Origin: a virus
Virus record (IMG/VR): IMGVR_UViG_3300009605_000020
Coordinates: 14,405 to 78,404 of that record
DNA length: 64,000 bases
Strand: one strand, 5' to 3'
Translations under genes and position numbers: made by a program
Part shown: in pieces, positions 1-64,000 of the stretch
Numbering within the stretch: position 1 is the first letter of the stretch
Layout: each line of letters starts with the position of its first letter
Notes under the pieces: model-generated
What the model was told of the DNA's origin: nothing
What the model saw: the letters and a program-made list of their open reading frames with translations, nothing else
The model's database searches: none

Positions 1-835
1 GCTTTCCCGCGGTTCCAAAAATTTCAAGAGCGGTGCCATCCAGTTCAAATACCTGTTCGTGAACGCCGGCCAGGATGTCCCAAATTTGGAACGTTCCGTC
101 GCCACCGACGGCCCCGTCTGCGTTGTAGATTAATCGTGTCATGTTGCCGGTGGTGCTACTGCCCGTCCCGAGTTCGATGCGCCCATACCCAGTATCTTGG
201 GCGCCTATTTGAGCGACTCCAAAATCGAACCACGTCTGCTGATTTCCAAAGGTAATCCCAGAACCCGAAACCTTCATCATGATGCTGGTCATTTCAGCCG
301 TAGTAAGCGGGTTGTCGAGGCGGCCGCCGGAGGGCGACGAATCAGTTATCCGGAAGATGTCTCCGTCCCAGAAGTCGGGGACGGATGAAGAAATGTGAAG
401 CACGGCTTCTGGCAATGAAGTTCCGATGCCAACGAGACCAGAACCGGTAACAGACAAAATATTTCCCCCGTTGCCTTCCAGCAAGAACAAGTCCTCATGA
501 GTGCCCGAAACATGAAGTACGGCTTGTGGTGATTGTTCGCGGATTCCGACTGCATTATCAACGCCGCTTCCGTTAGTGCTTTTTACAATAAAATTATTCC
601 CATAACCATTTGTTGCAACTCTGAAGTTTGTATTTTCGGAAGCATTGCCAACAACCACTTCATCAGTGCTGTCTTCATCTAACGTTAATAATTTTTTATT
701 CCCAACATAAAAAGTAATTTCATCTTCAACCGAAAGATCAATATAAGTGTCGGCGTCATTTAATCTTCCTATCCTATCTGATACATAGAGTTCCCCACTA
801 AGGTTCAGGGTTCCACTCATAAAATTATATGCCAT
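1..835 (-). CDS. Tail/head fibre-like virion protein, truncated at the window edge (not in the ORF track)
   Basis: Translated by hand: ATG at 835 with AGGAGA upstream, open to position 1 (MAYNFMSGTLNLSGELYVSDRIGRLNDADTYIDL...). Two fibre repeats: VGIREQSPQAVLHVSG and VGIGTSLPEAVLHISS. Confidence 0.75.
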   Translation of the reverse strand, partial: MAYNFMSGTLNLSGELYVSDRIGRLNDADTYIDLSVEDEITFYVGNKKLLTLDEDSTDEVVVGNASENTNFRVATNGYGNNFIVKSTNGSGVDNAVGIREQSPQAVLHVSGTHEDLFLLEGNGGNILSVTGSGLVGIGTSLPEAVLHISSSVPDFWDGDIFRITDSSPSGGRLDNPLTTAEMTSIMMKVSGSGITFGNQQTWFDFGVAQIGAQDTGYGRIELGTGSSTTGNMTRLIYNADGAVGGDGTFQIWDILAGVHEQVFELDGTALEIFGTAGK

Positions 836-844
836 CAATTTCTC

Positions 845-2647
845 CTAGAATATATGCCAATTGGAAGCTGGATTGCCAGCCGTCTCTTGAAGGTTCAATA
901 AGGTAACTGCCTGGCTGGGGGCGCCCAGAACGATCTCGTTGGCACCGTCAAATTGATTAAGTCCCGAAGAGCTGATTAATATATCAAAAGCCATGTTGTG
1001 GTGGCGCTTAATGTTGATAAGTACGCCCGGGGCCCCAGGACCTATGGTGGCCGTCAAAGGAGTAGAACCGCTAAATACCGCGTAAGTCCGCGGTGGATTT
1101 GACATGTTAATGCTGGCTGTAACTACGATATGAATAGGGGGAGAATCGTCGCTACCACTAAAGCGCTGCTGGGCGCCCACTACCAAATCACCAAAAACCC
1201 CCGCATCATTCTCAAATTCAGTCCAGTTCGCAGCGAATATAGTAGGCAGGCTGGAGCTAAATATTAGGATACCGTTCTCATTTTCCATCTGGGTCAGGTC
1301 AAAGCCCGGAGAGCCGGGCCCAAATGTACCGGTAGGCAGCCCCACCGTCCTTATAAAGGAACTCGATCCCAGCTGTAGAACACCCTTCAATGAGCCGGTT
1401 ATGAAGCCTCCGAACATTGGTATGTCTGTACCAGTGCCGGAAATCTGCATATATCCAGCGCTTCCAGTCCCCGTTGATATCCCGGCTACAACGCTAAGGG
1501 CTCCGGAAACATAAACATCCGAAGAAGCAGTCAGAGCACCGGCGGCGCCGTCGAGCACCATGATCTCTTTCTCGTTAGAATCCTTGAATATCCACGCATT
1601 AGAAGTAACGGTGTTCATGAATCCTGCGGTGTTGCCGACGGCGTCACTGAACCTAATACGATCACCGCCGCATTCGATATTTAAATCACCGTCAGAATGC
1701 ACCCAAAGACTGTTGCCGTCCCAGTCCGCGGTGATATATCGATTCCAGGGACCACTGGGGTTGACCCACTCTATCTGGGTTGAGCCCGACATACGAATAT
1801 TGCCGGTTACATCAACTTGGGAGGCGGAGATAGAGAGAGGAGAGCAAGCTACAATGTTGCTTACTCTAAGGGTGCCGCTAGGGCAAAGATCGAGAGTACC
1901 GGAGATGGATATACCACCGCTCACCTGTATTCCGCAGCTAGCGGTTAAACTGCCTGAGACATATATGACATCTGTACAAGCGGTACCAAGTGTAACCTGT
2001 CGATAAGCTGGCGGCGGTGAGTTATCAACTAATACTCCCGGCCAAAGATTGCCGACGAGGGCAATTGAATTTGCACCGTCGGGGCCGAAGTGAAGCCGCG
2101 TATTTGTCGCGGCCCGATTCATTATATAACCGCCCCCGGTAGAGGTACCTACTATAGCATGGCCAGCGACCTCCAGCGTTGCCTGAGGGTCGTCGGTACC
2201 AATGCCGAGCCTTCCAGGGCCCATAAAGGACGGGGCCTCCGATGCCGATACATATAAAAGCGTACCGCCGGCGCCGCCGCCATCCTTCGCATCGATGCGG
2301 AAAATTGCGCCGTCAAATAGAGTTCCGGTAAGAGCTATGGAGCCCGTAAATTGATGAGAATCGTCAGGCGAGTCCCCGAACTTCGAATCGCCGCTAGAAG
2401 ACAGATGAGTAATCGAATGATTTATAACATCATAGTTAATAGCCGTAATGGTTCCGGAAACATCTAAGTTGCCACCCAGGAACAGACGAGTATGGGGCTC
2501 GCTAATGGTGCTGCCCGTGTGGAATACGAAATTGCAGCTGCCTGTCTGGCCGCCGTCTTCAATTTTAAATTGTACTGAACCCGTGCAGCCTCCTGCACAC
2601 TTCCAGAGACCACAGATATCACACCCTACAAACGCCCAACCACTCAT
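845..2647 (-). CDS. Tail fibre-like virion protein (600 aa)
   Basis: G/S/T-rich beta-strand protein; AGGCTGSVQF N-terminal motif, SGDSKFGDSPDDSHQFTGS, and LGIGTDDPQATLEVAG fibre repeat. Confidence 0.7.
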   Translation of the reverse strand: MSGWAFVGCDICGLWKCAGGCTGSVQFKIEDGGQTGSCNFVFHTGSTISEPHTRLFLGGNLDVSGTITAINYDVINHSITHLSSSGDSKFGDSPDDSHQFTGSIALTGTLFDGAIFRIDAKDGGGAGGTLLYVSASEAPSFMGPGRLGIGTDDPQATLEVAGHAIVGTSTGGGYIMNRAATNTRLHFGPDGANSIALVGNLWPGVLVDNSPPPAYRQVTLGTACTDVIYVSGSLTASCGIQVSGGISISGTLDLCPSGTLRVSNIVACSPLSISASQVDVTGNIRMSGSTQIEWVNPSGPWNRYITADWDGNSLWVHSDGDLNIECGGDRIRFSDAVGNTAGFMNTVTSNAWIFKDSNEKEIMVLDGAAGALTASSDVYVSGALSVVAGISTGTGSAGYMQISGTGTDIPMFGGFITGSLKGVLQLGSSSFIRTVGLPTGTFGPGSPGFDLTQMENENGILIFSSSLPTIFAANWTEFENDAGVFGDLVVGAQQRFSGSDDSPPIHIVVTASINMSNPPRTYAVFSGSTPLTATIGPGAPGVLINIKRHHNMAFDILISSSGLNQFDGANEIVLGAPSQAVTLLNLQETAGNPASNWHIF

Positions 2648-2708
2648 AATTTAATATTTCACTCCCGTTGGTAACTTACTTCTCGCGACACAAAACCACA
2701 CTTTAAAT

Positions 2709-2716
2709 TAAATAGT
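2709..2716 (-). promoter_or_regulatory. Putative late promoter ACTATTTA
   Basis: ACTAWWTA motif in the intergenic gap upstream of the gene starting at 2647. Confidence 0.5.
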
Positions 2717-2767
2717 TGCGAACTATAGTATTGGTAGTGCTGATAGATTAAATCTTCGAATGGGTTC

Positions 2768-3676
2768 TTAATCGTGTCGTGGCCTTCTCAAAACACGCAA
2801 TTTACTAAAAATTGTAGTAAAATTCATTGTTGAGGGAGGGGCTCCAGTATAAACGCGACTACTCAACGCCACGCGTACATTGGCGGGACGTAGATCATAA
2901 GAGGGCGCTGCTGTCGATGTTCCCCCTGGCATGTTAGATATTTGATAGCTGTAGGTCTCTTGCCGATGTGACGATACATGAAATTCCGTTGTGGTTAAGG
3001 GAGGCGGGAATGTCGTGATTTCTCCCGTGGCCGCAGAACAAATCGACGTGCATGCGGGAAAAAAAACTTGTTCGTAGAATGAAGGAAAACGCTTTCCGGA
3101 TGTCTCAACACTAGTAATGGGACATCCGATGCCGCCCGGACATCCAGTCAAGCCACCGTTCCGACAGTATGCAACCGTATGGTCAGCATCCCCATTGGCA
3201 TACATTCCCACCCCTATCCAGTTGCTCGTGGTGGTCGGACCGCCGAAGGTGCCGTATCCATCGTCCTTTAAAATTAGAAAGTTCCCCTGATATGCTCCAT
3301 CCGCAGGTGTATAACTACCACCGGTGGACCCAGTTAATAATACTTGAAAGCAGAGGGTATCAGACGCATCATAGTCAGGGAGAATGTCGGTAACGGTGGT
3401 TTCTAAAAGCGGACAATTCATATACCCCACATACCAATTGGCGTAGGCGCCCGCATCTGCCCCATTAACAAGTATTTTTAGTCCCACACCGTTAATAAAT
3501 TCGATGCTTGTTCCGTGGGTTGCTAAATTTCGGCATAACCAATCAGTATCCTCCCACGAATAAGCAACCCCATCAGAGAAAGTGTGGGTACCGATATGAG
3601 ATGCGAAATCAAATTCTTTGACAACTTCCCAAGGTTGCGGAATTAAGGCGCCCGAAAGTCCTTTAACTGTAGCCAT
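2768..3676 (-). CDS. Putative receptor-binding beta-sandwich protein, paralog of 3663..4709
   Basis: Shares WEV(V/I)KEFDF, HTFxDGVA, DWxCRNL, DTLC(F/Y)Q and KLR(V/I)LRR with its neighbour; lies in the fibre region. Confidence 0.55.
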   Translation of the reverse strand: MATVKGLSGALIPQPWEVVKEFDFASHIGTHTFSDGVAYSWEDTDWLCRNLATHGTSIEFINGVGLKILVNGADAGAYANWYVGYMNCPLLETTVTDILPDYDASDTLCFQVLLTGSTGGSYTPADGAYQGNFLILKDDGYGTFGGPTTTSNWIGVGMYANGDADHTVAYCRNGGLTGCPGGIGCPITSVETSGKRFPSFYEQVFFPACTSICSAATGEITTFPPPLTTTEFHVSSHRQETYSYQISNMPGGTSTAAPSYDLRPANVRVALSSRVYTGAPPSTMNFTTIFSKLRVLRRPRHD

Positions 3677-4709
3677 TCTGCGTTCTCCTAAGAATACGTA
3701 GTTTAGTATAGGTGGTCGTAATACCTGCTGAAATATAGAAAGAAGTTCCGGGACCGACGGGGATTTCGGGGCCGGCCCACAATGTGATACCTGTGGTCAT
3801 ATTTATATATGAATTCGAAGGCTTAAGCGCCCACGCCGGCGTAGCTCCGGGGTTGTCCGTAATATCATTCTGTATTTGCCATGATATGGTCGCTGAGGAA
3901 CGTAACGATTCCATACTAATGGGCCGTGGAAAATTTATAATGTTTTGGCCGGCCGAATTCGTATGGGCTACCGACGTCACAAACCCCGCACCAGGAACAG
4001 CAACAATTTCCATACATCTGGGCCACTTTGTGTCTGACCCTCCTGCCCTAATACTGTCAGTCTCAAGGCCTGGTGTGGGAAACGGGACGGGAAGGCCGCC
4101 GCCCATACGCACGTGCCAACTGGCACTATGTGGGGTTATCGATGAACTCAAATACGCGCTTATTCCGCCCCAAATACCAGATTGGCCCGAACCATAGTCT
4201 CCATCAGATAATATAAATCGCGCAGATGGATTGTTGCCATCTTGAGTTGTTCCATTATATACATCCCCCGGTGATGGGGCTCCGGTCACGGTGCGGCCAA
4301 TATTATTAAAAGAACTTGCGAGAAGTATTTGGTAACAAAGAGTATCCTCATCAGAGAACGAAACACCAGCTGCTGTGGCGATGTCGGACACACTGCCTTG
4401 CACAAGAGTGTCGGTCATGAGGCTAGAAATAAAGTTACTGTCGGCGCCGGTCGAGCCTGTAATAAAAATCTGGAGGCCGGTGCCCTCAATAAACTTCACA
4501 TACGAATCGACGCCACCATAGGTGTTAAGATTTCTGCACGTCCAGTCAACCCCTTCAAAGGGTCGAGCAACTCCATCGACAAAAGTATGATCGGGCGCCT
4601 TTGTGAAATCAAACTCTTTAATAACTTCCCAATCGCTAGTAACTTCAACCCCGGAAAGAGTTTTTATGTCATAGATATCTACACCTGATATTTTAAATCC
4701 CGTTGCCAT
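3663..4709 (-). CDS. Putative receptor-binding beta-sandwich protein, paralog of 2768..3676
   Basis: Same shared motifs; N-terminal KISGV...KTLSGV repeat; GAGGA SD upstream. Confidence 0.55.
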   Translation of the reverse strand: MATGFKISGVDIYDIKTLSGVEVTSDWEVIKEFDFTKAPDHTFVDGVARPFEGVDWTCRNLNTYGGVDSYVKFIEGTGLQIFITGSTGADSNFISSLMTDTLVQGSVSDIATAAGVSFSDEDTLCYQILLASSFNNIGRTVTGAPSPGDVYNGTTQDGNNPSARFILSDGDYGSGQSGIWGGISAYLSSSITPHSASWHVRMGGGLPVPFPTPGLETDSIRAGGSDTKWPRCMEIVAVPGAGFVTSVAHTNSAGQNIINFPRPISMESLRSSATISWQIQNDITDNPGATPAWALKPSNSYINMTTGITLWAGPEIPVGPGTSFYISAGITTTYTKLRILRRTQNGYS

Positions 4710-4724
4710 TAAAGTTCCTCACTA

Positions 4725-4732
4725 TATTTAGT
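4725..4732 (-). promoter_or_regulatory. Putative late promoter ACTAAATA
   Basis: ACTAWWTA motif just upstream of the SD of the gene starting at 4709. Confidence 0.5.
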
Positions 4733-4752
4733 TCGCTGACTGGTCTCCGTCG

Positions 4753-4842
4753 TTATATATCTATTCCAACCTCAGCGACCGAAACTTGGTGAACACGTAA
4801 GGCAACCCCTGGTACTACCCCCTGCACGCTGGATGCTGGCAT
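4753..4842 (-). CDS. Candidate 29-aa micro-ORF (MPASSVQGVVPGVALRVHQVSVAEVGIDI)
   Basis: ATG 1 nt after the upstream TGA; fills most of the gap; loosely resembles the N-terminal xISGV repeat of the next gene. Confidence 0.4.
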   Translation of the reverse strand: MPASSVQGVVPGVALRVHQVSVAEVGIDI

Positions 4843-4843
4843 A

Positions 4844-6616
4844 TCATGCTAGCTCGATATATGTGGCATCCGGGTTGAAGTATATAAGACTGCCTGACGT
4901 GGCGCCATAGCCCACAACTCTCACATATTCGTTGGAAGTTGTAGGAGCTGCACCGCTAACGGTGCCCAATTCTGTTCCGACATACACAGGGCCCCCATTT
5001 ATATAGGCGCCCGAGTAAGCTGTGAGGGCATTGTAGAATCCTCGAATAAGCATCCCGTCTTGTTGAGCAGAACTTGAGCCCATGGCCATGGCCAACAGTT
5101 GGTTGTGGCCGCTTCCGGTGACAGAAGCATCCGCTTGGGCCCAGCCTCCATCGCTCTTAAGATAATAAAGTTTCCCAATGTCTGTTGAGCCCGTTCCGAA
5201 GAATACCACCTCACCGCCACCATGGTTCATTCCCCCTAGCCGGAAGGTGGGGTCCAGTATGCCAGTCATATTAACGTTTAGGGCCGTATACATACCGTCT
5301 TCTGACTTCGGGGGGCCTATCATGACCCCAAAGTTGCTAGCGAAGAAGTGGTGCTCGGCTTCCTCATCGCCCGCCGGCATTATAAAAATACCTGACGGAG
5401 TCTCGTTCTCTGGGTTGGCGCTAGCCTGGATCATGATGGTGCCAGTTGCGTGGCCTTCCCCGAATTCGCTGAAGTCTGGTGCTATCAGCACACCGCCGTT
5501 GTTGGTCATGAACGATCCGCTCGTCGCCAACCTAATGCCTGTAGAGGATATGATAGTCGAGGGTCCCATGTCTCCGTGCACAACGATGAAACTTCCAGAG
5601 TTGGCGTTAATGCCGGCGTTGGCCGAGAGGTCCAGGTTGCACCCTCCAGACAGCTGAATCCCAGTAGAATTTGCTAGGATGGAGGGGCCATTGCCGGGGC
5701 CCATCATCATAAATTTATTGTGGGATCCCGATTGTATAAGGAGAGTACCTGACTGATATATAGTTCCGGGAGGATTGCCCGGGCCGTTGGGATCTCCAAT
5801 ATGACCCATTTGAATTGCTCCGTTGACAGTTCCAAAAACGTGAGCAGCAATCTGCGGATGGACAATGCCAGATCCCGTGGGGGTAGTTGTGTTGGAGCCG
5901 CTATATGTGAGGGCGCCCGCAGTTATCATTAGATTGGGGCTGCCCCCGGGGCCACCCGGCATAATCAGGTAGCCATGGGGACCAGACGCGGACGCAATGG
6001 TAATCATATGCGACGCATAAAATGGGACAGGAGCACCGAAGGCGCCTGCATCGAAGCTGGGAGCTATAGTAATCCCCGCACCGCCGCCGTCGTAGTGGGG
6101 GGTAGCTAACTGGGGACCAAATGTTCCTTGGGCCGGATCGTAATTAATGTCGGTGCTGTTGAATGTTAGGCCACCGGCAGCCATGTGAACCTTGGGTGGT
6201 CCGGGGGGACCATTAAAGTCCATGATCCACAGACCGTGCCCCTGCGAAGACGAGGCGATAGAGATGGCGCCCGACATATAGCCCGGGCCTCCGCCGCCGA
6301 AGGTAGGTGCCAATTGGATTGCATTGTTCGGTGTTGCGAATAGCTGCGCCGATGCGGTAACCATGCTCACCCTGGTACCGTTAAAAGTAAAATTCGAGCT
6401 GGCATCGAGTAGCATGCCCGTATTAAATTGAACCTCTGTCGGATTACCAGCAGCGCCTGTTCCGCCGCCGCCGGCACCAGTAATCTGTACGCCGTTAAGG
6501 AACAGACTTCCCGTAATAGAAAGAGTGCCGGTTACTTCATGAGTAGAGTCTAACGGGCCCGTGTTTTGGGTGTCGCCCGACGTAACATTTCTAGAGGGAG
6601 TAAATTTGGTGGCCAT
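4844..6616 (-). CDS. Fibre/appendage protein with internal repeats and a C-terminal decoration-type domain (590 aa)
   Basis: GAAGNPTEVQFN and DASSNFTF fibre motifs; about 4 imperfect G/M/P-rich repeats; C-terminal YYL...WAQADA...GGPVYVG...YVRVVGY...IYFNPD domain typical of phage fibre tips or decoration proteins. Confidence 0.65.
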   Translation of the reverse strand: MATKFTPSRNVTSGDTQNTGPLDSTHEVTGTLSITGSLFLNGVQITGAGGGGTGAAGNPTEVQFNTGMLLDASSNFTFNGTRVSMVTASAQLFATPNNAIQLAPTFGGGGPGYMSGAISIASSSQGHGLWIMDFNGPPGPPKVHMAAGGLTFNSTDINYDPAQGTFGPQLATPHYDGGGAGITIAPSFDAGAFGAPVPFYASHMITIASASGPHGYLIMPGGPGGSPNLMITAGALTYSGSNTTTPTGSGIVHPQIAAHVFGTVNGAIQMGHIGDPNGPGNPPGTIYQSGTLLIQSGSHNKFMMMGPGNGPSILANSTGIQLSGGCNLDLSANAGINANSGSFIVVHGDMGPSTIISSTGIRLATSGSFMTNNGGVLIAPDFSEFGEGHATGTIMIQASANPENETPSGIFIMPAGDEEAEHHFFASNFGVMIGPPKSEDGMYTALNVNMTGILDPTFRLGGMNHGGGEVVFFGTGSTDIGKLYYLKSDGGWAQADASVTGSGHNQLLAMAMGSSSAQQDGMLIRGFYNALTAYSGAYINGGPVYVGTELGTVSGAAPTTSNEYVRVVGYGATSGSLIYFNPDATYIELA

Positions 6617-6628
6617 CTGGGCGTCTCC

Positions 6629-7036
6629 TTAGTCGGTTAAGCCCGAACCGGTTAAATGGAACATCTGGTCGGAGGGGATATTAGTTAGCTCTCCTATAGC
6701 CGTATATGAAGTACTGCCGGAGTTAGTAAGTGGTGCAGAAATAAATATTTCTCGACACTTGACTCCAAATGATACACTATCATTGTTGCTGTTAAGCGCT
6801 ACAAAATGTAACCCACCAATAACATTTCCGGAACCAGTAGCATTGAAGTGAACTAAAACATCATCGTTGCTGGCATCGGTATTAATAACTGTTACCGATC
6901 TGACTGTTCTAGGGAATACAATGCGATCTTCAGATCCTGGCGTTAGCGCGGTGGAGCCCGTTATCCATGGAATTCCTGATACCTGATATGAGCCTACATT
7001 AAATAGTCCCGGCTTCATGTGGTTATACGTGGTCAT
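6629..7036 (-). CDS. Small virion-associated hypothetical protein (135 aa)
   Basis: PGLFNVGSYQVSGIPWITGS N-terminus; beta-rich; has its own SD and late-promoter motif. Confidence 0.6.
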   Translation of the reverse strand: MTTYNHMKPGLFNVGSYQVSGIPWITGSTALTPGSEDRIVFPRTVRSVTVINTDASNDDVLVHFNATGSGNVIGGLHFVALNSNNDSVSFGVKCREIFISAPLTNSGSTSYTAIGELTNIPSDQMFHLTGSGLTD

Positions 7037-7063
7037 TCTTTCTTCTCCAAATCCAAACTGTTG

Positions 7064-7071
7064 TAATTAGT
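7064..7071 (-). promoter_or_regulatory. Putative late promoter ACTAATTA
   Basis: ACTAWWTA motif between bS21 and the gene starting at 7036. Confidence 0.55.
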
Positions 7072-7083
7072 CATCAATAATCA

Positions 7084-7299
7084 CTATTTCCTTTTATTAA
7101 GCTTTCTTTCTAAGCGTTCTTTTTCACGGCGCGCTCTTTTTTGTTTTAACTTCTTCTTGGCTGATGGTTTTATGTGATAAGAGCAGCGTTGTCGATAAGT
7201 TTCAAGCACTCTATCTTTTTTTACTTTCTTAATAAATCTTCTAATCAACCTCTCGGGACTCTCGCGAGGTCTTTGTATTACAGATACGTTTACAGCCAT
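7084..7299 (-). CDS. rpsU: Phage-encoded 30S ribosomal protein bS21
   Basis: 71 aa, very basic; ESPERLIRRFIKKVKK...YHIKPSAKKK matches the bS21 pattern E-x-x-E-x-x-[LI]-R-R-F...Y-x-K-P-S. Confidence 0.9.
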   Translation of the reverse strand: MAVNVSVIQRPRESPERLIRRFIKKVKKDRVLETYRQRCSYHIKPSAKKKLKQKRARREKERLERKLNKRK

Positions 7300-7309
7300 C
7301 GAGTTTTCC

Positions 7310-7771
7310 TTATTTTGTCGAACTCATATGAGCTTGCCAACTTCTTCCAACGCTCCCAAATAAATTAGAAATGTCTACTCCAGAATCCTCCGGATCTACA
7401 TTCGCTAGAGGACCTTGTGGTGCCGGGGCTGCTCCTGGTGCTGGGCCAGCTGATTTTAGAGCAGTGGTACCTTCGAATAGATCTATACCATTATAGGCAT
7501 CTTTGCCAATAGAATCTAAAAGCTTTTGTTTATGATCGTTTAGCTTTTGTTTTTGTTCTTGCAACGATTTTTGTCGTATCTCTGTAAACTTTTCTTCGTT
7601 TGGAGCTGCTGTTGGTTTTTCTCTATGTCGAGCTTCAACAAGCTGAAGGCCACCGATTCCGGTAGCCACCTCTGATACAATTCCTGAAAGAACACCATCT
7701 TCAAACATCACCTCCTTTATGCATTCTTTTATTATCGGCTTTAGCAGCTTTTTTAGGTCTGATTTTTTCAT
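7310..7771 (-). CDS. Hypothetical head-module protein (153 aa)
   Basis: Amphipathic N-terminus MKKSDLKKLLKPIIKECIKEV, central coiled coil, Pro/Ala linker. Confidence 0.6.
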   Translation of the reverse strand: MKKSDLKKLLKPIIKECIKEVMFEDGVLSGIVSEVATGIGGLQLVEARHREKPTAAPNEEKFTEIRQKSLQEQKQKLNDHKQKLLDSIGKDAYNGIDLFEGTTALKSAGPAPGAAPAPQGPLANVDPEDSGVDISNLFGSVGRSWQAHMSSTK

Positions 7772-8263
7772 TTATTCCTCAGCTGCTGCTGCGGTTACTG
7801 CCTTGTCCAAAGCTATATTGAGATACCTCAATGCTCCCTTAATGTTTGGCTCAGCCGTTAAACCAAAGGCTCCCAAATCTTTCTCTAATTCTTTAATATC
7901 GGCACCCAATATGGTTGCTATTTTTTGAGCTTTTTGTCTTGTAACGGTTCCCTTTTTCATAGTAGCCTGCTCGGCTTCTCCGGCCGTTTCGGTTTCACCA
8001 GCGGCCGCTTGAAGTTCGCCGGCGGCTTGTGCAGCCGTAGCAGAACCCAGTTTGCCAGCCATGCCGGCAACTCCTCCTGCAGCGCGCTGGGCGCCGGCCT
8101 TCATTTTGGCGGCCAATGCTGCCTTTTTTCGCTGCAGCGAACCACCTAGACCCGTCTTCAGGCTTTTTAGTCCAGCTTTCGCCTGTGTAAAGAGCCCCTC
8201 TTCGACCGCAGCTTCGATTTCTTCGCTGATGATCTGGTGTAATTCTTCTTGAGTTATTTTCAT
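7772..8263 (-). CDS. Putative internal head protein (163 aa)
   Basis: MKITQEELHQIISEEIEAAVEEG leader followed by a Lys/Ala-rich helical body; located in the prohead protease cluster. Confidence 0.5.
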   Translation of the reverse strand: MKITQEELHQIISEEIEAAVEEGLFTQAKAGLKSLKTGLGGSLQRKKAALAAKMKAGAQRAAGGVAGMAGKLGSATAAQAAGELQAAAGETETAGEAEQATMKKGTVTRQKAQKIATILGADIKELEKDLGAFGLTAEPNIKGALRYLNIALDKAVTAAAAEE

Positions 8264-8264
8264 T

Positions 8265-10358
8265 TTAGCAATCTCCTTTAATTCCGGCTAACGTCTTCCA
8301 ACGATCGAGCTGGACTGATTCTTGCAGTGGGGCGCCCTTAACAACACTGAACTTGTTTAGTGCATCCACAACCTCTTGTTCTTTGCCCTTCAGCTTCGGA
8401 GCTGATTTTGCGGCGCGCGTAACCAAGCTTTTAATTGCAGAGCCGTCTAGAATCGCTTTTTTAGCTCGGCGCAACTTTTTGATGAGTAATTTGGCCAGCA
8501 TTCTCGTTGTATTCCCGCCGACGCCGGCCCCTTCCAGGTTATTTACTAGACTCTTATCAAAAGTATAATAATATTTAGGTATAACTCGTTTTACTTTTAC
8601 GACCTCACCTTCTTTATTCTTGTATTTCCTGGCGCGTTTGTATCTTCGGTTTAATTTACCTAGAGAGAGGGCGCCCCATTTATCTGGGTCCCACCGATAT
8701 CCGCGGGTTCCCAGGCCTAGTTCGGCTTTCTCGGTACCCAGCTCATCAGTAATTTCAGATAAAAGATGGTCAAGGACGCCGTCCAGCGCCTCTTCTAACT
8801 CAACGCGTCCCATTAGAGCATCCGACTGGGCCCTCTCCATAGTATTTATATACTTTTGTTGGGCTGCTTTGCTGGGAAGGCGCGGAGCGTATACCTTAAC
8901 ATGGTCATTATCGTAGCGAAGAAGAATTGGTTTCACCACCTCTATTGCTTCAACTTCTGTTTTTTTACCTTCAACACACTTATTTTGTTCTTCGTCAAAT
9001 GTCTGACCTTCTGGGCAGTCGCATTTTCCTGTTTCTTCATTATAAACTTTACCCTGTGCCTCTTCCTCTTCGGAACACTTAGCGCCTGGCGGTGGTGGTT
9101 CCACCTCTTTGCATTCTAATGGATTCATTTCGTTCAGAAGGGCTTGTAAAAGCTGCGCGCGAGAAGATTTCTCACCCTTCTTGCGGAGCCACAGTACGGC
9201 TCCCGCAGACAAAGCCAATCCAACGCCGAGCGGCGCTAGAAGAGACGTTGCAACAGCGCCCAATGTACCGGCGGTAGCGGCGGCGGCGGCGCCCCCAGCG
9301 GCGTGGCCGGCAACAACTTTAGATACTTTAATCGCCGCGCCAGGAAGAGTGGGGTGCCACAACAGGCCGCCCTGGGGTGCGGCTCCAAAAACCGACGCCA
9401 TGGTCTGACCCGAAGCGCCGGGGGCGCCCGTGAGGGAATTCCATGTGGACAACCACTTAGAGGGATTGGCGCCAAGCTTGGATAAATCTTGGGGCGTAAT
9501 ACCATTGGCGCTCATATCTCTCAACATGTCTCCCAAAGGCATATTAGGACTATAATGCCCCGAGGATCCGTGTAGAATTCTACCCAGCATTTGGGTGGGG
9601 CCTTCTCCGGCGTCGACCTGGAGAACCTTATTGAGGGTCGTCGGCGCGGTGCTTGCACCGGGGCCCGTAAGCAATTGAACAAACCATGGCTGCTGGAGAA
9701 GTACGCTACCAAGCGCAGCCGTTGCGCCACCGAGCGCCAACATTGCAGGAGCTAGGCGAGACTGAAGCCCTTTTATGGTAGACGACTTTCCGCGGGCGCC
9801 ACCGAATGTTCCTTCTGTATCTTCGGCGCCCTTCTCTAATAAGACACCATCGTATTCTTGATTTTCTTTAAAGTGTTTGTACACATCCGCTAACTTATAA
9901 TCCAATATATGTCGAGCATAGTTGTTCAAATCATCGACAATAACATTGGCCTCGGGGCAACCCATGTCCCCCTTTTCAACTCCCATCTTAAGACCGGCGT
10001 AGACTGCATAAATTTCACTGAGTGCGTCGACAAATACACCGTTGTCTTTCATGTTTGGGAAGCCTTTAAAATTTTTCTTTAGGCCGCCGTCGAGCTTGCG
10101 AAGCAAGTCTTTCGTGCCCTTCTCAAGAAGGTCTTGAATCTTTTTCGCCGCCACTTTTTCGTCTTTGGTCATGCCCGGGCGCCATGCTAGCTTGCCACCC
10201 TTTTCGAGAGAGCCGAGCTTACTCAAACCATATTTAATAGTATCCCAAATGCCCTCTTGTAAGTAACCCGCGTCATACATCTCTTCATGAATAATGATTT
10301 CCCTTAAAAGAGCCTTGACTTCTAGTTCGGTCAGCAGAGTTTTCTTAACTTTGGTCAT
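8265..10358 (-). CDS. Putative internal head/ejection protein with hydrophobic segments and a Cys-rich module (697 aa)
   Basis: Several LxE sites (LQEG, LEEA, LSEI, LQES); two long Ala/Gly/Leu hydrophobic stretches; CSEE...CDCPEGQTFDEEQNKC; C-terminal RWKTLAGI. Confidence 0.5.
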   Translation of the reverse strand: MTKVKKTLLTELEVKALLREIIIHEEMYDAGYLQEGIWDTIKYGLSKLGSLEKGGKLAWRPGMTKDEKVAAKKIQDLLEKGTKDLLRKLDGGLKKNFKGFPNMKDNGVFVDALSEIYAVYAGLKMGVEKGDMGCPEANVIVDDLNNYARHILDYKLADVYKHFKENQEYDGVLLEKGAEDTEGTFGGARGKSSTIKGLQSRLAPAMLALGGATAALGSVLLQQPWFVQLLTGPGASTAPTTLNKVLQVDAGEGPTQMLGRILHGSSGHYSPNMPLGDMLRDMSANGITPQDLSKLGANPSKWLSTWNSLTGAPGASGQTMASVFGAAPQGGLLWHPTLPGAAIKVSKVVAGHAAGGAAAAATAGTLGAVATSLLAPLGVGLALSAGAVLWLRKKGEKSSRAQLLQALLNEMNPLECKEVEPPPPGAKCSEEEEAQGKVYNEETGKCDCPEGQTFDEEQNKCVEGKKTEVEAIEVVKPILLRYDNDHVKVYAPRLPSKAAQQKYINTMERAQSDALMGRVELEEALDGVLDHLLSEITDELGTEKAELGLGTRGYRWDPDKWGALSLGKLNRRYKRARKYKNKEGEVVKVKRVIPKYYYTFDKSLVNNLEGAGVGGNTTRMLAKLLIKKLRRAKKAILDGSAIKSLVTRAAKSAPKLKGKEQEVVDALNKFSVVKGAPLQESVQLDRWKTLAGIKGDC

Positions 10359-10362
10359 CCTT

Positions 10363-10965
10363 TTAATCCTCTAAAATTTTATTTAATGCTCGATTAATGC
10401 GATCTGCTTTGGTAAACACTTCGTTTAATCTATTTTTGTTTTCTCGCATCATAAATGCGCCAGGGGTTGAGGGCTCCGAAACCATATCAAAACAAATCAA
10501 TTGAAAATCGTCTTCAACCATGGTCCTGCCAGAATTTTCAGTCACAGAGCCTAGGCCGCGAGAAGAAATACCAATAGAACATCCTGAATCTATCAGAGAC
10601 CGAAGAATCCCACCGGATGGGGTGTCTAGAACCTTCATTTTTCCCATCACCTTATTGTCATCCATCCATATGTCGGTAACCTGATGAGAAACATTTCTAA
10701 GATTGATAACAGAATCCTCTGGATGGTCTAGTTCCCCTAGCGCTCGATTATCTTTTACTAACTTCTTGTAATTTTTAACTTCTCTCTCAAGAATAGTTAG
10801 TGGATAAACCCGTTTGTTGCCGTTCTCTACTTCGCCCATTTGCATCATGCCGGATAACATCATACCGCCCTCTTTGACATAGCGCTTTTCGTCTTCTGTT
10901 AACAGATCTTGGCATGAGCTGCCATCGCAAAGTTCGTAGTATTCTCGGAGAAGTTGTTTAGCCAT
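10363..10965 (-). CDS. gp21: Prohead core protease (T4 gp21-like)
   Basis: NGNKRVYP, ALGELDHP (catalytic His), GISSRGLGS (catalytic Ser), DMVSEPSTPGA. Confidence 0.92.
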   Translation of the reverse strand: MAKQLLREYYELCDGSSCQDLLTEDEKRYVKEGGMMLSGMMQMGEVENGNKRVYPLTILEREVKNYKKLVKDNRALGELDHPEDSVINLRNVSHQVTDIWMDDNKVMGKMKVLDTPSGGILRSLIDSGCSIGISSRGLGSVTENSGRTMVEDDFQLICFDMVSEPSTPGAFMMRENKNRLNEVFTKADRINRALNKILED

Positions 10966-10975
10966 AGTTTATTCC

Positions 10976-11350
10976 TTATTTCGAATATTTCCTGCCGAGG
11001 GGAATGTGTCCAAGACCCGGTACCGTGCGGGCCGCGCGGAGCTTATCGGCATCGATCTTCGCCATGCCCTCTGGGTCAGAGATTCTCTTCGCAATCTCAA
11101 CCCACTTAGCAGGCTGATAACTCCCACTAAAGGAGCGGAGCCTTTTTTCGCTCCACTTCAAAACCTCAACAGCTTTTAGGATAAGCTCGTCTTGGGCGGC
11201 GGTGTCGCCTTCACCTGCGAGTTCCGCGACGGCCAGGAGGCTTTCGAGATCTTGTCCTTCTTCAAGCGCCGAACCATCATCATTACGATTCGCAGTCTCG
11301 TTCAAGAAGTATCTTGGGTCTATTCTTTTTACATTTTTTCTATATGCCAT
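10976..11350 (-). CDS. Hypothetical protein, possible internal head cargo (124 aa)
   Basis: MAYRKNVKRIDPRYFLNE leader containing an LxE site, then a GC-richer body; AAGGA SD. Confidence 0.6.
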   Translation of the reverse strand: MAYRKNVKRIDPRYFLNETANRNDDGSALEEGQDLESLLAVAELAGEGDTAAQDELILKAVEVLKWSEKRLRSFSGSYQPAKWVEIAKRISDPEGMAKIDADKLRAARTVPGLGHIPLGRKYSK

Positions 11351-11379
11351 AATTTATTCCTTTTAAAGCTTTAAAGTAG

Positions 11380-11430
11380 TCAACTGCCTTTGCAGCAGCG
11401 ACGAACTGGTTGTAACATCCATTTAGTCAT
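11380..11430 (-). CDS. Candidate 16-aa Cys-Cys micropeptide (MTKWMLQPVRRCCKGS)
   Basis: GGAGA SD 5 nt upstream of the ATG; overlaps the end of the upstream gene; ends in TGA. Confidence 0.45.
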   Translation of the reverse strand: MTKWMLQPVRRCCKGS

Positions 11431-11731
11431 GTCGGTCTCCTTTTCCTATCTGTATTCCATCGTCACAGATAATCATATTTAAGGCATATGATGTGCCCGA
11501 ACTTAGGCAGCCCAATAAAAACGCAGTTACCGGACTACTACTAAACGTAATTAGTTCCGTCATAGGGTTAATTCCCCAAAGAAATACGCCCACCCAAAAA
11601 CCTATACACATAGGGCAAGAAAAGAAATAATGAGAAGGGCGAATACGATCTAATACTTTTGAAAAACAAAGAAGTTGCGTGAGACCGTACGCAATTAAAA
11701 CGAAATATAATAGCTGCATCAGAAAAAACAT
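11423..11731 (-). CDS. Small membrane protein with CxxC motif (DUF1360-like)
   Basis: Three hydrophobic segments and FSCPMCIGFWVG; alternative start at 11719. Confidence 0.6.
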   Translation of the reverse strand: MFFLMQLLYFVLIAYGLTQLLCFSKVLDRIRPSHYFFSCPMCIGFWVGVFLWGINPMTELITFSSSPVTAFLLGCLSSGTSYALNMIICDDGIQIGKGDRHD

Positions 11732-11733
11732 GA

Positions 11734-12240
11734 CTACATCTTGTAGCGAAGTGGAATATAATAATACCCCGGGACCATAGCGCCCTTCTCTGCCCCTTGC
11801 GGGACCTCCCCAAGCTCTGTAGTATCTCGATCGGCCGGGGTGATATAATATTTTTCCAGGTCTCTTTCGTAGTTCTGAGCGGTTAATCGGGCATCAGCCT
11901 CGTCAACAACAAACTCGGATATCACATACACCGCGGACTGCAGGGAATTGGCATTTTCACTAATCGGGATTTCCCCTTCTAATGAATTAAATATATTCCC
12001 CCCCTGAATGCTATCTCTTATCAAAACTCCTTTATCGGCCATAAACTCAAAAAATCTTGTTTGAGTTCCGTAAGCATCTTCAATACCGTCGCTCTTCGGA
12101 AAAGTTATTACCTTATTGTCTTTAGGTAACAAAACTATATCGATAAGATCGTGGTCCATTATTAAAAGATTTCCTTCTAATGTTTTCCGGGCATTGAGTT
12201 CTACTGTAGCCTGCGGACCTCCCACGGTAATCTTAATCAT
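11734..12240 (-). CDS. Hypothetical head-module protein (168 aa)
   Basis: Intact ORF overlapping the upstream gene, between portal and protease; ends TTELGEVPQ...YY. Confidence 0.65.
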   Translation of the reverse strand: MIKITVGGPQATVELNARKTLEGNLLIMDHDLIDIVLLPKDNKVITFPKSDGIEDAYGTQTRFFEFMADKGVLIRDSIQGGNIFNSLEGEIPISENANSLQSAVYVISEFVVDEADARLTAQNYERDLEKYYITPADRDTTELGEVPQGAEKGAMVPGYYYIPLRYKM

Positions 12241-13057
12241 TTGATTGAATTTCCCGTGTCAACTCTTGTATTCGTAATACTTGAGATATTATATCTTCTG
12301 AAGGAACGGACTCTTTAAAGCCCTCTAAAATATTAAGCACTTCTTTTGTTTTTTCGACCATCGCCTCGTCTGTGAAAATTTCTTCAAGCTTGAGAGAATC
12401 GGTCACTATCTTTTTAAGGCGCCCGATTTCTTCGTTTAAATATAGTTTTAACTCAAGACCGTTGTCGGCAAAAGAGGCAATATATTTACTTAGTAAATCC
12501 TTTTGCTCTTTTAGCAACGTGGTGTACTGTTCATTATATTTTTTAACAAAGGACCGATATACAATATTATCGATTGATTGCATGTGGGTTTCTTTTGTAT
12601 CATCAACCGCGCGCATTGTGTTGATTACTGTATCTTCGTACAAAACGCGCTGTTTGACTGATACGGAATTATTAAAAATAGCCGATATCGTGGCCAACGA
12701 TTTAAAGTTGGGAACAAATGTATTCCACGATTCATTAGAAAGAGATTTATTGATCTTATTGATAACTTTAGTTTGGCTATCAAAAATATCCTTACTGTCT
12801 ATTAGAGCCCGGGCCTTCTTGGTTTCATTTAAAAGCTTCTCAGCTAAATGAGGTTCCACATTGGTGGTTTCTGCTAGAGTCTTATAAAGTATTAATTCTT
12901 GACCAAGCGGGGTTCCTTTTTTAAAGTGTTCTTTAATAATAGCAGAGACCACATTTTTTCGTTTGTAATCTTTATCTACTATCGTTTTAGTTAACTCTTT
13001 AATCAGCACTTCATACAAAAAGGCCGTATTTCTTTTTTTATTGTGCTTTGCTTTCAC
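12233..13057 (-). CDS. Helical head-module protein, possibly prohead core (274 aa)
   Basis: KHNKKRNTAFLYE N-terminus; all-alpha; multiple LxE sites; directly after the portal gene. Confidence 0.6.
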   Translation of the reverse strand: MKAKHNKKRNTAFLYEVLIKELTKTIVDKDYKRKNVVSAIIKEHFKKGTPLGQELILYKTLAETTNVEPHLAEKLLNETKKARALIDSKDIFDSQTKVINKINKSLSNESWNTFVPNFKSLATISAIFNNSVSVKQRVLYEDTVINTMRAVDDTKETHMQSIDNIVYRSFVKKYNEQYTTLLKEQKDLLSKYIASFADNGLELKLYLNEEIGRLKKIVTDSLKLEEIFTDEAMVEKTKEVLNILEGFKESVPSEDIISQVLRIQELTREIQSND

Positions 13058-15041
13058 TTGTCTTGGTCTCCACTTCTTTAGTTTCCGCTTCTTTAGTCTC
13101 CAGCTCCGTAATTAGTTTTCTGATCGCTCTAGAGTTCTCAAATAAACTAGTTTCTTCACTATTATCATCATTATAATTAGGCTCTAGCTCCTCATAAAGT
13201 GCATTGACATTTAATAGTTGATGTCCGGGGAAAATATCTCGGCGTGAAGCTCCGTGACTTGGACGTAATTTTCTAGTAGTGGGGCCTCGTTTGTTGGTTT
13301 TTCGAGTATCATCTTTCTTTTTATAATACTTTTTTCCTTTTGCTTGTGGTTGTAAACTTATTCGAGTGGGCTTGTCTTCTCTGCGAGCCGGTGCAGCCAG
13401 AAGAGTGCTTTCTTCACCACCGGCAGCTTCACCACCTAGTTCACCACCCAGCTCGCCCCCGGCAGCTTCGCCACCTGGTACGTCTCCGAGTTCACCACCT
13501 AGTTCACCACCCAGCTCGCCTCCAAGTTCGTCACCCATTGGAGGCGCTCCTCCGAGGCCTCCGCCGGCGACTTCTTGAGCGGCCAATTCCGTAACCGCAT
13601 CGAGAGCTGCTTGATATTTTCTATCATAAAATGCCTCTCTTTGGTTACGCAAAAACTCTTCGTCAGTTAGATGTAAAATATTTTTCGCTATCCAATGTTT
13701 ACTAAACATACCTTCTACAACATTATTAGCAAGATCGAATTTTGTTCGAATATGCTCAATTTCTTGTAATTCTGCTAAACGAGATGGATTGTTCAAACTC
13801 ATTTTAAATGAAATTAAGTCTTGACCCCGGAAGCCGAGAGTAAATAGATGAACGACACCAATTTTTTCAAACTCTGATATGAGAGCGCGCTGCAGCCTTT
13901 GGATGGTTCGCGCAAAACGAATATCTTTTTGGGCCAAAGTAGTTTTATCTTCAGAGCCTCCTTCAGTCATCATCAAATAGGAGTGCGGGATCTTAATGGC
14001 TGAAAATAGTTTGTCGCGAATATATTTAACATCATCAATATCATTTAATGAATCGGCGCCCTTAAGTGTAGTTATATCAGATCCAACACCTCCGCGAATA
14101 GGAATAAAATAATCTTCTTCAACCGAAAGAGGATTATATCTTAAATCAACGCGACCAGTAGTTGGATCAACTATAGAGTTTCTCTTTAAAGAAGTTTTAA
14201 CTTTCTCCATATATTGCTCAACATCTTGAGGAGGTATATTGCCCACATCAATTTTAAACATACGCCGCTCGGGGGCCCGCACGACGCGATAAGCCAACAT
14301 AGCGTCTTCTATTAAAACGAGTTGACGCCAAATACGTCTCGCCGGGTCCAGAACAGAAGTTCCATAGGGGGCATGCTTGTCATTACCCAAAACTCTAAAG
14401 TGCGCAACTTGCCAATTTTCAAAAGTCATGTTGGCGGAATTCCACTGGAATTGCACATAATTAGGATTAGTCGGGTCCTGGCCCTCTAGCCTCTCCACTT
14501 CGCCAGACGGAAGGCCGATAACACCCTTAACTCCCAGTACTTCATCAATATCTAGATACAGAAAAAAATCGCCAAACTTGCACATTGTTCTGGCCCAGCC
14601 AAAGGCGTTGAATTCAATATTAAGCATTTCATAGAACAAAGATTCAAGAATCTCTTTGATCTCTTCGTTGCGACAATCTATCTTGAGAAGTCTATTGTAC
14701 TCATTAGAAGTCGTCATTTCATCAGCGTAAATATCCATAGCTGATGCAATCTCGGGCATATATTCCATTTGATCAAAATCAATATAACGTTCGTTACGAT
14801 TTTGATTCCGCATTGCAGCGGACGTCATCATATTATAATTGCGCGATAAATTATCCGAAGAACGCTTAAATTGATGACCACTTAAACTTTTAAAACGAGT
14901 CTGGTATTTATCTAGCGCCGAACGACGTTCTTCTCTTGTAAACTGAGCCCGATAATTTATTAGCGGGCCAGAAAAAATTCTCGTCAGTCTTTTAAAAAGT
15001 GGAGATGAGGGGTTACGTGGATTGTTCTTGTTGTCTGCCAT
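13038..15041 (-). CDS. gp20: Portal protein (T4 gp20-like)
   Basis: PEIASAMDIYADE, LIEDAMLAYRVVRAPERRMFKIDVGNIPP, EEDYFIPIR, DDVKYIRDKLFSAIKIP, DIRFARTIQRLQ. Confidence 0.95.
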   Translation of the reverse strand: MADNKNNPRNPSSPLFKRLTRIFSGPLINYRAQFTREERRSALDKYQTRFKSLSGHQFKRSSDNLSRNYNMMTSAAMRNQNRNERYIDFDQMEYMPEIASAMDIYADEMTTSNEYNRLLKIDCRNEEIKEILESLFYEMLNIEFNAFGWARTMCKFGDFFLYLDIDEVLGVKGVIGLPSGEVERLEGQDPTNPNYVQFQWNSANMTFENWQVAHFRVLGNDKHAPYGTSVLDPARRIWRQLVLIEDAMLAYRVVRAPERRMFKIDVGNIPPQDVEQYMEKVKTSLKRNSIVDPTTGRVDLRYNPLSVEEDYFIPIRGGVGSDITTLKGADSLNDIDDVKYIRDKLFSAIKIPHSYLMMTEGGSEDKTTLAQKDIRFARTIQRLQRALISEFEKIGVVHLFTLGFRGQDLISFKMSLNNPSRLAELQEIEHIRTKFDLANNVVEGMFSKHWIAKNILHLTDEEFLRNQREAFYDRKYQAALDAVTELAAQEVAGGGLGGAPPMGDELGGELGGELGGELGDVPGGEAAGGELGGELGGEAAGGEESTLLAAPARREDKPTRISLQPQAKGKKYYKKKDDTRKTNKRGPTTRKLRPSHGASRRDIFPGHQLLNVNALYEELEPNYNDDNSEETSLFENSRAIRKLITELETKEAETKEVETKTSESKAQ
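13405..13570 (-). repeat. Coding GGEL/GGEAA repeat in the portal C-terminal tail
   Basis: GDELGGELGGELGGELGDVPGGEAAGGELGGELGGEAAGGEE; the DNA block caccacctagttcaccacccagctcgcc occurs twice about 60 bp apart. Confidence 0.8.
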
Positions 15042-15045
15042 TTAT

Positions 15046-16632
15046 TTATCCCTTAATAATTCCTAGGTATTGTTTATTAAATTCTTTGGCCGCCTGCATG
15101 CGATCGTCTTCTGTGTGCACTTTATGGCCGATCATTCCAGGGATGGTTGTGGAAAAAGATCTATTAGATGTGGAAATAGCCGACAACGCATGTTTACTAT
15201 ATTCTACAGCGCGATCATTTTCTACCAGTACTGTATCTCTCACCCAGCATCCAATTGCAAAAGACATTACCAAATCATCATTGTATGATCTCATAGCTTG
15301 AGCTTTACCATTTTGCCAAATAAAAGTTTTCATTTCGCTCATCAAGCGATTGGAATTTATTTTAATAAGTTTGTTTCTCATGAACTCTTCCATCTTTGCT
15401 ATTACTAAAGGTCTTGTCTTGGCTGACGTTGTAAAGCCCGGGACGACATTAGATTGCCACTGCGCTGTGACAGCATCAACATAGTTGTGAGAAGTCTTAG
15501 TAGAATAATATATATTATTATAACCCTTATCAATAAGTTTATTAAGTACTGTAAATCCTATATTATTGTTCTCCGCCACAATCATACAATTACCATATTC
15601 TCTTCCCGCATCAAACAACATATCGGCATAATCGTCTGGGTTTGGTTTTCCGATATATTCAGCAACAATTTCTAACGTATCAGACTTAAAAACATGAAAA
15701 GCTGAATTGTCTTTACCATCGCCGCGAGCAATATCTGCCGATATAAAATATGGACTTCCAGCCTCATACTCTTCCCAGATCCAATAGTTTCGATCAAAGC
15801 CGGTACGATACTTAGGCTCCGTAATTAATCCTATGTAGTGAAGTATATCATCGGGGTGTACTACAGTTTCACCAGACACATTAAAACTGCATTCGAGTTC
15901 TTGCGCAATTTGGCGCTTAGACATGTTTTTAGTCTCTTTTTCGAACCATATCTGATCACGCTCTGGGTGGACATCCCACAACAACTTTGTTAGATTAAAG
16001 TTATTTACGCCACTCTCGGCCTCAACACATGTCTTGTGAAACCAGTTTCCCACACCGTTTGGTGTAGAAAGAGCTATACATCGCCCACCGGTCGATAGGG
16101 TAGGATAAAGAGCGGCCCACAAATCTCCCAGTTTTTCTACGTGGGCGGCTTCATCAACTATTAATAATGATAAAGCCTCAGAACGACCAACATCCGAAGA
16201 GGTGCTACTCGCTTTAATTTGGGAACCGTTGCTAAGCTCAAAAGATGTTCTGTTATCAATTGATATATTAGATATCCTCATCCACTCGGGAAGGGTTTTC
16301 ATTATCTTCTTAACTTTGCGTACTAAATTGGTTGCGGTTTGTAATTTGGTTGCAACGACTAAAATATTCTTGTCACGGTGAAAGAGCATCAACCATACTG
16401 TATACGCCGCAGTAACAGTAGATATTCCAAGCTGCCTAGCTTTTAAAACAACGTTAAACCGATAGTCATTAAAATCTTTTAATAGGTCTTCTTGAAAATC
16501 ATATGCTTTAAAGGGGATTATCCCTCTTTGAGGGTGAGATATCTTGCAATAATTTGTAATAAAATGAGTCGGATCTTTCCCTGATTTTACTACTTCTTTT
16601 ATAATCTCTTGCTTAGTAAGCTTGTATCCCAT
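15046..16632 (-). CDS. terL: Terminase large subunit (T4 gp17-like)
   Basis: YDFQ Q-motif, KARQLGIST Walker A, LLIVDEAAH Walker B, STPNG, QELECSF; nuclease ADIARG and DDLVMS. Confidence 0.95.
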   Translation of the reverse strand: MGYKLTKQEIIKEVVKSGKDPTHFITNYCKISHPQRGIIPFKAYDFQEDLLKDFNDYRFNVVLKARQLGISTVTAAYTVWLMLFHRDKNILVVATKLQTATNLVRKVKKIMKTLPEWMRISNISIDNRTSFELSNGSQIKASSTSSDVGRSEALSLLIVDEAAHVEKLGDLWAALYPTLSTGGRCIALSTPNGVGNWFHKTCVEAESGVNNFNLTKLLWDVHPERDQIWFEKETKNMSKRQIAQELECSFNVSGETVVHPDDILHYIGLITEPKYRTGFDRNYWIWEEYEAGSPYFISADIARGDGKDNSAFHVFKSDTLEIVAEYIGKPNPDDYADMLFDAGREYGNCMIVAENNNIGFTVLNKLIDKGYNNIYYSTKTSHNYVDAVTAQWQSNVVPGFTTSAKTRPLVIAKMEEFMRNKLIKINSNRLMSEMKTFIWQNGKAQAMRSYNDDLVMSFAIGCWVRDTVLVENDRAVEYSKHALSAISTSNRSFSTTIPGMIGHKVHTEDDRMQAAKEFNKQYLGIIKG

Positions 16633-16647
16633 AACACTTTATTATTT

Positions 16648-17190
16648 TTACCCTTTGCGCGTGTCATTGGAGGGACGTTTATTCTTAGGTCCAAGAGCAA
16701 GCCAATCTCGGACGGCTTTATCTAGCCCTTCTTTCTTGTCTGGGTTGACTTCCTTGACATCTCCTATGCCACCAATTTTATAGTCGCATGTGGCATTTAC
16801 ATCGGTTCGATAGTTAGAAAGTTTTTGCACTAGAACGGAAGGTTCTCCGACTCTAGTCAAAGTAAGACCATCTCCGGTGACTTTTTTATATTCTTTTTTG
16901 AGGAACGATGCAACCTTATTTATCATTTGAGAAATTTCATTCTCAAATCCTTTTTGCGCAACGTCTTTTAATCTTATTTCTGATTGATATAAGATAGTTA
17001 AAAGCGGGCCGTTAAACTTTACTCTAAACCCATCATTAACGCGTTTATCTCTAATAAAGTCACCCTCTTCTCGTCGGAGTCCCACCTTGTGGGGTTTCTC
17101 ATCAGCAATTAAGGTCTCATCGTGCGCGCCGTCATAAGCATTAGCAGCTGCCTGTGAAATACCTCGAATAATTTCTAGTGTTGTAGCCAT
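16648..17190 (-). CDS. Hypothetical protein (180 aa)
   Basis: Intact ORF in the operon upstream of terL; no recognisable motif. Confidence 0.65.
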   Translation of the reverse strand: MATTLEIIRGISQAAANAYDGAHDETLIADEKPHKVGLRREEGDFIRDKRVNDGFRVKFNGPLLTILYQSEIRLKDVAQKGFENEISQMINKVASFLKKEYKKVTGDGLTLTRVGEPSVLVQKLSNYRTDVNATCDYKIGGIGDVKEVNPDKKEGLDKAVRDWLALGPKNKRPSNDTRKG

Positions 17191-17195
17191 TTATA

Positions 17196-17585
17196 TCATC
17201 CCTCTTTATATGGTCGCCATCCAGATAACCATCTTTCTTCTCTATCCTCTATCCACTGAATGTAACACATATAGCATGTTGAAAACTTATTCATGTACAT
17301 CCCATCGCGCCCATCAAACGAATATTTTTCGCAAATCGGACAAACCCTATTTGTATCTTTACTAAGTAGTTTTTGGTTGATTAAAAAACCATCTTGTTCC
17401 ACTTTGACTTCCTTTTCAGATAGCTGCGCAAATTTTTGTCGTTCTTGAATAGATTGTTTAATATATTCTCGCTCTTTTTCATCATCCCAATTTTGCCGAG
17501 GATTATCTACTGTCTCACGGCCGTACTTTTGAGCAATTGCTTTTTCTAGTTTGGGAATATAGTTGGGGTCTTTGTCAGTCATCAC
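17196..17585 (-). CDS. Hypothetical protein with zinc-binding motif (129 aa)
   Basis: CPIC...CYMC followed by WIEDREERW. Confidence 0.65.
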   Translation of the reverse strand: MMTDKDPNYIPKLEKAIAQKYGRETVDNPRQNWDDEKEREYIKQSIQERQKFAQLSEKEVKVEQDGFLINQKLLSKDTNRVCPICEKYSFDGRDGMYMNKFSTCYMCYIQWIEDREERWLSGWRPYKEG

Positions 17586-18274
17586 ACAATATCAGCGTTA
17601 GATGCTACAGCAATTGCTTGCATTATAAAGGCCGGGTACGAGGCAGTGACGGTATCGGCAGGGCCTCCGCCAGATCCGCCCCACTTTAAATACACCGGGA
17701 CAGAACTCGATCGGACTGCGGCACCCAAATAATAAGTGGTTGACGTTCCGGGAGTGAGACCATCAACAATCCACTCCACATGAGTAACTGAATCCGCCGC
17801 GCTGCTTGCGGCCGTTCCAGTGAGGAGTACTCTCTTTTGATATTGATTGTCTAAAAATGTCCCGTTCGAAGAAGTGCATAGCGCAAATAAAATTGTATTT
17901 ATGTTGGCAACGTCAATAGTAACTTGGACTCTAATGCGAACCTTCCCGCTTTGGGGCACCACGAAAGCCACCTTACACGACGCATAGCCATCGTTATCGA
18001 GGACCGGGTGCCACGCGGATGCCGTCGCCGGAGCAATTGACAACGTCCACGAAGAAGCGGAGGCCGGATCAATATAAGTTTCACCTATTACCAAACCGCC
18101 GACTTGCTCAAAATCTACCGGAGAGACAACTCCCACGGTTGTTGAACTCTCTGGAATAGTTAAATCCATAACAGTTAGTGTTTTGATAACAGCGAGCTTA
18201 AGAAATCTTAGATTTTGTTCAAGAAAATGAAGAAGTCGATTTTTAGATCCCACTTCTGGGATTGGGCTGCTCAT
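17582..18274 (-). CDS. Putative virion/fibre-tip beta-sandwich protein (230 aa)
   Basis: Ser/Thr/Ala-rich beta strands (WIVDGLTPGTSTTYYLGA); GC-richer than its neighbours. Confidence 0.5.
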   Translation of the reverse strand: MSSPIPEVGSKNRLLHFLEQNLRFLKLAVIKTLTVMDLTIPESSTTVGVVSPVDFEQVGGLVIGETYIDPASASSWTLSIAPATASAWHPVLDNDGYASCKVAFVVPQSGKVRIRVQVTIDVANINTILFALCTSSNGTFLDNQYQKRVLLTGTAASSAADSVTHVEWIVDGLTPGTSTTYYLGAAVRSSSVPVYLKWGGSGGGPADTVTASYPAFIMQAIAVASNADIV

Positions 18275-18720
18275 TTAATGATTTCCGTTGAGATGGCAAA
18301 AATGCCTAGCGACGTTAATGTTCCAATTCCAAACCCCAAAGCGACAAGAAGAGGGCCGTCGGCTGGTTTTTGTTTTAATACTAAATCTTGCAGTCTCTCA
18401 TTCTCGGTAGTTTTAAGAATCATCATAGACTCATACCTGTCCTTCCATGAAAGAATTTCGACATCTTTATATGAAAGCTGTAACTCATAGTTCTGTTGTT
18501 GAATATGAAGTTCATAATCAACGCGCAGCTCACATTCCGTATCCTCAAACTTTTTATCAACCGCAATCTTTGCTGCGGCCTCTGGTGTTAGTAGCACTCC
18601 ATCAAACGGTGCTGGATCTCCAGTCTTAAGACTTGTAATCTCATAGGATTCATCAGCAATTGCGACCATTGGGCATGCTAAAAATGCAGCCAAATATAAG
18701 ATCAATAGCTTTTTAACCAT
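18271..18720 (-). CDS. Exported coiled-coil protein with C-terminal TM, spanin-like
   Basis: Signal peptide (..LAAFLAC.. or AIA-D), GDPAPFDGVLL, coiled coil, C-terminal hydrophobic helix. Confidence 0.5.
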   Translation of the reverse strand: MVKKLLILYLAAFLACPMVAIADESYEITSLKTGDPAPFDGVLLTPEAAAKIAVDKKFEDTECELRVDYELHIQQQNYELQLSYKDVEILSWKDRYESMMILKTTENERLQDLVLKQKPADGPLLVALGFGIGTLTSLGIFAISTEIIK

Positions 18721-19129
18721 GTTCTAATCCAAACAATCTAGCCAACTCGCGCGCTAAAACATCTGGGTCATTATACCCCTCTTCGACTAATTTTTTAATT
18801 TCTTTCTTTTTGTCAGCCTCCAGCTCTTGATTTTTTTCAGCATATTCTTTCTCTAATATCTCAATATTTTTATTATATTCAGCCAAGACGCGCTTTTTTT
18901 CTTCAGCTTCGCGGTTATGAATTTCGTTTAATTTATCAATCTCTTTTTTATATGACTCGCGTGAGTTTTCCAAGAGGTCGATAAGAGTGGCCACATACGT
19001 GCCATTTTTTGTAAAAGCCCATACCAAGATAGCAAGCACTAGCGCAACTAACAGCAATGGTATATACCAGTAGTGCTTTAGCCATGACAATATTTTTTTA
19101 ACTCTACTTTTTAACAGCAAAAGATTCAC
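18713..19129 (-). CDS. Inner-membrane spanin (Rz)-like protein
   Basis: N-terminal TM (YWYIPLLLVALVLAILVWAF) followed by a charged coiled coil; follows a holin-like gene. Confidence 0.5.
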   Translation of the reverse strand: MNLLLLKSRVKKILSWLKHYWYIPLLLVALVLAILVWAFTKNGTYVATLIDLLENSRESYKKEIDKLNEIHNREAEEKKRVLAEYNKNIEILEKEYAEKNQELEADKKKEIKKLVEEGYNDPDVLARELARLFGLEHG

Positions 19130-19332
19130 TAATTAACTCCCTTGAGGCGCGCCACTGTATCAACTATAGTTTGGCCGCCGATATATACCGTGGTTATAAT
19201 AACCCAATCGCCAGAAGTTAAATCCGCAAACAATAATAATGCCGTGGCGGTTGCCCAGGCCAAAAGCTTACGAGAAACTAACTTGTTTAATCCTCTATCT
19301 AAAAGATGTCTCATGATATCTCTCCTTTTCAA
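19129..19332 (-). CDS. Putative holin (about 60-67 aa, two TM segments)
   Basis: SRKLLAWATAT...WVIITTVYIGGQTIVD, typical of small phage holins; likely ATG start at M7 with AGGAGA upstream. Confidence 0.55.
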   Translation of the reverse strand: MKRRDIMRHLLDRGLNKLVSRKLLAWATATALLLFADLTSGDWVIITTVYIGGQTIVDTVARLKGVN

Positions 19333-19334
19333 TA

Positions 19335-19342
19335 TAATTAGT
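19335..19342 (-). promoter_or_regulatory. Putative late promoter ACTAATTA
   Basis: ACTAATTATA directly upstream of the holin-to-head gene run. Confidence 0.6.
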
Positions 19343-19369
19343 TCGGAGAGATGAACCAGGCGAGATTAT

Positions 19370-22300
19370 TTACTGTACGACCTTAGCATAGTTTCCTGGC
19401 TTCTCGATTATAATTTGAGTATCCACACAATCTTTCAGATTATCTAGATGTGAGATCAGAACCACAGTCTTGAAGTAAGACTTGATTAACTCAAGAATCC
19501 GAACAAACCCCTCCATATTATCTGCGTCCAAAGCTGTGCCCGGCTCGTCAAGAATAAAAATATCTCCCTTGGGCAAATTAGAAACCGACAGGAGTGCCAA
19601 ACGAATAGCCATAGCAGCAATTGTTTTCTCTGCGCCGGAGCCCATTTCAATCGGCCTTGGATCATGCTTGGGGTGCTTAATAAAAATATTAAGTCTGGCG
19701 CCGTCATCTTCAAAAAACGCTTCGAATGAAACTATATTAGCTAAAACCTTAGCAATTTCATTATTAATAGCGGGCAGCTGCTTTTTAATTATATCATAAG
19801 CAATCCCATTTGAGTGCATGCAACGCAAGTAAAGATCATAGGCGGCATATTCTTGCCGGATATCCCTCATTTCTTTTTGTTGCTCTGTCAAATTTTTGAG
19901 TTTCTGGTCTAGTGACCCCTTCCTACTATAATAATTTAATGTTAGCTTCTTGTAAGCATCGCGATGATTTTTATGTGCAGCTAACTTATCAAGAATTCTT
20001 TGACGCTTATCTGTGAGATGCTCAAAGTTTTCAATCGTTTCTCTGTTTTCCTCATATTCTTCAATTTTGTTTTGCAAGGAAAATAGTTCATTTTCATATA
20101 AAAGAATCTCAGCATTAGATCTCTCATAAAGTACTTGTTCATCTTTGAGAGATAATTCCTCCGTGGTTCGAACAGCGACAACATCATTATACTTACGTCG
20201 ATTCTCTGAAACCATAAGAGGGTCTAGGACCTTTAGCCCCGACCTTAAGCTTTTGATTACATCAACCTGAGCAAGAGCATTTTCTTGAACTTTCTTGATT
20301 CCTTTTTTTGCCTGATGTGCGTCATGTATAAATTTGCACATCGGAAAGCTATCTCCGCAGGGCACCTCATCTAGTAATTTTAATTTGGTATTTTGAGAAT
20401 TAAAATCCTTTTGAAGAAGCTTCGCCTTATTAACAGTAGCATCCAAAAGCTTTTGTTTGGCTTCTATTTGTTCTTGTCTATAGTCTAAATCGTCAATATC
20501 AAACTCACCAAGAAACCGCTGCAGTCTTTTCAAATGCCTTTTTGTTTTCTGGATGCCGACCTTTCTTTCTAGGTTTGCTTTTTTAGTTTGCTCTAGTTTT
20601 TGTGTTAACGTAATTTTCTTTTGTTGTGCCTCAAGAATATCTATAATGCCTGTGGGAATCGATTCTATTACTTCATTGGCTTCTACAAGATCTTCTTCTA
20701 AAGTAGATATCTCTTCTAAAGCGGACTCACACTTCTTCTCATGTAAGCCGAGTTCAAGTTGAGTTTTTTCTATCTCTTCCTTTACGTTGGCGATATTCTC
20801 ATCAAAATTTTTATCACCAATGCGGCGTAGTACGCCCTTAAGATCCGCACTGTCTTCCTTAGAGAGTCTAAACTTTTTCTCAAAAACTTCTAAATCTAAA
20901 AACTTGGCAAGTATCTCTTTCCGGCGAGTGGAACCTTCCTTAATAAAAGAAAGAGAATCTAGCTGGGAAGCCATAGATGTTAAAAGAAAATCTTCTATGG
21001 TTCCAAAATGCTTCCTAATGGCAGCGTCAGTCTTTATACGAGATGTGTCGTTAAGTCCTATGGTTTCATCCATGACGGGATCATAATAATCAAAATCTAG
21101 ATCTGTCTTTGCTTCCAGCGATTCTTCGCCCTTTAATTTCTTGGTATACTTTTCTGAGCGGCGAGAAATCGTATATACTTTGTTTCCTATTTGAAGCGTA
21201 AGTTTCCCGCTGCAGCTGTTCCTATTCTGGTTGATTACATTTAGATTCTTTCGTTCATTTTTTGAAGTGGTATTAAACAAGGTATATAATAGGCCATCAA
21301 TAATGCTAGATTTACCAGAATAGTTTTTACCGAATACGCCGACGATCCCACTTAGCTTTTCAAAATCTATTTTGTTGTTCTTGCCATAATTAAAAAGATT
21401 ATCCCACTCAAAACTGTTAAGTTTCCAATTAACATTTCGTGCTACATCCTCTGAGGCCTCTGCCATAGAGTTATATTTTTGGTTCAGAGCAAACACTCTT
21501 TCCATTAAATCATCAGAAACCTCATAGTCTTTTAGGTATTCTTTCATAAGTTTTTCTTGAACAGAAATGTCTCGTAGGTTCTCTCTAAAGAAGCCATTGC
21601 CATTTATATCTATTGTGCCCCTTTGGCCGGCTGCTCTATTTAAAAAAGTAATGCTTTCGGGCGCAAATCGGTGTTTGGCAACTTCTACGGCGCGCTTCAT
21701 AACGTTCAAAGGGAGGTTATTGTTGCTTACAAGCCTCAGGCGGGCTCCTGGTGCGATTTGGGTACCTTTGGGCATCCTACCCCTCGGAGTCAGCACAATC
21801 GTCACAAATGGCCGCGGGTTAAGCAATTTTATATGTTTTACCTTAAAAATGTCCTTATTTTCGATTTCCCATATCAAAAACCCCTTATCGTTTGTCTCTC
21901 CGTGATTTTGCTGTACAATGGATCCGCAATAACGAACTCGGCCTTCGTGATCGAGAATTTGATTAGTTTTGTGAATGTCTCCGAGCATCGCATAGTCGTG
22001 ACCTTCGAATATTGAAACGTCGTGATCGCCATGATCCATGACCCAGCCAATGTCAGTCTTCACCCCCATAATGGATCCGTGATAAACAGCAATATTAATT
22101 TTGCTAGGATCTGTGGGAGCTACCCAATTCTCTTCATCAAAGACAGACAACACATTCATAACGAGACCGGGCGCCATTTCCACCTCTCCGGAGTTTTTTA
22201 ACAAATGAAGATTCGGATGTTGCAATGCATTTACTATTGGGGTAATAGCATCTTGTCGTGACGAATTACGAAGATTCCCATCGTGATTACCAAGAATTAC

Positions 22301-22525
22301 ATATGTAGGTGCAATGCCCGCGAGAGTAGATAAAAACTCAGAACACAGCTCAACAAATTCTGGTGATATCTGCGTTTTGGTGTGAGCAATATCTCCGCCG
22401 ATATATATAAAGTCAACTTTTTCTTCTCGAAGACTTTCATACATAGAGTCAAATATCTTTCGATATTCGTAGTGATATTTAAGATTCTTGATGTGAACAT
22501 CAGCACAGTGTGCAATTTTATACAT
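19370..22525 (-). CDS. Fused SbcD/Mre11 nuclease and SbcC/Rad50 ATPase (T4 gp47-gp46-like, 1051 aa)
   Basis: Metallophosphoesterase motifs ADVH, GGD, GNHD, YHG, GDIH; then Walker A GKNYSGKSS, coiled coil with PCGDSFPMC, signature GSGAE, Walker B ILDEP, H-loop ISH. Confidence 0.92.
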   Translation of the reverse strand: MYKIAHCADVHIKNLKYHYEYRKIFDSMYESLREEKVDFIYIGGDIAHTKTQISPEFVELCSEFLSTLAGIAPTYVILGNHDGNLRNSSRQDAITPIVNALQHPNLHLLKNSGEVEMAPGLVMNVLSVFDEENWVAPTDPSKINIAVYHGSIMGVKTDIGWVMDHGDHDVSIFEGHDYAMLGDIHKTNQILDHEGRVRYCGSIVQQNHGETNDKGFLIWEIENKDIFKVKHIKLLNPRPFVTIVLTPRGRMPKGTQIAPGARLRLVSNNNLPLNVMKRAVEVAKHRFAPESITFLNRAAGQRGTIDINGNGFFRENLRDISVQEKLMKEYLKDYEVSDDLMERVFALNQKYNSMAEASEDVARNVNWKLNSFEWDNLFNYGKNNKIDFEKLSGIVGVFGKNYSGKSSIIDGLLYTLFNTTSKNERKNLNVINQNRNSCSGKLTLQIGNKVYTISRRSEKYTKKLKGEESLEAKTDLDFDYYDPVMDETIGLNDTSRIKTDAAIRKHFGTIEDFLLTSMASQLDSLSFIKEGSTRRKEILAKFLDLEVFEKKFRLSKEDSADLKGVLRRIGDKNFDENIANVKEEIEKTQLELGLHEKKCESALEEISTLEEDLVEANEVIESIPTGIIDILEAQQKKITLTQKLEQTKKANLERKVGIQKTKRHLKRLQRFLGEFDIDDLDYRQEQIEAKQKLLDATVNKAKLLQKDFNSQNTKLKLLDEVPCGDSFPMCKFIHDAHQAKKGIKKVQENALAQVDVIKSLRSGLKVLDPLMVSENRRKYNDVVAVRTTEELSLKDEQVLYERSNAEILLYENELFSLQNKIEEYEENRETIENFEHLTDKRQRILDKLAAHKNHRDAYKKLTLNYYSRKGSLDQKLKNLTEQQKEMRDIRQEYAAYDLYLRCMHSNGIAYDIIKKQLPAINNEIAKVLANIVSFEAFFEDDGARLNIFIKHPKHDPRPIEMGSGAEKTIAAMAIRLALLSVSNLPKGDIFILDEPGTALDADNMEGFVRILELIKSYFKTVVLISHLDNLKDCVDTQIIIEKPGNYAKVVQ

Positions 22526-22535
22526 AGAGTTTTCT

Positions 22536-23462
22536 TTAAGCTAAAATCGAATGTTGAAGCAAATTATCAAAATTCATTCGAACAGCTTTCTTTTTTCTTT
22601 CTTCGAATTCTGGGCGTGGCATTTCTCCAACATCTTTATAAGGATATATGTTCACCTTATACAATTCGATATCATATGTCAAGAGATTTTTAATAATTTG
22701 TAATGACTTCTTTTCAGCATCCGGATCTAACGCTATATAAACAGAAGCATCGTTTTTTACTATTTTTTGGAAAAGACGAGAATCCATTCGCAGAGTAGAA
22801 CCCAGCAAAGGAATAGAGTTGCTGCCTGCCACAATTGCATCGAATACTCCCTCCACTAAAGTTATATCTGACGTCCAATCAATAAAAAGATCATTAAACA
22901 CCACATCTCTATCGACAGGTGGATTTTTATATTTTGGATAGCCTTCATTATATGTGCGCGATATAAAATAGTTAACATTTCCGTCTTCATTAAATGAGGG
23001 AACAATAATACGATTTTCATATTCTCCCGAAGAACAATATCCGATCTTCCACCAAATTATATCTTTCTTGGTTATGTCCCTCTCTTTTAAATACTTCCTC
23101 GCCATAAAACCCGTAGGCGGCAACTTCTTATTTGCTAAAGAAATATATTCTTCCGGCAACGAGGTGGTTTGTTCTTCCTCTACTTTTTCTCCGAACAATT
23201 CTTCAAAGGCTGAGTAATCTATATCTTCTTCAAATTGTAGCCAAGCTTGGCGGTGTTTATAGCTACCAAACCTTCTTACAAGGTGATAGATATTTGGACC
23301 GCGCGAGTCGCAAACCCAACACTTAAAAACATTCTTTTTTATATTGATTGAGAGCTTAGGTTTATGATGATCGCAATACGGACAATGAAAAATTCTCTCC
23401 TCATTAGATCTACGACCTTGGCCGAGAATTTCGTTTAAGATTCTAAGTTTCTCTGCTTCCAT
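22536..23462 (-). CDS. dnaG: DNA primase (zinc ribbon plus TOPRIM)
   Basis: CPYCDH...FKCWVC zinc ribbon; YLKER, RIIVP, KYKNP, LVEGVFDA, LDPDA, KDVGE. Likely ATG start at 23462 (ORF track extends to 23471). Confidence 0.88.
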   Translation of the reverse strand: MEAEKLRILNEILGQGRRSNEERIFHCPYCDHHKPKLSINIKKNVFKCWVCDSRGPNIYHLVRRFGSYKHRQAWLQFEEDIDYSAFEELFGEKVEEEQTTSLPEEYISLANKKLPPTGFMARKYLKERDITKKDIIWWKIGYCSSGEYENRIIVPSFNEDGNVNYFISRTYNEGYPKYKNPPVDRDVVFNDLFIDWTSDITLVEGVFDAIVAGSNSIPLLGSTLRMDSRLFQKIVKNDASVYIALDPDAEKKSLQIIKNLLTYDIELYKVNIYPYKDVGEMPRPEFEERKKKAVRMNFDNLLQHSILA

Positions 23463-23968
23463 AAACCACAACCAGCCATGGCAACCACCAGGCTATCGGC
23501 TCTATCGCTATAGCCCGCCTTTGGATTTCCATACTTAGTATATTCTACATCAAACTCGGGTACTTTGTCAAGCACAAACTTCAAAACTTCTTCTTTTGCT
23601 TTGGCGCCCCGGGGTATTCTTATCCCATTTAGTTTGCGAGCTTCGTTAGCGCCCACATATTCAGGCTCGATACCAAATATGTTATAAACAATCAATGAAG
23701 CCATTCCATTAAAGCGTTGAAGTGTGGCCATTGTTTTTGCGCTTGAGCGGCCGCTTTTGAAAAATGTAAATGGTTGCTCAATCCAAATCTCTTGAACCAC
23801 TAGTGGCGGATGTTTTCTGGCAATAAGAAACTTCTTAAGAGTTTCTGCTTTTTCAAATAAACCTTTTTTCTTTCTTAAATCACAGTGATCACATAAAATA
23901 ATATCACCATTTTTATTTATGCATGTGACGCCCACAATGCTGGTACTAATGTCAAGCCCCAAAAACAT
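23435..23968 (-). CDS. ruvC: RuvC-like Holliday junction resolvase
   Basis: LGLDISTSIVG, WIEQP, KAKEEV and DRADS acidic catalytic motifs. Confidence 0.85.
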   Translation of the reverse strand: MFLGLDISTSIVGVTCINKNGDIILCDHCDLRKKKGLFEKAETLKKFLIARKHPPLVVQEIWIEQPFTFFKSGRSSAKTMATLQRFNGMASLIVYNIFGIEPEYVGANEARKLNGIRIPRGAKAKEEVLKFVLDKVPEFDVEYTKYGNPKAGYSDRADSLVVAMAGCGLWKQRNLES

Positions 23969-25203
23969 TAAATATCCAATTTAAACTTAAAGGTAAACTC
24001 TCGATTGGGGGTTTTTTTCACTGGGTTCGCCACTTTCGCTATAGCTATCAAATTTTTATTTTCGTCATATATGCCAACTTTCGATATATATGTCGTCTTT
24101 TCGAAACTTGCTGTAGGATCATTATACGATGAACTTACAATATTTTTAATGCTTCTGTCGGGATTTTCCAGAAAGATTTGGTTATCGCTAGGATTGCTAC
24201 TGGATACCGGAAATGATAAAAATGTAGGATTGTTGGAGTGATTTAGTTCGCTCTTGGGCGCTGTGGCCAACATAGTGATTGTCTGTATTTTGGTGGTACC
24301 AGACATCTTCATGGTAAACATTGAATTGGGTGCTATAACCGAACCTGAAATAGACTGCGCGAAATAGACCCAACGAGGAAAATCCCCAAACCCTGTTACG
24401 TATTCATCCGTTACGGAGGATAAAGCCCAGCTCCCCGTTAAAACTAGAAATCCTTCATTGTATAAAACGACGCCGGCGACACCACCAACGTTGGGTCCAT
24501 AAGTTTCTATCAACTCTCCATTTTTCTTGGTATCTTGCAGCCTTCCGGCAAGCGTCCCCGTAATATAAAATCCTAAATCCACTGTTCCTTTCTTTATTTC
24601 TGAACCGTAAAAGATTGAAGGCACAGAAACAAGACCGGTCGCGACCGTATCTAAGTCGCGCGCTGAGTTTGAATAGGCATATTCTGAAGTAAGATAAGTA
24701 TAATAGTTAAGGGTGTTCTTCAAAGTAAAGAGGTGGGTGGTGCTTCCCGCAACAAAAGGATTGGCCGCTGTAGCCATAGCCTGTGTGGAAGGAGTTTGAC
24801 GGGGTGCTCCTGCGGCATAATATTCTTTCGAAACGGAGGCCGACATGGGATAATAGAATTCTATAATGGCGCCGTAAGCCATATCATCAAACGTTTTTGT
24901 TGATACCGATTTAAAAGCGGTCCTTGTACCATCTTTGACAACCCAGGGATAGATGAGCCCCGTATTTTCTACCAGCCCTATGCGAGGAGGAGAGCCCACC
25001 GGTGGACTAAGTCTGTCGATATTATATTCGTATAAGCTAATATTGCCGGGGGGAACGTCCCTAATTGGATTTGTGTTAGCGCCGGATATTACAGCTTCAT
25101 TGTTGTAGTAAGCACTTCCACTAAATATTACAAATTCTACTTGAGGATAAGTTCTGATCGTATTGACGAAGATATCATTTTCTTCAAACTTATAAAACGG
25201 CAT
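23968..25203 (-). CDS. Baseplate/tail-collar-like protein (411 aa), paralog of 25212..26243
   Basis: EIKKGT, ELNHSNNPTF and C-terminal ISKVGIYDENKNLIAIAKVANPVKK resembling the DUF3751 C-terminal half. Confidence 0.65.
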   Translation of the reverse strand: MPFYKFEENDIFVNTIRTYPQVEFVIFSGSAYYNNEAVISGANTNPIRDVPPGNISLYEYNIDRLSPPVGSPPRIGLVENTGLIYPWVVKDGTRTAFKSVSTKTFDDMAYGAIIEFYYPMSASVSKEYYAAGAPRQTPSTQAMATAANPFVAGSTTHLFTLKNTLNYYTYLTSEYAYSNSARDLDTVATGLVSVPSIFYGSEIKKGTVDLGFYITGTLAGRLQDTKKNGELIETYGPNVGGVAGVVLYNEGFLVLTGSWALSSVTDEYVTGFGDFPRWVYFAQSISGSVIAPNSMFTMKMSGTTKIQTITMLATAPKSELNHSNNPTFLSFPVSSSNPSDNQIFLENPDRSIKNIVSSSYNDPTASFEKTTYISKVGIYDENKNLIAIAKVANPVKKTPNREFTFKFKLDI

Positions 25204-25211
25204 CGCATTCC

Positions 25212-26243
25212 TTAATAATCCAATCTCACCCTTAGCGTGAATTCATTACTAGAATCCTTTTTCAAAGGTTCGGAGAGCTTCGCCACAGCTAGTAGCTCAT
25301 TAGAAGGAGAATACAGGCCGACCGTCGTTGCATATGCAACAGGGTCATTGTCTGCTATTTCTTTGACAACGATCTTACTGGCACTTATGTATGTGGGATT
25401 CGAACTATAATTAAACTCATTATGGTTCGCCCTACAGAAATAAATTGTTGAATTTAATTCGGTAGTGTTGTTAAATTGAATGTTATTCAGCCGATTTCGC
25501 ATTCCATCGCATGCGCCAGAAATAGACCCCGAAACCAAATAATCATTGATAGTGCTTTGAGAATAAGCCGGTGTTCCAAAATAGCCGGCCGTGTTCCCAC
25601 CAAAAACAGATGCCGTTATAACTGCAATACCGGCCTGGTAATATAACAAACCTACCGGGGTACCACTTCCATCGGAAGCCGTGTGTAGCAGTGTATATTC
25701 CCCAGCTGGAGAATTAACCAAATAAGCATTCTTGTTTGCATCGTAAATAGTTAAGGGATTCGCGGGCGCGCTAACCACGCCACCCGTCAATAACGTCATT
25801 CCAAAAGATCCCTTTTTGATTTCATCTTTCGTTAGAAGTCTAGCAAAACTAAAGAATAGAGCTTCGCTTATTTTAGCACCGCCGGTAAGATCTCCATCTT
25901 GGTCGAACTCCCTAATCGATCCGGTTATATCGTAACCAACCAAAATTTGGGCTAGCTCATTATACATATTAATTTTTTTAGCTTCTTGTACGATTCCCGC
26001 AGATCCTGAAAGAGACGAGTTGGCACTAAAACCGGCCGTCAAATCAAAGATATGATTAGCCGAAGAGCTTAAATAGGGATAGTCATAAACTGACTGAAAC
26101 ATTCCATGAACATAATTTTTGATATTTAAATTGGGTTCGTAGGTGCCCGACACAATGGTGCCAGTAATTGGAATCGCCTCATGAAGCATCGAACGCGTTG
26201 AAGCGACATCGCTATTGGTTAATGTTTTAAATGTACTTGCCAT
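25212..26243 (-). CDS. Baseplate/tail-collar-like protein (343 aa)
   Basis: EIKKGS, EFNYSSNPTY and TTVGLYSPSNELLAVAKLSEPLKK. Confidence 0.65.
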   Translation of the reverse strand: MASTFKTLTNSDVASTRSMLHEAIPITGTIVSGTYEPNLNIKNYVHGMFQSVYDYPYLSSSANHIFDLTAGFSANSSLSGSAGIVQEAKKINMYNELAQILVGYDITGSIREFDQDGDLTGGAKISEALFFSFARLLTKDEIKKGSFGMTLLTGGVVSAPANPLTIYDANKNAYLVNSPAGEYTLLHTASDGSGTPVGLLYYQAGIAVITASVFGGNTAGYFGTPAYSQSTINDYLVSGSISGACDGMRNRLNNIQFNNTTELNSTIYFCRANHNEFNYSSNPTYISASKIVVKEIADNDPVAYATTVGLYSPSNELLAVAKLSEPLKKDSSNEFTLRVRLDY

Positions 26244-26252
26244 TTTTATACC

Positions 26253-27227
26253 CTATCCTGTATACCTGACATACCGTATCGGTATATCTATTTTGTATCC
26301 CGTTGACACCCCTGTGATGCGTACGGGAGAATCTATAAACTTATACTTACCCGCCGCGATGTCCGATCCATCAGAGTTAATAAGATCTGTGGTGCCTACA
26401 TGACCCAGCTGATCAAACAAGAAATCACTGGATCTCAATTCTACACTAGATCCAACACGGAAGGCTAGTCGCGTTCCTCGCGGTCCTAAAATAGATGAAT
26501 CAGCTGTAGAGCCTCCGGTGATATATATTACAAAAGCGCCGGCGCCACTTGCTGTTGAGGTGGCTACGTAATAACTAGCTATTTGGTCATCATCTATAAA
26601 AGAGTAGGCAGCGGGAGCAATTCCAGTTGTGCTGGGCGCTGGCGGCGTGCCTCCGGGGGGGGAATACAACGATCCAAGTCTATTATCCAATTCGATAATA
26701 TAAGCTGTTTCTACCAGATCTGCATTGAGAGCCACATTGGGGCTTATTTCGACGGTATCTAGACCTTGGTCAGCAGCTATATTATTGGGGGTACCTCCTA
26801 CCGTTGAGGCATTTAAAATGCCGGGGGAAAGAAAGCCGGAACCCATGCTGGTTAATTGGTCAACTGTAGTCTGGTTAACTGCAGCATAGAAAACGCCGTC
26901 AGAGTGTATTTTTGTATTTCCCTGGTCCCATAATTTAATTACCGGTAAATATAATAGATCGTTTCTATTAATGGACATTAGCTTAGATTTTAAATTGGAT
27001 GTATTATTTGTAAAGGCTTCTAGAATTGGGGTCTGCAATATCTGCAAATCGTAGTATGCCGAGCCGTTCGGATTATCGATATCGTATAATCCATAATTAA
27101 TTTCATCGTCTCCTAAAGCAAACTTTGCTATTCGGAAGCTTCCGTCGCCACGCGCGAGCCTCATCCTGCCGGTATCTGTGAGTACCGCATCTAATATAAT
27201 GTCACCTGAATTGTCTAAGAATGCCAT
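26253..27227 (-). CDS. Baseplate/tail-collar-like protein (324 aa)
   Basis: DAVLTDTGRMRLARG...FALGDDEINY resembling the DUF3751 N-terminal half. Confidence 0.65.
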   Translation of the reverse strand: MAFLDNSGDIILDAVLTDTGRMRLARGDGSFRIAKFALGDDEINYGLYDIDNPNGSAYYDLQILQTPILEAFTNNTSNLKSKLMSINRNDLLYLPVIKLWDQGNTKIHSDGVFYAAVNQTTVDQLTSMGSGFLSPGILNASTVGGTPNNIAADQGLDTVEISPNVALNADLVETAYIIELDNRLGSLYSPPGGTPPAPSTTGIAPAAYSFIDDDQIASYYVATSTASGAGAFVIYITGGSTADSSILGPRGTRLAFRVGSSVELRSSDFLFDQLGHVGTTDLINSDGSDIAAGKYKFIDSPVRITGVSTGYKIDIPIRYVRYTG

Positions 27228-27244
27228 AAAATAACCTCTCTCTA

Positions 27245-27252
27245 TAAATAGT
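27245..27252 (-). promoter_or_regulatory. Putative late promoter ACTATTTA
   Basis: ACTATTTATA immediately upstream of a GAGG SD; reads TATAAATAGT on the plus strand. Confidence 0.6.
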
Positions 27253-27272
27253 TAATAAATCAATAACTTGCC

Positions 27273-28727
27273 TTATGGATTGAATACTCCCGTATTTTTA
27301 AATACTAAATTAAGATCTAGCTTTTTACCCGTCTTTTTACTTGTAAGGCGAATCTTAAAGTTTTTATTCCATATGGAGTCTACCGCACTTCCTAAAATAT
27401 CCGAAGGAGGGGGAGAATTGGGATCATACTGAATCGCTGTTGAGTTTCGATCATAAGAAGTTTGAGCAAAAGACGGAGCGATATACAAATATTTTCGACC
27501 CTTTTTGGTAAAATGTTCTTTTTTGGGAGATGGAAAAACATAAGGCACTAATGTTAAATAGACCTGACCAGAATTATCTACCATCTCAACTTGAAAAACA
27601 CTAGTGGGGTTTGAAACATGAAGATGATTATCTAACGACCGGAAACAATAATAATATTTTTTATTTGGTACGATGGTATCTAGGTAACTCGTACTACTAG
27701 CAAATCTGTTACCGCTAATATGTTCCACAACATCGGCTATTTTTTTACCCGCAAAGTCGCCATATGAAGAGGGAGGAACTGTGGTCCTAAATATTTCGTA
27801 TCTATAAGCCAAATCGTCGCTGCGGAATTCCAATTTCGTTTTTAGCGCTACCTTCGTTAACTCAGACTCAGACATATCCGATGACTTATTAGTTAAAATC
27901 TGTGCCAAATACTGTTTTTTAATGCCCTCTATATCTTGATCTTCAATTGGTTGTGGAAGCTGCTCTAATCTGCCCGAATTGGCATTTAATAAAATCAATA
28001 TTTTATTATTGATATTTTTATAAGGAATTAGATTAACATCCGGAGGAAGAGGGGGCTTATCTAAAACGATAGTTTGAGTAGTAAAAAATGGCAATTCAAC
28101 AACTTCTGGAAGCGCTCCAACTTCTATATCTAGTGAACCCTCCGCCTGAGTAAACTCTGACGGCTGGGCTCCATGTGGTCCGCTTTTAAACCTTAAGCTA
28201 AACTTGCCAGCGTCTGTCGTGTTCTCGATCGTATACTTAACAGTTATTTCTCTAGCTCTTCGTTCTACTGTGTTGCTGCGGTTCGAGTACACTGAGAATG
28301 CATCAACCATTGATTGCCGAAGTGACTCCGGGTGTGTTAGGAGAGCTGTAATTTCATATTGTCTATTGCCAATATGCCTCTCAGCGTGCCAGTCAAATCT
28401 ACATTGTATCCGATCAACAAAGTCCTGCACCGAAAGAACTTCATTCTCCACGAAATCAAGGGGGATACTGATTCGATTAACGGCCGCCGCGAGTGTTCCT
28501 TCGGCGGCCGTGCCAATCTGACCAATGTTTGTCGACAGGCCGACGGCGGTACCGTCGCTGGACGGATTCTCGGAAACGACCGCCTCAAGAGAACTATATT
28601 CGTTTATATCAAGCCACCAATTAAGACTTACCCCGGATGGCGCCATATCGTGACACTCTCCTGTAGATGCGAGATGACGATCGATGGAGGCGGCCAGATC
28701 GATGTCCGAGATGACGTTGGCAGGCAT
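27273..28727 (-). CDS. Putative baseplate protein with Fn3-like segment (484 aa)
   Basis: PPLPPDV...YEIFR...YLDTIVPNKKYYYCFRSLD...SNPT. Confidence 0.55.
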   Translation of the reverse strand: MPANVISDIDLAASIDRHLASTGECHDMAPSGVSLNWWLDINEYSSLEAVVSENPSSDGTAVGLSTNIGQIGTAAEGTLAAAVNRISIPLDFVENEVLSVQDFVDRIQCRFDWHAERHIGNRQYEITALLTHPESLRQSMVDAFSVYSNRSNTVERRAREITVKYTIENTTDAGKFSLRFKSGPHGAQPSEFTQAEGSLDIEVGALPEVVELPFFTTQTIVLDKPPLPPDVNLIPYKNINNKILILLNANSGRLEQLPQPIEDQDIEGIKKQYLAQILTNKSSDMSESELTKVALKTKLEFRSDDLAYRYEIFRTTVPPSSYGDFAGKKIADVVEHISGNRFASSTSYLDTIVPNKKYYYCFRSLDNHLHVSNPTSVFQVEMVDNSGQVYLTLVPYVFPSPKKEHFTKKGRKYLYIAPSFAQTSYDRNSTAIQYDPNSPPPSDILGSAVDSIWNKNFKIRLTSKKTGKKLDLNLVFKNTGVFNP

Positions 28728-28742
28728 ATTACTTTTTCTCCA

Positions 28743-31595
28743 TTATAAGGGGCTGCGCCCTATGGTCAATGTCGTTACTAAACTATCTTCGCCCTCTTCT
28801 CCTGCCTCGTCTAATACCGTATGCATGATTGTCTCCGCGAGGCCGGGCGCGGGCGAGGCCGGGCGACCTGGGAGAACTTTCTCTCTAATTCTCCACGTGG
28901 CAAGCGGGCCGGCGGGACAATCGTATATGGCTCTATAGTGCGCGAGGTCGAAGTCGGTATTTCCAGCGCCGGAGGCTTGCCACATCTCAAAATGCCTATC
29001 TGTGCAAGGAGAAATAGGAGCTGATGGAAGGCCCGGAGTGCCCCCCGGGATCCCGCCTACGAATGGTGATGGTTGAGTTACCGCTCCTCCCTCTGCATTA
29101 TTCATTATACCATGACCCGGAAGTAATTTAATTTTAACTACATCGGTTCTCTGATTATCGATAACATCTTCTACATCGTCAATTGTCATGGCACCAGCAT
29201 TTGCAGACGCAAATCCAAGCAATGTAGAATTGTGCACAAAATAGCCACTAACCTTATTTTTGATCGCAGTATCATTTCGTTCCCAAGTATACGTATCAAA
29301 TGCTTTTTCGTCCCATTCATCTGGAGAGGTTAAACTCAAGGAAGTTTCTTTGTACATTCCTAATGCGTTTCCTACCGCTTTACCATTTCCAGTAAGAGCA
29401 TTGCCTATATTGATATTATTATAGAAATACTGCGATCCTTGAACTAGTCTAATCTGTTTAACATCGTATTGATACAGAGTGTTATACTTTACCTGAGAAT
29501 CTATGTATTTAAGTGTTCCAGCTGGAAACGGATTTTCTGAGCCGGGAACTGCAAGATAAAAAATCTGCACCGGATCTATATCATATCCGCCTGATTCATT
29601 TATCGGAATTGACGTGCCAGAAGGAACAACTCGTTTTTCTATTTTATACAGTAGCGTTTCTGAATACGCATCCCTAAGTTTAAGAAGCTCTTCAAAGTCT
29701 CTCATGAAACTTTGGATATTTTCATCATACGTGGCCTTCCAATTCTGCAGTCTTACCAACGCGAGGATTGGATAAAACGGAGAATCGCCTGAAGGCATCG
29801 GAAGACCAGCAACAACTTGGGCAGGCTCGATAACTACACCATTCTGGATGCGAGCAGGGAATCGTTGTGTAAGGTTTTTAGGATCTATTAAATTTAGGCC
29901 TGCCGCGGTAGTCGGATTAGCAAGGAAACTAGTGGTGGTGGTACCCGGTACGGCGGCGCCCACAATAAAAGCATTGTCCGGATTTTGATAGTGATTTATC
30001 ATTCCAATCTGTGAGTTTTGAAGTGCGGTGCGTAACTGGTCCAGAAGGCTTTCTAAATTCATAAACCATTTAATGGTGCCGTTTGGCAAAGTAAGACGTT
30101 TCGTTTCCAAAGAATTGGTTAATGACTGGTCTATAATTTCGCCGGGAAGGGCCGAGGGAGATTGCGTAGCTACCTGTTGTCTTTCAAAAGTCTGGATAGT
30201 ATGCCGTTCGGAGGGAGCAAGACCGGTATCTCGACTAATAATAATATTCATCACTAAGTCATATAGACCAGAATCTTTTAACATTTTAACAAACGTTGTA
30301 TTTTGATCAGTTCGCGGAAGGGCCGGCATCCACATGGCAGTTTGTCGACCCTCCTCATCTACCGGACCCATTGTAATCTGTCCCGGCTCGGAGGGTCCAG
30401 GCATTGTACGAGTTATATCGTTGTCAGAACGATGATCAATTCGAATTTCAACAAACATGGGGACATCACGAATTGTAGCATCATAGTCATCTAGTATAGA
30501 TAAATTACTAGAATTAACCTCTACATGGGAATATAATTGGATCGATTTATCCATCATGAAATCATAGCTGACGATGCCTTGAGGATTCTTAAGCCTTTGA
30601 GCCTCTTCGGTCCAAAGTTGATAATAAGATTTTTTGGTTGCTTGAGATACTATATTATCCCAAGGTATAAAATCATTTAAAGTAATCTGGCTTCGATAAG
30701 CGCCTCGGGGAGCATCAAGGCCGCCGTTGACCAATAAATTATTAAAGGCGTTATGTACTAAATAAAAGTTGGGAAGGGCCGCCTCTGGCATGTCTTCTAT
30801 AATACTTTCATATTTGGCATTGTTATTGAGATAAAAATTATACGCTGGAGTAAGAGAAATCAATTCTGAACTAATGTCAGAGGCGCTTTGAGATGGCAAT
30901 TTTATTGTTGTGGATCTGTTGTAATACTTTGCTCCAGGGATGAAGGACCCACCCTCTAATAGCCCGGGCGGAGGCGATGCGGACGAGTACGTGACGCTGC
31001 TGGCACCCCGACCTGAGCGGGCCCTTGTTAGAAGAGCGGCAGCCTCCGGAGATCGAGAGTGGTGCTGTGCCTCCATTAGTCTGTCTCCTTTTTTAAACCC
31101 AGTTACCATATATTTCTCAAAATAAGGTACGCCCGAAAGAGTTCTGTCCAAGAGAGAGCCGACGGCGAGCGGACCATTAAAACCAGCTAAATACTCATTC
31201 CAGATTAATCGATTATAGCTGACAAGGTACTTGCTCGCTATTCCCTTGTTAAAATAAACCGCGTGGATAGCCCAGCGAGGAACAAGGTTAATAACATTTC
31301 CTATATCGCCTCCGGATATATTAAAGGTCAGGCCGGCGGCTGCAGCACCGGCCGGCATTCTTAGAGTTCTACTACGAACTCCGCCCTGGACCACGGGAGA
31401 TCTTTCTAAGTGCGCACCTAAAAGATAATAATTACCCATAGATCCTATTAATTTATCATCCGTTCCCCAGTCACTTTTTATGAAAGGGTGTTTAAACCCT
31501 GTTGTTATAATATCGGACCAACTTAAGCCCACCAAGCCGGGCTCCGCTATCATCAAAGTATCGGGAAGAATAGATAAACTAAAGAACTGACTCAT
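28743..31595 (-). CDS. Putative baseplate protein (950 aa)
   Basis: Long ORF in the baseplate operon; SETLLYKIEK...YIDSQVKYNTLYQYDV Fn3-like strand pattern. Confidence 0.55.
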   Translation of the reverse strand: MSQFFSLSILPDTLMIAEPGLVGLSWSDIITTGFKHPFIKSDWGTDDKLIGSMGNYYLLGAHLERSPVVQGGVRSRTLRMPAGAAAAGLTFNISGGDIGNVINLVPRWAIHAVYFNKGIASKYLVSYNRLIWNEYLAGFNGPLAVGSLLDRTLSGVPYFEKYMVTGFKKGDRLMEAQHHSRSPEAAALLTRARSGRGASSVTYSSASPPPGLLEGGSFIPGAKYYNRSTTIKLPSQSASDISSELISLTPAYNFYLNNNAKYESIIEDMPEAALPNFYLVHNAFNNLLVNGGLDAPRGAYRSQITLNDFIPWDNIVSQATKKSYYQLWTEEAQRLKNPQGIVSYDFMMDKSIQLYSHVEVNSSNLSILDDYDATIRDVPMFVEIRIDHRSDNDITRTMPGPSEPGQITMGPVDEEGRQTAMWMPALPRTDQNTTFVKMLKDSGLYDLVMNIIISRDTGLAPSERHTIQTFERQQVATQSPSALPGEIIDQSLTNSLETKRLTLPNGTIKWFMNLESLLDQLRTALQNSQIGMINHYQNPDNAFIVGAAVPGTTTTSFLANPTTAAGLNLIDPKNLTQRFPARIQNGVVIEPAQVVAGLPMPSGDSPFYPILALVRLQNWKATYDENIQSFMRDFEELLKLRDAYSETLLYKIEKRVVPSGTSIPINESGGYDIDPVQIFYLAVPGSENPFPAGTLKYIDSQVKYNTLYQYDVKQIRLVQGSQYFYNNINIGNALTGNGKAVGNALGMYKETSLSLTSPDEWDEKAFDTYTWERNDTAIKNKVSGYFVHNSTLLGFASANAGAMTIDDVEDVIDNQRTDVVKIKLLPGHGIMNNAEGGAVTQPSPFVGGIPGGTPGLPSAPISPCTDRHFEMWQASGAGNTDFDLAHYRAIYDCPAGPLATWRIREKVLPGRPASPAPGLAETIMHTVLDEAGEEGEDSLVTTLTIGRSPL

Positions 31596-31597
31596 GT

Positions 31598-34501
31598 TTA
31601 ATACCCACCTCCGTTACTGGTACCGCCGTTGCCCTTTTTTATCATTTCCTTTTTTATCATTCCCGTAGAATATAAATATCGACGCGGTAGCTTGCCGGCC
31701 GTCTTAGCAATCGTTGGCTGTGACATCTTATTTTCTAGACGCTTAGCGCGCGCTTCAATGTTAGATTTTTTCTTAGCATTCGATCTGGAAGTAACTGTGG
31801 TGGAAATAGTAGGAGTTCCTATCATAAAATATTTATTAATAATGGGCAAAGCCTCTTCGTAAACATTTTCTTGTTCTAAAATAGAGGGAGTACGGCTCAT
31901 ACGGCAGAACAAAAATTTACTTTTACTTGCTGACTTAAATGTTTTCTCGTTTAAGAGGGCCCATATGGGAGAACAAACATAAGTGGCACCGTCTATCACC
32001 TTATATCCGGCCAGGTATTCACACGCTACAATCGAATTGTAATTAAGATTGATATCGAAAGAATTCTGAGTTTCTATTAGTGTGGGTTCGTTACGCAATT
32101 TCTGCATTGCATACGCAGATCGGCCGAGGCCTGGGCGCGTAAGGCTCGGCAGGGTGAATTTTTGGCTCACCTCATCTAACAACGATAATGCCAAATTAGA
32201 ATTCATAATATTTTCTTCTGGGTTCTTGGTGCCTTTAAAATTAATTTCGTTGCTGGGGTCACTCGGATTGGGGGGCTCTTCCTTGGCTCTAGGGAATTTT
32301 GATCCGTCACCCAATACTTTCCCGGAATCGACTGTTAGTGTTTTAATAATTTTTTCATTACCAAACCCAGAAATTCCCCCCTTAAGAGGTGCTATGGTAA
32401 TACCGTGAAACCCCAGTAGGCTTTGTTTTTGAGAGGCAATTGCTGAGGGGCTAACAGATCTCACACCCATTTCTTTTCTGCATGGATTTGCTTTACCATT
32501 TAAAATGATTAATGAGTCGTCAAATTTCATCCCGGGATTTACCTTAATATTTTTATTAGGAGTTTTGATTGTAAGGGGTGATAAAAATGCCGTAGATGTA
32601 ACAGTAGAGGAGGGCGTATTGGTAACGGCGCCATATCGAGATGCCTCTGTCTTTATTCTACTATTCCAGTCCTTGAAACTTAAAGTATAGAAATCTGGTG
32701 AATTTTTTGAAGAGAATAAATAAGACAGCCCCTGATTCATTGTGTCGCGGGCATTATGTGTGTCAGAAAAATTATGTCTCATCTCTAACAATCCTTGATT
32801 TTCATCGGTACTGTCTATTGTAGATCTAAAACTCTGAGCCATTCCGGTATTTCCTACAGGAGTTTTGTTAATTATAAAAGAAACTTTACTAATGAGATCT
32901 CGGGCCATTTTTCTGACTTGATACAAACTTTTAGTGGTCGCCGTTTCAGGGTCAGTCATATTAAGAAGATTTCTTTGCCATTCGGCACTTTTTTGGCTAA
33001 TAAAAGGAGCAGAGCCAAATATTAGTCGCACAGCGACCATATATTTATTAACTAAATCGCTCCACGCGGTCGATTCTGCCTTAATTTGTTCTACGTGCTT
33101 TGGGTTAAATCTGTCTCTAACGTAGTCGTAAGCTTTTGGATTGTTAAGAAGATTCAGGAATATGTCATATTGGTGAGTCGCTTCATCCAAAAAAGAAATT
33201 ACATTTTTTAATTTTATAGCCGTATTGTCGGCAAATCTTATGTGAACTCCGTACTGATAAAGGCCGTCCGTAATCGTTTTCATGCCCGGATCAGAGGTTA
33301 CAAAATGAACTACATGTGAGTTAACTCCGTATTCTAAAATACTAACAGTGCCTTGAGTAAGGGATCCGATAATTACTTCTTCGGCATTTTGTTCTATCGG
33401 CCTATTAAATATTTGTCCTCCGGTTAATCTATTTCCAAGAGGAGGCTGCAGCACGCGCTTGCGATAAATTACTATATCATTTAATGTAATCGCAGATTTT
33501 AATTCCTCGGTAGAGTGATATAGCTGTGGAAACTTGGTTAGGTTTCGAACGGCCTCTATAATATTGAATCCTATCATCAAATTAATAGAGCTATCGCTTT
33601 GGCTAAGATAAAGAGGAGAAAAATAACTTAGATTGTGAATAGTTCTAGTAGCTTCTAAGAATTTTTCCGCTTGTATACTAATGGTCTCCGGAGAGACACC
33701 CGAAAAGTTGGAAGGGTCTAAGGCAGCTAAACTTTTTAGGAATCTCATATCAACAATCTTTTTATTAGCTACCACTTCGGCCATAAGCTTGGGACTTAGC
33801 GCATCTGTTGAATTGGCAGACCCCACAAATCCTTCCTCCGGATGATAAGAAACTGGACCGATCCAGGCTTCACCAACGCTCCCCACAACACTATCTTCAG
33901 CTAATTTAAAAGCAAAGCTGCTTGCTGGAGTTTTTCCATTCGAAATTATATTTTCTATACAAATTTCCCCACAAACCGGTATTGTTTCGGGCGACATTCC
34001 ACTTTTAGAACTGTCGTTAATATCTGCTAGATAGGGCACTGCCAAACAACAAAGATAGCTGGGCGTTTCTTTCAAAAAGGCTGTCACTTTATAAGATAAT
34101 CCTTCTGAGGAAAATCCCGTTTCCGTGTTTAAGACCTCTATGCTGCCCTCGCTCAATGAATCGAGGGGGGATATCGCTGAGTTTTCTAGACCAAAAAACA
34201 ACTTAGTAAGCCCTTTTTTATTTTTTTCATTAACGATTTCTCGGACCAGTCTTTTCTTTGAGGATGAGAGGGCAGATACTATCATTTTATTTCTAACAAG
34301 GCATAACAATATTCTAAGACGTCCTTTAATACCATCATCCAAATACCATGGTGTTTCGACTTGCTCTTTCTCCAACGAGAGATCGATACTAAGCTTCATC
34401 TGGGGATTTTCAAGCGCCTCTGTAGTAGGTTCAAGCAACACCTTGTCTACAAAAATCCGAGGGAGGGGTTGATTTAATGATTTATTATTTATTTTTAGCA
34501 T
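31598..34501 (-). CDS. Putative baseplate/tail structural protein (~967 aa)
   Basis: Long ORF; ATG overlaps the upstream TGA at 34501; GLYQYGVHIRFAD strand; no catalytic motif. Confidence 0.55.
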   Translation of the reverse strand: MLKINNKSLNQPLPRIFVDKVLLEPTTEALENPQMKLSIDLSLEKEQVETPWYLDDGIKGRLRILLCLVRNKMIVSALSSSKKRLVREIVNEKNKKGLTKLFFGLENSAISPLDSLSEGSIEVLNTETGFSSEGLSYKVTAFLKETPSYLCCLAVPYLADINDSSKSGMSPETIPVCGEICIENIISNGKTPASSFAFKLAEDSVVGSVGEAWIGPVSYHPEEGFVGSANSTDALSPKLMAEVVANKKIVDMRFLKSLAALDPSNFSGVSPETISIQAEKFLEATRTIHNLSYFSPLYLSQSDSSINLMIGFNIIEAVRNLTKFPQLYHSTEELKSAITLNDIVIYRKRVLQPPLGNRLTGGQIFNRPIEQNAEEVIIGSLTQGTVSILEYGVNSHVVHFVTSDPGMKTITDGLYQYGVHIRFADNTAIKLKNVISFLDEATHQYDIFLNLLNNPKAYDYVRDRFNPKHVEQIKAESTAWSDLVNKYMVAVRLIFGSAPFISQKSAEWQRNLLNMTDPETATTKSLYQVRKMARDLISKVSFIINKTPVGNTGMAQSFRSTIDSTDENQGLLEMRHNFSDTHNARDTMNQGLSYLFSSKNSPDFYTLSFKDWNSRIKTEASRYGAVTNTPSSTVTSTAFLSPLTIKTPNKNIKVNPGMKFDDSLIILNGKANPCRKEMGVRSVSPSAIASQKQSLLGFHGITIAPLKGGISGFGNEKIIKTLTVDSGKVLGDGSKFPRAKEEPPNPSDPSNEINFKGTKNPEENIMNSNLALSLLDEVSQKFTLPSLTRPGLGRSAYAMQKLRNEPTLIETQNSFDINLNYNSIVACEYLAGYKVIDGATYVCSPIWALLNEKTFKSASKSKFLFCRMSRTPSILEQENVYEEALPIINKYFMIGTPTISTTVTSRSNAKKKSNIEARAKRLENKMSQPTIAKTAGKLPRRYLYSTGMIKKEMIKKGNGGTSNGGGY

Positions 34502-35478
34502 CAACAACACTCCTCATCGTCGGTAGTATACAGATCCTTGTTTAGCCGAAGGCGACCGGCGCCTGGACGAACCGCATCTTTAATATTTAGTTCATTGATT
34601 GCATTTGATGGCAATTCGTCGTCAACTAATATATCCATGTAATATTCCACATTCGGTGTGGTAGTGGCCTGTATTACGGATCGAGGAAGCATATCCGAAC
34701 TTGGATCTATAAAAGACATTTGAATATTTTCTGGGACGATGGAACCGGAGGAAGCGGGACCGGTCGAAGCAGAAACAAAAAACACCTCTATATCAAAATT
34801 TTCTTTAAGAAATTCACTATTTTCCTCCAACACGTCCAAAACTAAATATTTCCTATCTACAGCCAAATAGGTAGAGTCTGTTATATAGTTCGTTATGGAG
34901 TTGGCGCCAATTGGGCCTTTCTGGAAAAAAGATTTATAATCTACTTCAATGTTGAGTTGCGGTATTCTTTGTACCACGCGGCTATTGTCTGTTGGAATCG
35001 TCCCAGCGAAAGGATCCATAGAAATTCTAGAGCCACTAATTATAGTATTTTCATTAAGGGGAATGATTGTCCAGCTAGGAGCTTTAGAAGAGTCCAAACT
35101 ACTATTGCCGAGAGGAGTACTCAGAAGATCCATTTTATCTTTAAATGGTTGTTGATTCTGGAAGGCGAATGCAACCTCTGGATTTTCTCCGGAGAGCTGT
35201 CCTATTTCGTTCGTAACATTACTTATAAAAGTATTTACTCGCGATTCGACGCTGCTTAATGTTGAAATTGTGTGTAACGAAGGAGTCTCATTTTGAATCC
35301 TTCCCTCGGCTTTATTTTGATACTCCGTAAAGCCTCCATACTCTGAATCATATAGAATATCATCATCATAAAAAGCATAGAACGAGGGCTTAAATAGCCC
35401 CAGAGATAAAAGATATTTACCGTATTGAGTTAATTGAATCTCAATAACGTCTTCTTTTTTATTAAAAAATGCTACCAT
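34501..35478 (-). CDS. Baseplate protein (325 aa), N-terminus related to 26253..27227
   Basis: EIQLTQYGKYLL...FYAFYDDDILYD versus DAVLTDTGRMRL...FALGDDEINY. Confidence 0.6.
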   Translation of the reverse strand: MVAFFNKKEDVIEIQLTQYGKYLLSLGLFKPSFYAFYDDDILYDSEYGGFTEYQNKAEGRIQNETPSLHTISTLSSVESRVNTFISNVTNEIGQLSGENPEVAFAFQNQQPFKDKMDLLSTPLGNSSLDSSKAPSWTIIPLNENTIISGSRISMDPFAGTIPTDNSRVVQRIPQLNIEVDYKSFFQKGPIGANSITNYITDSTYLAVDRKYLVLDVLEENSEFLKENFDIEVFFVSASTGPASSGSIVPENIQMSFIDPSSDMLPRSVIQATTTPNVEYYMDILVDDELPSNAINELNIKDAVRPGAGRLRLNKDLYTTDDEECC

Positions 35479-35484
35479 GGTCTG

Positions 35485-38400
35485 TTAAATTTTCCTCTTT
35501 TTAGTCATCATTTGTAATATCCTTTGTACACTTCTCAAAGCTCCGGACGACGACATCGAGCGAGACGGAGACATCCACAGTGGCAAGGAAGGTGCGCGCA
35601 TAGATGGCGGCTCCTTCGAAGGGAGAGACCCGTACGGTTGGCCGAGAATATTCAGCGGAGGAGTTCCTGAGCCCAGAGATGGTGGGAAGAGGAGATCCTG
35701 GCCTAGGTTTGGATCGAGCATCATTTGAGCAGCTGTTTCAGGACTATATTGGACCGTCGTATCTATCTTAACCAACTCAACTAATGAGAAATAATCATAA
35801 GGCCAGTTATAAGAATATTTAGACTCAATGTTGGGCGGTATAGTCGCTAAATCCGTAGTTAAGTTCTTCTTGACAAACACGTTATAATCTTTCTCAGCCC
35901 TCTTCTTAACCTTAAATACCAACCACCGAAGAGTTGTTTCTGGATTATACATCTCGTCTATTAAGTTTTTTTCTCTAATAAATAGGGGGTCTGGCTTTTG
36001 GAACTGAGTTCCTATGTTCGGAGGCAGGTTTTGCCAAATATCTGCGAGATCTTGTCGACTTATTGAAACACTGAACTCGAAAGCGTAGAATAGTATTTTT
36101 TCAGGAGAAATAGTAGTTGGCGAACCTCCAGCACCAATGCTTAATGGGTCAAGCTGGGCAGTCATAGTCGGGCCTCCAGTGGAGTTAACGGGACTTAGCG
36201 GATTAAGACGGGTAGTCATAGTCGGGCCTCCAGTGGAGTTAACGGGACTTAGCGGATTAAGCTCGGTAGTCATAGTCGGACCGGTGGACGCCGGGTTCGT
36301 TACAAAATCAAATTTTGGAGGCAATATATATCGTCTTAGTATGTCCACACAACGAAGATAGGAGGCCTGCCCTGGGCCGTGCATGTCTTCCGTTAATTTA
36401 AAGAAACTGCGGCGTGTGCCAAATTGGTTAACCGTAAACGGGACTACTATTATTGCTTCTGCAAGAGTTTGTTGTCTCCTTAGATTTCCTACGGGTTTGG
36501 GAGAGCCGGTGTTAAACTTAACAACGCTAGCCAAGGAGTTAATGTTGTCTTCTTCTAAAACCCCATGTGTTGGAGAATTAATGTACGACGGAGTATCAAC
36601 TGAAAGTTCTATTGTTTCTCCGCCCGCGGGAATATCACCATATTGGTGCCACATTCCTTTAGAAATAATCTTCTTAGATAAAGTGTCAGTGGTGGGGGCC
36701 AACGGATGAGGGTAGCCCGGAACAAGACTATTCGGAGGGAGAGTAATCGATGCCGAAGCGGCCGAACCGCTAACCGTATACTTAGAAAAATTCAAAACCG
36801 GTGTTTCAAATTTACTTTGAATTAACCAACGATCCTGATTAGAGTCTGTATCCGGCGGAACAGATATGAGAGTTTCTGCCAGATTTACATTTTGATCAAT
36901 GTGTTGCTGCCAAACTGAGCCGGCCGAGGGGCCGTGAACTCCCCATGCCTCGATGGAGAGGGGGTCAGCCGTGTTATTAGAGCGCGCATACATAAACTCT
37001 GATGTTGCTAAAATATCAGAAAGAGCTGGCTTGCCGCTATATTGAGCTTTAAATAGTATTGTAGCTCGACCATGGCCATCATAGTAACTGGGAGTAAGAG
37101 GATCAAAATTGGCCTCCCAGGCACACGCCGAGCCGGGCGAGATGCAATTGAAGGCGCCGGCGTACGCATTTCCTGCAAAAGGTGGCCCAAAAGCAGATGC
37201 TCTCTCATACATCTCAAATTTAGATCTATCCGGAATTGTAACTAATTGACCCGAGCCTGTGGTATCTCCCCCCGGATTAATAATGGGCCGACGCAAGTCA
37301 ACCGTCATAGCATAATAAGAACCCGATGTAACAGAAGCAAATTCATCTTCGCGCGCCGACACAAAATTAGCCATATGACCGAAGGTGTCATCTTGAAAGA
37401 AATTAAGAGTCTCGCATAAGAAATTGTCAATTGCTAATTCATAAAGTGAGGATCCCATTCCATTCCAGCCGACCCGGTATTTGTACTTCGTTGGGTCCTG
37501 ATCCTGGCGGAAACTAGCAGAGGGTGGTAAACCATTATCATAGATATAAGCCCCCGAAATTGAATTTACTCCAAAATAGGCTGATGGTTTAATCATAGCT
37601 TCGAATGGAATACGCTGGAACCCATAGCCTCCTTGAGCATCTAAATAATTAACATACCATCCCCCGGGGGTTGCGGGTGGCCACCAGGAAGCCGGAGGGG
37701 TGAAGTTATTCTGATTCAGTTGAGGATTAAGGCTGCTGCTGTAGCGAACACCAAAATTAATTGTTCCCTCGGGTAAAGTTGTCCATACCGTCGAAGTTGC
37801 AATTTTAGTGCCTGCCAAATCGGAGGGGCCGCCGGAGCCGGCGTTGATGTCCAGAATCGATTCTCCTTTAGGCACGAGCCCAATATCCCATTTTGGAGTT
37901 GATGAGGTATTAAATATAACAAAACTACTAACTGCAATGCCCGACTTAATGGTGTTAAATAATATTCCCGGAGCAAATAATGGTTCTAACAAGGGACGCA
38001 TGGCACCCCTTGTCTCCGGACCCGCGGTAGTGTGCTGCCAGCCGGTGACGGAAGAGGAAAACGATGATTCCACATGTGGAAAATAAGAAGAAGAAAATAG
38101 CCCCGTCAAAGCCGCGGCTCGTTCTGCAGGATAAAATCCTTTGTATGGTAGAAATTTAATATAAGCAGAACATCCTAGTTGTATTTCCTTCCTCTTGAGT
38201 CTCATTCCTTCATTAATGTTTTTATTGTTTAGGTCGTCATCGATAACTTTAAAATATTTCAAGAAGTCTGTGTGACCATAGACACTATAAAAATTATTTT
38301 GAGAGCTGTTGGCTATGATATCGGTCTGCGTACCGGGGACCACGCCTCCCTCGCCTTCGGGCACCTCTCCACCAGTTAAATCGAACAACCCGGTTGTTTC

Positions 38401-41400
38401 ATCAAGATCTGTCAACCAATCAGAATTGTGATTTATAACTAAGTTTTCAATATGTTCGCTTATCCTGAATTCTGGTACAATCGTGTGATCTTTGCCCTTT
38501 AATCGTATAAATTCAGCATATTCTTCATATGGTTGATAAGGATCTTTTCCGGCCTGGACTGGAGCATCCCAATATGTGTCGCCTCCCCATACCGGATCGC
38601 AGATCCCCATCCCAGAGCCGGGAGAAGAGCCCGAGCCTACGAAAACCCTCATATTGTAAAGAGGCCCGGGCGCGATGTTGGCGCGCTGCCACAGGCAGCC
38701 TTGGTATGTGCCAAACCTGGTATATCTATTTTGAAGTTCTCCAGCAGAGAAGCCCGTGCCGCCCCAACCTAGTATTGGTAAAGTAGATTGAGATATATCA
38801 GCCAGCATACTGCTAAAGGGATAGTGTGCATCTAGTGGCCACATGCTAGCATTGGGAACATTAGTCCCAACCGCATTTAACCGGAAGTCCGCGAAGAAGC
38901 CCGGGTTCTGACTTCTGCGACCTCGCGGGGTTAACCAAATTTGATCAGTACTATACTCTTCTCTTGTTCTAGTTCTCGTACGATATGCATTGACTTCCCG
39001 AGGATAGATTCTCTCGGTATATTCTATTAACGAATCTGCACTATTATTTAATGAAGCATCTAAAGCAAAATTAACAAGTGTTTCGTATGGCTGCCCGAAG
39101 GTAACATTGGGAACAAGGTCTAGCCTGTTGTCTAATCGCTGATGTGAGAAATAGTCTATATTGTTGCCCCACGAAACCTTAGCTACCACACTATTATCCG
39201 GAGGGATTGGAGTACCCGGAGCAGAGGCCCACATTTGATTATAAGCATCAGGAACGCCGGGAATATTATTCCATTGACCGCCCTCGAATGCAAATTCTAG
39301 AGCATGGTGGCGACTACTGATTGGCTGTTCAATATACTGCTTAAAAGTATTCCCCTTTAGGCCCTTCATCTGCTGAGCTGTTGCGTAATCGCCCACATAA
39401 ATAGGCAAAGGCTCGTCCCTTTGAGATAGTATATTATGCTCTCGCTGATATCTTACAACAGGGTGTTGTCGTGTTCGGATTTGCTTCCATGTCGGCCAGC
39501 CGTAAGGGCCACCGCGATTAAGGAGGATTGAGTTTAGTATGCCTCCGGGTCCGGTGGTTTCGTCCGGGGAAAGGTAGGATACGCCAAAGCCGTTGCCAGG
39601 AGCAATGCCATAATTGATTGTGGAATTTATATAGTTCGACTTATAGACCAGTCCACTCCGTTCCAGTGACATACTAGGATATCCCAAGGTCTGAGCAGAA
39701 GAGTCAAGGGGATCCGCCACAATTGTATTCAGTCCTACAAAGTCTGTGGGAATTCCGGTCGTCGGTCCGAGCATAGATATCCAGGTAGCACTATCAATTC
39801 TTTGACCCCAAAAGCGCCACCCGGGGTTATTGGTTTCGACAGAATAAACTTCACTTTCTGGAATTGTCGGCCAACTCTGCGGGAGTCCTCCGCTAAGCCC
39901 CATGTATCCCAACATCATGGTGCCTGTAGTCAAACTAGCTGTAATCCAAGCATACTGACGATCTGACTGAGGAATTGGATGTGTTACCCAGCCATTGTCG
40001 TAAACCGAAGCCGTGAAATAAGAACCAGTTTCCATTCTATATTTGGTGTTTCTGTTAACTTTGTGGTACGAGGGAACCGTAACATATGTATCTGTAGGAA
40101 TTGTGCCATAGGCTGCATCATGGCCGAACTGCCCGCAATGTAGAGTTAGCCTCTGATTTCTGCCTCTGTTCTTTCCTATCTGATCAACAACTGTGATTGT
40201 CTGCGCAGCTAAAGGATCTACCGAAGCTGAACCCGAGAGGCCATAATCTATAACTGATCGATTGCGGAAGGGCAAAGCATTGTAGGGAGAAACCTCTTCG
40301 TGAGCCGGCTCTAAATAACCCCGGGATTGAACTTCATATCCTCCGGGAGCAGAAAACTTGTTAACAAAAATGGTCTGATTTGAGTTGCGTCCATCGCGAT
40401 TTGGAAGGGCAAACTTATCTCCAAAGCGCGTGCAGGCCTGGGGATTAATATCCACAATAATTCCTGGTGGTGTACCGACGTGTACGAGGTCCGCGCTGGC
40501 GCCACCCACGATGTTTGCTATACCTGCTATCGAATCCCCGGGGCCGTCTCCCATCCGGAACCAGAATATTAGATTGCTCCTGACTGCTATTAGCTCTCCT
40601 CCTAGCAAATTTAAGGTAGCCTGAGAATATAATTTATTGGCCTGATCGCTGGTTAAGGTGGTATTCCAAAAGGATGCATCAGAAACATATCCGGCCCAGT
40701 TCTCACCAGTATGCCAGCCGATATATATATAGGCCGAGGACATAACATAAGGATCTATGGTTCCGACAGGAGTCACCACTTCTGTAACCGGCACCGGAGC
40801 GCCATCTATATACATTGTGGGGCTATTGCTCGTTGATGACCCGTTATAGGTTATCGCCAGATGTGTCCATTTATTTAGTGGGATTGCGCTTGCAGGACTT
40901 TCCCACTCTGCGGTAGTTCCTCCGCCATCCCATTTCGCTAAGAAAATAACTTTATTATTTGGGTCAGTCTTAATTCTCCTAGTATCGAAGTTGTCACCAG
41001 CGTGCACTCCATCGCTATCCTGGAAGAGTATATTAGTTTGCCCTGAAGCTGTTAAGTTTATCCAAGCTTGCCACGTCTCGGCTGTGTTGGCGTTCATATA
41101 GGCTATTTCGGGCGCACTTCCGGACCAGGACCAATATTTACGGAGGCCGGGGGGCTGATCATCAAGTTCGATAGCTTTAGTATTCACGACCCTATCGCCA
41201 GATAATGCAAGCGGTGGCCGACTATTATCAAGTTTGTGGTGAACAGTTAATGGATACAGCGAAAAATCAAATGATTGTTCTCGGAAAAACAAATCATTTA
41301 TAGATCGAGCGTTGCTTTGAACAACATCGTAGTTCATGCGGTAATTGCCGAGTATTGTAGACCCAGTTGTCATCTGTATATTTTGAACATTGACTGGTCG

Positions 41401-44400
41401 CTTGGTTCCTACGTTTCGTAATAGATTTCCTTTTGGTCGATCGAATAAGTAGGGAGGCGAAACAGCTGGAGCATTCGGGGATGGATACTGGGGATCAACT
41501 ATTCCTAGAGCACCAGACGTTTCATTTGTATATGTGGAAGACGTAATTTGACAAGTTAAATCCGTGCCTCCGCCGGCGACTGCAACGTCAGCAGGAGTAA
41601 GATCGAGCATATACTCTGGACAGGATACGGGGATAGTGGCAGGTATACCATCGCATTGGAACGATAGTGAAGTGAGCGGCGGTTCTGACGCGGCATCATC
41701 AACATTCAAAAGCGTATCTCCCGGACTATCACCAAATCTGTACCACGACATTAAGCCGACACTTAACCCGGCTGAAGCCGTTAAATTAATGGGCCCTGAA
41801 GATGTTACAGCAATTTCTTTCTTTTCAACGGTCAGGAGAGGCGATATCGTGGTACAGGTAGTCGTGGTTTCTCCGCCGACTCCATAAAGCTCAAGGCATT
41901 CTGCGTCCGAAAGCTGTCTGTCCCATATTGCCTGATCGGCAAAAGCACCACTATGAAAAGTCGACTTTACAGACCAGCCGCTGTAGGCGGCAATATACCA
42001 GGCTCCAACACTACCGGCGCCGGTGGTGCCCACCAGATTACCAGCTGGAGTTTGCCAAGTAGAAAAGCTTGCGCTCACTCCGTTAATAAAAACATTAGGA
42101 GGTTGCGATCCCGAATTATAAGCAGTAACAATATGATACCAGCCCGGGCCTTCTGTCAAATATTTACTAGAGGTGAGCGGTACATCCAATACCCACTCGG
42201 CGTCAGTCGGGCCTCCGGCGCTATATTCTGCACCAAAAAATAATCTCATACCGGCCGGCGAGGAGGCGGTACCTATCGTACGTAGACGTTTGAAACCGGT
42301 ACCCGCGCCCTCGTTTCCGAAGCTCCATATGCCGCTGGCGAGGCCCTTATCAAGCAGCTCTGAAGAGGCCGAGACCCACGTCGATACGGTGAACTCATCG
42401 GATGAGCCATCAAATGCACCCGCAGACATATACCATCCGGTATTAAAAATATGATTTGTGCAAGGCCATTTGCATGCGGTCAATATTTTTTTACTATTAG
42501 CACCAATATTACTAGAAGTTACCAAGTTATAGGTAGTATTTACCAACTTTCGGTCTGTACACATTCCCAGAAGCAGTTTAAACCCTTCCGGTCGATCTTC
42601 AACATAATCTAGATTATTCGGGCCCTTCTTAAGTGCATCGAATTTGTTTAACGCGACGTGACGATATTCTCGTCCCCCAACATATTGTTCGGTAAACGGG
42701 CCCTGGAGAGGACTGCCATTCAGTTCGCCATAAATATCATTATGAAGATCGGTTATCATAACCCCTTTCATAAATCTTTCTCTTACAGTCTGATTATATC
42801 CTGTCGCGACTGAACTGCTATATAAATTAAATGGCGCCAACAAATGCCCCTTGGCCTCTTGATAATCAAAACTTCCTGACTGATGTTTATTAATTCTAGC
42901 ATTTATACCCCAGGCCAAGCGCTTCTTTTGATTTGGAGTGATGATATCGGTGATATCTTTAAGAGTTTCCACATCTTTTTCAAAAGTCAGCATAACATTG
43001 GCAGGAATGTTCATGCCTTTTATAAGTGGGCCGGCAGGATAAGTGGCGGGGAATACGAAATCCCATATTTTATTTGGATATTGGCCGCGAGGATTCCCCC
43101 CAGGCAATTGTAACGGTCGAGAAACAGAAAGTTTATATGGCCTAGAATCGGCACAGTTGTCATCCCAAAACTGGGATCGGTCGTCGGCGTACCCTGGTCG
43201 CTGGGGGCCGGCGCTCTCGAAGATCTTCTCCCGGGAAAAATCAACCGCAGCATCGCCCGAAGCAAGAGGGGGCTTCAGCCGGGTAGCGCGGTCCTTCCAC
43301 CAATACGCATTGGTACTTTGGAGGTTGTTGAGTGGGTGATGATTAAATTTCCACCCTCCCAGGGGATCTAAAATATTACAAATTCTACCTTCAATAATAG
43401 GATCTTTGGTATTTAATGTTGGGAATTTACTATGATATTTGTTTCTCTCTAAAATATGACTCTCAATCATGGTGCGTATATTCTGAGCTACATCCGCTGA
43501 TGCTGGAACAAGTTGTTGCAACATTGTTGAGAGAGAAGAATCAAACCACTTATAAAATTCATAGAATTTATCAAAGTCTATAGTACTATTTTGGACATTT
43601 AAGAAAAAGGCCTGTCGGACCTTTGAAAGATCTTTGTAGTCCATTCGATAGCGATTCACTGGTGCACCTATCAAGGTGTGCATATCGCGTATAGTGGCAA
43701 AATAATTTATCATCTCTTCGGAAATAACTTGATAAAGGCTCTTTTCGAAAGAGAAGTAGAACGTTACAGGGCGTGTTGCGGGAGTAAATTCTTCTTGTTC
43801 CTCGGAAGTTAAAACAGAAATCATATCCACAGACCGTAGATTCTCGGGTAGATTTTGTCTAATATTTACAATATAATCTTTATCGATCGCTGTCGTAGAA
43901 TTTGCCCCGAAGAAGTCGCCGCGGCCCGTATGTTGATTATTTAATATGGGGCCTAGCCAGTCATATCGAGAGGCGGCTAATTGAGTTGAACCGGATGAAA
44001 GATCGGCTACAGAGAATTGACCACTAGAGTTAGAGCCGGTATTCTGGTTAAAATCCCAATTCAGAGCCAAAGTGTCTAATTCAGGTATTTCTCCGAAAGA
44101 AGCTTCCGGTTGGAACGGAAAAGCGTACCAATGAGGATTGGATGTGCCACAATTAAAAGCATCGTTCGCGTGCTCGGTAAGAGTCGTATCATCTAAATAT
44201 GTTAACCAGTGGCGAGCCGCGGCCACCTTAACATCGGAGAACTCAAGCACAGACCCTGTAAAATTCTGTCGGTGCGATCCAGCAAATAATCTTTTTCGAT
44301 CCGAAATAAAGCCGGCTGGCGGAGAATTGATAGTACCGCTTAAAGTAAAGGTATCCAATACAACGCCATCTTGAACGTGAGTACCCCGCAATTCAACTAT

Positions 44401-46788
44401 ATAATCGCCAGCAACAGAACTGGTTACAAAATTTTCATATGGATATTTTTCCGGTCGTACGCGAACTGCCAAGTTCCATCTAGTATTATTATAAACATCC
44501 TCGTAAAGATCGCTTTTTAGAAGCGGCATACTGCCGCCAGCTGTGCTCGTTAGTACAAAACGAACATTCGGAGACCTAAGCTCATCACGAACAGCAAATA
44601 CTTGGAAATTACTTTCATCGAGTGCAGTCCAAGTAGTGTCGGCGCCGTTGGGAAGCGCGCTATGCATTCCGAATATTGATGCTGAAATAAAATTCCTACT
44701 TATATAATAGGGATGACTCTCGGGCGCCTTAATGGGCATCACCAAATCTACTTCGGTAGTAAAAGCAAATCCGCCAGTTAAATTAGTTGATCCGGTTATA
44801 AAAGATACCGAATTGGCGTTGCTAGAGTCAAGGAATTGATAGACCGATCCCTGAATGTTTTCTATCGTGTTGAAATCAACAAACTTTTTGGGTTCGACAA
44901 CTGCGCGCGCATTGTTTCGATACTCGTACTCAATATTGTTAGCATATAAATTAAATTTAATCAGCTCGTCATCAATTCCAAAACAACGAATTAAATTGCG
45001 AAATGCTTTTTCAGTACCTTTAGACTTATAAATATAATTGAGATTATTATAGATATTTTGATATATCGTATTCTTAATATCACTCAACGACTTATCATAG
45101 ATAAGATCTTCACTTCGATCCGCTAATTTTTCTAAAACATCAGCATCTATAAAAAGCTCTGGCGACACAAGGCCGGCTGATTCTAAAAGCCTATTGGCAA
45201 AGGGGAGTGGTTTTTGGCTCCCATGGGGATAAGTGATATCTTTTAACGTATTTAAAGATTGAATTTGTAATTGTAGCGTATCAAAATAACTTCCCATTAT
45301 TTGGGCTAGACTCTTTAGTTCTCCAGAAGCCTCCTCGTCCTCTTCTAAAATCCATCCCGGAATTGAGTTATATATGGAAGCGTTATTTTGAATATCGTGC
45401 CGAGAGCCGCTACCTTCTAATTTTGCCTCCAGAGCTACTACCGCCGGATGGAAAGAATATATTATAGGATCTTTAAACTCTTTTATGGCCGCTCTAGAAA
45501 TAACTATCGCAGATCCAGTATTTCTTGAGTTGGAAGTGTAACCAGTCCAGGTACCGTTTGAAATGCGCCCAGAGTAATCAAGCACCATTCTATCTGTAGA
45601 ATCAATGCCCGTAATTCCTTCATTAAACTTATAATAAACGCCCAAATCTGTATTTACCAAATTAGTAGTATCTACACCGGGAGCTGGGTCCGAATTGGTT
45701 CCTCCACCTACTTGCGATATCCAGTATCGACCTATATCTTTAGAGCTTCTTTGCTTTTTCCAATATCGGAATTCATCCAATGAGGCGGATAACTTACCTG
45801 CTCCCATCATTGCCGCCGAGCCAGATGGGCTTGTAATTAGCGCGCCAATATGTGCTTTAAGAGTCCCGGTGATCTGGTTAATACCCACTGATCCGAGCGT
45901 TTGTTCGTTGTTTAAGTCACCATTAACATAAAATTTAGTATTAACGCCGACAGAAGTGGATACACAAGTAATTGCATAATGATGCCAATTGTTATCAGCT
46001 ACCGAAGCGGTTGTTAGAGTTGCACTCCCGATGGATACATCTTGAAATCCCGTTGTTCCTGAAAGTATCGTGAGCCTAAAAGGATTTAATCCATCGGTGG
46101 CGCCAGTTAGTTCTATGCTTAGGCGCCCGTAATCAACACTGGAAGATAACTTGTTGTTCCAGAGATCAAAAATAACTTCTTTTTCGGTAGATCCGGTTAT
46201 AAATTGATCTTTCTTGAGCCAGAATTCAACTGAAACACCTTTGTCACGGAGATTAAACTCCAAATTGGAAGCTCTATTCTTTGCGGGATCCCAATAGTTT
46301 GACCCAGTAAACTGAACCATAGGATCCGACATACCATGCGGATTTTGATTGGGGCCTCCTATAAAAGAAATATACTCCCGAGTAGACGGAGTTCCATAGC
46401 CATCAGCAGTTATAGGACCACTAGAAGCACCCCATCCATCAGCAGATAAAATAATAAATCCGTTAGTGCGAGGATATTGATTATCTAATAAATATAGATC
46501 TATATAGGTGGAATTATTTTCCCATTCCAATTTTTCTTTAAGAGAGCCGTCGTAGGGATAGGTGCCATAGACCCTTCCAATAGAGGCTTTGTAATACTCT
46601 GCGGCCGACCCATAATAAGCAAAATTTTCTGGTCGTGAAAAATCTATTCTCGGAATAAATCTGTCTTCGTGTATTACATCTTGTTCGTGATACCCAACAG
46701 ACTCAACCTCAGAGGCAAGCTGCTCCTCGCTCATGTCAGAAATATTTTTTACACTGCTAGCAAGTTTATAGGTATCCTTCAAGCTCAT
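35485..46788 (-). CDS. Giant baseplate wedge protein (gp7/P2 gpI-like) with multiple LamG/ConA-like lectin domains (3767 aa)
   Basis: YIYKSKGTEKAFRNLIRCFG wedge motif; LamG signatures SVEFW..WHHYAIT..LDEFRYW, FTVSTWV..WYHIV..DQAIWDRQLS, WQAWI..WTHLAITY..SDASFWNTTLT; downstream of gp6. Confidence 0.75.
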   Translation of the reverse strand: MSLKDTYKLASSVKNISDMSEEQLASEVESVGYHEQDVIHEDRFIPRIDFSRPENFAYYGSAAEYYKASIGRVYGTYPYDGSLKEKLEWENNSTYIDLYLLDNQYPRTNGFIILSADGWGASSGPITADGYGTPSTREYISFIGGPNQNPHGMSDPMVQFTGSNYWDPAKNRASNLEFNLRDKGVSVEFWLKKDQFITGSTEKEVIFDLWNNKLSSSVDYGRLSIELTGATDGLNPFRLTILSGTTGFQDVSIGSATLTTASVADNNWHHYAITCVSTSVGVNTKFYVNGDLNNEQTLGSVGINQITGTLKAHIGALITSPSGSAAMMGAGKLSASLDEFRYWKKQRSSKDIGRYWISQVGGGTNSDPAPGVDTTNLVNTDLGVYYKFNEGITGIDSTDRMVLDYSGRISNGTWTGYTSNSRNTGSAIVISRAAIKEFKDPIIYSFHPAVVALEAKLEGSGSRHDIQNNASIYNSIPGWILEEDEEASGELKSLAQIMGSYFDTLQLQIQSLNTLKDITYPHGSQKPLPFANRLLESAGLVSPELFIDADVLEKLADRSEDLIYDKSLSDIKNTIYQNIYNNLNYIYKSKGTEKAFRNLIRCFGIDDELIKFNLYANNIEYEYRNNARAVVEPKKFVDFNTIENIQGSVYQFLDSSNANSVSFITGSTNLTGGFAFTTEVDLVMPIKAPESHPYYISRNFISASIFGMHSALPNGADTTWTALDESNFQVFAVRDELRSPNVRFVLTSTAGGSMPLLKSDLYEDVYNNTRWNLAVRVRPEKYPYENFVTSSVAGDYIVELRGTHVQDGVVLDTFTLSGTINSPPAGFISDRKRLFAGSHRQNFTGSVLEFSDVKVAAARHWLTYLDDTTLTEHANDAFNCGTSNPHWYAFPFQPEASFGEIPELDTLALNWDFNQNTGSNSSGQFSVADLSSGSTQLAASRYDWLGPILNNQHTGRGDFFGANSTTAIDKDYIVNIRQNLPENLRSVDMISVLTSEEQEEFTPATRPVTFYFSFEKSLYQVISEEMINYFATIRDMHTLIGAPVNRYRMDYKDLSKVRQAFFLNVQNSTIDFDKFYEFYKWFDSSLSTMLQQLVPASADVAQNIRTMIESHILERNKYHSKFPTLNTKDPIIEGRICNILDPLGGWKFNHHPLNNLQSTNAYWWKDRATRLKPPLASGDAAVDFSREKIFESAGPQRPGYADDRSQFWDDNCADSRPYKLSVSRPLQLPGGNPRGQYPNKIWDFVFPATYPAGPLIKGMNIPANVMLTFEKDVETLKDITDIITPNQKKRLAWGINARINKHQSGSFDYQEAKGHLLAPFNLYSSSVATGYNQTVRERFMKGVMITDLHNDIYGELNGSPLQGPFTEQYVGGREYRHVALNKFDALKKGPNNLDYVEDRPEGFKLLLGMCTDRKLVNTTYNLVTSSNIGANSKKILTACKWPCTNHIFNTGWYMSAGAFDGSSDEFTVSTWVSASSELLDKGLASGIWSFGNEGAGTGFKRLRTIGTASSPAGMRLFFGAEYSAGGPTDAEWVLDVPLTSSKYLTEGPGWYHIVTAYNSGSQPPNVFINGVSASFSTWQTPAGNLVGTTGAGSVGAWYIAAYSGWSVKSTFHSGAFADQAIWDRQLSDAECLELYGVGGETTTTCTTISPLLTVEKKEIAVTSSGPINLTASAGLSVGLMSWYRFGDSPGDTLLNVDDAASEPPLTSLSFQCDGIPATIPVSCPEYMLDLTPADVAVAGGGTDLTCQITSSTYTNETSGALGIVDPQYPSPNAPAVSPPYLFDRPKGNLLRNVGTKRPVNVQNIQMTTGSTILGNYRMNYDVVQSNARSINDLFFREQSFDFSLYPLTVHHKLDNSRPPLALSGDRVVNTKAIELDDQPPGLRKYWSWSGSAPEIAYMNANTAETWQAWINLTASGQTNILFQDSDGVHAGDNFDTRRIKTDPNNKVIFLAKWDGGGTTAEWESPASAIPLNKWTHLAITYNGSSTSNSPTMYIDGAPVPVTEVVTPVGTIDPYVMSSAYIYIGWHTGENWAGYVSDASFWNTTLTSDQANKLYSQATLNLLGGELIAVRSNLIFWFRMGDGPGDSIAGIANIVGGASADLVHVGTPPGIIVDINPQACTRFGDKFALPNRDGRNSNQTIFVNKFSAPGGYEVQSRGYLEPAHEEVSPYNALPFRNRSVIDYGLSGSASVDPLAAQTITVVDQIGKNRGRNQRLTLHCGQFGHDAAYGTIPTDTYVTVPSYHKVNRNTKYRMETGSYFTASVYDNGWVTHPIPQSDRQYAWITASLTTGTMMLGYMGLSGGLPQSWPTIPESEVYSVETNNPGWRFWGQRIDSATWISMLGPTTGIPTDFVGLNTIVADPLDSSAQTLGYPSMSLERSGLVYKSNYINSTINYGIAPGNGFGVSYLSPDETTGPGGILNSILLNRGGPYGWPTWKQIRTRQHPVVRYQREHNILSQRDEPLPIYVGDYATAQQMKGLKGNTFKQYIEQPISSRHHALEFAFEGGQWNNIPGVPDAYNQMWASAPGTPIPPDNSVVAKVSWGNNIDYFSHQRLDNRLDLVPNVTFGQPYETLVNFALDASLNNSADSLIEYTERIYPREVNAYRTRTRTREEYSTDQIWLTPRGRRSQNPGFFADFRLNAVGTNVPNASMWPLDAHYPFSSMLADISQSTLPILGWGGTGFSAGELQNRYTRFGTYQGCLWQRANIAPGPLYNMRVFVGSGSSPGSGMGICDPVWGGDTYWDAPVQAGKDPYQPYEEYAEFIRLKGKDHTIVPEFRISEHIENLVINHNSDWLTDLDETTGLFDLTGGEVPEGEGGVVPGTQTDIIANSSQNNFYSVYGHTDFLKYFKVIDDDLNNKNINEGMRLKRKEIQLGCSAYIKFLPYKGFYPAERAAALTGLFSSSYFPHVESSFSSSVTGWQHTTAGPETRGAMRPLLEPLFAPGILFNTIKSGIAVSSFVIFNTSSTPKWDIGLVPKGESILDINAGSGGPSDLAGTKIATSTVWTTLPEGTINFGVRYSSSLNPQLNQNNFTPPASWWPPATPGGWYVNYLDAQGGYGFQRIPFEAMIKPSAYFGVNSISGAYIYDNGLPPSASFRQDQDPTKYKYRVGWNGMGSSLYELAIDNFLCETLNFFQDDTFGHMANFVSAREDEFASVTSGSYYAMTVDLRRPIINPGGDTTGSGQLVTIPDRSKFEMYERASAFGPPFAGNAYAGAFNCISPGSACAWEANFDPLTPSYYDGHGRATILFKAQYSGKPALSDILATSEFMYARSNNTADPLSIEAWGVHGPSAGSVWQQHIDQNVNLAETLISVPPDTDSNQDRWLIQSKFETPVLNFSKYTVSGSAASASITLPPNSLVPGYPHPLAPTTDTLSKKIISKGMWHQYGDIPAGGETIELSVDTPSYINSPTHGVLEEDNINSLASVVKFNTGSPKPVGNLRRQQTLAEAIIVVPFTVNQFGTRRSFFKLTEDMHGPGQASYLRCVDILRRYILPPKFDFVTNPASTGPTMTTELNPLSPVNSTGGPTMTTRLNPLSPVNSTGGPTMTAQLDPLSIGAGGSPTTISPEKILFYAFEFSVSISRQDLADIWQNLPPNIGTQFQKPDPLFIREKNLIDEMYNPETTLRWLVFKVKKRAEKDYNVFVKKNLTTDLATIPPNIESKYSYNWPYDYFSLVELVKIDTTVQYSPETAAQMMLDPNLGQDLLFPPSLGSGTPPLNILGQPYGSLPSKEPPSMRAPSLPLWMSPSRSMSSSGALRSVQRILQMMTKKRKI
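36161..36288. repeat. 54-bp coding tandem repeat (2 full copies plus partial flanks)
   Basis: gtcatagtcgggcctccagtggagttaacgggacttagcggattaag starts at 36161 and 36215, with a partial copy at 36269; encodes (LNPLSPVNSTGGPTMTT/A)n. Confidence 0.9.
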
Positions 46789-46791
46789 TTT

Positions 46792-48264
46792 TTATTCTTC
46801 TACTCTAAATTTAAATATCTCTGGTTGTTCCACCCATGCTCCGATGCTGTCATTGTAATAGGATGCCTTGATACCGTACATGTATTGAGCTTCCAACAAT
46901 GATATGTCTAAATCAAAATAATTTCCGTCTACATCATAGGACATATAAGTGCTCAAATCGCTTCCTGTTCCGTACGGTATTACATTTAGCTCGTCTGTTA
47001 ACCTCACCACCTTATAAGACGCGCTAGCTATGCACTCGTTTGGAATTGTGTTCGTCGCCACGACATACATGTTAGGATCCCAATTCCTTTGTCGTATAAA
47101 GAATCTGAAGCGTGCTGTCTCTTCTCTAGAATAGTTTGCCCTTAAGTTGGTTAGCGCTGTTATATAATTAAAGGTCGGGGCACTATCATAGGTCGGCACT
47201 AATTCGGGATAAACGGAGCCTGTTAAAACTTCTCCAATACCACTGCCAACTTCCCAAACATCATGAAGTGCTGTTAATGGGGTGGCCGCCGCAGTCATAG
47301 CTAACGAAGCAGAATATATTCCCGTACTTACCCGTCCAGCTGTGGTTATGTAGCCTATGCCATCGATCGGTGAATACAGACGCAACATAGGTCCCGTCGG
47401 GAGGCCGGCCGAACTAGAGTACATTCGAACAATGAGGCCGGCGCCGGCGTTGGGAATATCTACAAGTCTACCTCGAATATAATTGTAATAATACAAAGTG
47501 TTTAAGTTATCGGCTGCTGGCGCCAGAGAGCTACTATAGTAAAAGTCGCATCGATTATCCTGGATACGTGAATCCCAGCGAGCTTCCACTACTGGCCGTT
47601 TAAAGAAAAATTCCGAGGATCTGGCAAAAAACTTCTTTGTATAGTATGACCTTGGGGCGGCCTCCTCTCCGGGAATCAGCCGAATCCCCACACCATTATT
47701 GCCGCTAGTATATGTTCCAGCTACCCAGTCTTCTACAACGGTTGATATATCAACCGTCAGATCTTCCCAGCCCTCCCGAAAATGAGAGGTATATGAAGGA
47801 TTAACTAAATAGTTTCCTCCGGTATTAGCCCATGGCCCTGTAGATCCGCGACGCATCCAATTAGATCCGGTCCCCCCATATGTGAGATCTTTATATTCTT
47901 CCATATCAAGACCTGATCCCTCTTGCCATGATTGAGAAATGGGAGATATGGCTAATGTAAAATCGCGAGCTAGTGTAAATGGATGTTCTGCATTATACAT
48001 TTTAAGATAAAAACTAACATTACCAACGCCTGGTATGTTTCCTGCCGCGCGATCTGCCACAATGTCCTGTACTGGGAAATTTATTAAAATTCTGGACAGC
48101 TCTGAGCTTTGTCCACTGCTAGATGAAACTTGTCCATAAATTGAAAATACTTCTAAGCTGTCGGCGGCCCCCATATTGGATCCTGTGCCGCGCATCGTTA
48201 AATTTGCTTCAAAAGCATTCGTTATTGTATTGTCAGCATTAGCTACATATCTTTTAATTGCCAT
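46792..48264 (-). CDS. Baseplate protein with DNRLRE-like domain (490 aa)
   Basis: ADNTI...NMG...LEV...SRILINF, SWQEGSG, W...GG, DISTVVEDW, RPVVEARWD; between gp6 and the gp7-like gene. Confidence 0.6.
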   Translation of the reverse strand: MAIKRYVANADNTITNAFEANLTMRGTGSNMGAADSLEVFSIYGQVSSSSGQSSELSRILINFPVQDIVADRAAGNIPGVGNVSFYLKMYNAEHPFTLARDFTLAISPISQSWQEGSGLDMEEYKDLTYGGTGSNWMRRGSTGPWANTGGNYLVNPSYTSHFREGWEDLTVDISTVVEDWVAGTYTSGNNGVGIRLIPGEEAAPRSYYTKKFFARSSEFFFKRPVVEARWDSRIQDNRCDFYYSSSLAPAADNLNTLYYYNYIRGRLVDIPNAGAGLIVRMYSSSAGLPTGPMLRLYSPIDGIGYITTAGRVSTGIYSASLAMTAAATPLTALHDVWEVGSGIGEVLTGSVYPELVPTYDSAPTFNYITALTNLRANYSREETARFRFFIRQRNWDPNMYVVATNTIPNECIASASYKVVRLTDELNVIPYGTGSDLSTYMSYDVDGNYFDLDISLLEAQYMYGIKASYYNDSIGAWVEQPEIFKFRVEE

Positions 48265-50054
48265 TACTTAATTGACCCCTTAATGTCGACATTTGGATAT
48301 TTAAGTTCAAAAATGATCGTAGGAGACGCGTGTATCATACGCCCATCGGCAGCTAGCGCGTCTTTAAAGCTATAGCTCGTTTCAGAATATAGGCCCCCGG
48401 ATTTATTAACCAATTCTACATCCGTAACATCGATAATGCCTGGCACGTCATTTAATACTTTATAAATATCCGAAATGTATATTGGCTCTCCAATATCTTT
48501 TACTCTCGCAAAATGTGCCGTAAGTGCACTATTGGCATTCTTTAATAACGTGAAGCGGTTTGATTCATAATCAGCCAAAGCCACATAATTTACCCCAAAA
48601 TTAACAATGAAAGCATCCAAAAGATCAATTGTATCATTAATCATTTTATACTGAGATAGCCAAGTTTTTAAGTTTGTTTTTATAAGTGAATTTGTTGTCA
48701 CCAATTTGCCGGTAGCCGTGTCTTCTGATATGACATATAGATTTAAGTTTCTCTTGAATTCTGTGAAGTCTCTGATAACTGTACATCGTTTAACGGCGCC
48801 ATATTGAGCGGGCATGCCATATGTCACAGCTTGATAATCTTGAGCCGTGACAGCTCTATTTTGGGCTGCATAATGCGACATCACACGTTGTTTGATTTCT
48901 TCTGACGATGGGAGAGAAATATCTCCCAGAATCGGGCTTTCATTGGTGACCTCTAAGCTGTTTATAACTTCTACTCTTGTGGCGCTATTCAGAGCTGCCT
49001 GGTTGACAAACTTAATTCTAGGTGATAGAACTTGGCCAACAGTATTTGTCGCCGCATTAACATCCCGAGTTGTGTTTACTCGATATGATATAGTTAATAA
49101 GGTGCTAGAGGGTCCTATACCAAACTTGTCAGTATCGATTAATCTAGTTGGGTCGAAGTCAACATCTGTTATGTAGTTGCGACCATGTAAGTCTAATATC
49201 ACCTGGGATGGATCAGCTACCGACTCAGCAAGCTTTTCAGAGTCTGACCCATATCCGAACTGCAAAAATGTTTGATTTCCTTCCCGCTCTAGTGTAAATC
49301 TACGAGCCACCGGGACCGCTTTTAAAATAGATGGGACCGACCCTCGTGAAGCATTAGTGTTTCTAATAGCCTTATAGATAATGTTTTGAGATAAATTATC
49401 TACTTCTACATATTCATGACCTTCAGAGTCCATAACAGAAAGAATCTCAGCTACATTGTTTGTCGAAAGAGGAACCCGACGGAATCTTTCGAATCCGCCA
49501 ATTTTTTTTGTTTCTCTCGCCACTCTGCCAGAGACAGCTCGGCCCTGAGCACGAATGACATAAGAAGTTGGCGTATCATTAACAACTGTTCCCACCACCA
49601 TTTGGTTGGATGGATTGGTAAAATTAATATTTTCTAGCAACGTATAAAGGCCGCCACCGCTGGAGCCGAATTGTGAGCCGGCCTCAAGAGTAGGAGCATA
49701 GCTCAAATCTGGGCCCTCTTCGGAGGTAGAGGCAGGTACCTTAATATAAAAGGTAAGCATTCCGTAAGAAGATGGACTCGTGTTTAGTCTAAAGCCAAGT
49801 TGCCTAGCCAATCGTATTACGTTTCTATATTCTATTGAACTATCTAAGAAGCTTTCGTTGACTTGATAATCCAAATAAAAAGATAAAATATCTCCTACAT
49901 AAGCTACTGTATCCAGCATTAGAGACCCAAAACTGGCTTCGTTAAAGTCTTTATATGTAGAGGAATAATATCTCTTTGCGAAATTTTCTAGATCCCTTCG
50001 AATACTATCAAAATCGCGGCTGGTATAGTTTATGGGCTGTAACTGTTTGGGCAT
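48264..50054 (-). CDS. gp6: Baseplate wedge subunit (T4 gp6-like)
   Basis: YTSRDFDSIR, LDTVAYVGDILSFYLD..NESFL, ARQLGF, AQNRAVTAQDY. Confidence 0.9.
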   Translation of the reverse strand: MPKQLQPINYTSRDFDSIRRDLENFAKRYYSSTYKDFNEASFGSLMLDTVAYVGDILSFYLDYQVNESFLDSSIEYRNVIRLARQLGFRLNTSPSSYGMLTFYIKVPASTSEEGPDLSYAPTLEAGSQFGSSGGGLYTLLENINFTNPSNQMVVGTVVNDTPTSYVIRAQGRAVSGRVARETKKIGGFERFRRVPLSTNNVAEILSVMDSEGHEYVEVDNLSQNIIYKAIRNTNASRGSVPSILKAVPVARRFTLEREGNQTFLQFGYGSDSEKLAESVADPSQVILDLHGRNYITDVDFDPTRLIDTDKFGIGPSSTLLTISYRVNTTRDVNAATNTVGQVLSPRIKFVNQAALNSATRVEVINSLEVTNESPILGDISLPSSEEIKQRVMSHYAAQNRAVTAQDYQAVTYGMPAQYGAVKRCTVIRDFTEFKRNLNLYVISEDTATGKLVTTNSLIKTNLKTWLSQYKMINDTIDLLDAFIVNFGVNYVALADYESNRFTLLKNANSALTAHFARVKDIGEPIYISDIYKVLNDVPGIIDVTDVELVNKSGGLYSETSYSFKDALAADGRMIHASPTIIFELKYPNVDIKGSIK

Positions 50055-50083
50055 CTTCCGGGCGCTCCTGTTTTGAGTCTTAT

Positions 50084-50091
50084 TAATTAGT
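50084..50091 (-). promoter_or_regulatory. Putative late promoter ACTAATTA
   Basis: ACTAWWTA motif overlapping the gp25 stop, upstream of gp6. Confidence 0.45.
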
Positions 50092-50482
50092 TATTATTTA
50101 CATTAATTTGCAATAGGCTTGACTGCTGAATCGGAAGTATCGTAAAGGAAATTTTAACTCCGAGATAGTGTGGGTCCAGGGTATCCCCAACAGATGATTG
50201 TATAAACTCAACATTGTCTATTCCTATATAGGGAAGATAATTTTTAACTTGTTGATATATCCTTCGTTCTATCTCCGTAAAGGTAAAATCATTATTTGGT
50301 TCAAATAGGTATCGACGGATGCCAACGCCAAAGTTCGGATCCATCATCCGTTCTCCAGGATTTGTCAGCATCAACATTTTAAGATTTTGTCGAGCCAGTT
50401 GATTAAAATTAGTATTTAAACTATATGCACCAAAGGTGGGGCTCACCATCAATGGAAGTGCTACTGATAAACCATTCGACAT
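50087..50482 (-). CDS. gp25: Baseplate wedge / sheath initiator (T4 gp25-like)
   Basis: QNLKMLMLTNPGERMMDPNFGVGIRRYLFE. Confidence 0.92.
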   Translation of the reverse strand: MSNGLSVALPLMVSPTFGAYSLNTNFNQLARQNLKMLMLTNPGERMMDPNFGVGIRRYLFEPNNDFTFTEIERRIYQQVKNYLPYIGIDNVEFIQSSVGDTLDPHYLGVKISFTILPIQQSSLLQINVNNN

Positions 50483-50497
50483 ATTAATCCCTCTAGA

Positions 50498-50505
50498 TAA
50501 TTAGG
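50498..50505 (-). promoter_or_regulatory. Putative late promoter variant CCTAATTA
   Basis: One mismatch to ACTAWWTA, just upstream of the gp25 SD. Confidence 0.4.
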
Positions 50506-50518
50506 AAGGTGTTGACTA

Positions 50519-53500
50519 TTAGTCATCACATATTTGCCTCTTAGATGAGTCACTAATTGATGAATTAGTAACATTCATGGCGTCTTCGAGTTTATTATCA
50601 TGATCTCGCTTAAGTAGACCATAAATTAAGTAGAATATTCCCAAGGGGCCCGGAGGTGCCATAAATAATCCCGGTATTGTCCCGGTGAAGTTAAGGCCCT
50701 TTGTAGAAAAAGTTGGAAATGCATCGATACCGGCATCGCCCAGCTCTTGGGCGGCCTTGTCGAGGGGATCCATGTTTCTTAATTCTTCATTTAGTTTACA
50801 GAATATAAGGTCATTCAATAGCTTCTCCACATCTATTCCCATGGCTGCTATGGTGGGCTCTGAATCTAAAGCTGTTTGTACAACACCAACAAATTGTTGT
50901 ATTGCTACCCCGGTTAAGTCTCTTATTACTTTTGTTATAGCCACGTGAGGATCTACTATCTCAGCAAGACCCTTCAAGATATCCAAAGGAGTTTCAATTA
51001 TTGCTTTTACAATATACATTCCTATATTTGGTCTGTCTATATTGTTTGCTCCTGCATTTTTCACGCTGTCTTGAATCGAATGTATAGCTCTTTGGCTACG
51101 CACCGGACGCAAAGAATCGCGATGTGCCGTAACTGTTATCAACAATTCGGCTATAGCATTTTTAGTATCTGTGAAAACCGTTCCCATCTTGGAGAAGTAA
51201 GCATTCGTTAAATAGAAATTATTAAATAACAAAGTTGTCACAACAAGGCCCCAATCCAACGATTTCCTAAAGACTAAATCATATAACTCAGATTCTCTAA
51301 TAACACGTGTGTCTCCTTCAAGAAACCAACGATTAGAGCCGAAGTTGATTGCAGCTGCTCCATCTTCTGAGAAAATATTAATTTTCTCGCCGTCGCCCAG
51401 GGCGCGCCCGGAGGGAATTTCTCCGATCGGAATTCCTACTATCATATTTTCTCTAGTGCGCGCGGGGCCAACATACATCGGCACGTAGGCTTCCTCCTTG
51501 TTTAAAAGGGTTTCTAGATGCGTGCTTGAGTCGGCCGCATTAGATCCTAAAATTTCACCAAAGAGGTCTATTAGTTCCTCATTTTTCGCTTGCGCCCCAG
51601 AAGTCATAATTTCATCATCTTCTACAAGCCTATCAAATGCCGTTTCATCATATTGGCCCCCTAGAACAATTTCAGGTGAGAACCTACGTACACCTACCAC
51701 AGTTACCTCGTCGGTGTTAGATTGCATGGGAGGATAATAAACCAATCGGTAATATAATTTTGGATTATATAACCAACATTCTGTTTCTACACCGATTGCT
51801 TCGGACCGGATCATCTGGACGCGGTTTGCAATAAGTTGTAGCTTCTCTGCACTCGCAAAACCATTAACGAAAGATTCGCCGGCCGGAATATAAAATCGCT
51901 CCTCTAGATCAAGCTGGGCGTCCCGGACGAGACCTGTCGCCGTAGTTTCACCCACAACAACATCTAAATCCTGGCCAGCAGATTCTCCGAACGGGCCGGC
52001 CGAATAATTCGGATCAATTGTATATTTTGAAGCAGACCATCTAATAACTTTTTCGAATCTAAAGCCGCCATAAGCTAAAAGTTCGCTTTCTTTATCATTA
52101 AGTCCGAGGTCCAGCTGACCAGAAGCAATAACAAGACCATCACTTCGGGCTTTAAAGGGATGATCATTGCGAGAGTGTAAAAGGGTATCCGAAGCACCTA
52201 TAGCATCGTGTATAAAACCATTTTCAAGAGATCTATCGAGATTACACCTTGAAATAATATTTTGAACGGCGCTAGCCGAATCTTTTAGTCTCTTCGCTAA
52301 TAAGTAATTTAAGGATTTCTCATACATAGAGGGATCGTTTTGGCTCTCAATTAAATTTTCTCGCGTGAGGCCAAGACTCTCTAACACTTCAGTATCTAAT
52401 GTCGTTCTTCGATTAATTTTTCGTTTCATGTACTTTGTAACAGTTTTTCGGAACAATGGGTGGAAGTTTTCGACCGTTACCAAATGCAATAATTTATTCA
52501 TCGATGTCGTAACAGCGCGACTTATATAACTAACAACTGCGTCTAACGTAAAAATTTCTGTAAGTTTGAATGCCGAGAAAACAAATATATTTTGTAAATA
52601 AAATTGTACAAGGTGGACTTGCAAAAATAACAAGACTACTCCAAATCGTAATGAGTTTCTTAATATTTCCTCTGGTGTTAGGTCTGTATCTTGGCAACTA
52701 GCTTCTATAAATTCTTTTTTGACTTCATCGATAATTGATTGATAATCTAGCAAATCACCGATCTGGCTGCTCGCCTCTTCCGAGTTGGTCGAAACCATCA
52801 ATAAGTCTAGGACTTTGTCTGTAGAAAAAGAGCCTCTCTCTAAAATGGATTTACTTAATTGTTTAATGAGGCTTGCCATAGCTGTAGGATGATACTGATA
52901 TTTCATGGCATCAGAAAATTTGTTTATCTTGTTATTAACAATATTCCATTTCGCGCTGTCGTCGGGGCCCCAGTCCTTATCTAAATCGTTCCTCTCGATC
53001 ATTTTTCGCATTGAAGTAACGGCGAGGTTGGACAATATCCCTTGTGCGGGGTTGGAATTTTCTTCCCCTATAAGCTCTTCGCCTAGTCCGTATAAATCGA
53101 TATGCGAGCCGGCATGCATCTCTAGATCTCCGGGGCTCAATGTTCCTATTTTTAATTCATCAAAAATATAAGATACATCGTAATCGGATGTTCTTTCCGG
53201 CGTTTTAACCCTAACAATAGGCGCGCTTTGCTCAGTTACTTCACTGTAGCTGGGATATAGAAGATCTTCGTTTACGGTCTTATTAAATGTCTTGCGAAAA
53301 ACGAATTTCATTCTATTCTCTGTAGTGCTGTCATTGGACGCGGCCTGGGAGTACCAATCCTCCATAGTTTGGAATTTTCCTATATGGACTGGGAGATCAT
53401 CCTCCTGATGCTGGCGCTCCCACTCCTCATTCGCCAATAAAGCATATTTGACGGCGCCTCCAGTATACTCCCAGAGATATCCTTCAGATGTAAAGGGAAC

Positions 53501-56500
53501 CTCCCCCTCGATATTCCCGGTACCAGCGAACACAGTCTGAATATAGTCGGAGTAATCAGAATGGCCTCCGTGCTCTCCGAAGTCCCAATCCCATCCGGGC
53601 CCATCAAAAATTTCTACCAAGCAGTGGGGAGGATAGCCGTACTCAAGGCCGAAGGGGCCGCGGATGCCTGGACCGAGGTCAGGGCCGTTGAATATTTCTT
53701 GCCACGTGGGCCAGTCCTCCTCATCGAGGCTCTGGGCCTGGAGGCCCCGGGGCAATGGGGGAATCTCATCAGGTGGTGCCATCAATAGCGGCGAGGATGG
53801 CGGCGGTGCCGAAAAAGGTTCTCGGAACCACATAGGAGCAAAGTCACGATCCTCTTCGTTTACTAGGAAGTCTTCCATTTCGGCCGCGGCGGTGTTGCTA
53901 CCTGGGCGATCATCAGGGCCGGGTGCAAGGACGTCCTCTGGCATGTTAGACGGATGTATAGTCTCAGTCTCCACAATTACCGATCTATTATGGCCTCCGA
54001 CGTTCTGGTTCTGGAAGCTCTCCGTAGTCACCACAGTAGTGGCATCGTGTACACGGGCCCTTTTTGTTTGAGAATACAGCCATTGCATATAAGGATCATA
54101 ATAAATGTCATAATATGACATTTCGTCGGTACCAAACTCCGCAAAGTCCCGGGACGCTTCACTATAGTTTGCAACCCTAACCCTGGGTAGTTTATCGTTT
54201 TCTGCCTTCCAGTCGACGATGGCTTGCAGCGCTTTACTTCTGCGGCGTCGGGTGGCTGCATTGTCTCGACTGCCGACATCGTCCCTAGCATCTTTTAAGG
54301 CATCAAGTTCGAGTTGTTGTTGTTCACTATAGGCCTTGCCCATGCCGGCGGTGCCGGCAGACGTGTCATCGTAATCCGCACTATACCATCGTACTGGAAA
54401 GACGAGGGCGGCCGACGTCCCATATGCTTCGGCCCACGCGGCCTGGCCATATTGCGACACGCCGGGGCCCCTATAAAAAGCAGACTTCTCATTTTGTGCA
54501 ACGTGGTAGTTTCCTCGTCCTTTGAGGCTCTGGCCGGCCCACGTTCTGGCAAAGTCTATAACACTTAGTATCTTTGTGACGCCCTCCATAGTACCGCCTG
54601 GGGCTTGGGGATCCCAAGCCGGGCCCTGAAGCCACGCCTCATACGCGTAATCTGAACACTGGGCGTCAGCATTTTCTCCTAGGAGTTCTTGGTTATTATA
54701 CCTATCAACCTCCTCTTGAATGGCATCGCGGCGATCCCAGCCAATTATAAGTTCTGCCATGTTGTCCGACGGAGGCAGCGGAATTTGTGTTATGAAGTCA
54801 GTTACATCTGTCTCGTCTGCTTCTGAGATGGGCTGGCCGCGGTCGGCGCGGAGACGCGTTGTTTTTTCTGTGGAGAATGACGGAGTTGTAAGGGCGCCGT
54901 CAAAATTCCAAATTGTATCTCCTGGCTCGCCGGCGCCGCCTTCGGAGGTCTCCAAGAGGGTGTCATACGTTTTATCAATTGTGGTCGGAATAAATTCATA
55001 GAAATCATCTCTGAACGATCGGGGAAAAGTATATATAGTGGCGGCAGCAAAGCCCCCCGCAATTGCATCTCTGTTGTTCCCCATCTGATTTGACACGTCT
55101 GCCATACCTGAAAAATTAAAGTTATCGAATACATCTCTAATTATTGACGACGCCTGGTCAATCTGATCTGCTGGGAGGCCGGTAAATATAGACGCGAGGC
55201 TCATCGAGCACTCCGATTCGAGGCCGGCCAAATCTTGAGTCATAACTGCTTGCATTTTTTCAACAAGAGTTTCTATGATCGATCCGGCTGTGCGGGGCGG
55301 ATCCTCCCCTTTTGCAACGGATTGTTCAAAGCCGGCACTAGAACTTAGGGCTGCGTCCATTAAAGCTGTTGCTGTTTTGTTGACGCCTATTTGAGGCTTT
55401 AGAAGAATTGTTTTAGAGCCGTCAGCAGCATGATAAAAGCTAGGAGCTATTGACTCTATTAAAACACTCATGAGTTGCGGAACAGAACGTTCAGCTAGCG
55501 GGTTGGGAATATAGTTTTCGTTCTCCGGACAATTCAAATTAATCTCAGGAGGAGTTAAATCAATACCTTTAAGCATGTCTAATAACTCTCTGACATTGTG
55601 ATCATCTACGACAGCAAGAAGATCTGGTACACAAATTTCTCCCACGTTGGGCAAAATATCATTATTTATAATAGACTGGCACAACTCTCTAACGTCGGCT
55701 ATGTCTCCGATACATTTAAAAAAGGACACGACTATAGCTTCATTGGTGAGAGAGCCCAGGATTGAAGAACTAGCTTTTGTAGCTATAAAATTCATTACCG
55801 CGTCTATGGTGTCACGAGAAGCAGATCCCAATAATAATTGACATACCTCTATGGGTACTAAGATTTGCGAGACTTGCGACAAAAATCCTTTTCCAAGGGA
55901 TGCTGAAATATTATAATCTCCAAAACAAATATCGGCGCCCGCATTTCGATCTAGAAGGTTTAATCCATCGTCTTCTGGGGCCGGTAGATTTAAATTAATG
56001 AGGAGATCGGCAATATCTACAGCCCCATACTCGCCGGCCTGAGCTGCCATGGCGGCCTGTTTGATATTACATTGTTGTTTAACAAGCTCCACTAAAGCTT
56101 TTATAATGGCCTTAAGGGCTTCGAACAAAGCATCTATAATAACTTTTTCTATTTGTTCTTGTAAATCGCCAGTAATGGTAAACATTCCTGCAAGTTCTTT
56201 CTCGGTCGGGAACTTAGGGATTGTGATAGGTAATGGTTTCTTTGGCTTTTTAAAAAGACTGCCGGCCGACTCGATAAGACTCGATAAATCTAAACTCATA
56301 GAGGGGGCGGATCCGCTTTGTCCCGCCAGAATACACAAAATTGCTTCGCGTATCAGTGCGTCCAGCCCAAAGCGATTGATAACTTCTGTAATGATTCGGA
56401 CTGGCTCGGATCCTTGTATTTCCTCAAACATGTTTTCAATTTCTTTACCGGGGTCTTTGGCGGCTTTTTCGAATCTTTTGGTTTCCTGTAACCAAATCTT

Positions 56501-57646
56501 TTTCTTCCTTTTTGGGTCTTCTCGTTTCTTTCTAGCTGCAGCTTCCTGCTCAGCGGTTTGGGCCACTTCTTGGGCAGCTCCGGCGGGATTTTCAGGATCT
56601 ATGCCCTTAACGGTGCCGGGTATATCATTAGAATCCGCAACCTGGGCCGGCTCAGAGTGGGAGGGTCCAGAGTATTTGATCGCATATTTAGATCCAACAT
56701 TCTTAGAAGTGGAGGCAATATTTTCTAAGAAATGAATAAAACTGCTACGCTGACCTTGTCGCTTGTTAATGCTCTTGGCTAAGCCCACTATCTTGTCCCA
56801 GCGGGCCATGTATATTCTAGTTTGAACTATGTTTAGAGGAGCGCTTTCTAATGTAGGGAGCAAGCCAATTTCCATCGAGGGGCTGCGCGCTCCTCTTTTT
56901 GAAGGAACGTCGCTAGAGACTGCCACGATATTAAATTTATTGTCAAAATTTATACTAATGCTGGTGCCCGAATTGGGCGATGTAGATACCTTATTTAAGG
57001 AAGCCAAATCGATAATCTTATTTATGGCTGCAGAAATATATGAAAATTCTTTCATAAAATCAACGCCGGGCTTCACTTGACCATCAAAATATTCGTATTG
57101 TATAGAGAATTTTTTAAATAACTTTTTAACTAAGTTTATGTCATCATTAAGAGTATCTAAAGAGAAAGTTGTTCCAGAGCTAAAGCCTCCATATCCCCGG
57201 GCATCCGCCCAATATTCCGTAGGCGATCTGGTATACTGAGATGGAGGTATAGTAACCAGTTCGCCGCTACTAGATAAAAATAGTTTATTCCTGCCTCTTT
57301 TTTTAGATAGAAGGTCTCTAGTACACGAAAACCACACCCTGTATGTATCCCCGGGCCTATTGCCCTTTCGGATTCTTTCCAATTTGAGGGACGCTAGAAT
57401 ATTATTAAAAATAATAATTGTTGGGGCTGAGGTCCCGCCACTAGCATCATGCACCTCCCACCACAAAGGCAAATAATATTTCATAAATGCTATGGCGGCG
57501 CGCCACTCTAAATCCCCGCGGTGCTGAGATACTTCTGCCTGGTCTTCATAATCTGTTTGAAGAACGATATTATACTTGTCAGAATGATAGTAGGGAATAT
57601 TTCTTTCTTTGCTAAACCAGTCTAGTATTAGGTTGGGGGTTGTCAT
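50519..57646 (-). CDS. Very large, probably virion-associated protein (2375 aa; hub or tape-measure-like role unproven)
   Basis: Between the spike and gp25 genes; largely helical, scattered Cys, GC-rich acidic central insert, hydrophobic C-terminal PPGPLGIFYLIYGLL. Confidence 0.55.
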   Translation of the reverse strand: MTTPNLILDWFSKERNIPYYHSDKYNIVLQTDYEDQAEVSQHRGDLEWRAAIAFMKYYLPLWWEVHDASGGTSAPTIIIFNNILASLKLERIRKGNRPGDTYRVWFSCTRDLLSKKRGRNKLFLSSSGELVTIPPSQYTRSPTEYWADARGYGGFSSGTTFSLDTLNDDINLVKKLFKKFSIQYEYFDGQVKPGVDFMKEFSYISAAINKIIDLASLNKVSTSPNSGTSISINFDNKFNIVAVSSDVPSKRGARSPSMEIGLLPTLESAPLNIVQTRIYMARWDKIVGLAKSINKRQGQRSSFIHFLENIASTSKNVGSKYAIKYSGPSHSEPAQVADSNDIPGTVKGIDPENPAGAAQEVAQTAEQEAAARKKREDPKRKKKIWLQETKRFEKAAKDPGKEIENMFEEIQGSEPVRIITEVINRFGLDALIREAILCILAGQSGSAPSMSLDLSSLIESAGSLFKKPKKPLPITIPKFPTEKELAGMFTITGDLQEQIEKVIIDALFEALKAIIKALVELVKQQCNIKQAAMAAQAGEYGAVDIADLLINLNLPAPEDDGLNLLDRNAGADICFGDYNISASLGKGFLSQVSQILVPIEVCQLLLGSASRDTIDAVMNFIATKASSSILGSLTNEAIVVSFFKCIGDIADVRELCQSIINNDILPNVGEICVPDLLAVVDDHNVRELLDMLKGIDLTPPEINLNCPENENYIPNPLAERSVPQLMSVLIESIAPSFYHAADGSKTILLKPQIGVNKTATALMDAALSSSAGFEQSVAKGEDPPRTAGSIIETLVEKMQAVMTQDLAGLESECSMSLASIFTGLPADQIDQASSIIRDVFDNFNFSGMADVSNQMGNNRDAIAGGFAAATIYTFPRSFRDDFYEFIPTTIDKTYDTLLETSEGGAGEPGDTIWNFDGALTTPSFSTEKTTRLRADRGQPISEADETDVTDFITQIPLPPSDNMAELIIGWDRRDAIQEEVDRYNNQELLGENADAQCSDYAYEAWLQGPAWDPQAPGGTMEGVTKILSVIDFARTWAGQSLKGRGNYHVAQNEKSAFYRGPGVSQYGQAAWAEAYGTSAALVFPVRWYSADYDDTSAGTAGMGKAYSEQQQLELDALKDARDDVGSRDNAATRRRRSKALQAIVDWKAENDKLPRVRVANYSEASRDFAEFGTDEMSYYDIYYDPYMQWLYSQTKRARVHDATTVVTTESFQNQNVGGHNRSVIVETETIHPSNMPEDVLAPGPDDRPGSNTAAAEMEDFLVNEEDRDFAPMWFREPFSAPPPSSPLLMAPPDEIPPLPRGLQAQSLDEEDWPTWQEIFNGPDLGPGIRGPFGLEYGYPPHCLVEIFDGPGWDWDFGEHGGHSDYSDYIQTVFAGTGNIEGEVPFTSEGYLWEYTGGAVKYALLANEEWERQHQEDDLPVHIGKFQTMEDWYSQAASNDSTTENRMKFVFRKTFNKTVNEDLLYPSYSEVTEQSAPIVRVKTPERTSDYDVSYIFDELKIGTLSPGDLEMHAGSHIDLYGLGEELIGEENSNPAQGILSNLAVTSMRKMIERNDLDKDWGPDDSAKWNIVNNKINKFSDAMKYQYHPTAMASLIKQLSKSILERGSFSTDKVLDLLMVSTNSEEASSQIGDLLDYQSIIDEVKKEFIEASCQDTDLTPEEILRNSLRFGVVLLFLQVHLVQFYLQNIFVFSAFKLTEIFTLDAVVSYISRAVTTSMNKLLHLVTVENFHPLFRKTVTKYMKRKINRRTTLDTEVLESLGLTRENLIESQNDPSMYEKSLNYLLAKRLKDSASAVQNIISRCNLDRSLENGFIHDAIGASDTLLHSRNDHPFKARSDGLVIASGQLDLGLNDKESELLAYGGFRFEKVIRWSASKYTIDPNYSAGPFGESAGQDLDVVVGETTATGLVRDAQLDLEERFYIPAGESFVNGFASAEKLQLIANRVQMIRSEAIGVETECWLYNPKLYYRLVYYPPMQSNTDEVTVVGVRRFSPEIVLGGQYDETAFDRLVEDDEIMTSGAQAKNEELIDLFGEILGSNAADSSTHLETLLNKEEAYVPMYVGPARTRENMIVGIPIGEIPSGRALGDGEKINIFSEDGAAAINFGSNRWFLEGDTRVIRESELYDLVFRKSLDWGLVVTTLLFNNFYLTNAYFSKMGTVFTDTKNAIAELLITVTAHRDSLRPVRSQRAIHSIQDSVKNAGANNIDRPNIGMYIVKAIIETPLDILKGLAEIVDPHVAITKVIRDLTGVAIQQFVGVVQTALDSEPTIAAMGIDVEKLLNDLIFCKLNEELRNMDPLDKAAQELGDAGIDAFPTFSTKGLNFTGTIPGLFMAPPGPLGIFYLIYGLLKRDHDNKLEDAMNVTNSSISDSSKRQICDD

Positions 57647-57650
57647 AATA

Positions 57651-58769
57651 TCAATTAGTATAGTTGTAAGTGCTGTTTATGTAGGCTCCGGACTTGCCCA
57701 GCGCTTCCGCCTCTTTTCCTAGGCCAGCGAAGGGGAACTGCAAATAAGTAAGCTTGACACCTGTGGTGGCCATCATGTGTTTATTTATTCCTATCTCTAC
57801 CTTTTCTACTGTATCGATCATACACTCAATAGCCGCCTGTATCGACTGCGGACTTTGGCTTGATTCGCTGCCGTAAAATTTTGTAAAATGTGTGTGATTC
57901 ATTAATCCGGAATTAAAATCTTTTTGGAAGGTGACAAAATTATATAACAATTCTCTTAATGAATTTATTAATTTTAATGTTTCCTTCATCATGGCCACAA
58001 GATTGTCACCCTTAACCAGAGGCTGCATGTCTGAGTCATCGTTAAGAGCAATGAGGTCAATGCCCGGATTTCCCATTATTTCGCCACCTTGAGAATTTTG
58101 TGTGTCTGTCTTGGTTATAAGTTTAATTCCTTCTCGCCCAACAATTCGAATAGCATCTGCTTTCAAACCAACTGCGGATCTAGGCTCGTCATAAGAAGTC
58201 GTGCCCATCATGGCACCCTTTCCATCTGCAAGGCCTTCTGGCCCCATATAAGTATCAATATCTGATTTTTGAGAGATATATACGCGCGCCGCATCCATAG
58301 TAAAGTCGGGATTTTTGAATATTTTTTTTCTCTTCTTGTCTTTTTTAGCAGCCCTTGCACCCATGCGACCAGCGACAAGGTCAATTGCTGCGCAGTGTGT
58401 ATTTCCCAAGCCTCCGAAACCAGAATCGGGGCCACCGGGGCGGTCGACTCCCAGTACGATAAAGGCATTCCCTTTCTTTATAACTCTTTCGGCTGGTGTT
58501 TTGATAAACGCGGGAACATCTCCGTTTAAACGTTGACCTCCGCCAATACCAGAAAAATCTAATTTGACCTCAATTGGCATGTCACCAATTTGATCTCGGA
58601 TATCCGGATCGAAATTTTCATGGTCGATTGCTTTTTTGTCCATCCTAGGCTTAGAGTTCAAAGAGGCTCCAGCAACGGAAGAAATAATGTTTGCTGCCAC
58701 TTGAGTAGCAGCAGCGAAGGCTTCAGCTGGGTCGGGCATGGGTGGTTTCTTTTTAGTATCTTCTGCCAT
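57651..58769 (-). CDS. Central tail spike C-terminal moiety (gp5C/gpV/gp138-like)
   Basis: Short beta-strand run (AVGLKADAIRIVGREGIKLIT, IDLIA), QPLVKGDNL, then NHTHF HxH motif typical of metal-loaded spike tips; baseplate context. Confidence 0.6.
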   Translation of the reverse strand: MAEDTKKKPPMPDPAEAFAAATQVAANIISSVAGASLNSKPRMDKKAIDHENFDPDIRDQIGDMPIEVKLDFSGIGGGQRLNGDVPAFIKTPAERVIKKGNAFIVLGVDRPGGPDSGFGGLGNTHCAAIDLVAGRMGARAAKKDKKRKKIFKNPDFTMDAARVYISQKSDIDTYMGPEGLADGKGAMMGTTSYDEPRSAVGLKADAIRIVGREGIKLITKTDTQNSQGGEIMGNPGIDLIALNDDSDMQPLVKGDNLVAMMKETLKLINSLRELLYNFVTFQKDFNSGLMNHTHFTKFYGSESSQSPQSIQAAIECMIDTVEKVEIGINKHMMATTGVKLTYLQFPFAGLGKEAEALGKSGAYINSTYNYTN

Positions 58770-58811
58770 TTTACTCTCCTATCTAATTATCTAATACTTG
58801 AAGTATTTTTC

Positions 58812-60164
58812 CTACTTATTTAGCAGAACTGCTAAAATAGAAAACCCTAGCACACCGATAGCGATGGCCCTATGGCCTTCGGAGCCTGGGTGAAGACCGT
58901 CGCCACTATTATAATTTTGGGATAACCAATCGCGAGAACCAGGCTTAATAATGCCTGTCTCTGTAGAGTTCTTCTCGGTAGTGGAAAATACCTCCCACGG
59001 GATCGCCCCATTAATAAGGCCTCCTTCCTGGCTGTGGATCCACTCATTATATTTTCTTGTTGCTGTCATTAATCTTATTCGTTTCTCGCTAGACCACACA
59101 CTTGATCTACTACCATCGGCAAGTAGGCGCGATTCGGCGCCCCATCCATACCACCCATGTAAAGTTATAACAAATCTTTTCATGCTAGACCTTTCAGATC
59201 TCAAATAATTTAAGAGAGTCGAAAGAGCATTTATAGCTCCTTGCGGGGTATAGCCCTCGTCATCTTTAATGTTGACGCCCATTCCGTTGGCCCCTCCAAA
59301 GATTATTACCGCGTCATAGTCATCTAATTTCACACACCCTGATGCGACATTTGCTTTTAAATGAGAAAGTATAGAATTAGTCTTTCCTGCTAGTACCATA
59401 CTACCTTTCGCGATTCTGTCCAGATTTAGCATTCCATCGGCACTACCCGCCCACGTGCTGTCGCCGGATACAAAGGATGCGCCAAGAGCCAACACTCGTG
59501 GCTTGGGTGATCGAGTAGATGGTCTGAAATATTCATCGCAACCTTCTATTAAAGGAGGGGGTGGTTCATAAAGGGCAGGATTTGTTGGTACGGTCATCCG
59601 AGCTTGTCCCGTATTACTAAATTGCATAGAAGCTTTATCTTCACCTTGAAGGGGGATTCTTCTATCCCATTGAACTTCTACTATAGTGGCCAGGGCGCCC
59701 CTTTCTTGGTCTTCAAACACTATTTGAACCGGAGTTCCATAATCAATTGGCCCATAGTTTTCTCCAAGCGGGGCTAAGGCATCTCTGCAAATATTAATCA
59801 AGGACTCGTCTGCCTCTCCGGTGAATTTTTTTGGCAGCTGCTTAAAACTATCCAATTCGGCTATAAAGACCTTGTAACTATAATACGTTTCAGATTTATG
59901 AACTCTATCATAGCTTGCCAAAGTGCGCTGAAAATTAGATGCAGCCCACGGTCGCGGCTGTTGTGTAGATCGAATTATAATTCCATTCCATCGGCATTTT
60001 CCCTCTAAAAGATCAGCAGAATAATAATTCTCATTGCTATTCCGAGTAGCCTCGGACACAACAACGCGAGATGGGTCGAAACTTGGCTGAGTAACAACAT
60101 TGGTCATACTGTTCATCTGACCAAATCGAATCTGAGTAATTTTGTTTATCTTTTTGTTAGTCAT
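58812..60164 (-). CDS. Carrier domain plus SGNH/GDSL hydrolase
   Basis: Shared N-terminal domain; SGNH blocks LALGASF (nucleophile Ser), IFGGANG and GDGLHPGSEGH (DxxH). Confidence 0.78.
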   Translation of the reverse strand: MTNKKINKITQIRFGQMNSMTNVVTQPSFDPSRVVVSEATRNSNENYYSADLLEGKCRWNGIIIRSTQQPRPWAASNFQRTLASYDRVHKSETYYSYKVFIAELDSFKQLPKKFTGEADESLINICRDALAPLGENYGPIDYGTPVQIVFEDQERGALATIVEVQWDRRIPLQGEDKASMQFSNTGQARMTVPTNPALYEPPPPLIEGCDEYFRPSTRSPKPRVLALGASFVSGDSTWAGSADGMLNLDRIAKGSMVLAGKTNSILSHLKANVASGCVKLDDYDAVIIFGGANGMGVNIKDDEGYTPQGAINALSTLLNYLRSERSSMKRFVITLHGWYGWGAESRLLADGSRSSVWSSEKRIRLMTATRKYNEWIHSQEGGLINGAIPWEVFSTTEKNSTETGIIKPGSRDWLSQNYNSGDGLHPGSEGHRAIAIGVLGFSILAVLLNK

Positions 60165-60169
60165 TATAA

Positions 60170-61474
60170 TTAAGCACTTAGTGTCCCAAAAATTTGACCA
60201 GCTGTACTATCTTTGTCTAGATTCTGGCGAACGGTATGCACTGCGTCCAGTATAGGCGTAATATATTTGGAATGGGCTTTGTTGCCGCCAGTCCCACTCC
60301 ACCAGGATTGACCTCTTTCAAGATTGCCAGCCCCTTCGTGATATTCGTCGTATTGTATAGGAATCCCCGCCCACTCATAAGCTATTGACTGAGCAGCGCC
60401 CTCGGCGTCGTCGTGACGGCCGGCAAAAAACATTCCAGCTCTTCCCTGCTTCCACATTATCAAAGCAGTGCCAAGTATATCTTGAGTTTCGGCACCATAA
60501 TATTTATCTTTAATGGCGTCGGTTCCCCCAGGATAATCGGCAGCTACGACTGGTATAATTAGTTTCATAGTATCTGGAATTATCTGATAGCGCCCAGCAG
60601 CAAAAAGATTTGTGCGACCTTTATCTTGTTGGCTCTGTATTTGACTAACTTTCACACTACCTATATTCGTACCGCCGAATAGTCTAGTGCTCATACGTAT
60701 GGAGCGGTAATTGTTGGCGCTTACTTTATAATTTCCCGCATCATACTGCGCCGCTCCAGCTTCGGTAGTTCCTATCACATCAAGCACCGGCTTGAACAGG
60801 TGTGAAATACTTTCAATTTCAGAATAATTTAATTTGAGGCCCGCACCAATTCGTTTTGGTTCGTGATTGCCGGATTGACCCACAAGCCGAACTTGCCGCG
60901 GAGCGGATGGTGTAGAAACCACGTTTTTAAAAAGGCCGGCAGAGCTTTTTTCTCCCTGGAGCGGGATACGCTTGTTGTGCTGAACATCAACAATAGTGGC
61001 TATGATACCTTTTTCCTGGTTATCAAATACCACTTCAACGGGAGTCCCATAATCTAAGATGCCCCAGCTTTTTCCTATGGGAGCAACCGCATCACGACAA
61101 ATATTGATTAAGTTGTTGTCCGCATCTTCAGTAAATTTGGTAGGCAATTTTCTAAAACCATCTAACTCAGCTATAAATATTTTATAGGTATAATGAGCCT
61201 GGGCCGGAGGACTTTTACTAAAAGAGGCCATGGTTCTTTCAAAGTTTGAGGTTATATAGGGTCTATTTTGTACAGTCGTTCTTAATACGATAGCGTTCCA
61301 TTGACATTTCCCTTTTAATAAATCCCCGGTAAAATAGTCTATATTGCTGCCCTGCAACGTACTGGTTACTCGAACTCTAGAAGGATCAAATGATTTGCGT
61401 CCGATTGAGTCCTTTAAAGGATTCATTTGACCAAACCGAAGGTCTTTAAGACTATTAATCTTTTTATCAATCAC
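60170..61474 (-). CDS. Carrier domain plus lambda-R-like (GH104) lytic transglycosylase/muramidase
   Basis: Shared N-terminal domain; LDVIGTTE (catalytic Glu), AAGRYQIIPDT, ETQD, EWAGIP, GQSW. Confidence 0.8.
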   Translation of the reverse strand: MIDKKINSLKDLRFGQMNPLKDSIGRKSFDPSRVRVTSTLQGSNIDYFTGDLLKGKCQWNAIVLRTTVQNRPYITSNFERTMASFSKSPPAQAHYTYKIFIAELDGFRKLPTKFTEDADNNLINICRDAVAPIGKSWGILDYGTPVEVVFDNQEKGIIATIVDVQHNKRIPLQGEKSSAGLFKNVVSTPSAPRQVRLVGQSGNHEPKRIGAGLKLNYSEIESISHLFKPVLDVIGTTEAGAAQYDAGNYKVSANNYRSIRMSTRLFGGTNIGSVKVSQIQSQQDKGRTNLFAAGRYQIIPDTMKLIIPVVAADYPGGTDAIKDKYYGAETQDILGTALIMWKQGRAGMFFAGRHDDAEGAAQSIAYEWAGIPIQYDEYHEGAGNLERGQSWWSGTGGNKAHSKYITPILDAVHTVRQNLDKDSTAGQIFGTLSA

Positions 61475-61476
61475 AA

Positions 61477-62739
61477 CTATACCACCGGGTCAAAGCCCAG
61501 CCCCCTAAGATTTCCTACAAATCTATCCGATCGGGCCGGTCGATGTTCTGCAGCGGGTCTTTCTATATTATGAAGCCACCAATCGTGGTACTCTTGTGAA
61601 GTCGTGTATTTACTGCAGTCAAGAACTGTAGAATATTGTGTTTTTAATTTGTGAGCTACAAACTGTATTTGTTTTTTGTACCCCGATTCTCCAGTTAGTA
61701 CCTTGAGCTTTTCCTCATTGCTGCTATTGGTAACTCCGGCCCACTTTAACATTTGCCATCCGAGAGCATGCTCTACGCAAACATTCATTTGAAATAACCC
61801 AAAAGAGCAATAAACTCCCTTACGAGCGCTCCACGCGCCGGGTACATAATCAACATAAATTCCGCCCGGAGAGCCGGGGCCGCCTTGACGACCAGATGAA
61901 GGGGGATCGCCAGGAACGTTTGGGTCAAATTTAGATTCGTTCAAAGCATTAACCACAATTCCATGACGTAAAGCAACACATTGGATGTCGCCATAGGTGG
62001 CAAGATCCTGAAATAATTGTTGCCCATTTCGTACACTGGCTTCTGACATCTTAATGGGTGCTCCGGAAGGAGCTGTTAGAGAGGGCCCAGGAGGGGCGCC
62101 CACAGTACCGGCTGTTCCATAGTGGCCTCTGTCGCGGCGGGCGCCAGAGATTACATTCTTGAACATATTATCGGGAGTGTCACCGGGCTGAAGAGGGATA
62201 CGTCCATCATAAAACACCTCGACTACTGTAGCGAGGCCGCGGGCGGTGGCAGAACCATGATTCTCGAATATCACCTCGATGGGTGTACCATAATCTAAAT
62301 TGCCCCAATTTTTTCCCAATGGCGCAACAGCATCGCGACAGATATTAATCAGATTTTCATCAGGCAATTCGCCATTCGGCCCAAGCGTAAAGCGTTCAGG
62401 AAAGCCGGCGCCGTGTGCTGCATCTTTTTCTATAATAATAATCTTGTAGCTATAATAAAGTTCCGTCCCCTTGGTGGTCCGATCTAGCGCCGACAAAGTT
62501 CTTTGGAAACTGGAGGCTAGCCATGGACGCCTCTGTTGAGTAGATCTTAGTACAATAGCGGGCCAGCGGCCTTTTCCTTGTAGAAGATTTGGAACAAATT
62601 GATTAATGTTCTTTGCCTGTATGGCTCCCGTAGCAGTGATGGTCGCTGTATCAAAATAGGCGGTACCCTGTGAACTTTCTAAAGGATTCATCTGGCCATA
62701 TTTAATATCTTCTATACTGTTAATTTTATCATCAGCCAT
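61477..62739 (-). CDS. Carrier domain plus phage tail lysozyme (Phage_lysozyme2-like)
   Basis: Shared N-terminal domain; GIVVNALNESKFDP, FGLFQ, QIQFV, IERPA. Confidence 0.75.
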   Translation of the reverse strand: MADDKINSIEDIKYGQMNPLESSQGTAYFDTATITATGAIQAKNINQFVPNLLQGKGRWPAIVLRSTQQRRPWLASSFQRTLSALDRTTKGTELYYSYKIIIIEKDAAHGAGFPERFTLGPNGELPDENLINICRDAVAPLGKNWGNLDYGTPIEVIFENHGSATARGLATVVEVFYDGRIPLQPGDTPDNMFKNVISGARRDRGHYGTAGTVGAPPGPSLTAPSGAPIKMSEASVRNGQQLFQDLATYGDIQCVALRHGIVVNALNESKFDPNVPGDPPSSGRQGGPGSPGGIYVDYVPGAWSARKGVYCSFGLFQMNVCVEHALGWQMLKWAGVTNSSNEEKLKVLTGESGYKKQIQFVAHKLKTQYSTVLDCSKYTTSQEYHDWWLHNIERPAAEHRPARSDRFVGNLRGLGFDPVV

Positions 62740-63042
62740 CTACTCTTCCTCGCCGTCATCATTTAGTATATCATAGAGTTCTTCTTTGTCTTCTTCTGAT
62801 AGGCCTGTGACACCCGATTGTTGTTTTTGGAGTAGAGCTGTTAGCTTTACCATCTGCTCATTAGAACGTTGTAGGTTTTCTACATACTTGGCAGCGATGG
62901 AGCCTAACTCGCGACGAGCAGAGTCACCACTCTTCATATCGTTCATGGCATCCATAAGCAATGTTTTAGCTAATGCACGATCTTCTCTAATATTGCGCGT
63001 TGCCTCGTTAATATAATCTTCTAAATTTCGCCGCTTTCCCAT
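62740..63042 (-). CDS. Helical hypothetical protein (100 aa)
   Basis: All-alpha (AKYVENLQRSNEQMVKL), acidic tail; overlaps the end of the sigma gene. Confidence 0.6.
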   Translation of the reverse strand: MGKRRNLEDYINEATRNIREDRALAKTLLMDAMNDMKSGDSARRELGSIAAKYVENLQRSNEQMVKLTALLQKQQSGVTGLSEEDKEELYDILNDDGEEE

Positions 63043-63722
63043 TTTCCTCTAAAGGTCCTATATTTTTTACGAAGTTTATTTAGGTTATTGACGACCTGTT
63101 TGGTGTTAAGCCCTGTAATCTCTCGTAAGTATAAATAAATAGCTTTTTTGTTGAAAATTTCGATATCATTTGAGGACTCAAAAAGAATTTTTACAGCATC
63201 CAACACCTTTTTCTCGTTTTCTTTAAACATATCATCGTCCCATTTCGACAGTTCTTCATAAAAATGTTTCCAGAACTCTAAATCTTCTCGGACTTGATCA
63301 TATTGTTTTTCCTGGGATATCACCTCCTCTTCGAGTTGGTTTATCATATCTTCCAGAAAAACCTCTTTTCTGGCACGGCGGGCGTTTTGTTTAACTTTAT
63401 GAATAAACCAGTTTTTTGTTACAACAGAAAAATATGAAAAGGCTTTAGATCCCTTGGAGGGGTCAAACTTATCAAGTATGGTTGTTAACCAGACTTTACA
63501 GTCCTGTCGCAGGTAGTCGATGTTCGGGAGAGATGTAAACCGATAAGTAAAAATTATTTTATTGACCATCTCATCAAAGGCCGGCTGGATTAATTCAACA
63601 TACAACTTAGTTCTTCTGTCGCGATCTGTAATCCTAGCATATTCTACTATGGCATCTTCGTGAATTTGTGTAAAATAATAATTCTTACGCCTCTTGGCGC
63701 GCTTCTTCTTCAACTTCGTCAC
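63021..63722 (-). CDS. gp55: Late-transcription sigma factor (T4 gp55-like)
   Basis: NYYFTQIHEDAIVEY, YRF, and KFDPSKGSKAFSYFSVVTKNWFI (sigma70 region 2-like); compact 233 aa. Confidence 0.75.
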   Translation of the reverse strand: MTKLKKKRAKRRKNYYFTQIHEDAIVEYARITDRDRRTKLYVELIQPAFDEMVNKIIFTYRFTSLPNIDYLRQDCKVWLTTILDKFDPSKGSKAFSYFSVVTKNWFIHKVKQNARRARKEVFLEDMINQLEEEVISQEKQYDQVREDLEFWKHFYEELSKWDDDMFKENEKKVLDAVKILFESSNDIEIFNKKAIYLYLREITGLNTKQVVNNLNKLRKKYRTFRGKWESGEI

Positions 63723-64000
63723 TATCTAACTCCTCTTCTAGAGATTCCATATCTAATGTCAAGTCGTATATATCTTCAAATTTTTCTAGCTCTTTACGAA
63801 TAAATTTGATTTTGCTAATCAACTCTTGTATAACTGGCTCTCCATAAAACACATCCATATTATAAAGAGAATCGCAAAACTTCTCGAATACTCGAAAAGC
63901 AATATATAGATCTCCCAAATTATCCGATGTATACAACAACTTGGCGAGAACCTTATAACCATACCATATTAAAAATATATTTAAGAAGATAGAGAAGATA
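63685..64000 (-). CDS. Membrane-anchored hypothetical protein, 5' end beyond the window
   Basis: Frame stays open to the right edge (IFSIFLNIFLIWYGYKVLAKLLYTSD...MDVFYGEPVIQEL). Confidence 0.6.
   Translation of the reverse strand, partial: IFSIFLNIFLIWYGYKVLAKLLYTSDNLGDLYIAFRVFEKFCDSLYNMDVFYGEPVIQELISKIKFIRKELEKFEDIYDLTLDMESLEEELDSDEVEEEARQEA

Follow-up and report, generated by a model that had tools for sequence, protein, structure and literature searches.

Tandem carrier genes with exchangeable cell wall enzymes point to a genetically split central spike in an uncultured marine T4-like phage

Results

The window (the whole 64,000-nucleotide stretch of DNA analyzed here) derives from an uncultured marine T4-like phage and encodes three consecutive proteins, A, B, and C, that share an N-terminal carrier domain and end in three unrelated predicted cell wall enzymes (Table 1). 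In T4, gp5 is cleaved into gp5* and gp5C, the latter forming the β-helical needle. We consider it probable (roughly 0.65) that A, B, and C are gp5*-like subunits of a central spike that is split genetically, and that they dock interchangeably on one needle and hub.

Table 1 Features of the putative spike module and its neighbors in the window
Feature	Position	Strand	Description
Late-sigma-like protein, 233 aa	63021-63722	(-)	
Helical acidic protein, 100 aa	62740-63042	(-)	Stop abuts ATG of A
Paralog A, 420 aa	61477..62739	(-)	Predicted carrier OB domain, ~aa 1-195 (62155-62739); Gly/Pro-rich linker; Phage_lysozyme2-like glycosidase head, ~aa 236-420
Paralog B, 434 aa	60170..61474	(-)	GTG start; predicted carrier OB domain, ~aa 1-184 (60923-61474); lambda-lysozyme/lytic-transglycosylase-like head, ~aa 215-434
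Paralog C, 450 aa	58812..60164	(-)	ATG start; predicted carrier OB domain, ~aa 1-183 (59616-60164); SGNH/GDSL hydrolase head, ~aa 220-450
P0023, 372 aa	57651..58769	(-)	Candidate gp5C-like needle; own GGAGA Shine-Dalgarno site, 42 nt past C
Giant protein, 2375 aa	50519..57646	(-)	Context of module
gp25-like baseplate wedge subunit, 131 aa	50087..50482	(-)	phrog_261, E 1.6e-21
gp6-like baseplate wedge subunit, 596 aa	48264..50054	(-)	

A first-pass annotation of this DNA had described a common N-terminal domain of about 185 to 195 residues in these three genes, and pairwise BLASTP bears this out at 46 to 51% identity and E values of the order of 1e-53 to 1e-74 (A/B, 46%, 1.5e-56; A/C, 48%, 6.6e-53; B/C, 51%, 3.4e-74). 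The alignments are confined to residues 1 to ~195, and the shared domain spans 183 to 195 residues. Every motif listed in that annotation (KIN..GQMN, LLxGK..W, RP..F.RT, Y.YK, LINICRDA.AP.G, DYGTP, AT(I/V)V, and RIPLQ) is present in the three-paralog alignment, and RIPLQ marks the end of its alignable part (residue 180 in A; residue 169 in B and C). Past this point come a short Pro-rich or low-complexity linker and then heads that cannot be aligned, the complete C-terminal divergence noted earlier. The polypeptides terminate with the enzyme domain; there is no C-terminal triple-stranded β-helix, and neither a β-helix nor a prism was found behind the carrier domain in A, B, or C. The contig holds exactly three carrier copies. 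The start codon of B lies 2 nt past the stop of A and the ATG of C lies 5 nt past the stop of B; together with the 0-nt spacer between the 100-aa gene and A, this spacing suggests coupled translation.

Structural modeling indicates that the shared domain is a phage-spike/gp5-type OB-fold, as the first-pass annotation had proposed. In the AF2 model of B, which is of middling confidence (mean pLDDT of 59, with 60 to 80 in the OB core), the barrel comprises residues 55 to 184; it superimposes on residues 7 to 128 of T4 gp5 (1k28_A) with a Z score of 6.4 and an rmsd of 4.3 over 95 residues, the longest alignment in the list. The best fold match is phage P1 baseplate chain 9vzk_q (Z 7.3), and the OB parts of the Algoriphagus and Streptomyces contractile-injection-system spikes, the phiKZ spike, Mu gp45, VgrG1, AFP, and PVC follow at Z 4.8 to 6.3 (5.6 to 6.0 for the last four). 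The suggested comparison with gp5-OB, gpV, and VgrG thus reveals a similarity to spike OB domains, although generic OB folds (IF1, eIF1A, uS12, and PAN) equal these scores (Z 5 to 7.3), so that the tie at gp5 establishes the fold and not family membership. Foldseek searches of BFVD with the B model returned cyanophage "Baseplate hub + tail lysozyme" proteins (E 3.7e-5 to 7.5e-4) and a "Gp5 N-terminal OB-fold" entry (E 2.3e-4). In the ESM Atlas, the nearest named cluster to the carrier is Gp5_OB (0.93; 181/256 features, 17 hits), which we treat as a lead only, and a Phage_base_V cluster scores 0.91. The assignment draws on fold and language-model evidence, the domain being detected by no sequence profile: Pfam Gp5_OB (PF06714) had no match in the contig at E ≤ 10, nor did the Phage_base_V (PF04717) profile match there, hhalign of the carrier alignment against T4 gp5 gave a probability of 0.2% (no link), and PDB sequence and profile searches with the carrier returned nothing. 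Residues 1 to 54 form a conserved N-terminal arm for which the monomer model predicts disorder.

The three head assignments made at first pass draw support of differing strength. The head of A resembles Phage_lysozyme2 (PF18013) weakly (E 0.01; 16.5 bits against a cut-off of 28.2); the same profile matches six of eight type-A relatives, every one below the cut-off (best E 1e-4), and E268-S269 is invariant among these relatives. The head of B, previously likened to lambda R and GH104 transglycosylases, matches endolysin PHROGs 90 and 37890 (E 4e-12), and its modeled fold resembles lambda lysozyme (1am7_A; Z 5.2, 118 residues), with MltC, Tse3, and phiKZ gp144 close by (Z 4.8 to 5.1); E238, the Glu of its TTEAG motif, is conserved (TTEAG/ESG). 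For C, GDSL/SGNH Pfam matches are weak and score under the cut-off, and a type-C profile finds GDSL hydrolases in the PDB at E 0.005; SGNH blocks I, III, and V (G228-x-S230, G291-x-N293, and D422-x-x-H425) are invariant in seven relatives.

The carriers lack the β-helix of gp5; its apparent source is the next gene, encoding P0023. The middle of this protein (~aa 94-250) is β-rich and precedes a long helical hairpin (aa 254-290 and 307-344) with H292-x-H294 at the turn. In nearly all related loci a homolog is the next gene after the carrier(s), one short extra open reading frame intervening in two. ESM Atlas leads for P0023 are Gp5_C, Gp5_trimer_C, and DUF2345 (0.82 to 0.84). Its β part is poorly modeled as a monomer, fold searches with the model returned generic helical hairpins only, and the Gp5_C and DUF2345 profiles found no match in the contig. 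Nearly all related loci that reach far enough encode the giant protein between the needle gene and gp25; its homologs measure 1600 to 2660 aa and are sometimes encoded in two pieces (~1600 + 500). We set aside the idea that the 2375-aa protein is a fused hub and spike, evidence for a fusion not having been found. The conserved late-sigma-like and 100-aa genes delimit the module on its upstream side, and we do not regard their products as parts of the spike; a PAAR-like tip was ruled out for the 100-aa protein, which is helical and acidic and lacks Cys/His and PAAR motifs. A gp27 (PF09096) was not recognized in the contig, which is only 47% complete.

A survey of relatives for copy number and domain swapping, also proposed at first pass, was run on 64 related loci, in which the module order is constant: late-sigma-like gene, 100-aa gene, one to three carriers, 372-aa needle-like gene, giant gene, gp25, and gp6. 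With a carrier HMM, the domain is detected immediately upstream of the P0023 homolog in 60/64 loci, and three of the remaining four give weak matches; carriers are single in 49 loci, double in 7, and triple in 4. In all loci the carrier genes lie in the baseplate operon, and in 60 or more they open it and do not adjoin a holin gene. The needle gene occurs in at least 498 IMG/VR loci. A tblastn search of 50,697 phage records with the carrier and P0023 gave no match. The closest cultured phages are Flavobacterium phage immuto and Microcystis phage Mel-JY01; HMMs of the carrier and P0023 matched nothing in their baseplate regions, and a pattern scan of IMG/VR with the three-paralog alignment was also negative. 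We found no published description of this module.

The same carrier bears at least 13 enzyme types in at least 18 sequence clusters, by similarity glycosidases, transglycosylases, amidases, M15 and M23 peptidases, esterases, a phosphodiesterase, and a phosphatase-like domain. One relative (L012) joins the carrier to a GH24 Phage_lysozyme domain, a gp5*-like layout, and another (P0009) joins it to a GDPD domain. Some phages place three enzymes in series on a single chain (muramidase, GDSL, and M15 in L040), and multienzyme chains reach 1344 aa. Two loci (L076 and L080) encode bare carriers of 192 to 195 aa with no enzyme, which implies that the carrier domain itself has a structural function.

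Heads also move between carriers. L4b and P0009 have carriers that are 97% identical and heads that are unrelated, and P0006 combines an A-like carrier with a B-type head. The DNA of L004 and L005 is ~100% identical except in the enzyme-head cassettes of two paralogs (57 to 83% identity), and the breakpoints are the linkers; dN/dS in the diverged heads is ~0.25 to 0.3. In a carrier tree computed without a mixture model, carriers group by genome lineage and not by enzyme type (99/98 support), and an AU test on groups picked after the tree was seen rejects position- and enzyme-specific carrier clades (P = 2.7e-5 and 5e-4). Related phages swap enzyme heads like cassettes, which gives the tail tip the look of a kit of exchangeable enzymes, in keeping with the earlier suggestion of polymorphic carriers resembling evolved VgrG proteins.

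Discussion

In the split spike that we favor, each carrier would consist of an N-terminal arm and an OB-fold adaptor followed by a flexible linker and one cell wall enzyme, putatively a lysozyme-like glycosidase in A, a lambda-type lytic transglycosylase in B, and an SGNH esterase in C. The needle part, which in T4 is cleaved from gp5, would here be encoded by the next gene and end in an HxH tip. After trimerization of the needle protein, the OB domains of three carrier subunits would occupy three equivalent hub-needle sites, and tail contraction would then deliver the enzymes into the periplasm for local opening of the peptidoglycan. A, B, and C would compete for these sites; since the sites are equivalent, virions would probably carry mixed sets and not a fixed A:B:C trimer. 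The heads would be exchangeable cassettes that recombine at the linker, adapting the tail tip to host wall chemistry. It is more tentative, though a serious possibility, that single virions carry mixed heads, with two or three different wall-degrading enzymes per needle drawn from tandem paralogs whose cassettes are exchanged between cocirculating phages.

The first-pass annotation had tied the three paralogs to the three positions of a trimer. An obligate A:B:C heterotrimer, with one of each paralog per spike forming a defined three-enzyme warhead, would agree with a carrier copy number of exactly three both in the window and in L004 to L006, with the order lysozyme-like, X, SGNH common to the window and L004, and with spacers of 0 to 5 nt that suggest coupled, near-equimolar translation; specialized VgrG heterotrimers offer a precedent (PMC10433429). 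We nevertheless judge it unlikely: the seven two-copy loci cannot fill three positions one-to-one, most loci have a single carrier, some chains bear three enzymes, carriers form no type-specific clades, heads switch carrier backbones (as in P0006), and no feature was seen that would enforce one-of-each assembly. A prediction of the A:B:C carrier complex gave an ipSAE of 0.00 and, having been run without controls, carries no weight either way. The annotation's second option, interchangeable subunits, fits better. In its homotrimeric form, each virion would carry one paralog type and the population three kinds of spike, hedging bets across host walls. The docking domain common to the paralogs, carrier identities of only 49 to 53% in the window that could favor self-association, and head polymorphism evident at the population level are all compatible with this, but it too is improbable. 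The T4 complex is (gp27-gp5*-gp5C)3, in which gp5C drives trimerization while free gp5* is monomeric (PMC3004832); here, one needle gene serves all three paralogs, and cotranslation from one operon favors mixing.

Interchangeable docking at the axial site also has to be weighed against two readings that place the carriers elsewhere. They might dock off the axial gp5 site, on the needle side, the 2375-aa protein, or the hub rim, where more than three copies and all paralogs per virion would be possible. The conserved, disordered arm suggests a partner-bound segment, the giant protein adjoins in nearly all loci, and OB folds are generic adaptors; however, the fold and language-model neighbors are specifically spike OB domains, no second gp5-like OB gene was seen in the module, and enzyme-less carriers are kept in the same slot, which makes this location quite unlikely. 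Very improbable, finally, is that these are nonvirion soluble endolysins acting in lysis from within and sharing a wall-binding or regulatory domain. Endolysins do use the same head families, but the genes consistently open the baseplate operon (60 or more loci) with no adjoining holin, the N-terminal domain is spike-OB-like and not a known wall-binding domain, bare carriers exist, and chains of several enzymes up to 1344 aa would be atypical.

Among known systems, T4 gp5* (PDB 1K28; PMC3004832) shares the N-terminal OB adaptor, linker, and peptidoglycan hydrolase; gp5 also lies beside baseplate wedge genes, its needle is a chain of its own once the particle has matured, and its T4-type lysozyme recurs as the GH24 head of L012. 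Unlike in T4, the proposed split is genetic and not proteolytic, the carrier occurs one to three times in tandem, lysozyme gives way to at least 13 enzyme types, Pfam Gp5_OB and Gp5_C sequence matches are lacking, the putative needle ends in an HxH helical hairpin and not in a plain β-helix with a PAAR cap, and a conserved 50-residue N-terminal arm is present. Among named structures, the whole B model is matched best by the hub-and-lysozyme gp5 homologs of cyanophages S-T4, S-RIM14, and S-CAM9, which likewise come from marine T4-like myoviruses; these homologs are, however, single chains of 700 to 1000 aa in which OB, enzyme, and needle are apparently fused, with no known tandem duplication. 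Specialized VgrG proteins (PMC10433429) similarly couple a gp5-type OB spike subunit to variable, polymorphic, exchangeable heads, and a genome with several paralogs can equip one trimer with different effectors. VgrG, however, fuses gp27-like and gp5-like parts to a β-helix with the effector behind the helix, whereas the carriers are arm and OB only (183 to 195 aa), without the gp27 part or helix, and their heads are only wall degrading. In Staphylococcus phage 812 (Kayvirus), the central spike comprises an OB domain, β-prism, coiled coil, and GDPD-like petal, and the hub protein carries a CHAP "cleaver" (PMC13433997). Several wall-degrading activities thus sit on its axial baseplate core, and its OB spike with a phosphodiesterase head recalls the GDPD carrier of P0009. 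Its enzymes nonetheless reside on different structural proteins (spike and hub) and not on paralogous carriers, and its spike combines OB and prism in a single polypeptide.

As the textbook example of a tail lysozyme, gp5 is treated as a single fixed protein. In a large uncultured clade, the gp5 device would instead be divided into a docking barrel with its enzyme and a separate needle, the barrel serving as an all-purpose holder of at least 13 enzyme chemistries, with two or three copies in some lineages. The carriers offer a natural scaffold and catalog for engineered virion-borne lysins, and they make directly testable whether a heteromeric phage spike is possible. The swapping of head cassettes between genomes that are otherwise identical suggests that, alongside receptor binding, the chemistry of the host envelope is a target of selection at entry. 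Mixed heads, if true, would be the phage counterpart of specialized VgrG heterotrimers and would allow combinatorial adaptation to the host envelope.

An enzyme-bearing gene triplet in a distant T4-like phage

The window covers the last 64 kb, at the 3' end, of a 78.4-kb IMG/VR virus contig with an estimated completeness of 47%, and every gene in it lies on the minus strand. The first-pass annotation had described three tandem genes with a common N-terminal domain; the three open reading frames (A, B, and C) lie exactly where it placed them, and BLASTP bears out the common domain, with similarity confined to residues 1 to 183-195 (46 to 51% identity, E values of 1e-53 to 1e-74). We refer to this domain as the carrier and to the enzyme domain that follows the linker as the head. 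Spacing at the triplet is tight (0, 2, and 5 nt), and the next gene, encoding P0023, follows after a 42-nt gap with a GGAGA ribosome-binding site of its own. No fourth carrier copy was found in the contig. The triplet with its common carrier is thus a real feature.

This distant T4-like myovirus has a portal that shares 38 to 43% identity with the portals of Flavobacterium phage immuto and Microcystis phage Mel-JY01, and the contig also encodes a terminase, major capsid protein, gp13-like protein, sheath, tube, and gp26-like hub protein. G+C content falls along the contig from ~0.49-0.51 at window 1-10 kb to 0.38-0.41 at 12-24 kb. Downstream, the triplet is followed by P0023, by a giant protein of 2375 aa, by two kinds of wedge protein (gp25-like and gp6-like), and by a 3767-aa protein with lectin domains, which is probably a giant fiber or adhesin. 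The 2375-aa protein has no Pfam match; it contains acidic and proline-rich stretches and a C-terminal hydrophobic segment. Its counterparts (1600 to 2660 aa, in many related loci divided into ~1600 + 500 aa) separate the candidate needle gene from gp25 in almost every related locus that is long enough. One possibility is a tape-measure-like protein, another an ejected one. Upstream are a late-sigma-like protein and an acidic helical 100-aa protein. This pair is 90 to 91% identical to its counterparts in the related locus L004, although neighboring structural genes are only 45 to 55% identical. We read the two as late transcription factors rather than spike parts; they resemble a strongly constrained gp55/gp33-type pair for late transcription.

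Coordinates of the carrier genes, their neighbors, and variant carriers in related loci
Feature	Location	Strand	Description
A	window 61477-62739	-	420 aa; carrier plus Phage_lysozyme2-like head
B	window 60170-61474	-	434 aa; carrier plus lambda-like head
C	window 58812-60164	-	450 aa; carrier plus SGNH-type head
P0023	window 57651-58769	-	372 aa; candidate needle
Upstream pair	window 62740-63722	-	late-sigma-like 233-aa and acidic helical 100-aa proteins
Giant protein	window 50519-57646	-	2375 aa
Lectin-domain protein	window 35485-46788	-	3767 aa; three Laminin_G_3 (concanavalin-like lectin) stretches; downstream of wedge genes
Carrier-only genes	L076:7306-7884; L080:7396-7983		weak HMM matches in the usual carrier slot
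Single-chain carriers	L040:5328-7862; L077:3941-7975; L085:3485-7126		844-1344 aa

The carrier resembles the gp5 OB adaptor in fold

In an AF2 model of B (mean pLDDT of 59; OB core, 60 to 80), residues 1 to 54 are disordered and residues 55 to 184 form a barrel. Foldseek matched this model to a single PDB protein, the OB protein uS12 (E of about 0.01). With VIA-align, the best match was a phage P1 baseplate chain (9vzk_q; Z = 7.3), and OB regions from numerous spikes of contractile systems scored Z = 4.8 to 6.3, intermixed with generic OB proteins; the longest alignment of that list, 95 residues, was to T4 gp5 residues 7 to 128 (1k28_A; Z = 6.4). Named matches among viral predicted structures include cyanophage "baseplate hub + tail lysozyme" proteins (E values of 3.7e-5 to 7.5e-4) and "Gp5 N-terminal OB-fold" proteins, and the closest ESM Atlas neighbors of the carrier are Gp5_OB (0.93) and Phage_base_V (0.91). 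The best BFVD matches to the B model (E values of 3.6e-13 to 6.8e-6) are the unnamed UniProt viral proteins A0A1B1IUR3, A0A1B1IUR4, and A0A1B1IUT8 (440 to 472 aa); given their adjacent accession numbers, the first two are probably tandem family members in one deposited uncultured-virus genome. No sequence profile detects the link to gp5 or Phage_base_V, and the carrier cannot be assigned to the Pfam family of the gp5 OB domain. The earlier reading of the shared domain as a gp5-type OB-fold therefore holds through fold and Atlas neighbors, and these models suggest that the carrier probably works like the gp5 OB adaptor, as a very distant relative of it.

The three head types agree broadly with the first-pass annotation. 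The A head shows weak similarity to Phage_lysozyme2, which 6 of 8 relatives also match, all under the family cutoff; an E-S pair is invariant in A-type heads. The B head matches endolysin PHROGs (E value of 4e-12), and its modeled fold resembles lambda-lysozyme/MltC (Z = 5.2). Judged by its sequence, the C head is a predicted SGNH hydrolase, with three catalytic blocks invariant among relatives. The C-type profile matches GDSL hydrolases in the PDB weakly, the best hit (4k3u and related entries) being what we take to be the Neisseria O-acetyl-peptidoglycan esterase Ape1.

Carriers are widespread and exchange their heads

In direct searches the carrier family appeared tiny (19 representatives among 1.84 billion; 21 clusters), in contrast to P0023 (more than 641 homologues; at least 498 IMG/VR loci). 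When a shared-domain HMM was run across 80 of the P0023-homologue loci, the gene or genes immediately 5' of the P0023 homologue nearly always started with a carrier domain, within a fixed order: sigma-like gene, 100-aa gene, one to three carriers, P0023, giant protein, gp25, and gp6. Both flanks are present in 64 loci: 49 of these contain a single carrier, 7 contain two, and 4 (the window and L004 to L006) contain three; the other 4 fell below the strict HMM threshold. Three of these last give weak matches, and two of them hold enzyme-less carriers of 192 to 195 aa, indicating that the docking barrel is retained even when its cargo is absent.

Carrier heads fall into at least 18 sequence clusters. 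The types found are Muramidase, GH24 Phage_lysozyme, SLT, GH19, and Phage_lysozyme2; the lambda-like transglycosylase; Amidase_2, VanY/M15, and M23; and GDSL/SGNH, GDPD, DUF2272, and a DSP-phosphatase-like domain. The DSP/PTP-phosphatase-like domain, which one would not expect on a tail lysin, is fused to the carrier in two relatives, P0019 and P0032 (Pfam E values of 8e-6 to 8e-3, near or under cutoffs). Serial enzymes in one chain are an alternative route to loading several activities: muramidase, GDSL, and M15 in L040, muramidase and GDSL in L029, and VanY and Amidase_2 in L085.

A survey for copy number and head swapping, suggested in the first-pass annotation, found both. Besides the one to three carriers per locus, L4b, one of the three carrier proteins of L004, and the relative P0009 have 97% identical carriers and unrelated heads. 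L004 and L005 are ~100% identical over 6.4 kb of DNA save two blocks at 57 to 83%. These blocks coincide exactly with the paralog a and b heads, and their breakpoints lie at the linkers. The dS of 0.5 to 0.8 and dN/dS of ~0.25 to 0.3 between these heads indicate functional alleles imported by recombination.

P0023 is a candidate needle

In T4, cleavage of gp5 yields gp5* (OB and lysozyme) and gp5C (beta-helix). Trimerization is driven by gp5C, gp5* is monomeric when free, and both assemble with gp27 into the mature (gp27-gp5*-gp5C)3 complex (PMC3004832). The gene pair seen here, carrier then P0023, matches what would be a genetic form of this split. In the P0023 monomer model, the beta-rich middle does not fold and the end is a confidently predicted helical hairpin whose turn bears H292-x-H294. 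Fold searches with this model were uninformative, and Atlas neighbors provide leads only (0.82 to 0.84: Gp5_C, Gp5_trimer_C, DUF2345, and base-plate lysozyme clusters). On balance, we lean toward P0023 being the needle.

In the phage 812 baseplate, wall enzymes are mounted on both spike and hub (PMC13433997), and specialized VgrG heterotrimers have been published (PMC10433429). Full-text literature searches retrieved these two systems and work on T4 gp5, but no account of gp5 carriers that are split and multiplied in tandem. The module is a novel variation on a known device.

Carriers group by genome rather than by enzyme

The first-pass annotation had matched three paralogs to three positions of a trimer. 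A tree of the carriers places the window's three copies together with those of its nearest relatives in a single clade (99/98), with the L004 trio as the sister clade. Constraining carriers to group by enzyme type was rejected (p-AU of 2.7e-5 for lysozyme-like and 5e-4 for SGNH, with groups picked once the tree had been seen). Even so, A and L4a have orthologous heads, as do C and L4c (53 to 55% identity), and the gene order is the same, so either carriers undergo concerted evolution within a genome or heads are re-dealt among them. Either process suits carriers that share a single docking site, and neither suits carriers each specialized for one of three positions. This pattern, combined with the copy numbers of 1, 2, or 3, argues against an obligate A:B:C trimer, and the three-positions proposal fails as stated. 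If three equally expressed paralogs instead mixed randomly, 6/27 spikes would carry all three types, 18/27 two, and 3/27 one; by this arithmetic, under the assumed random and equal mixing, most virions would bear mixed spikes.
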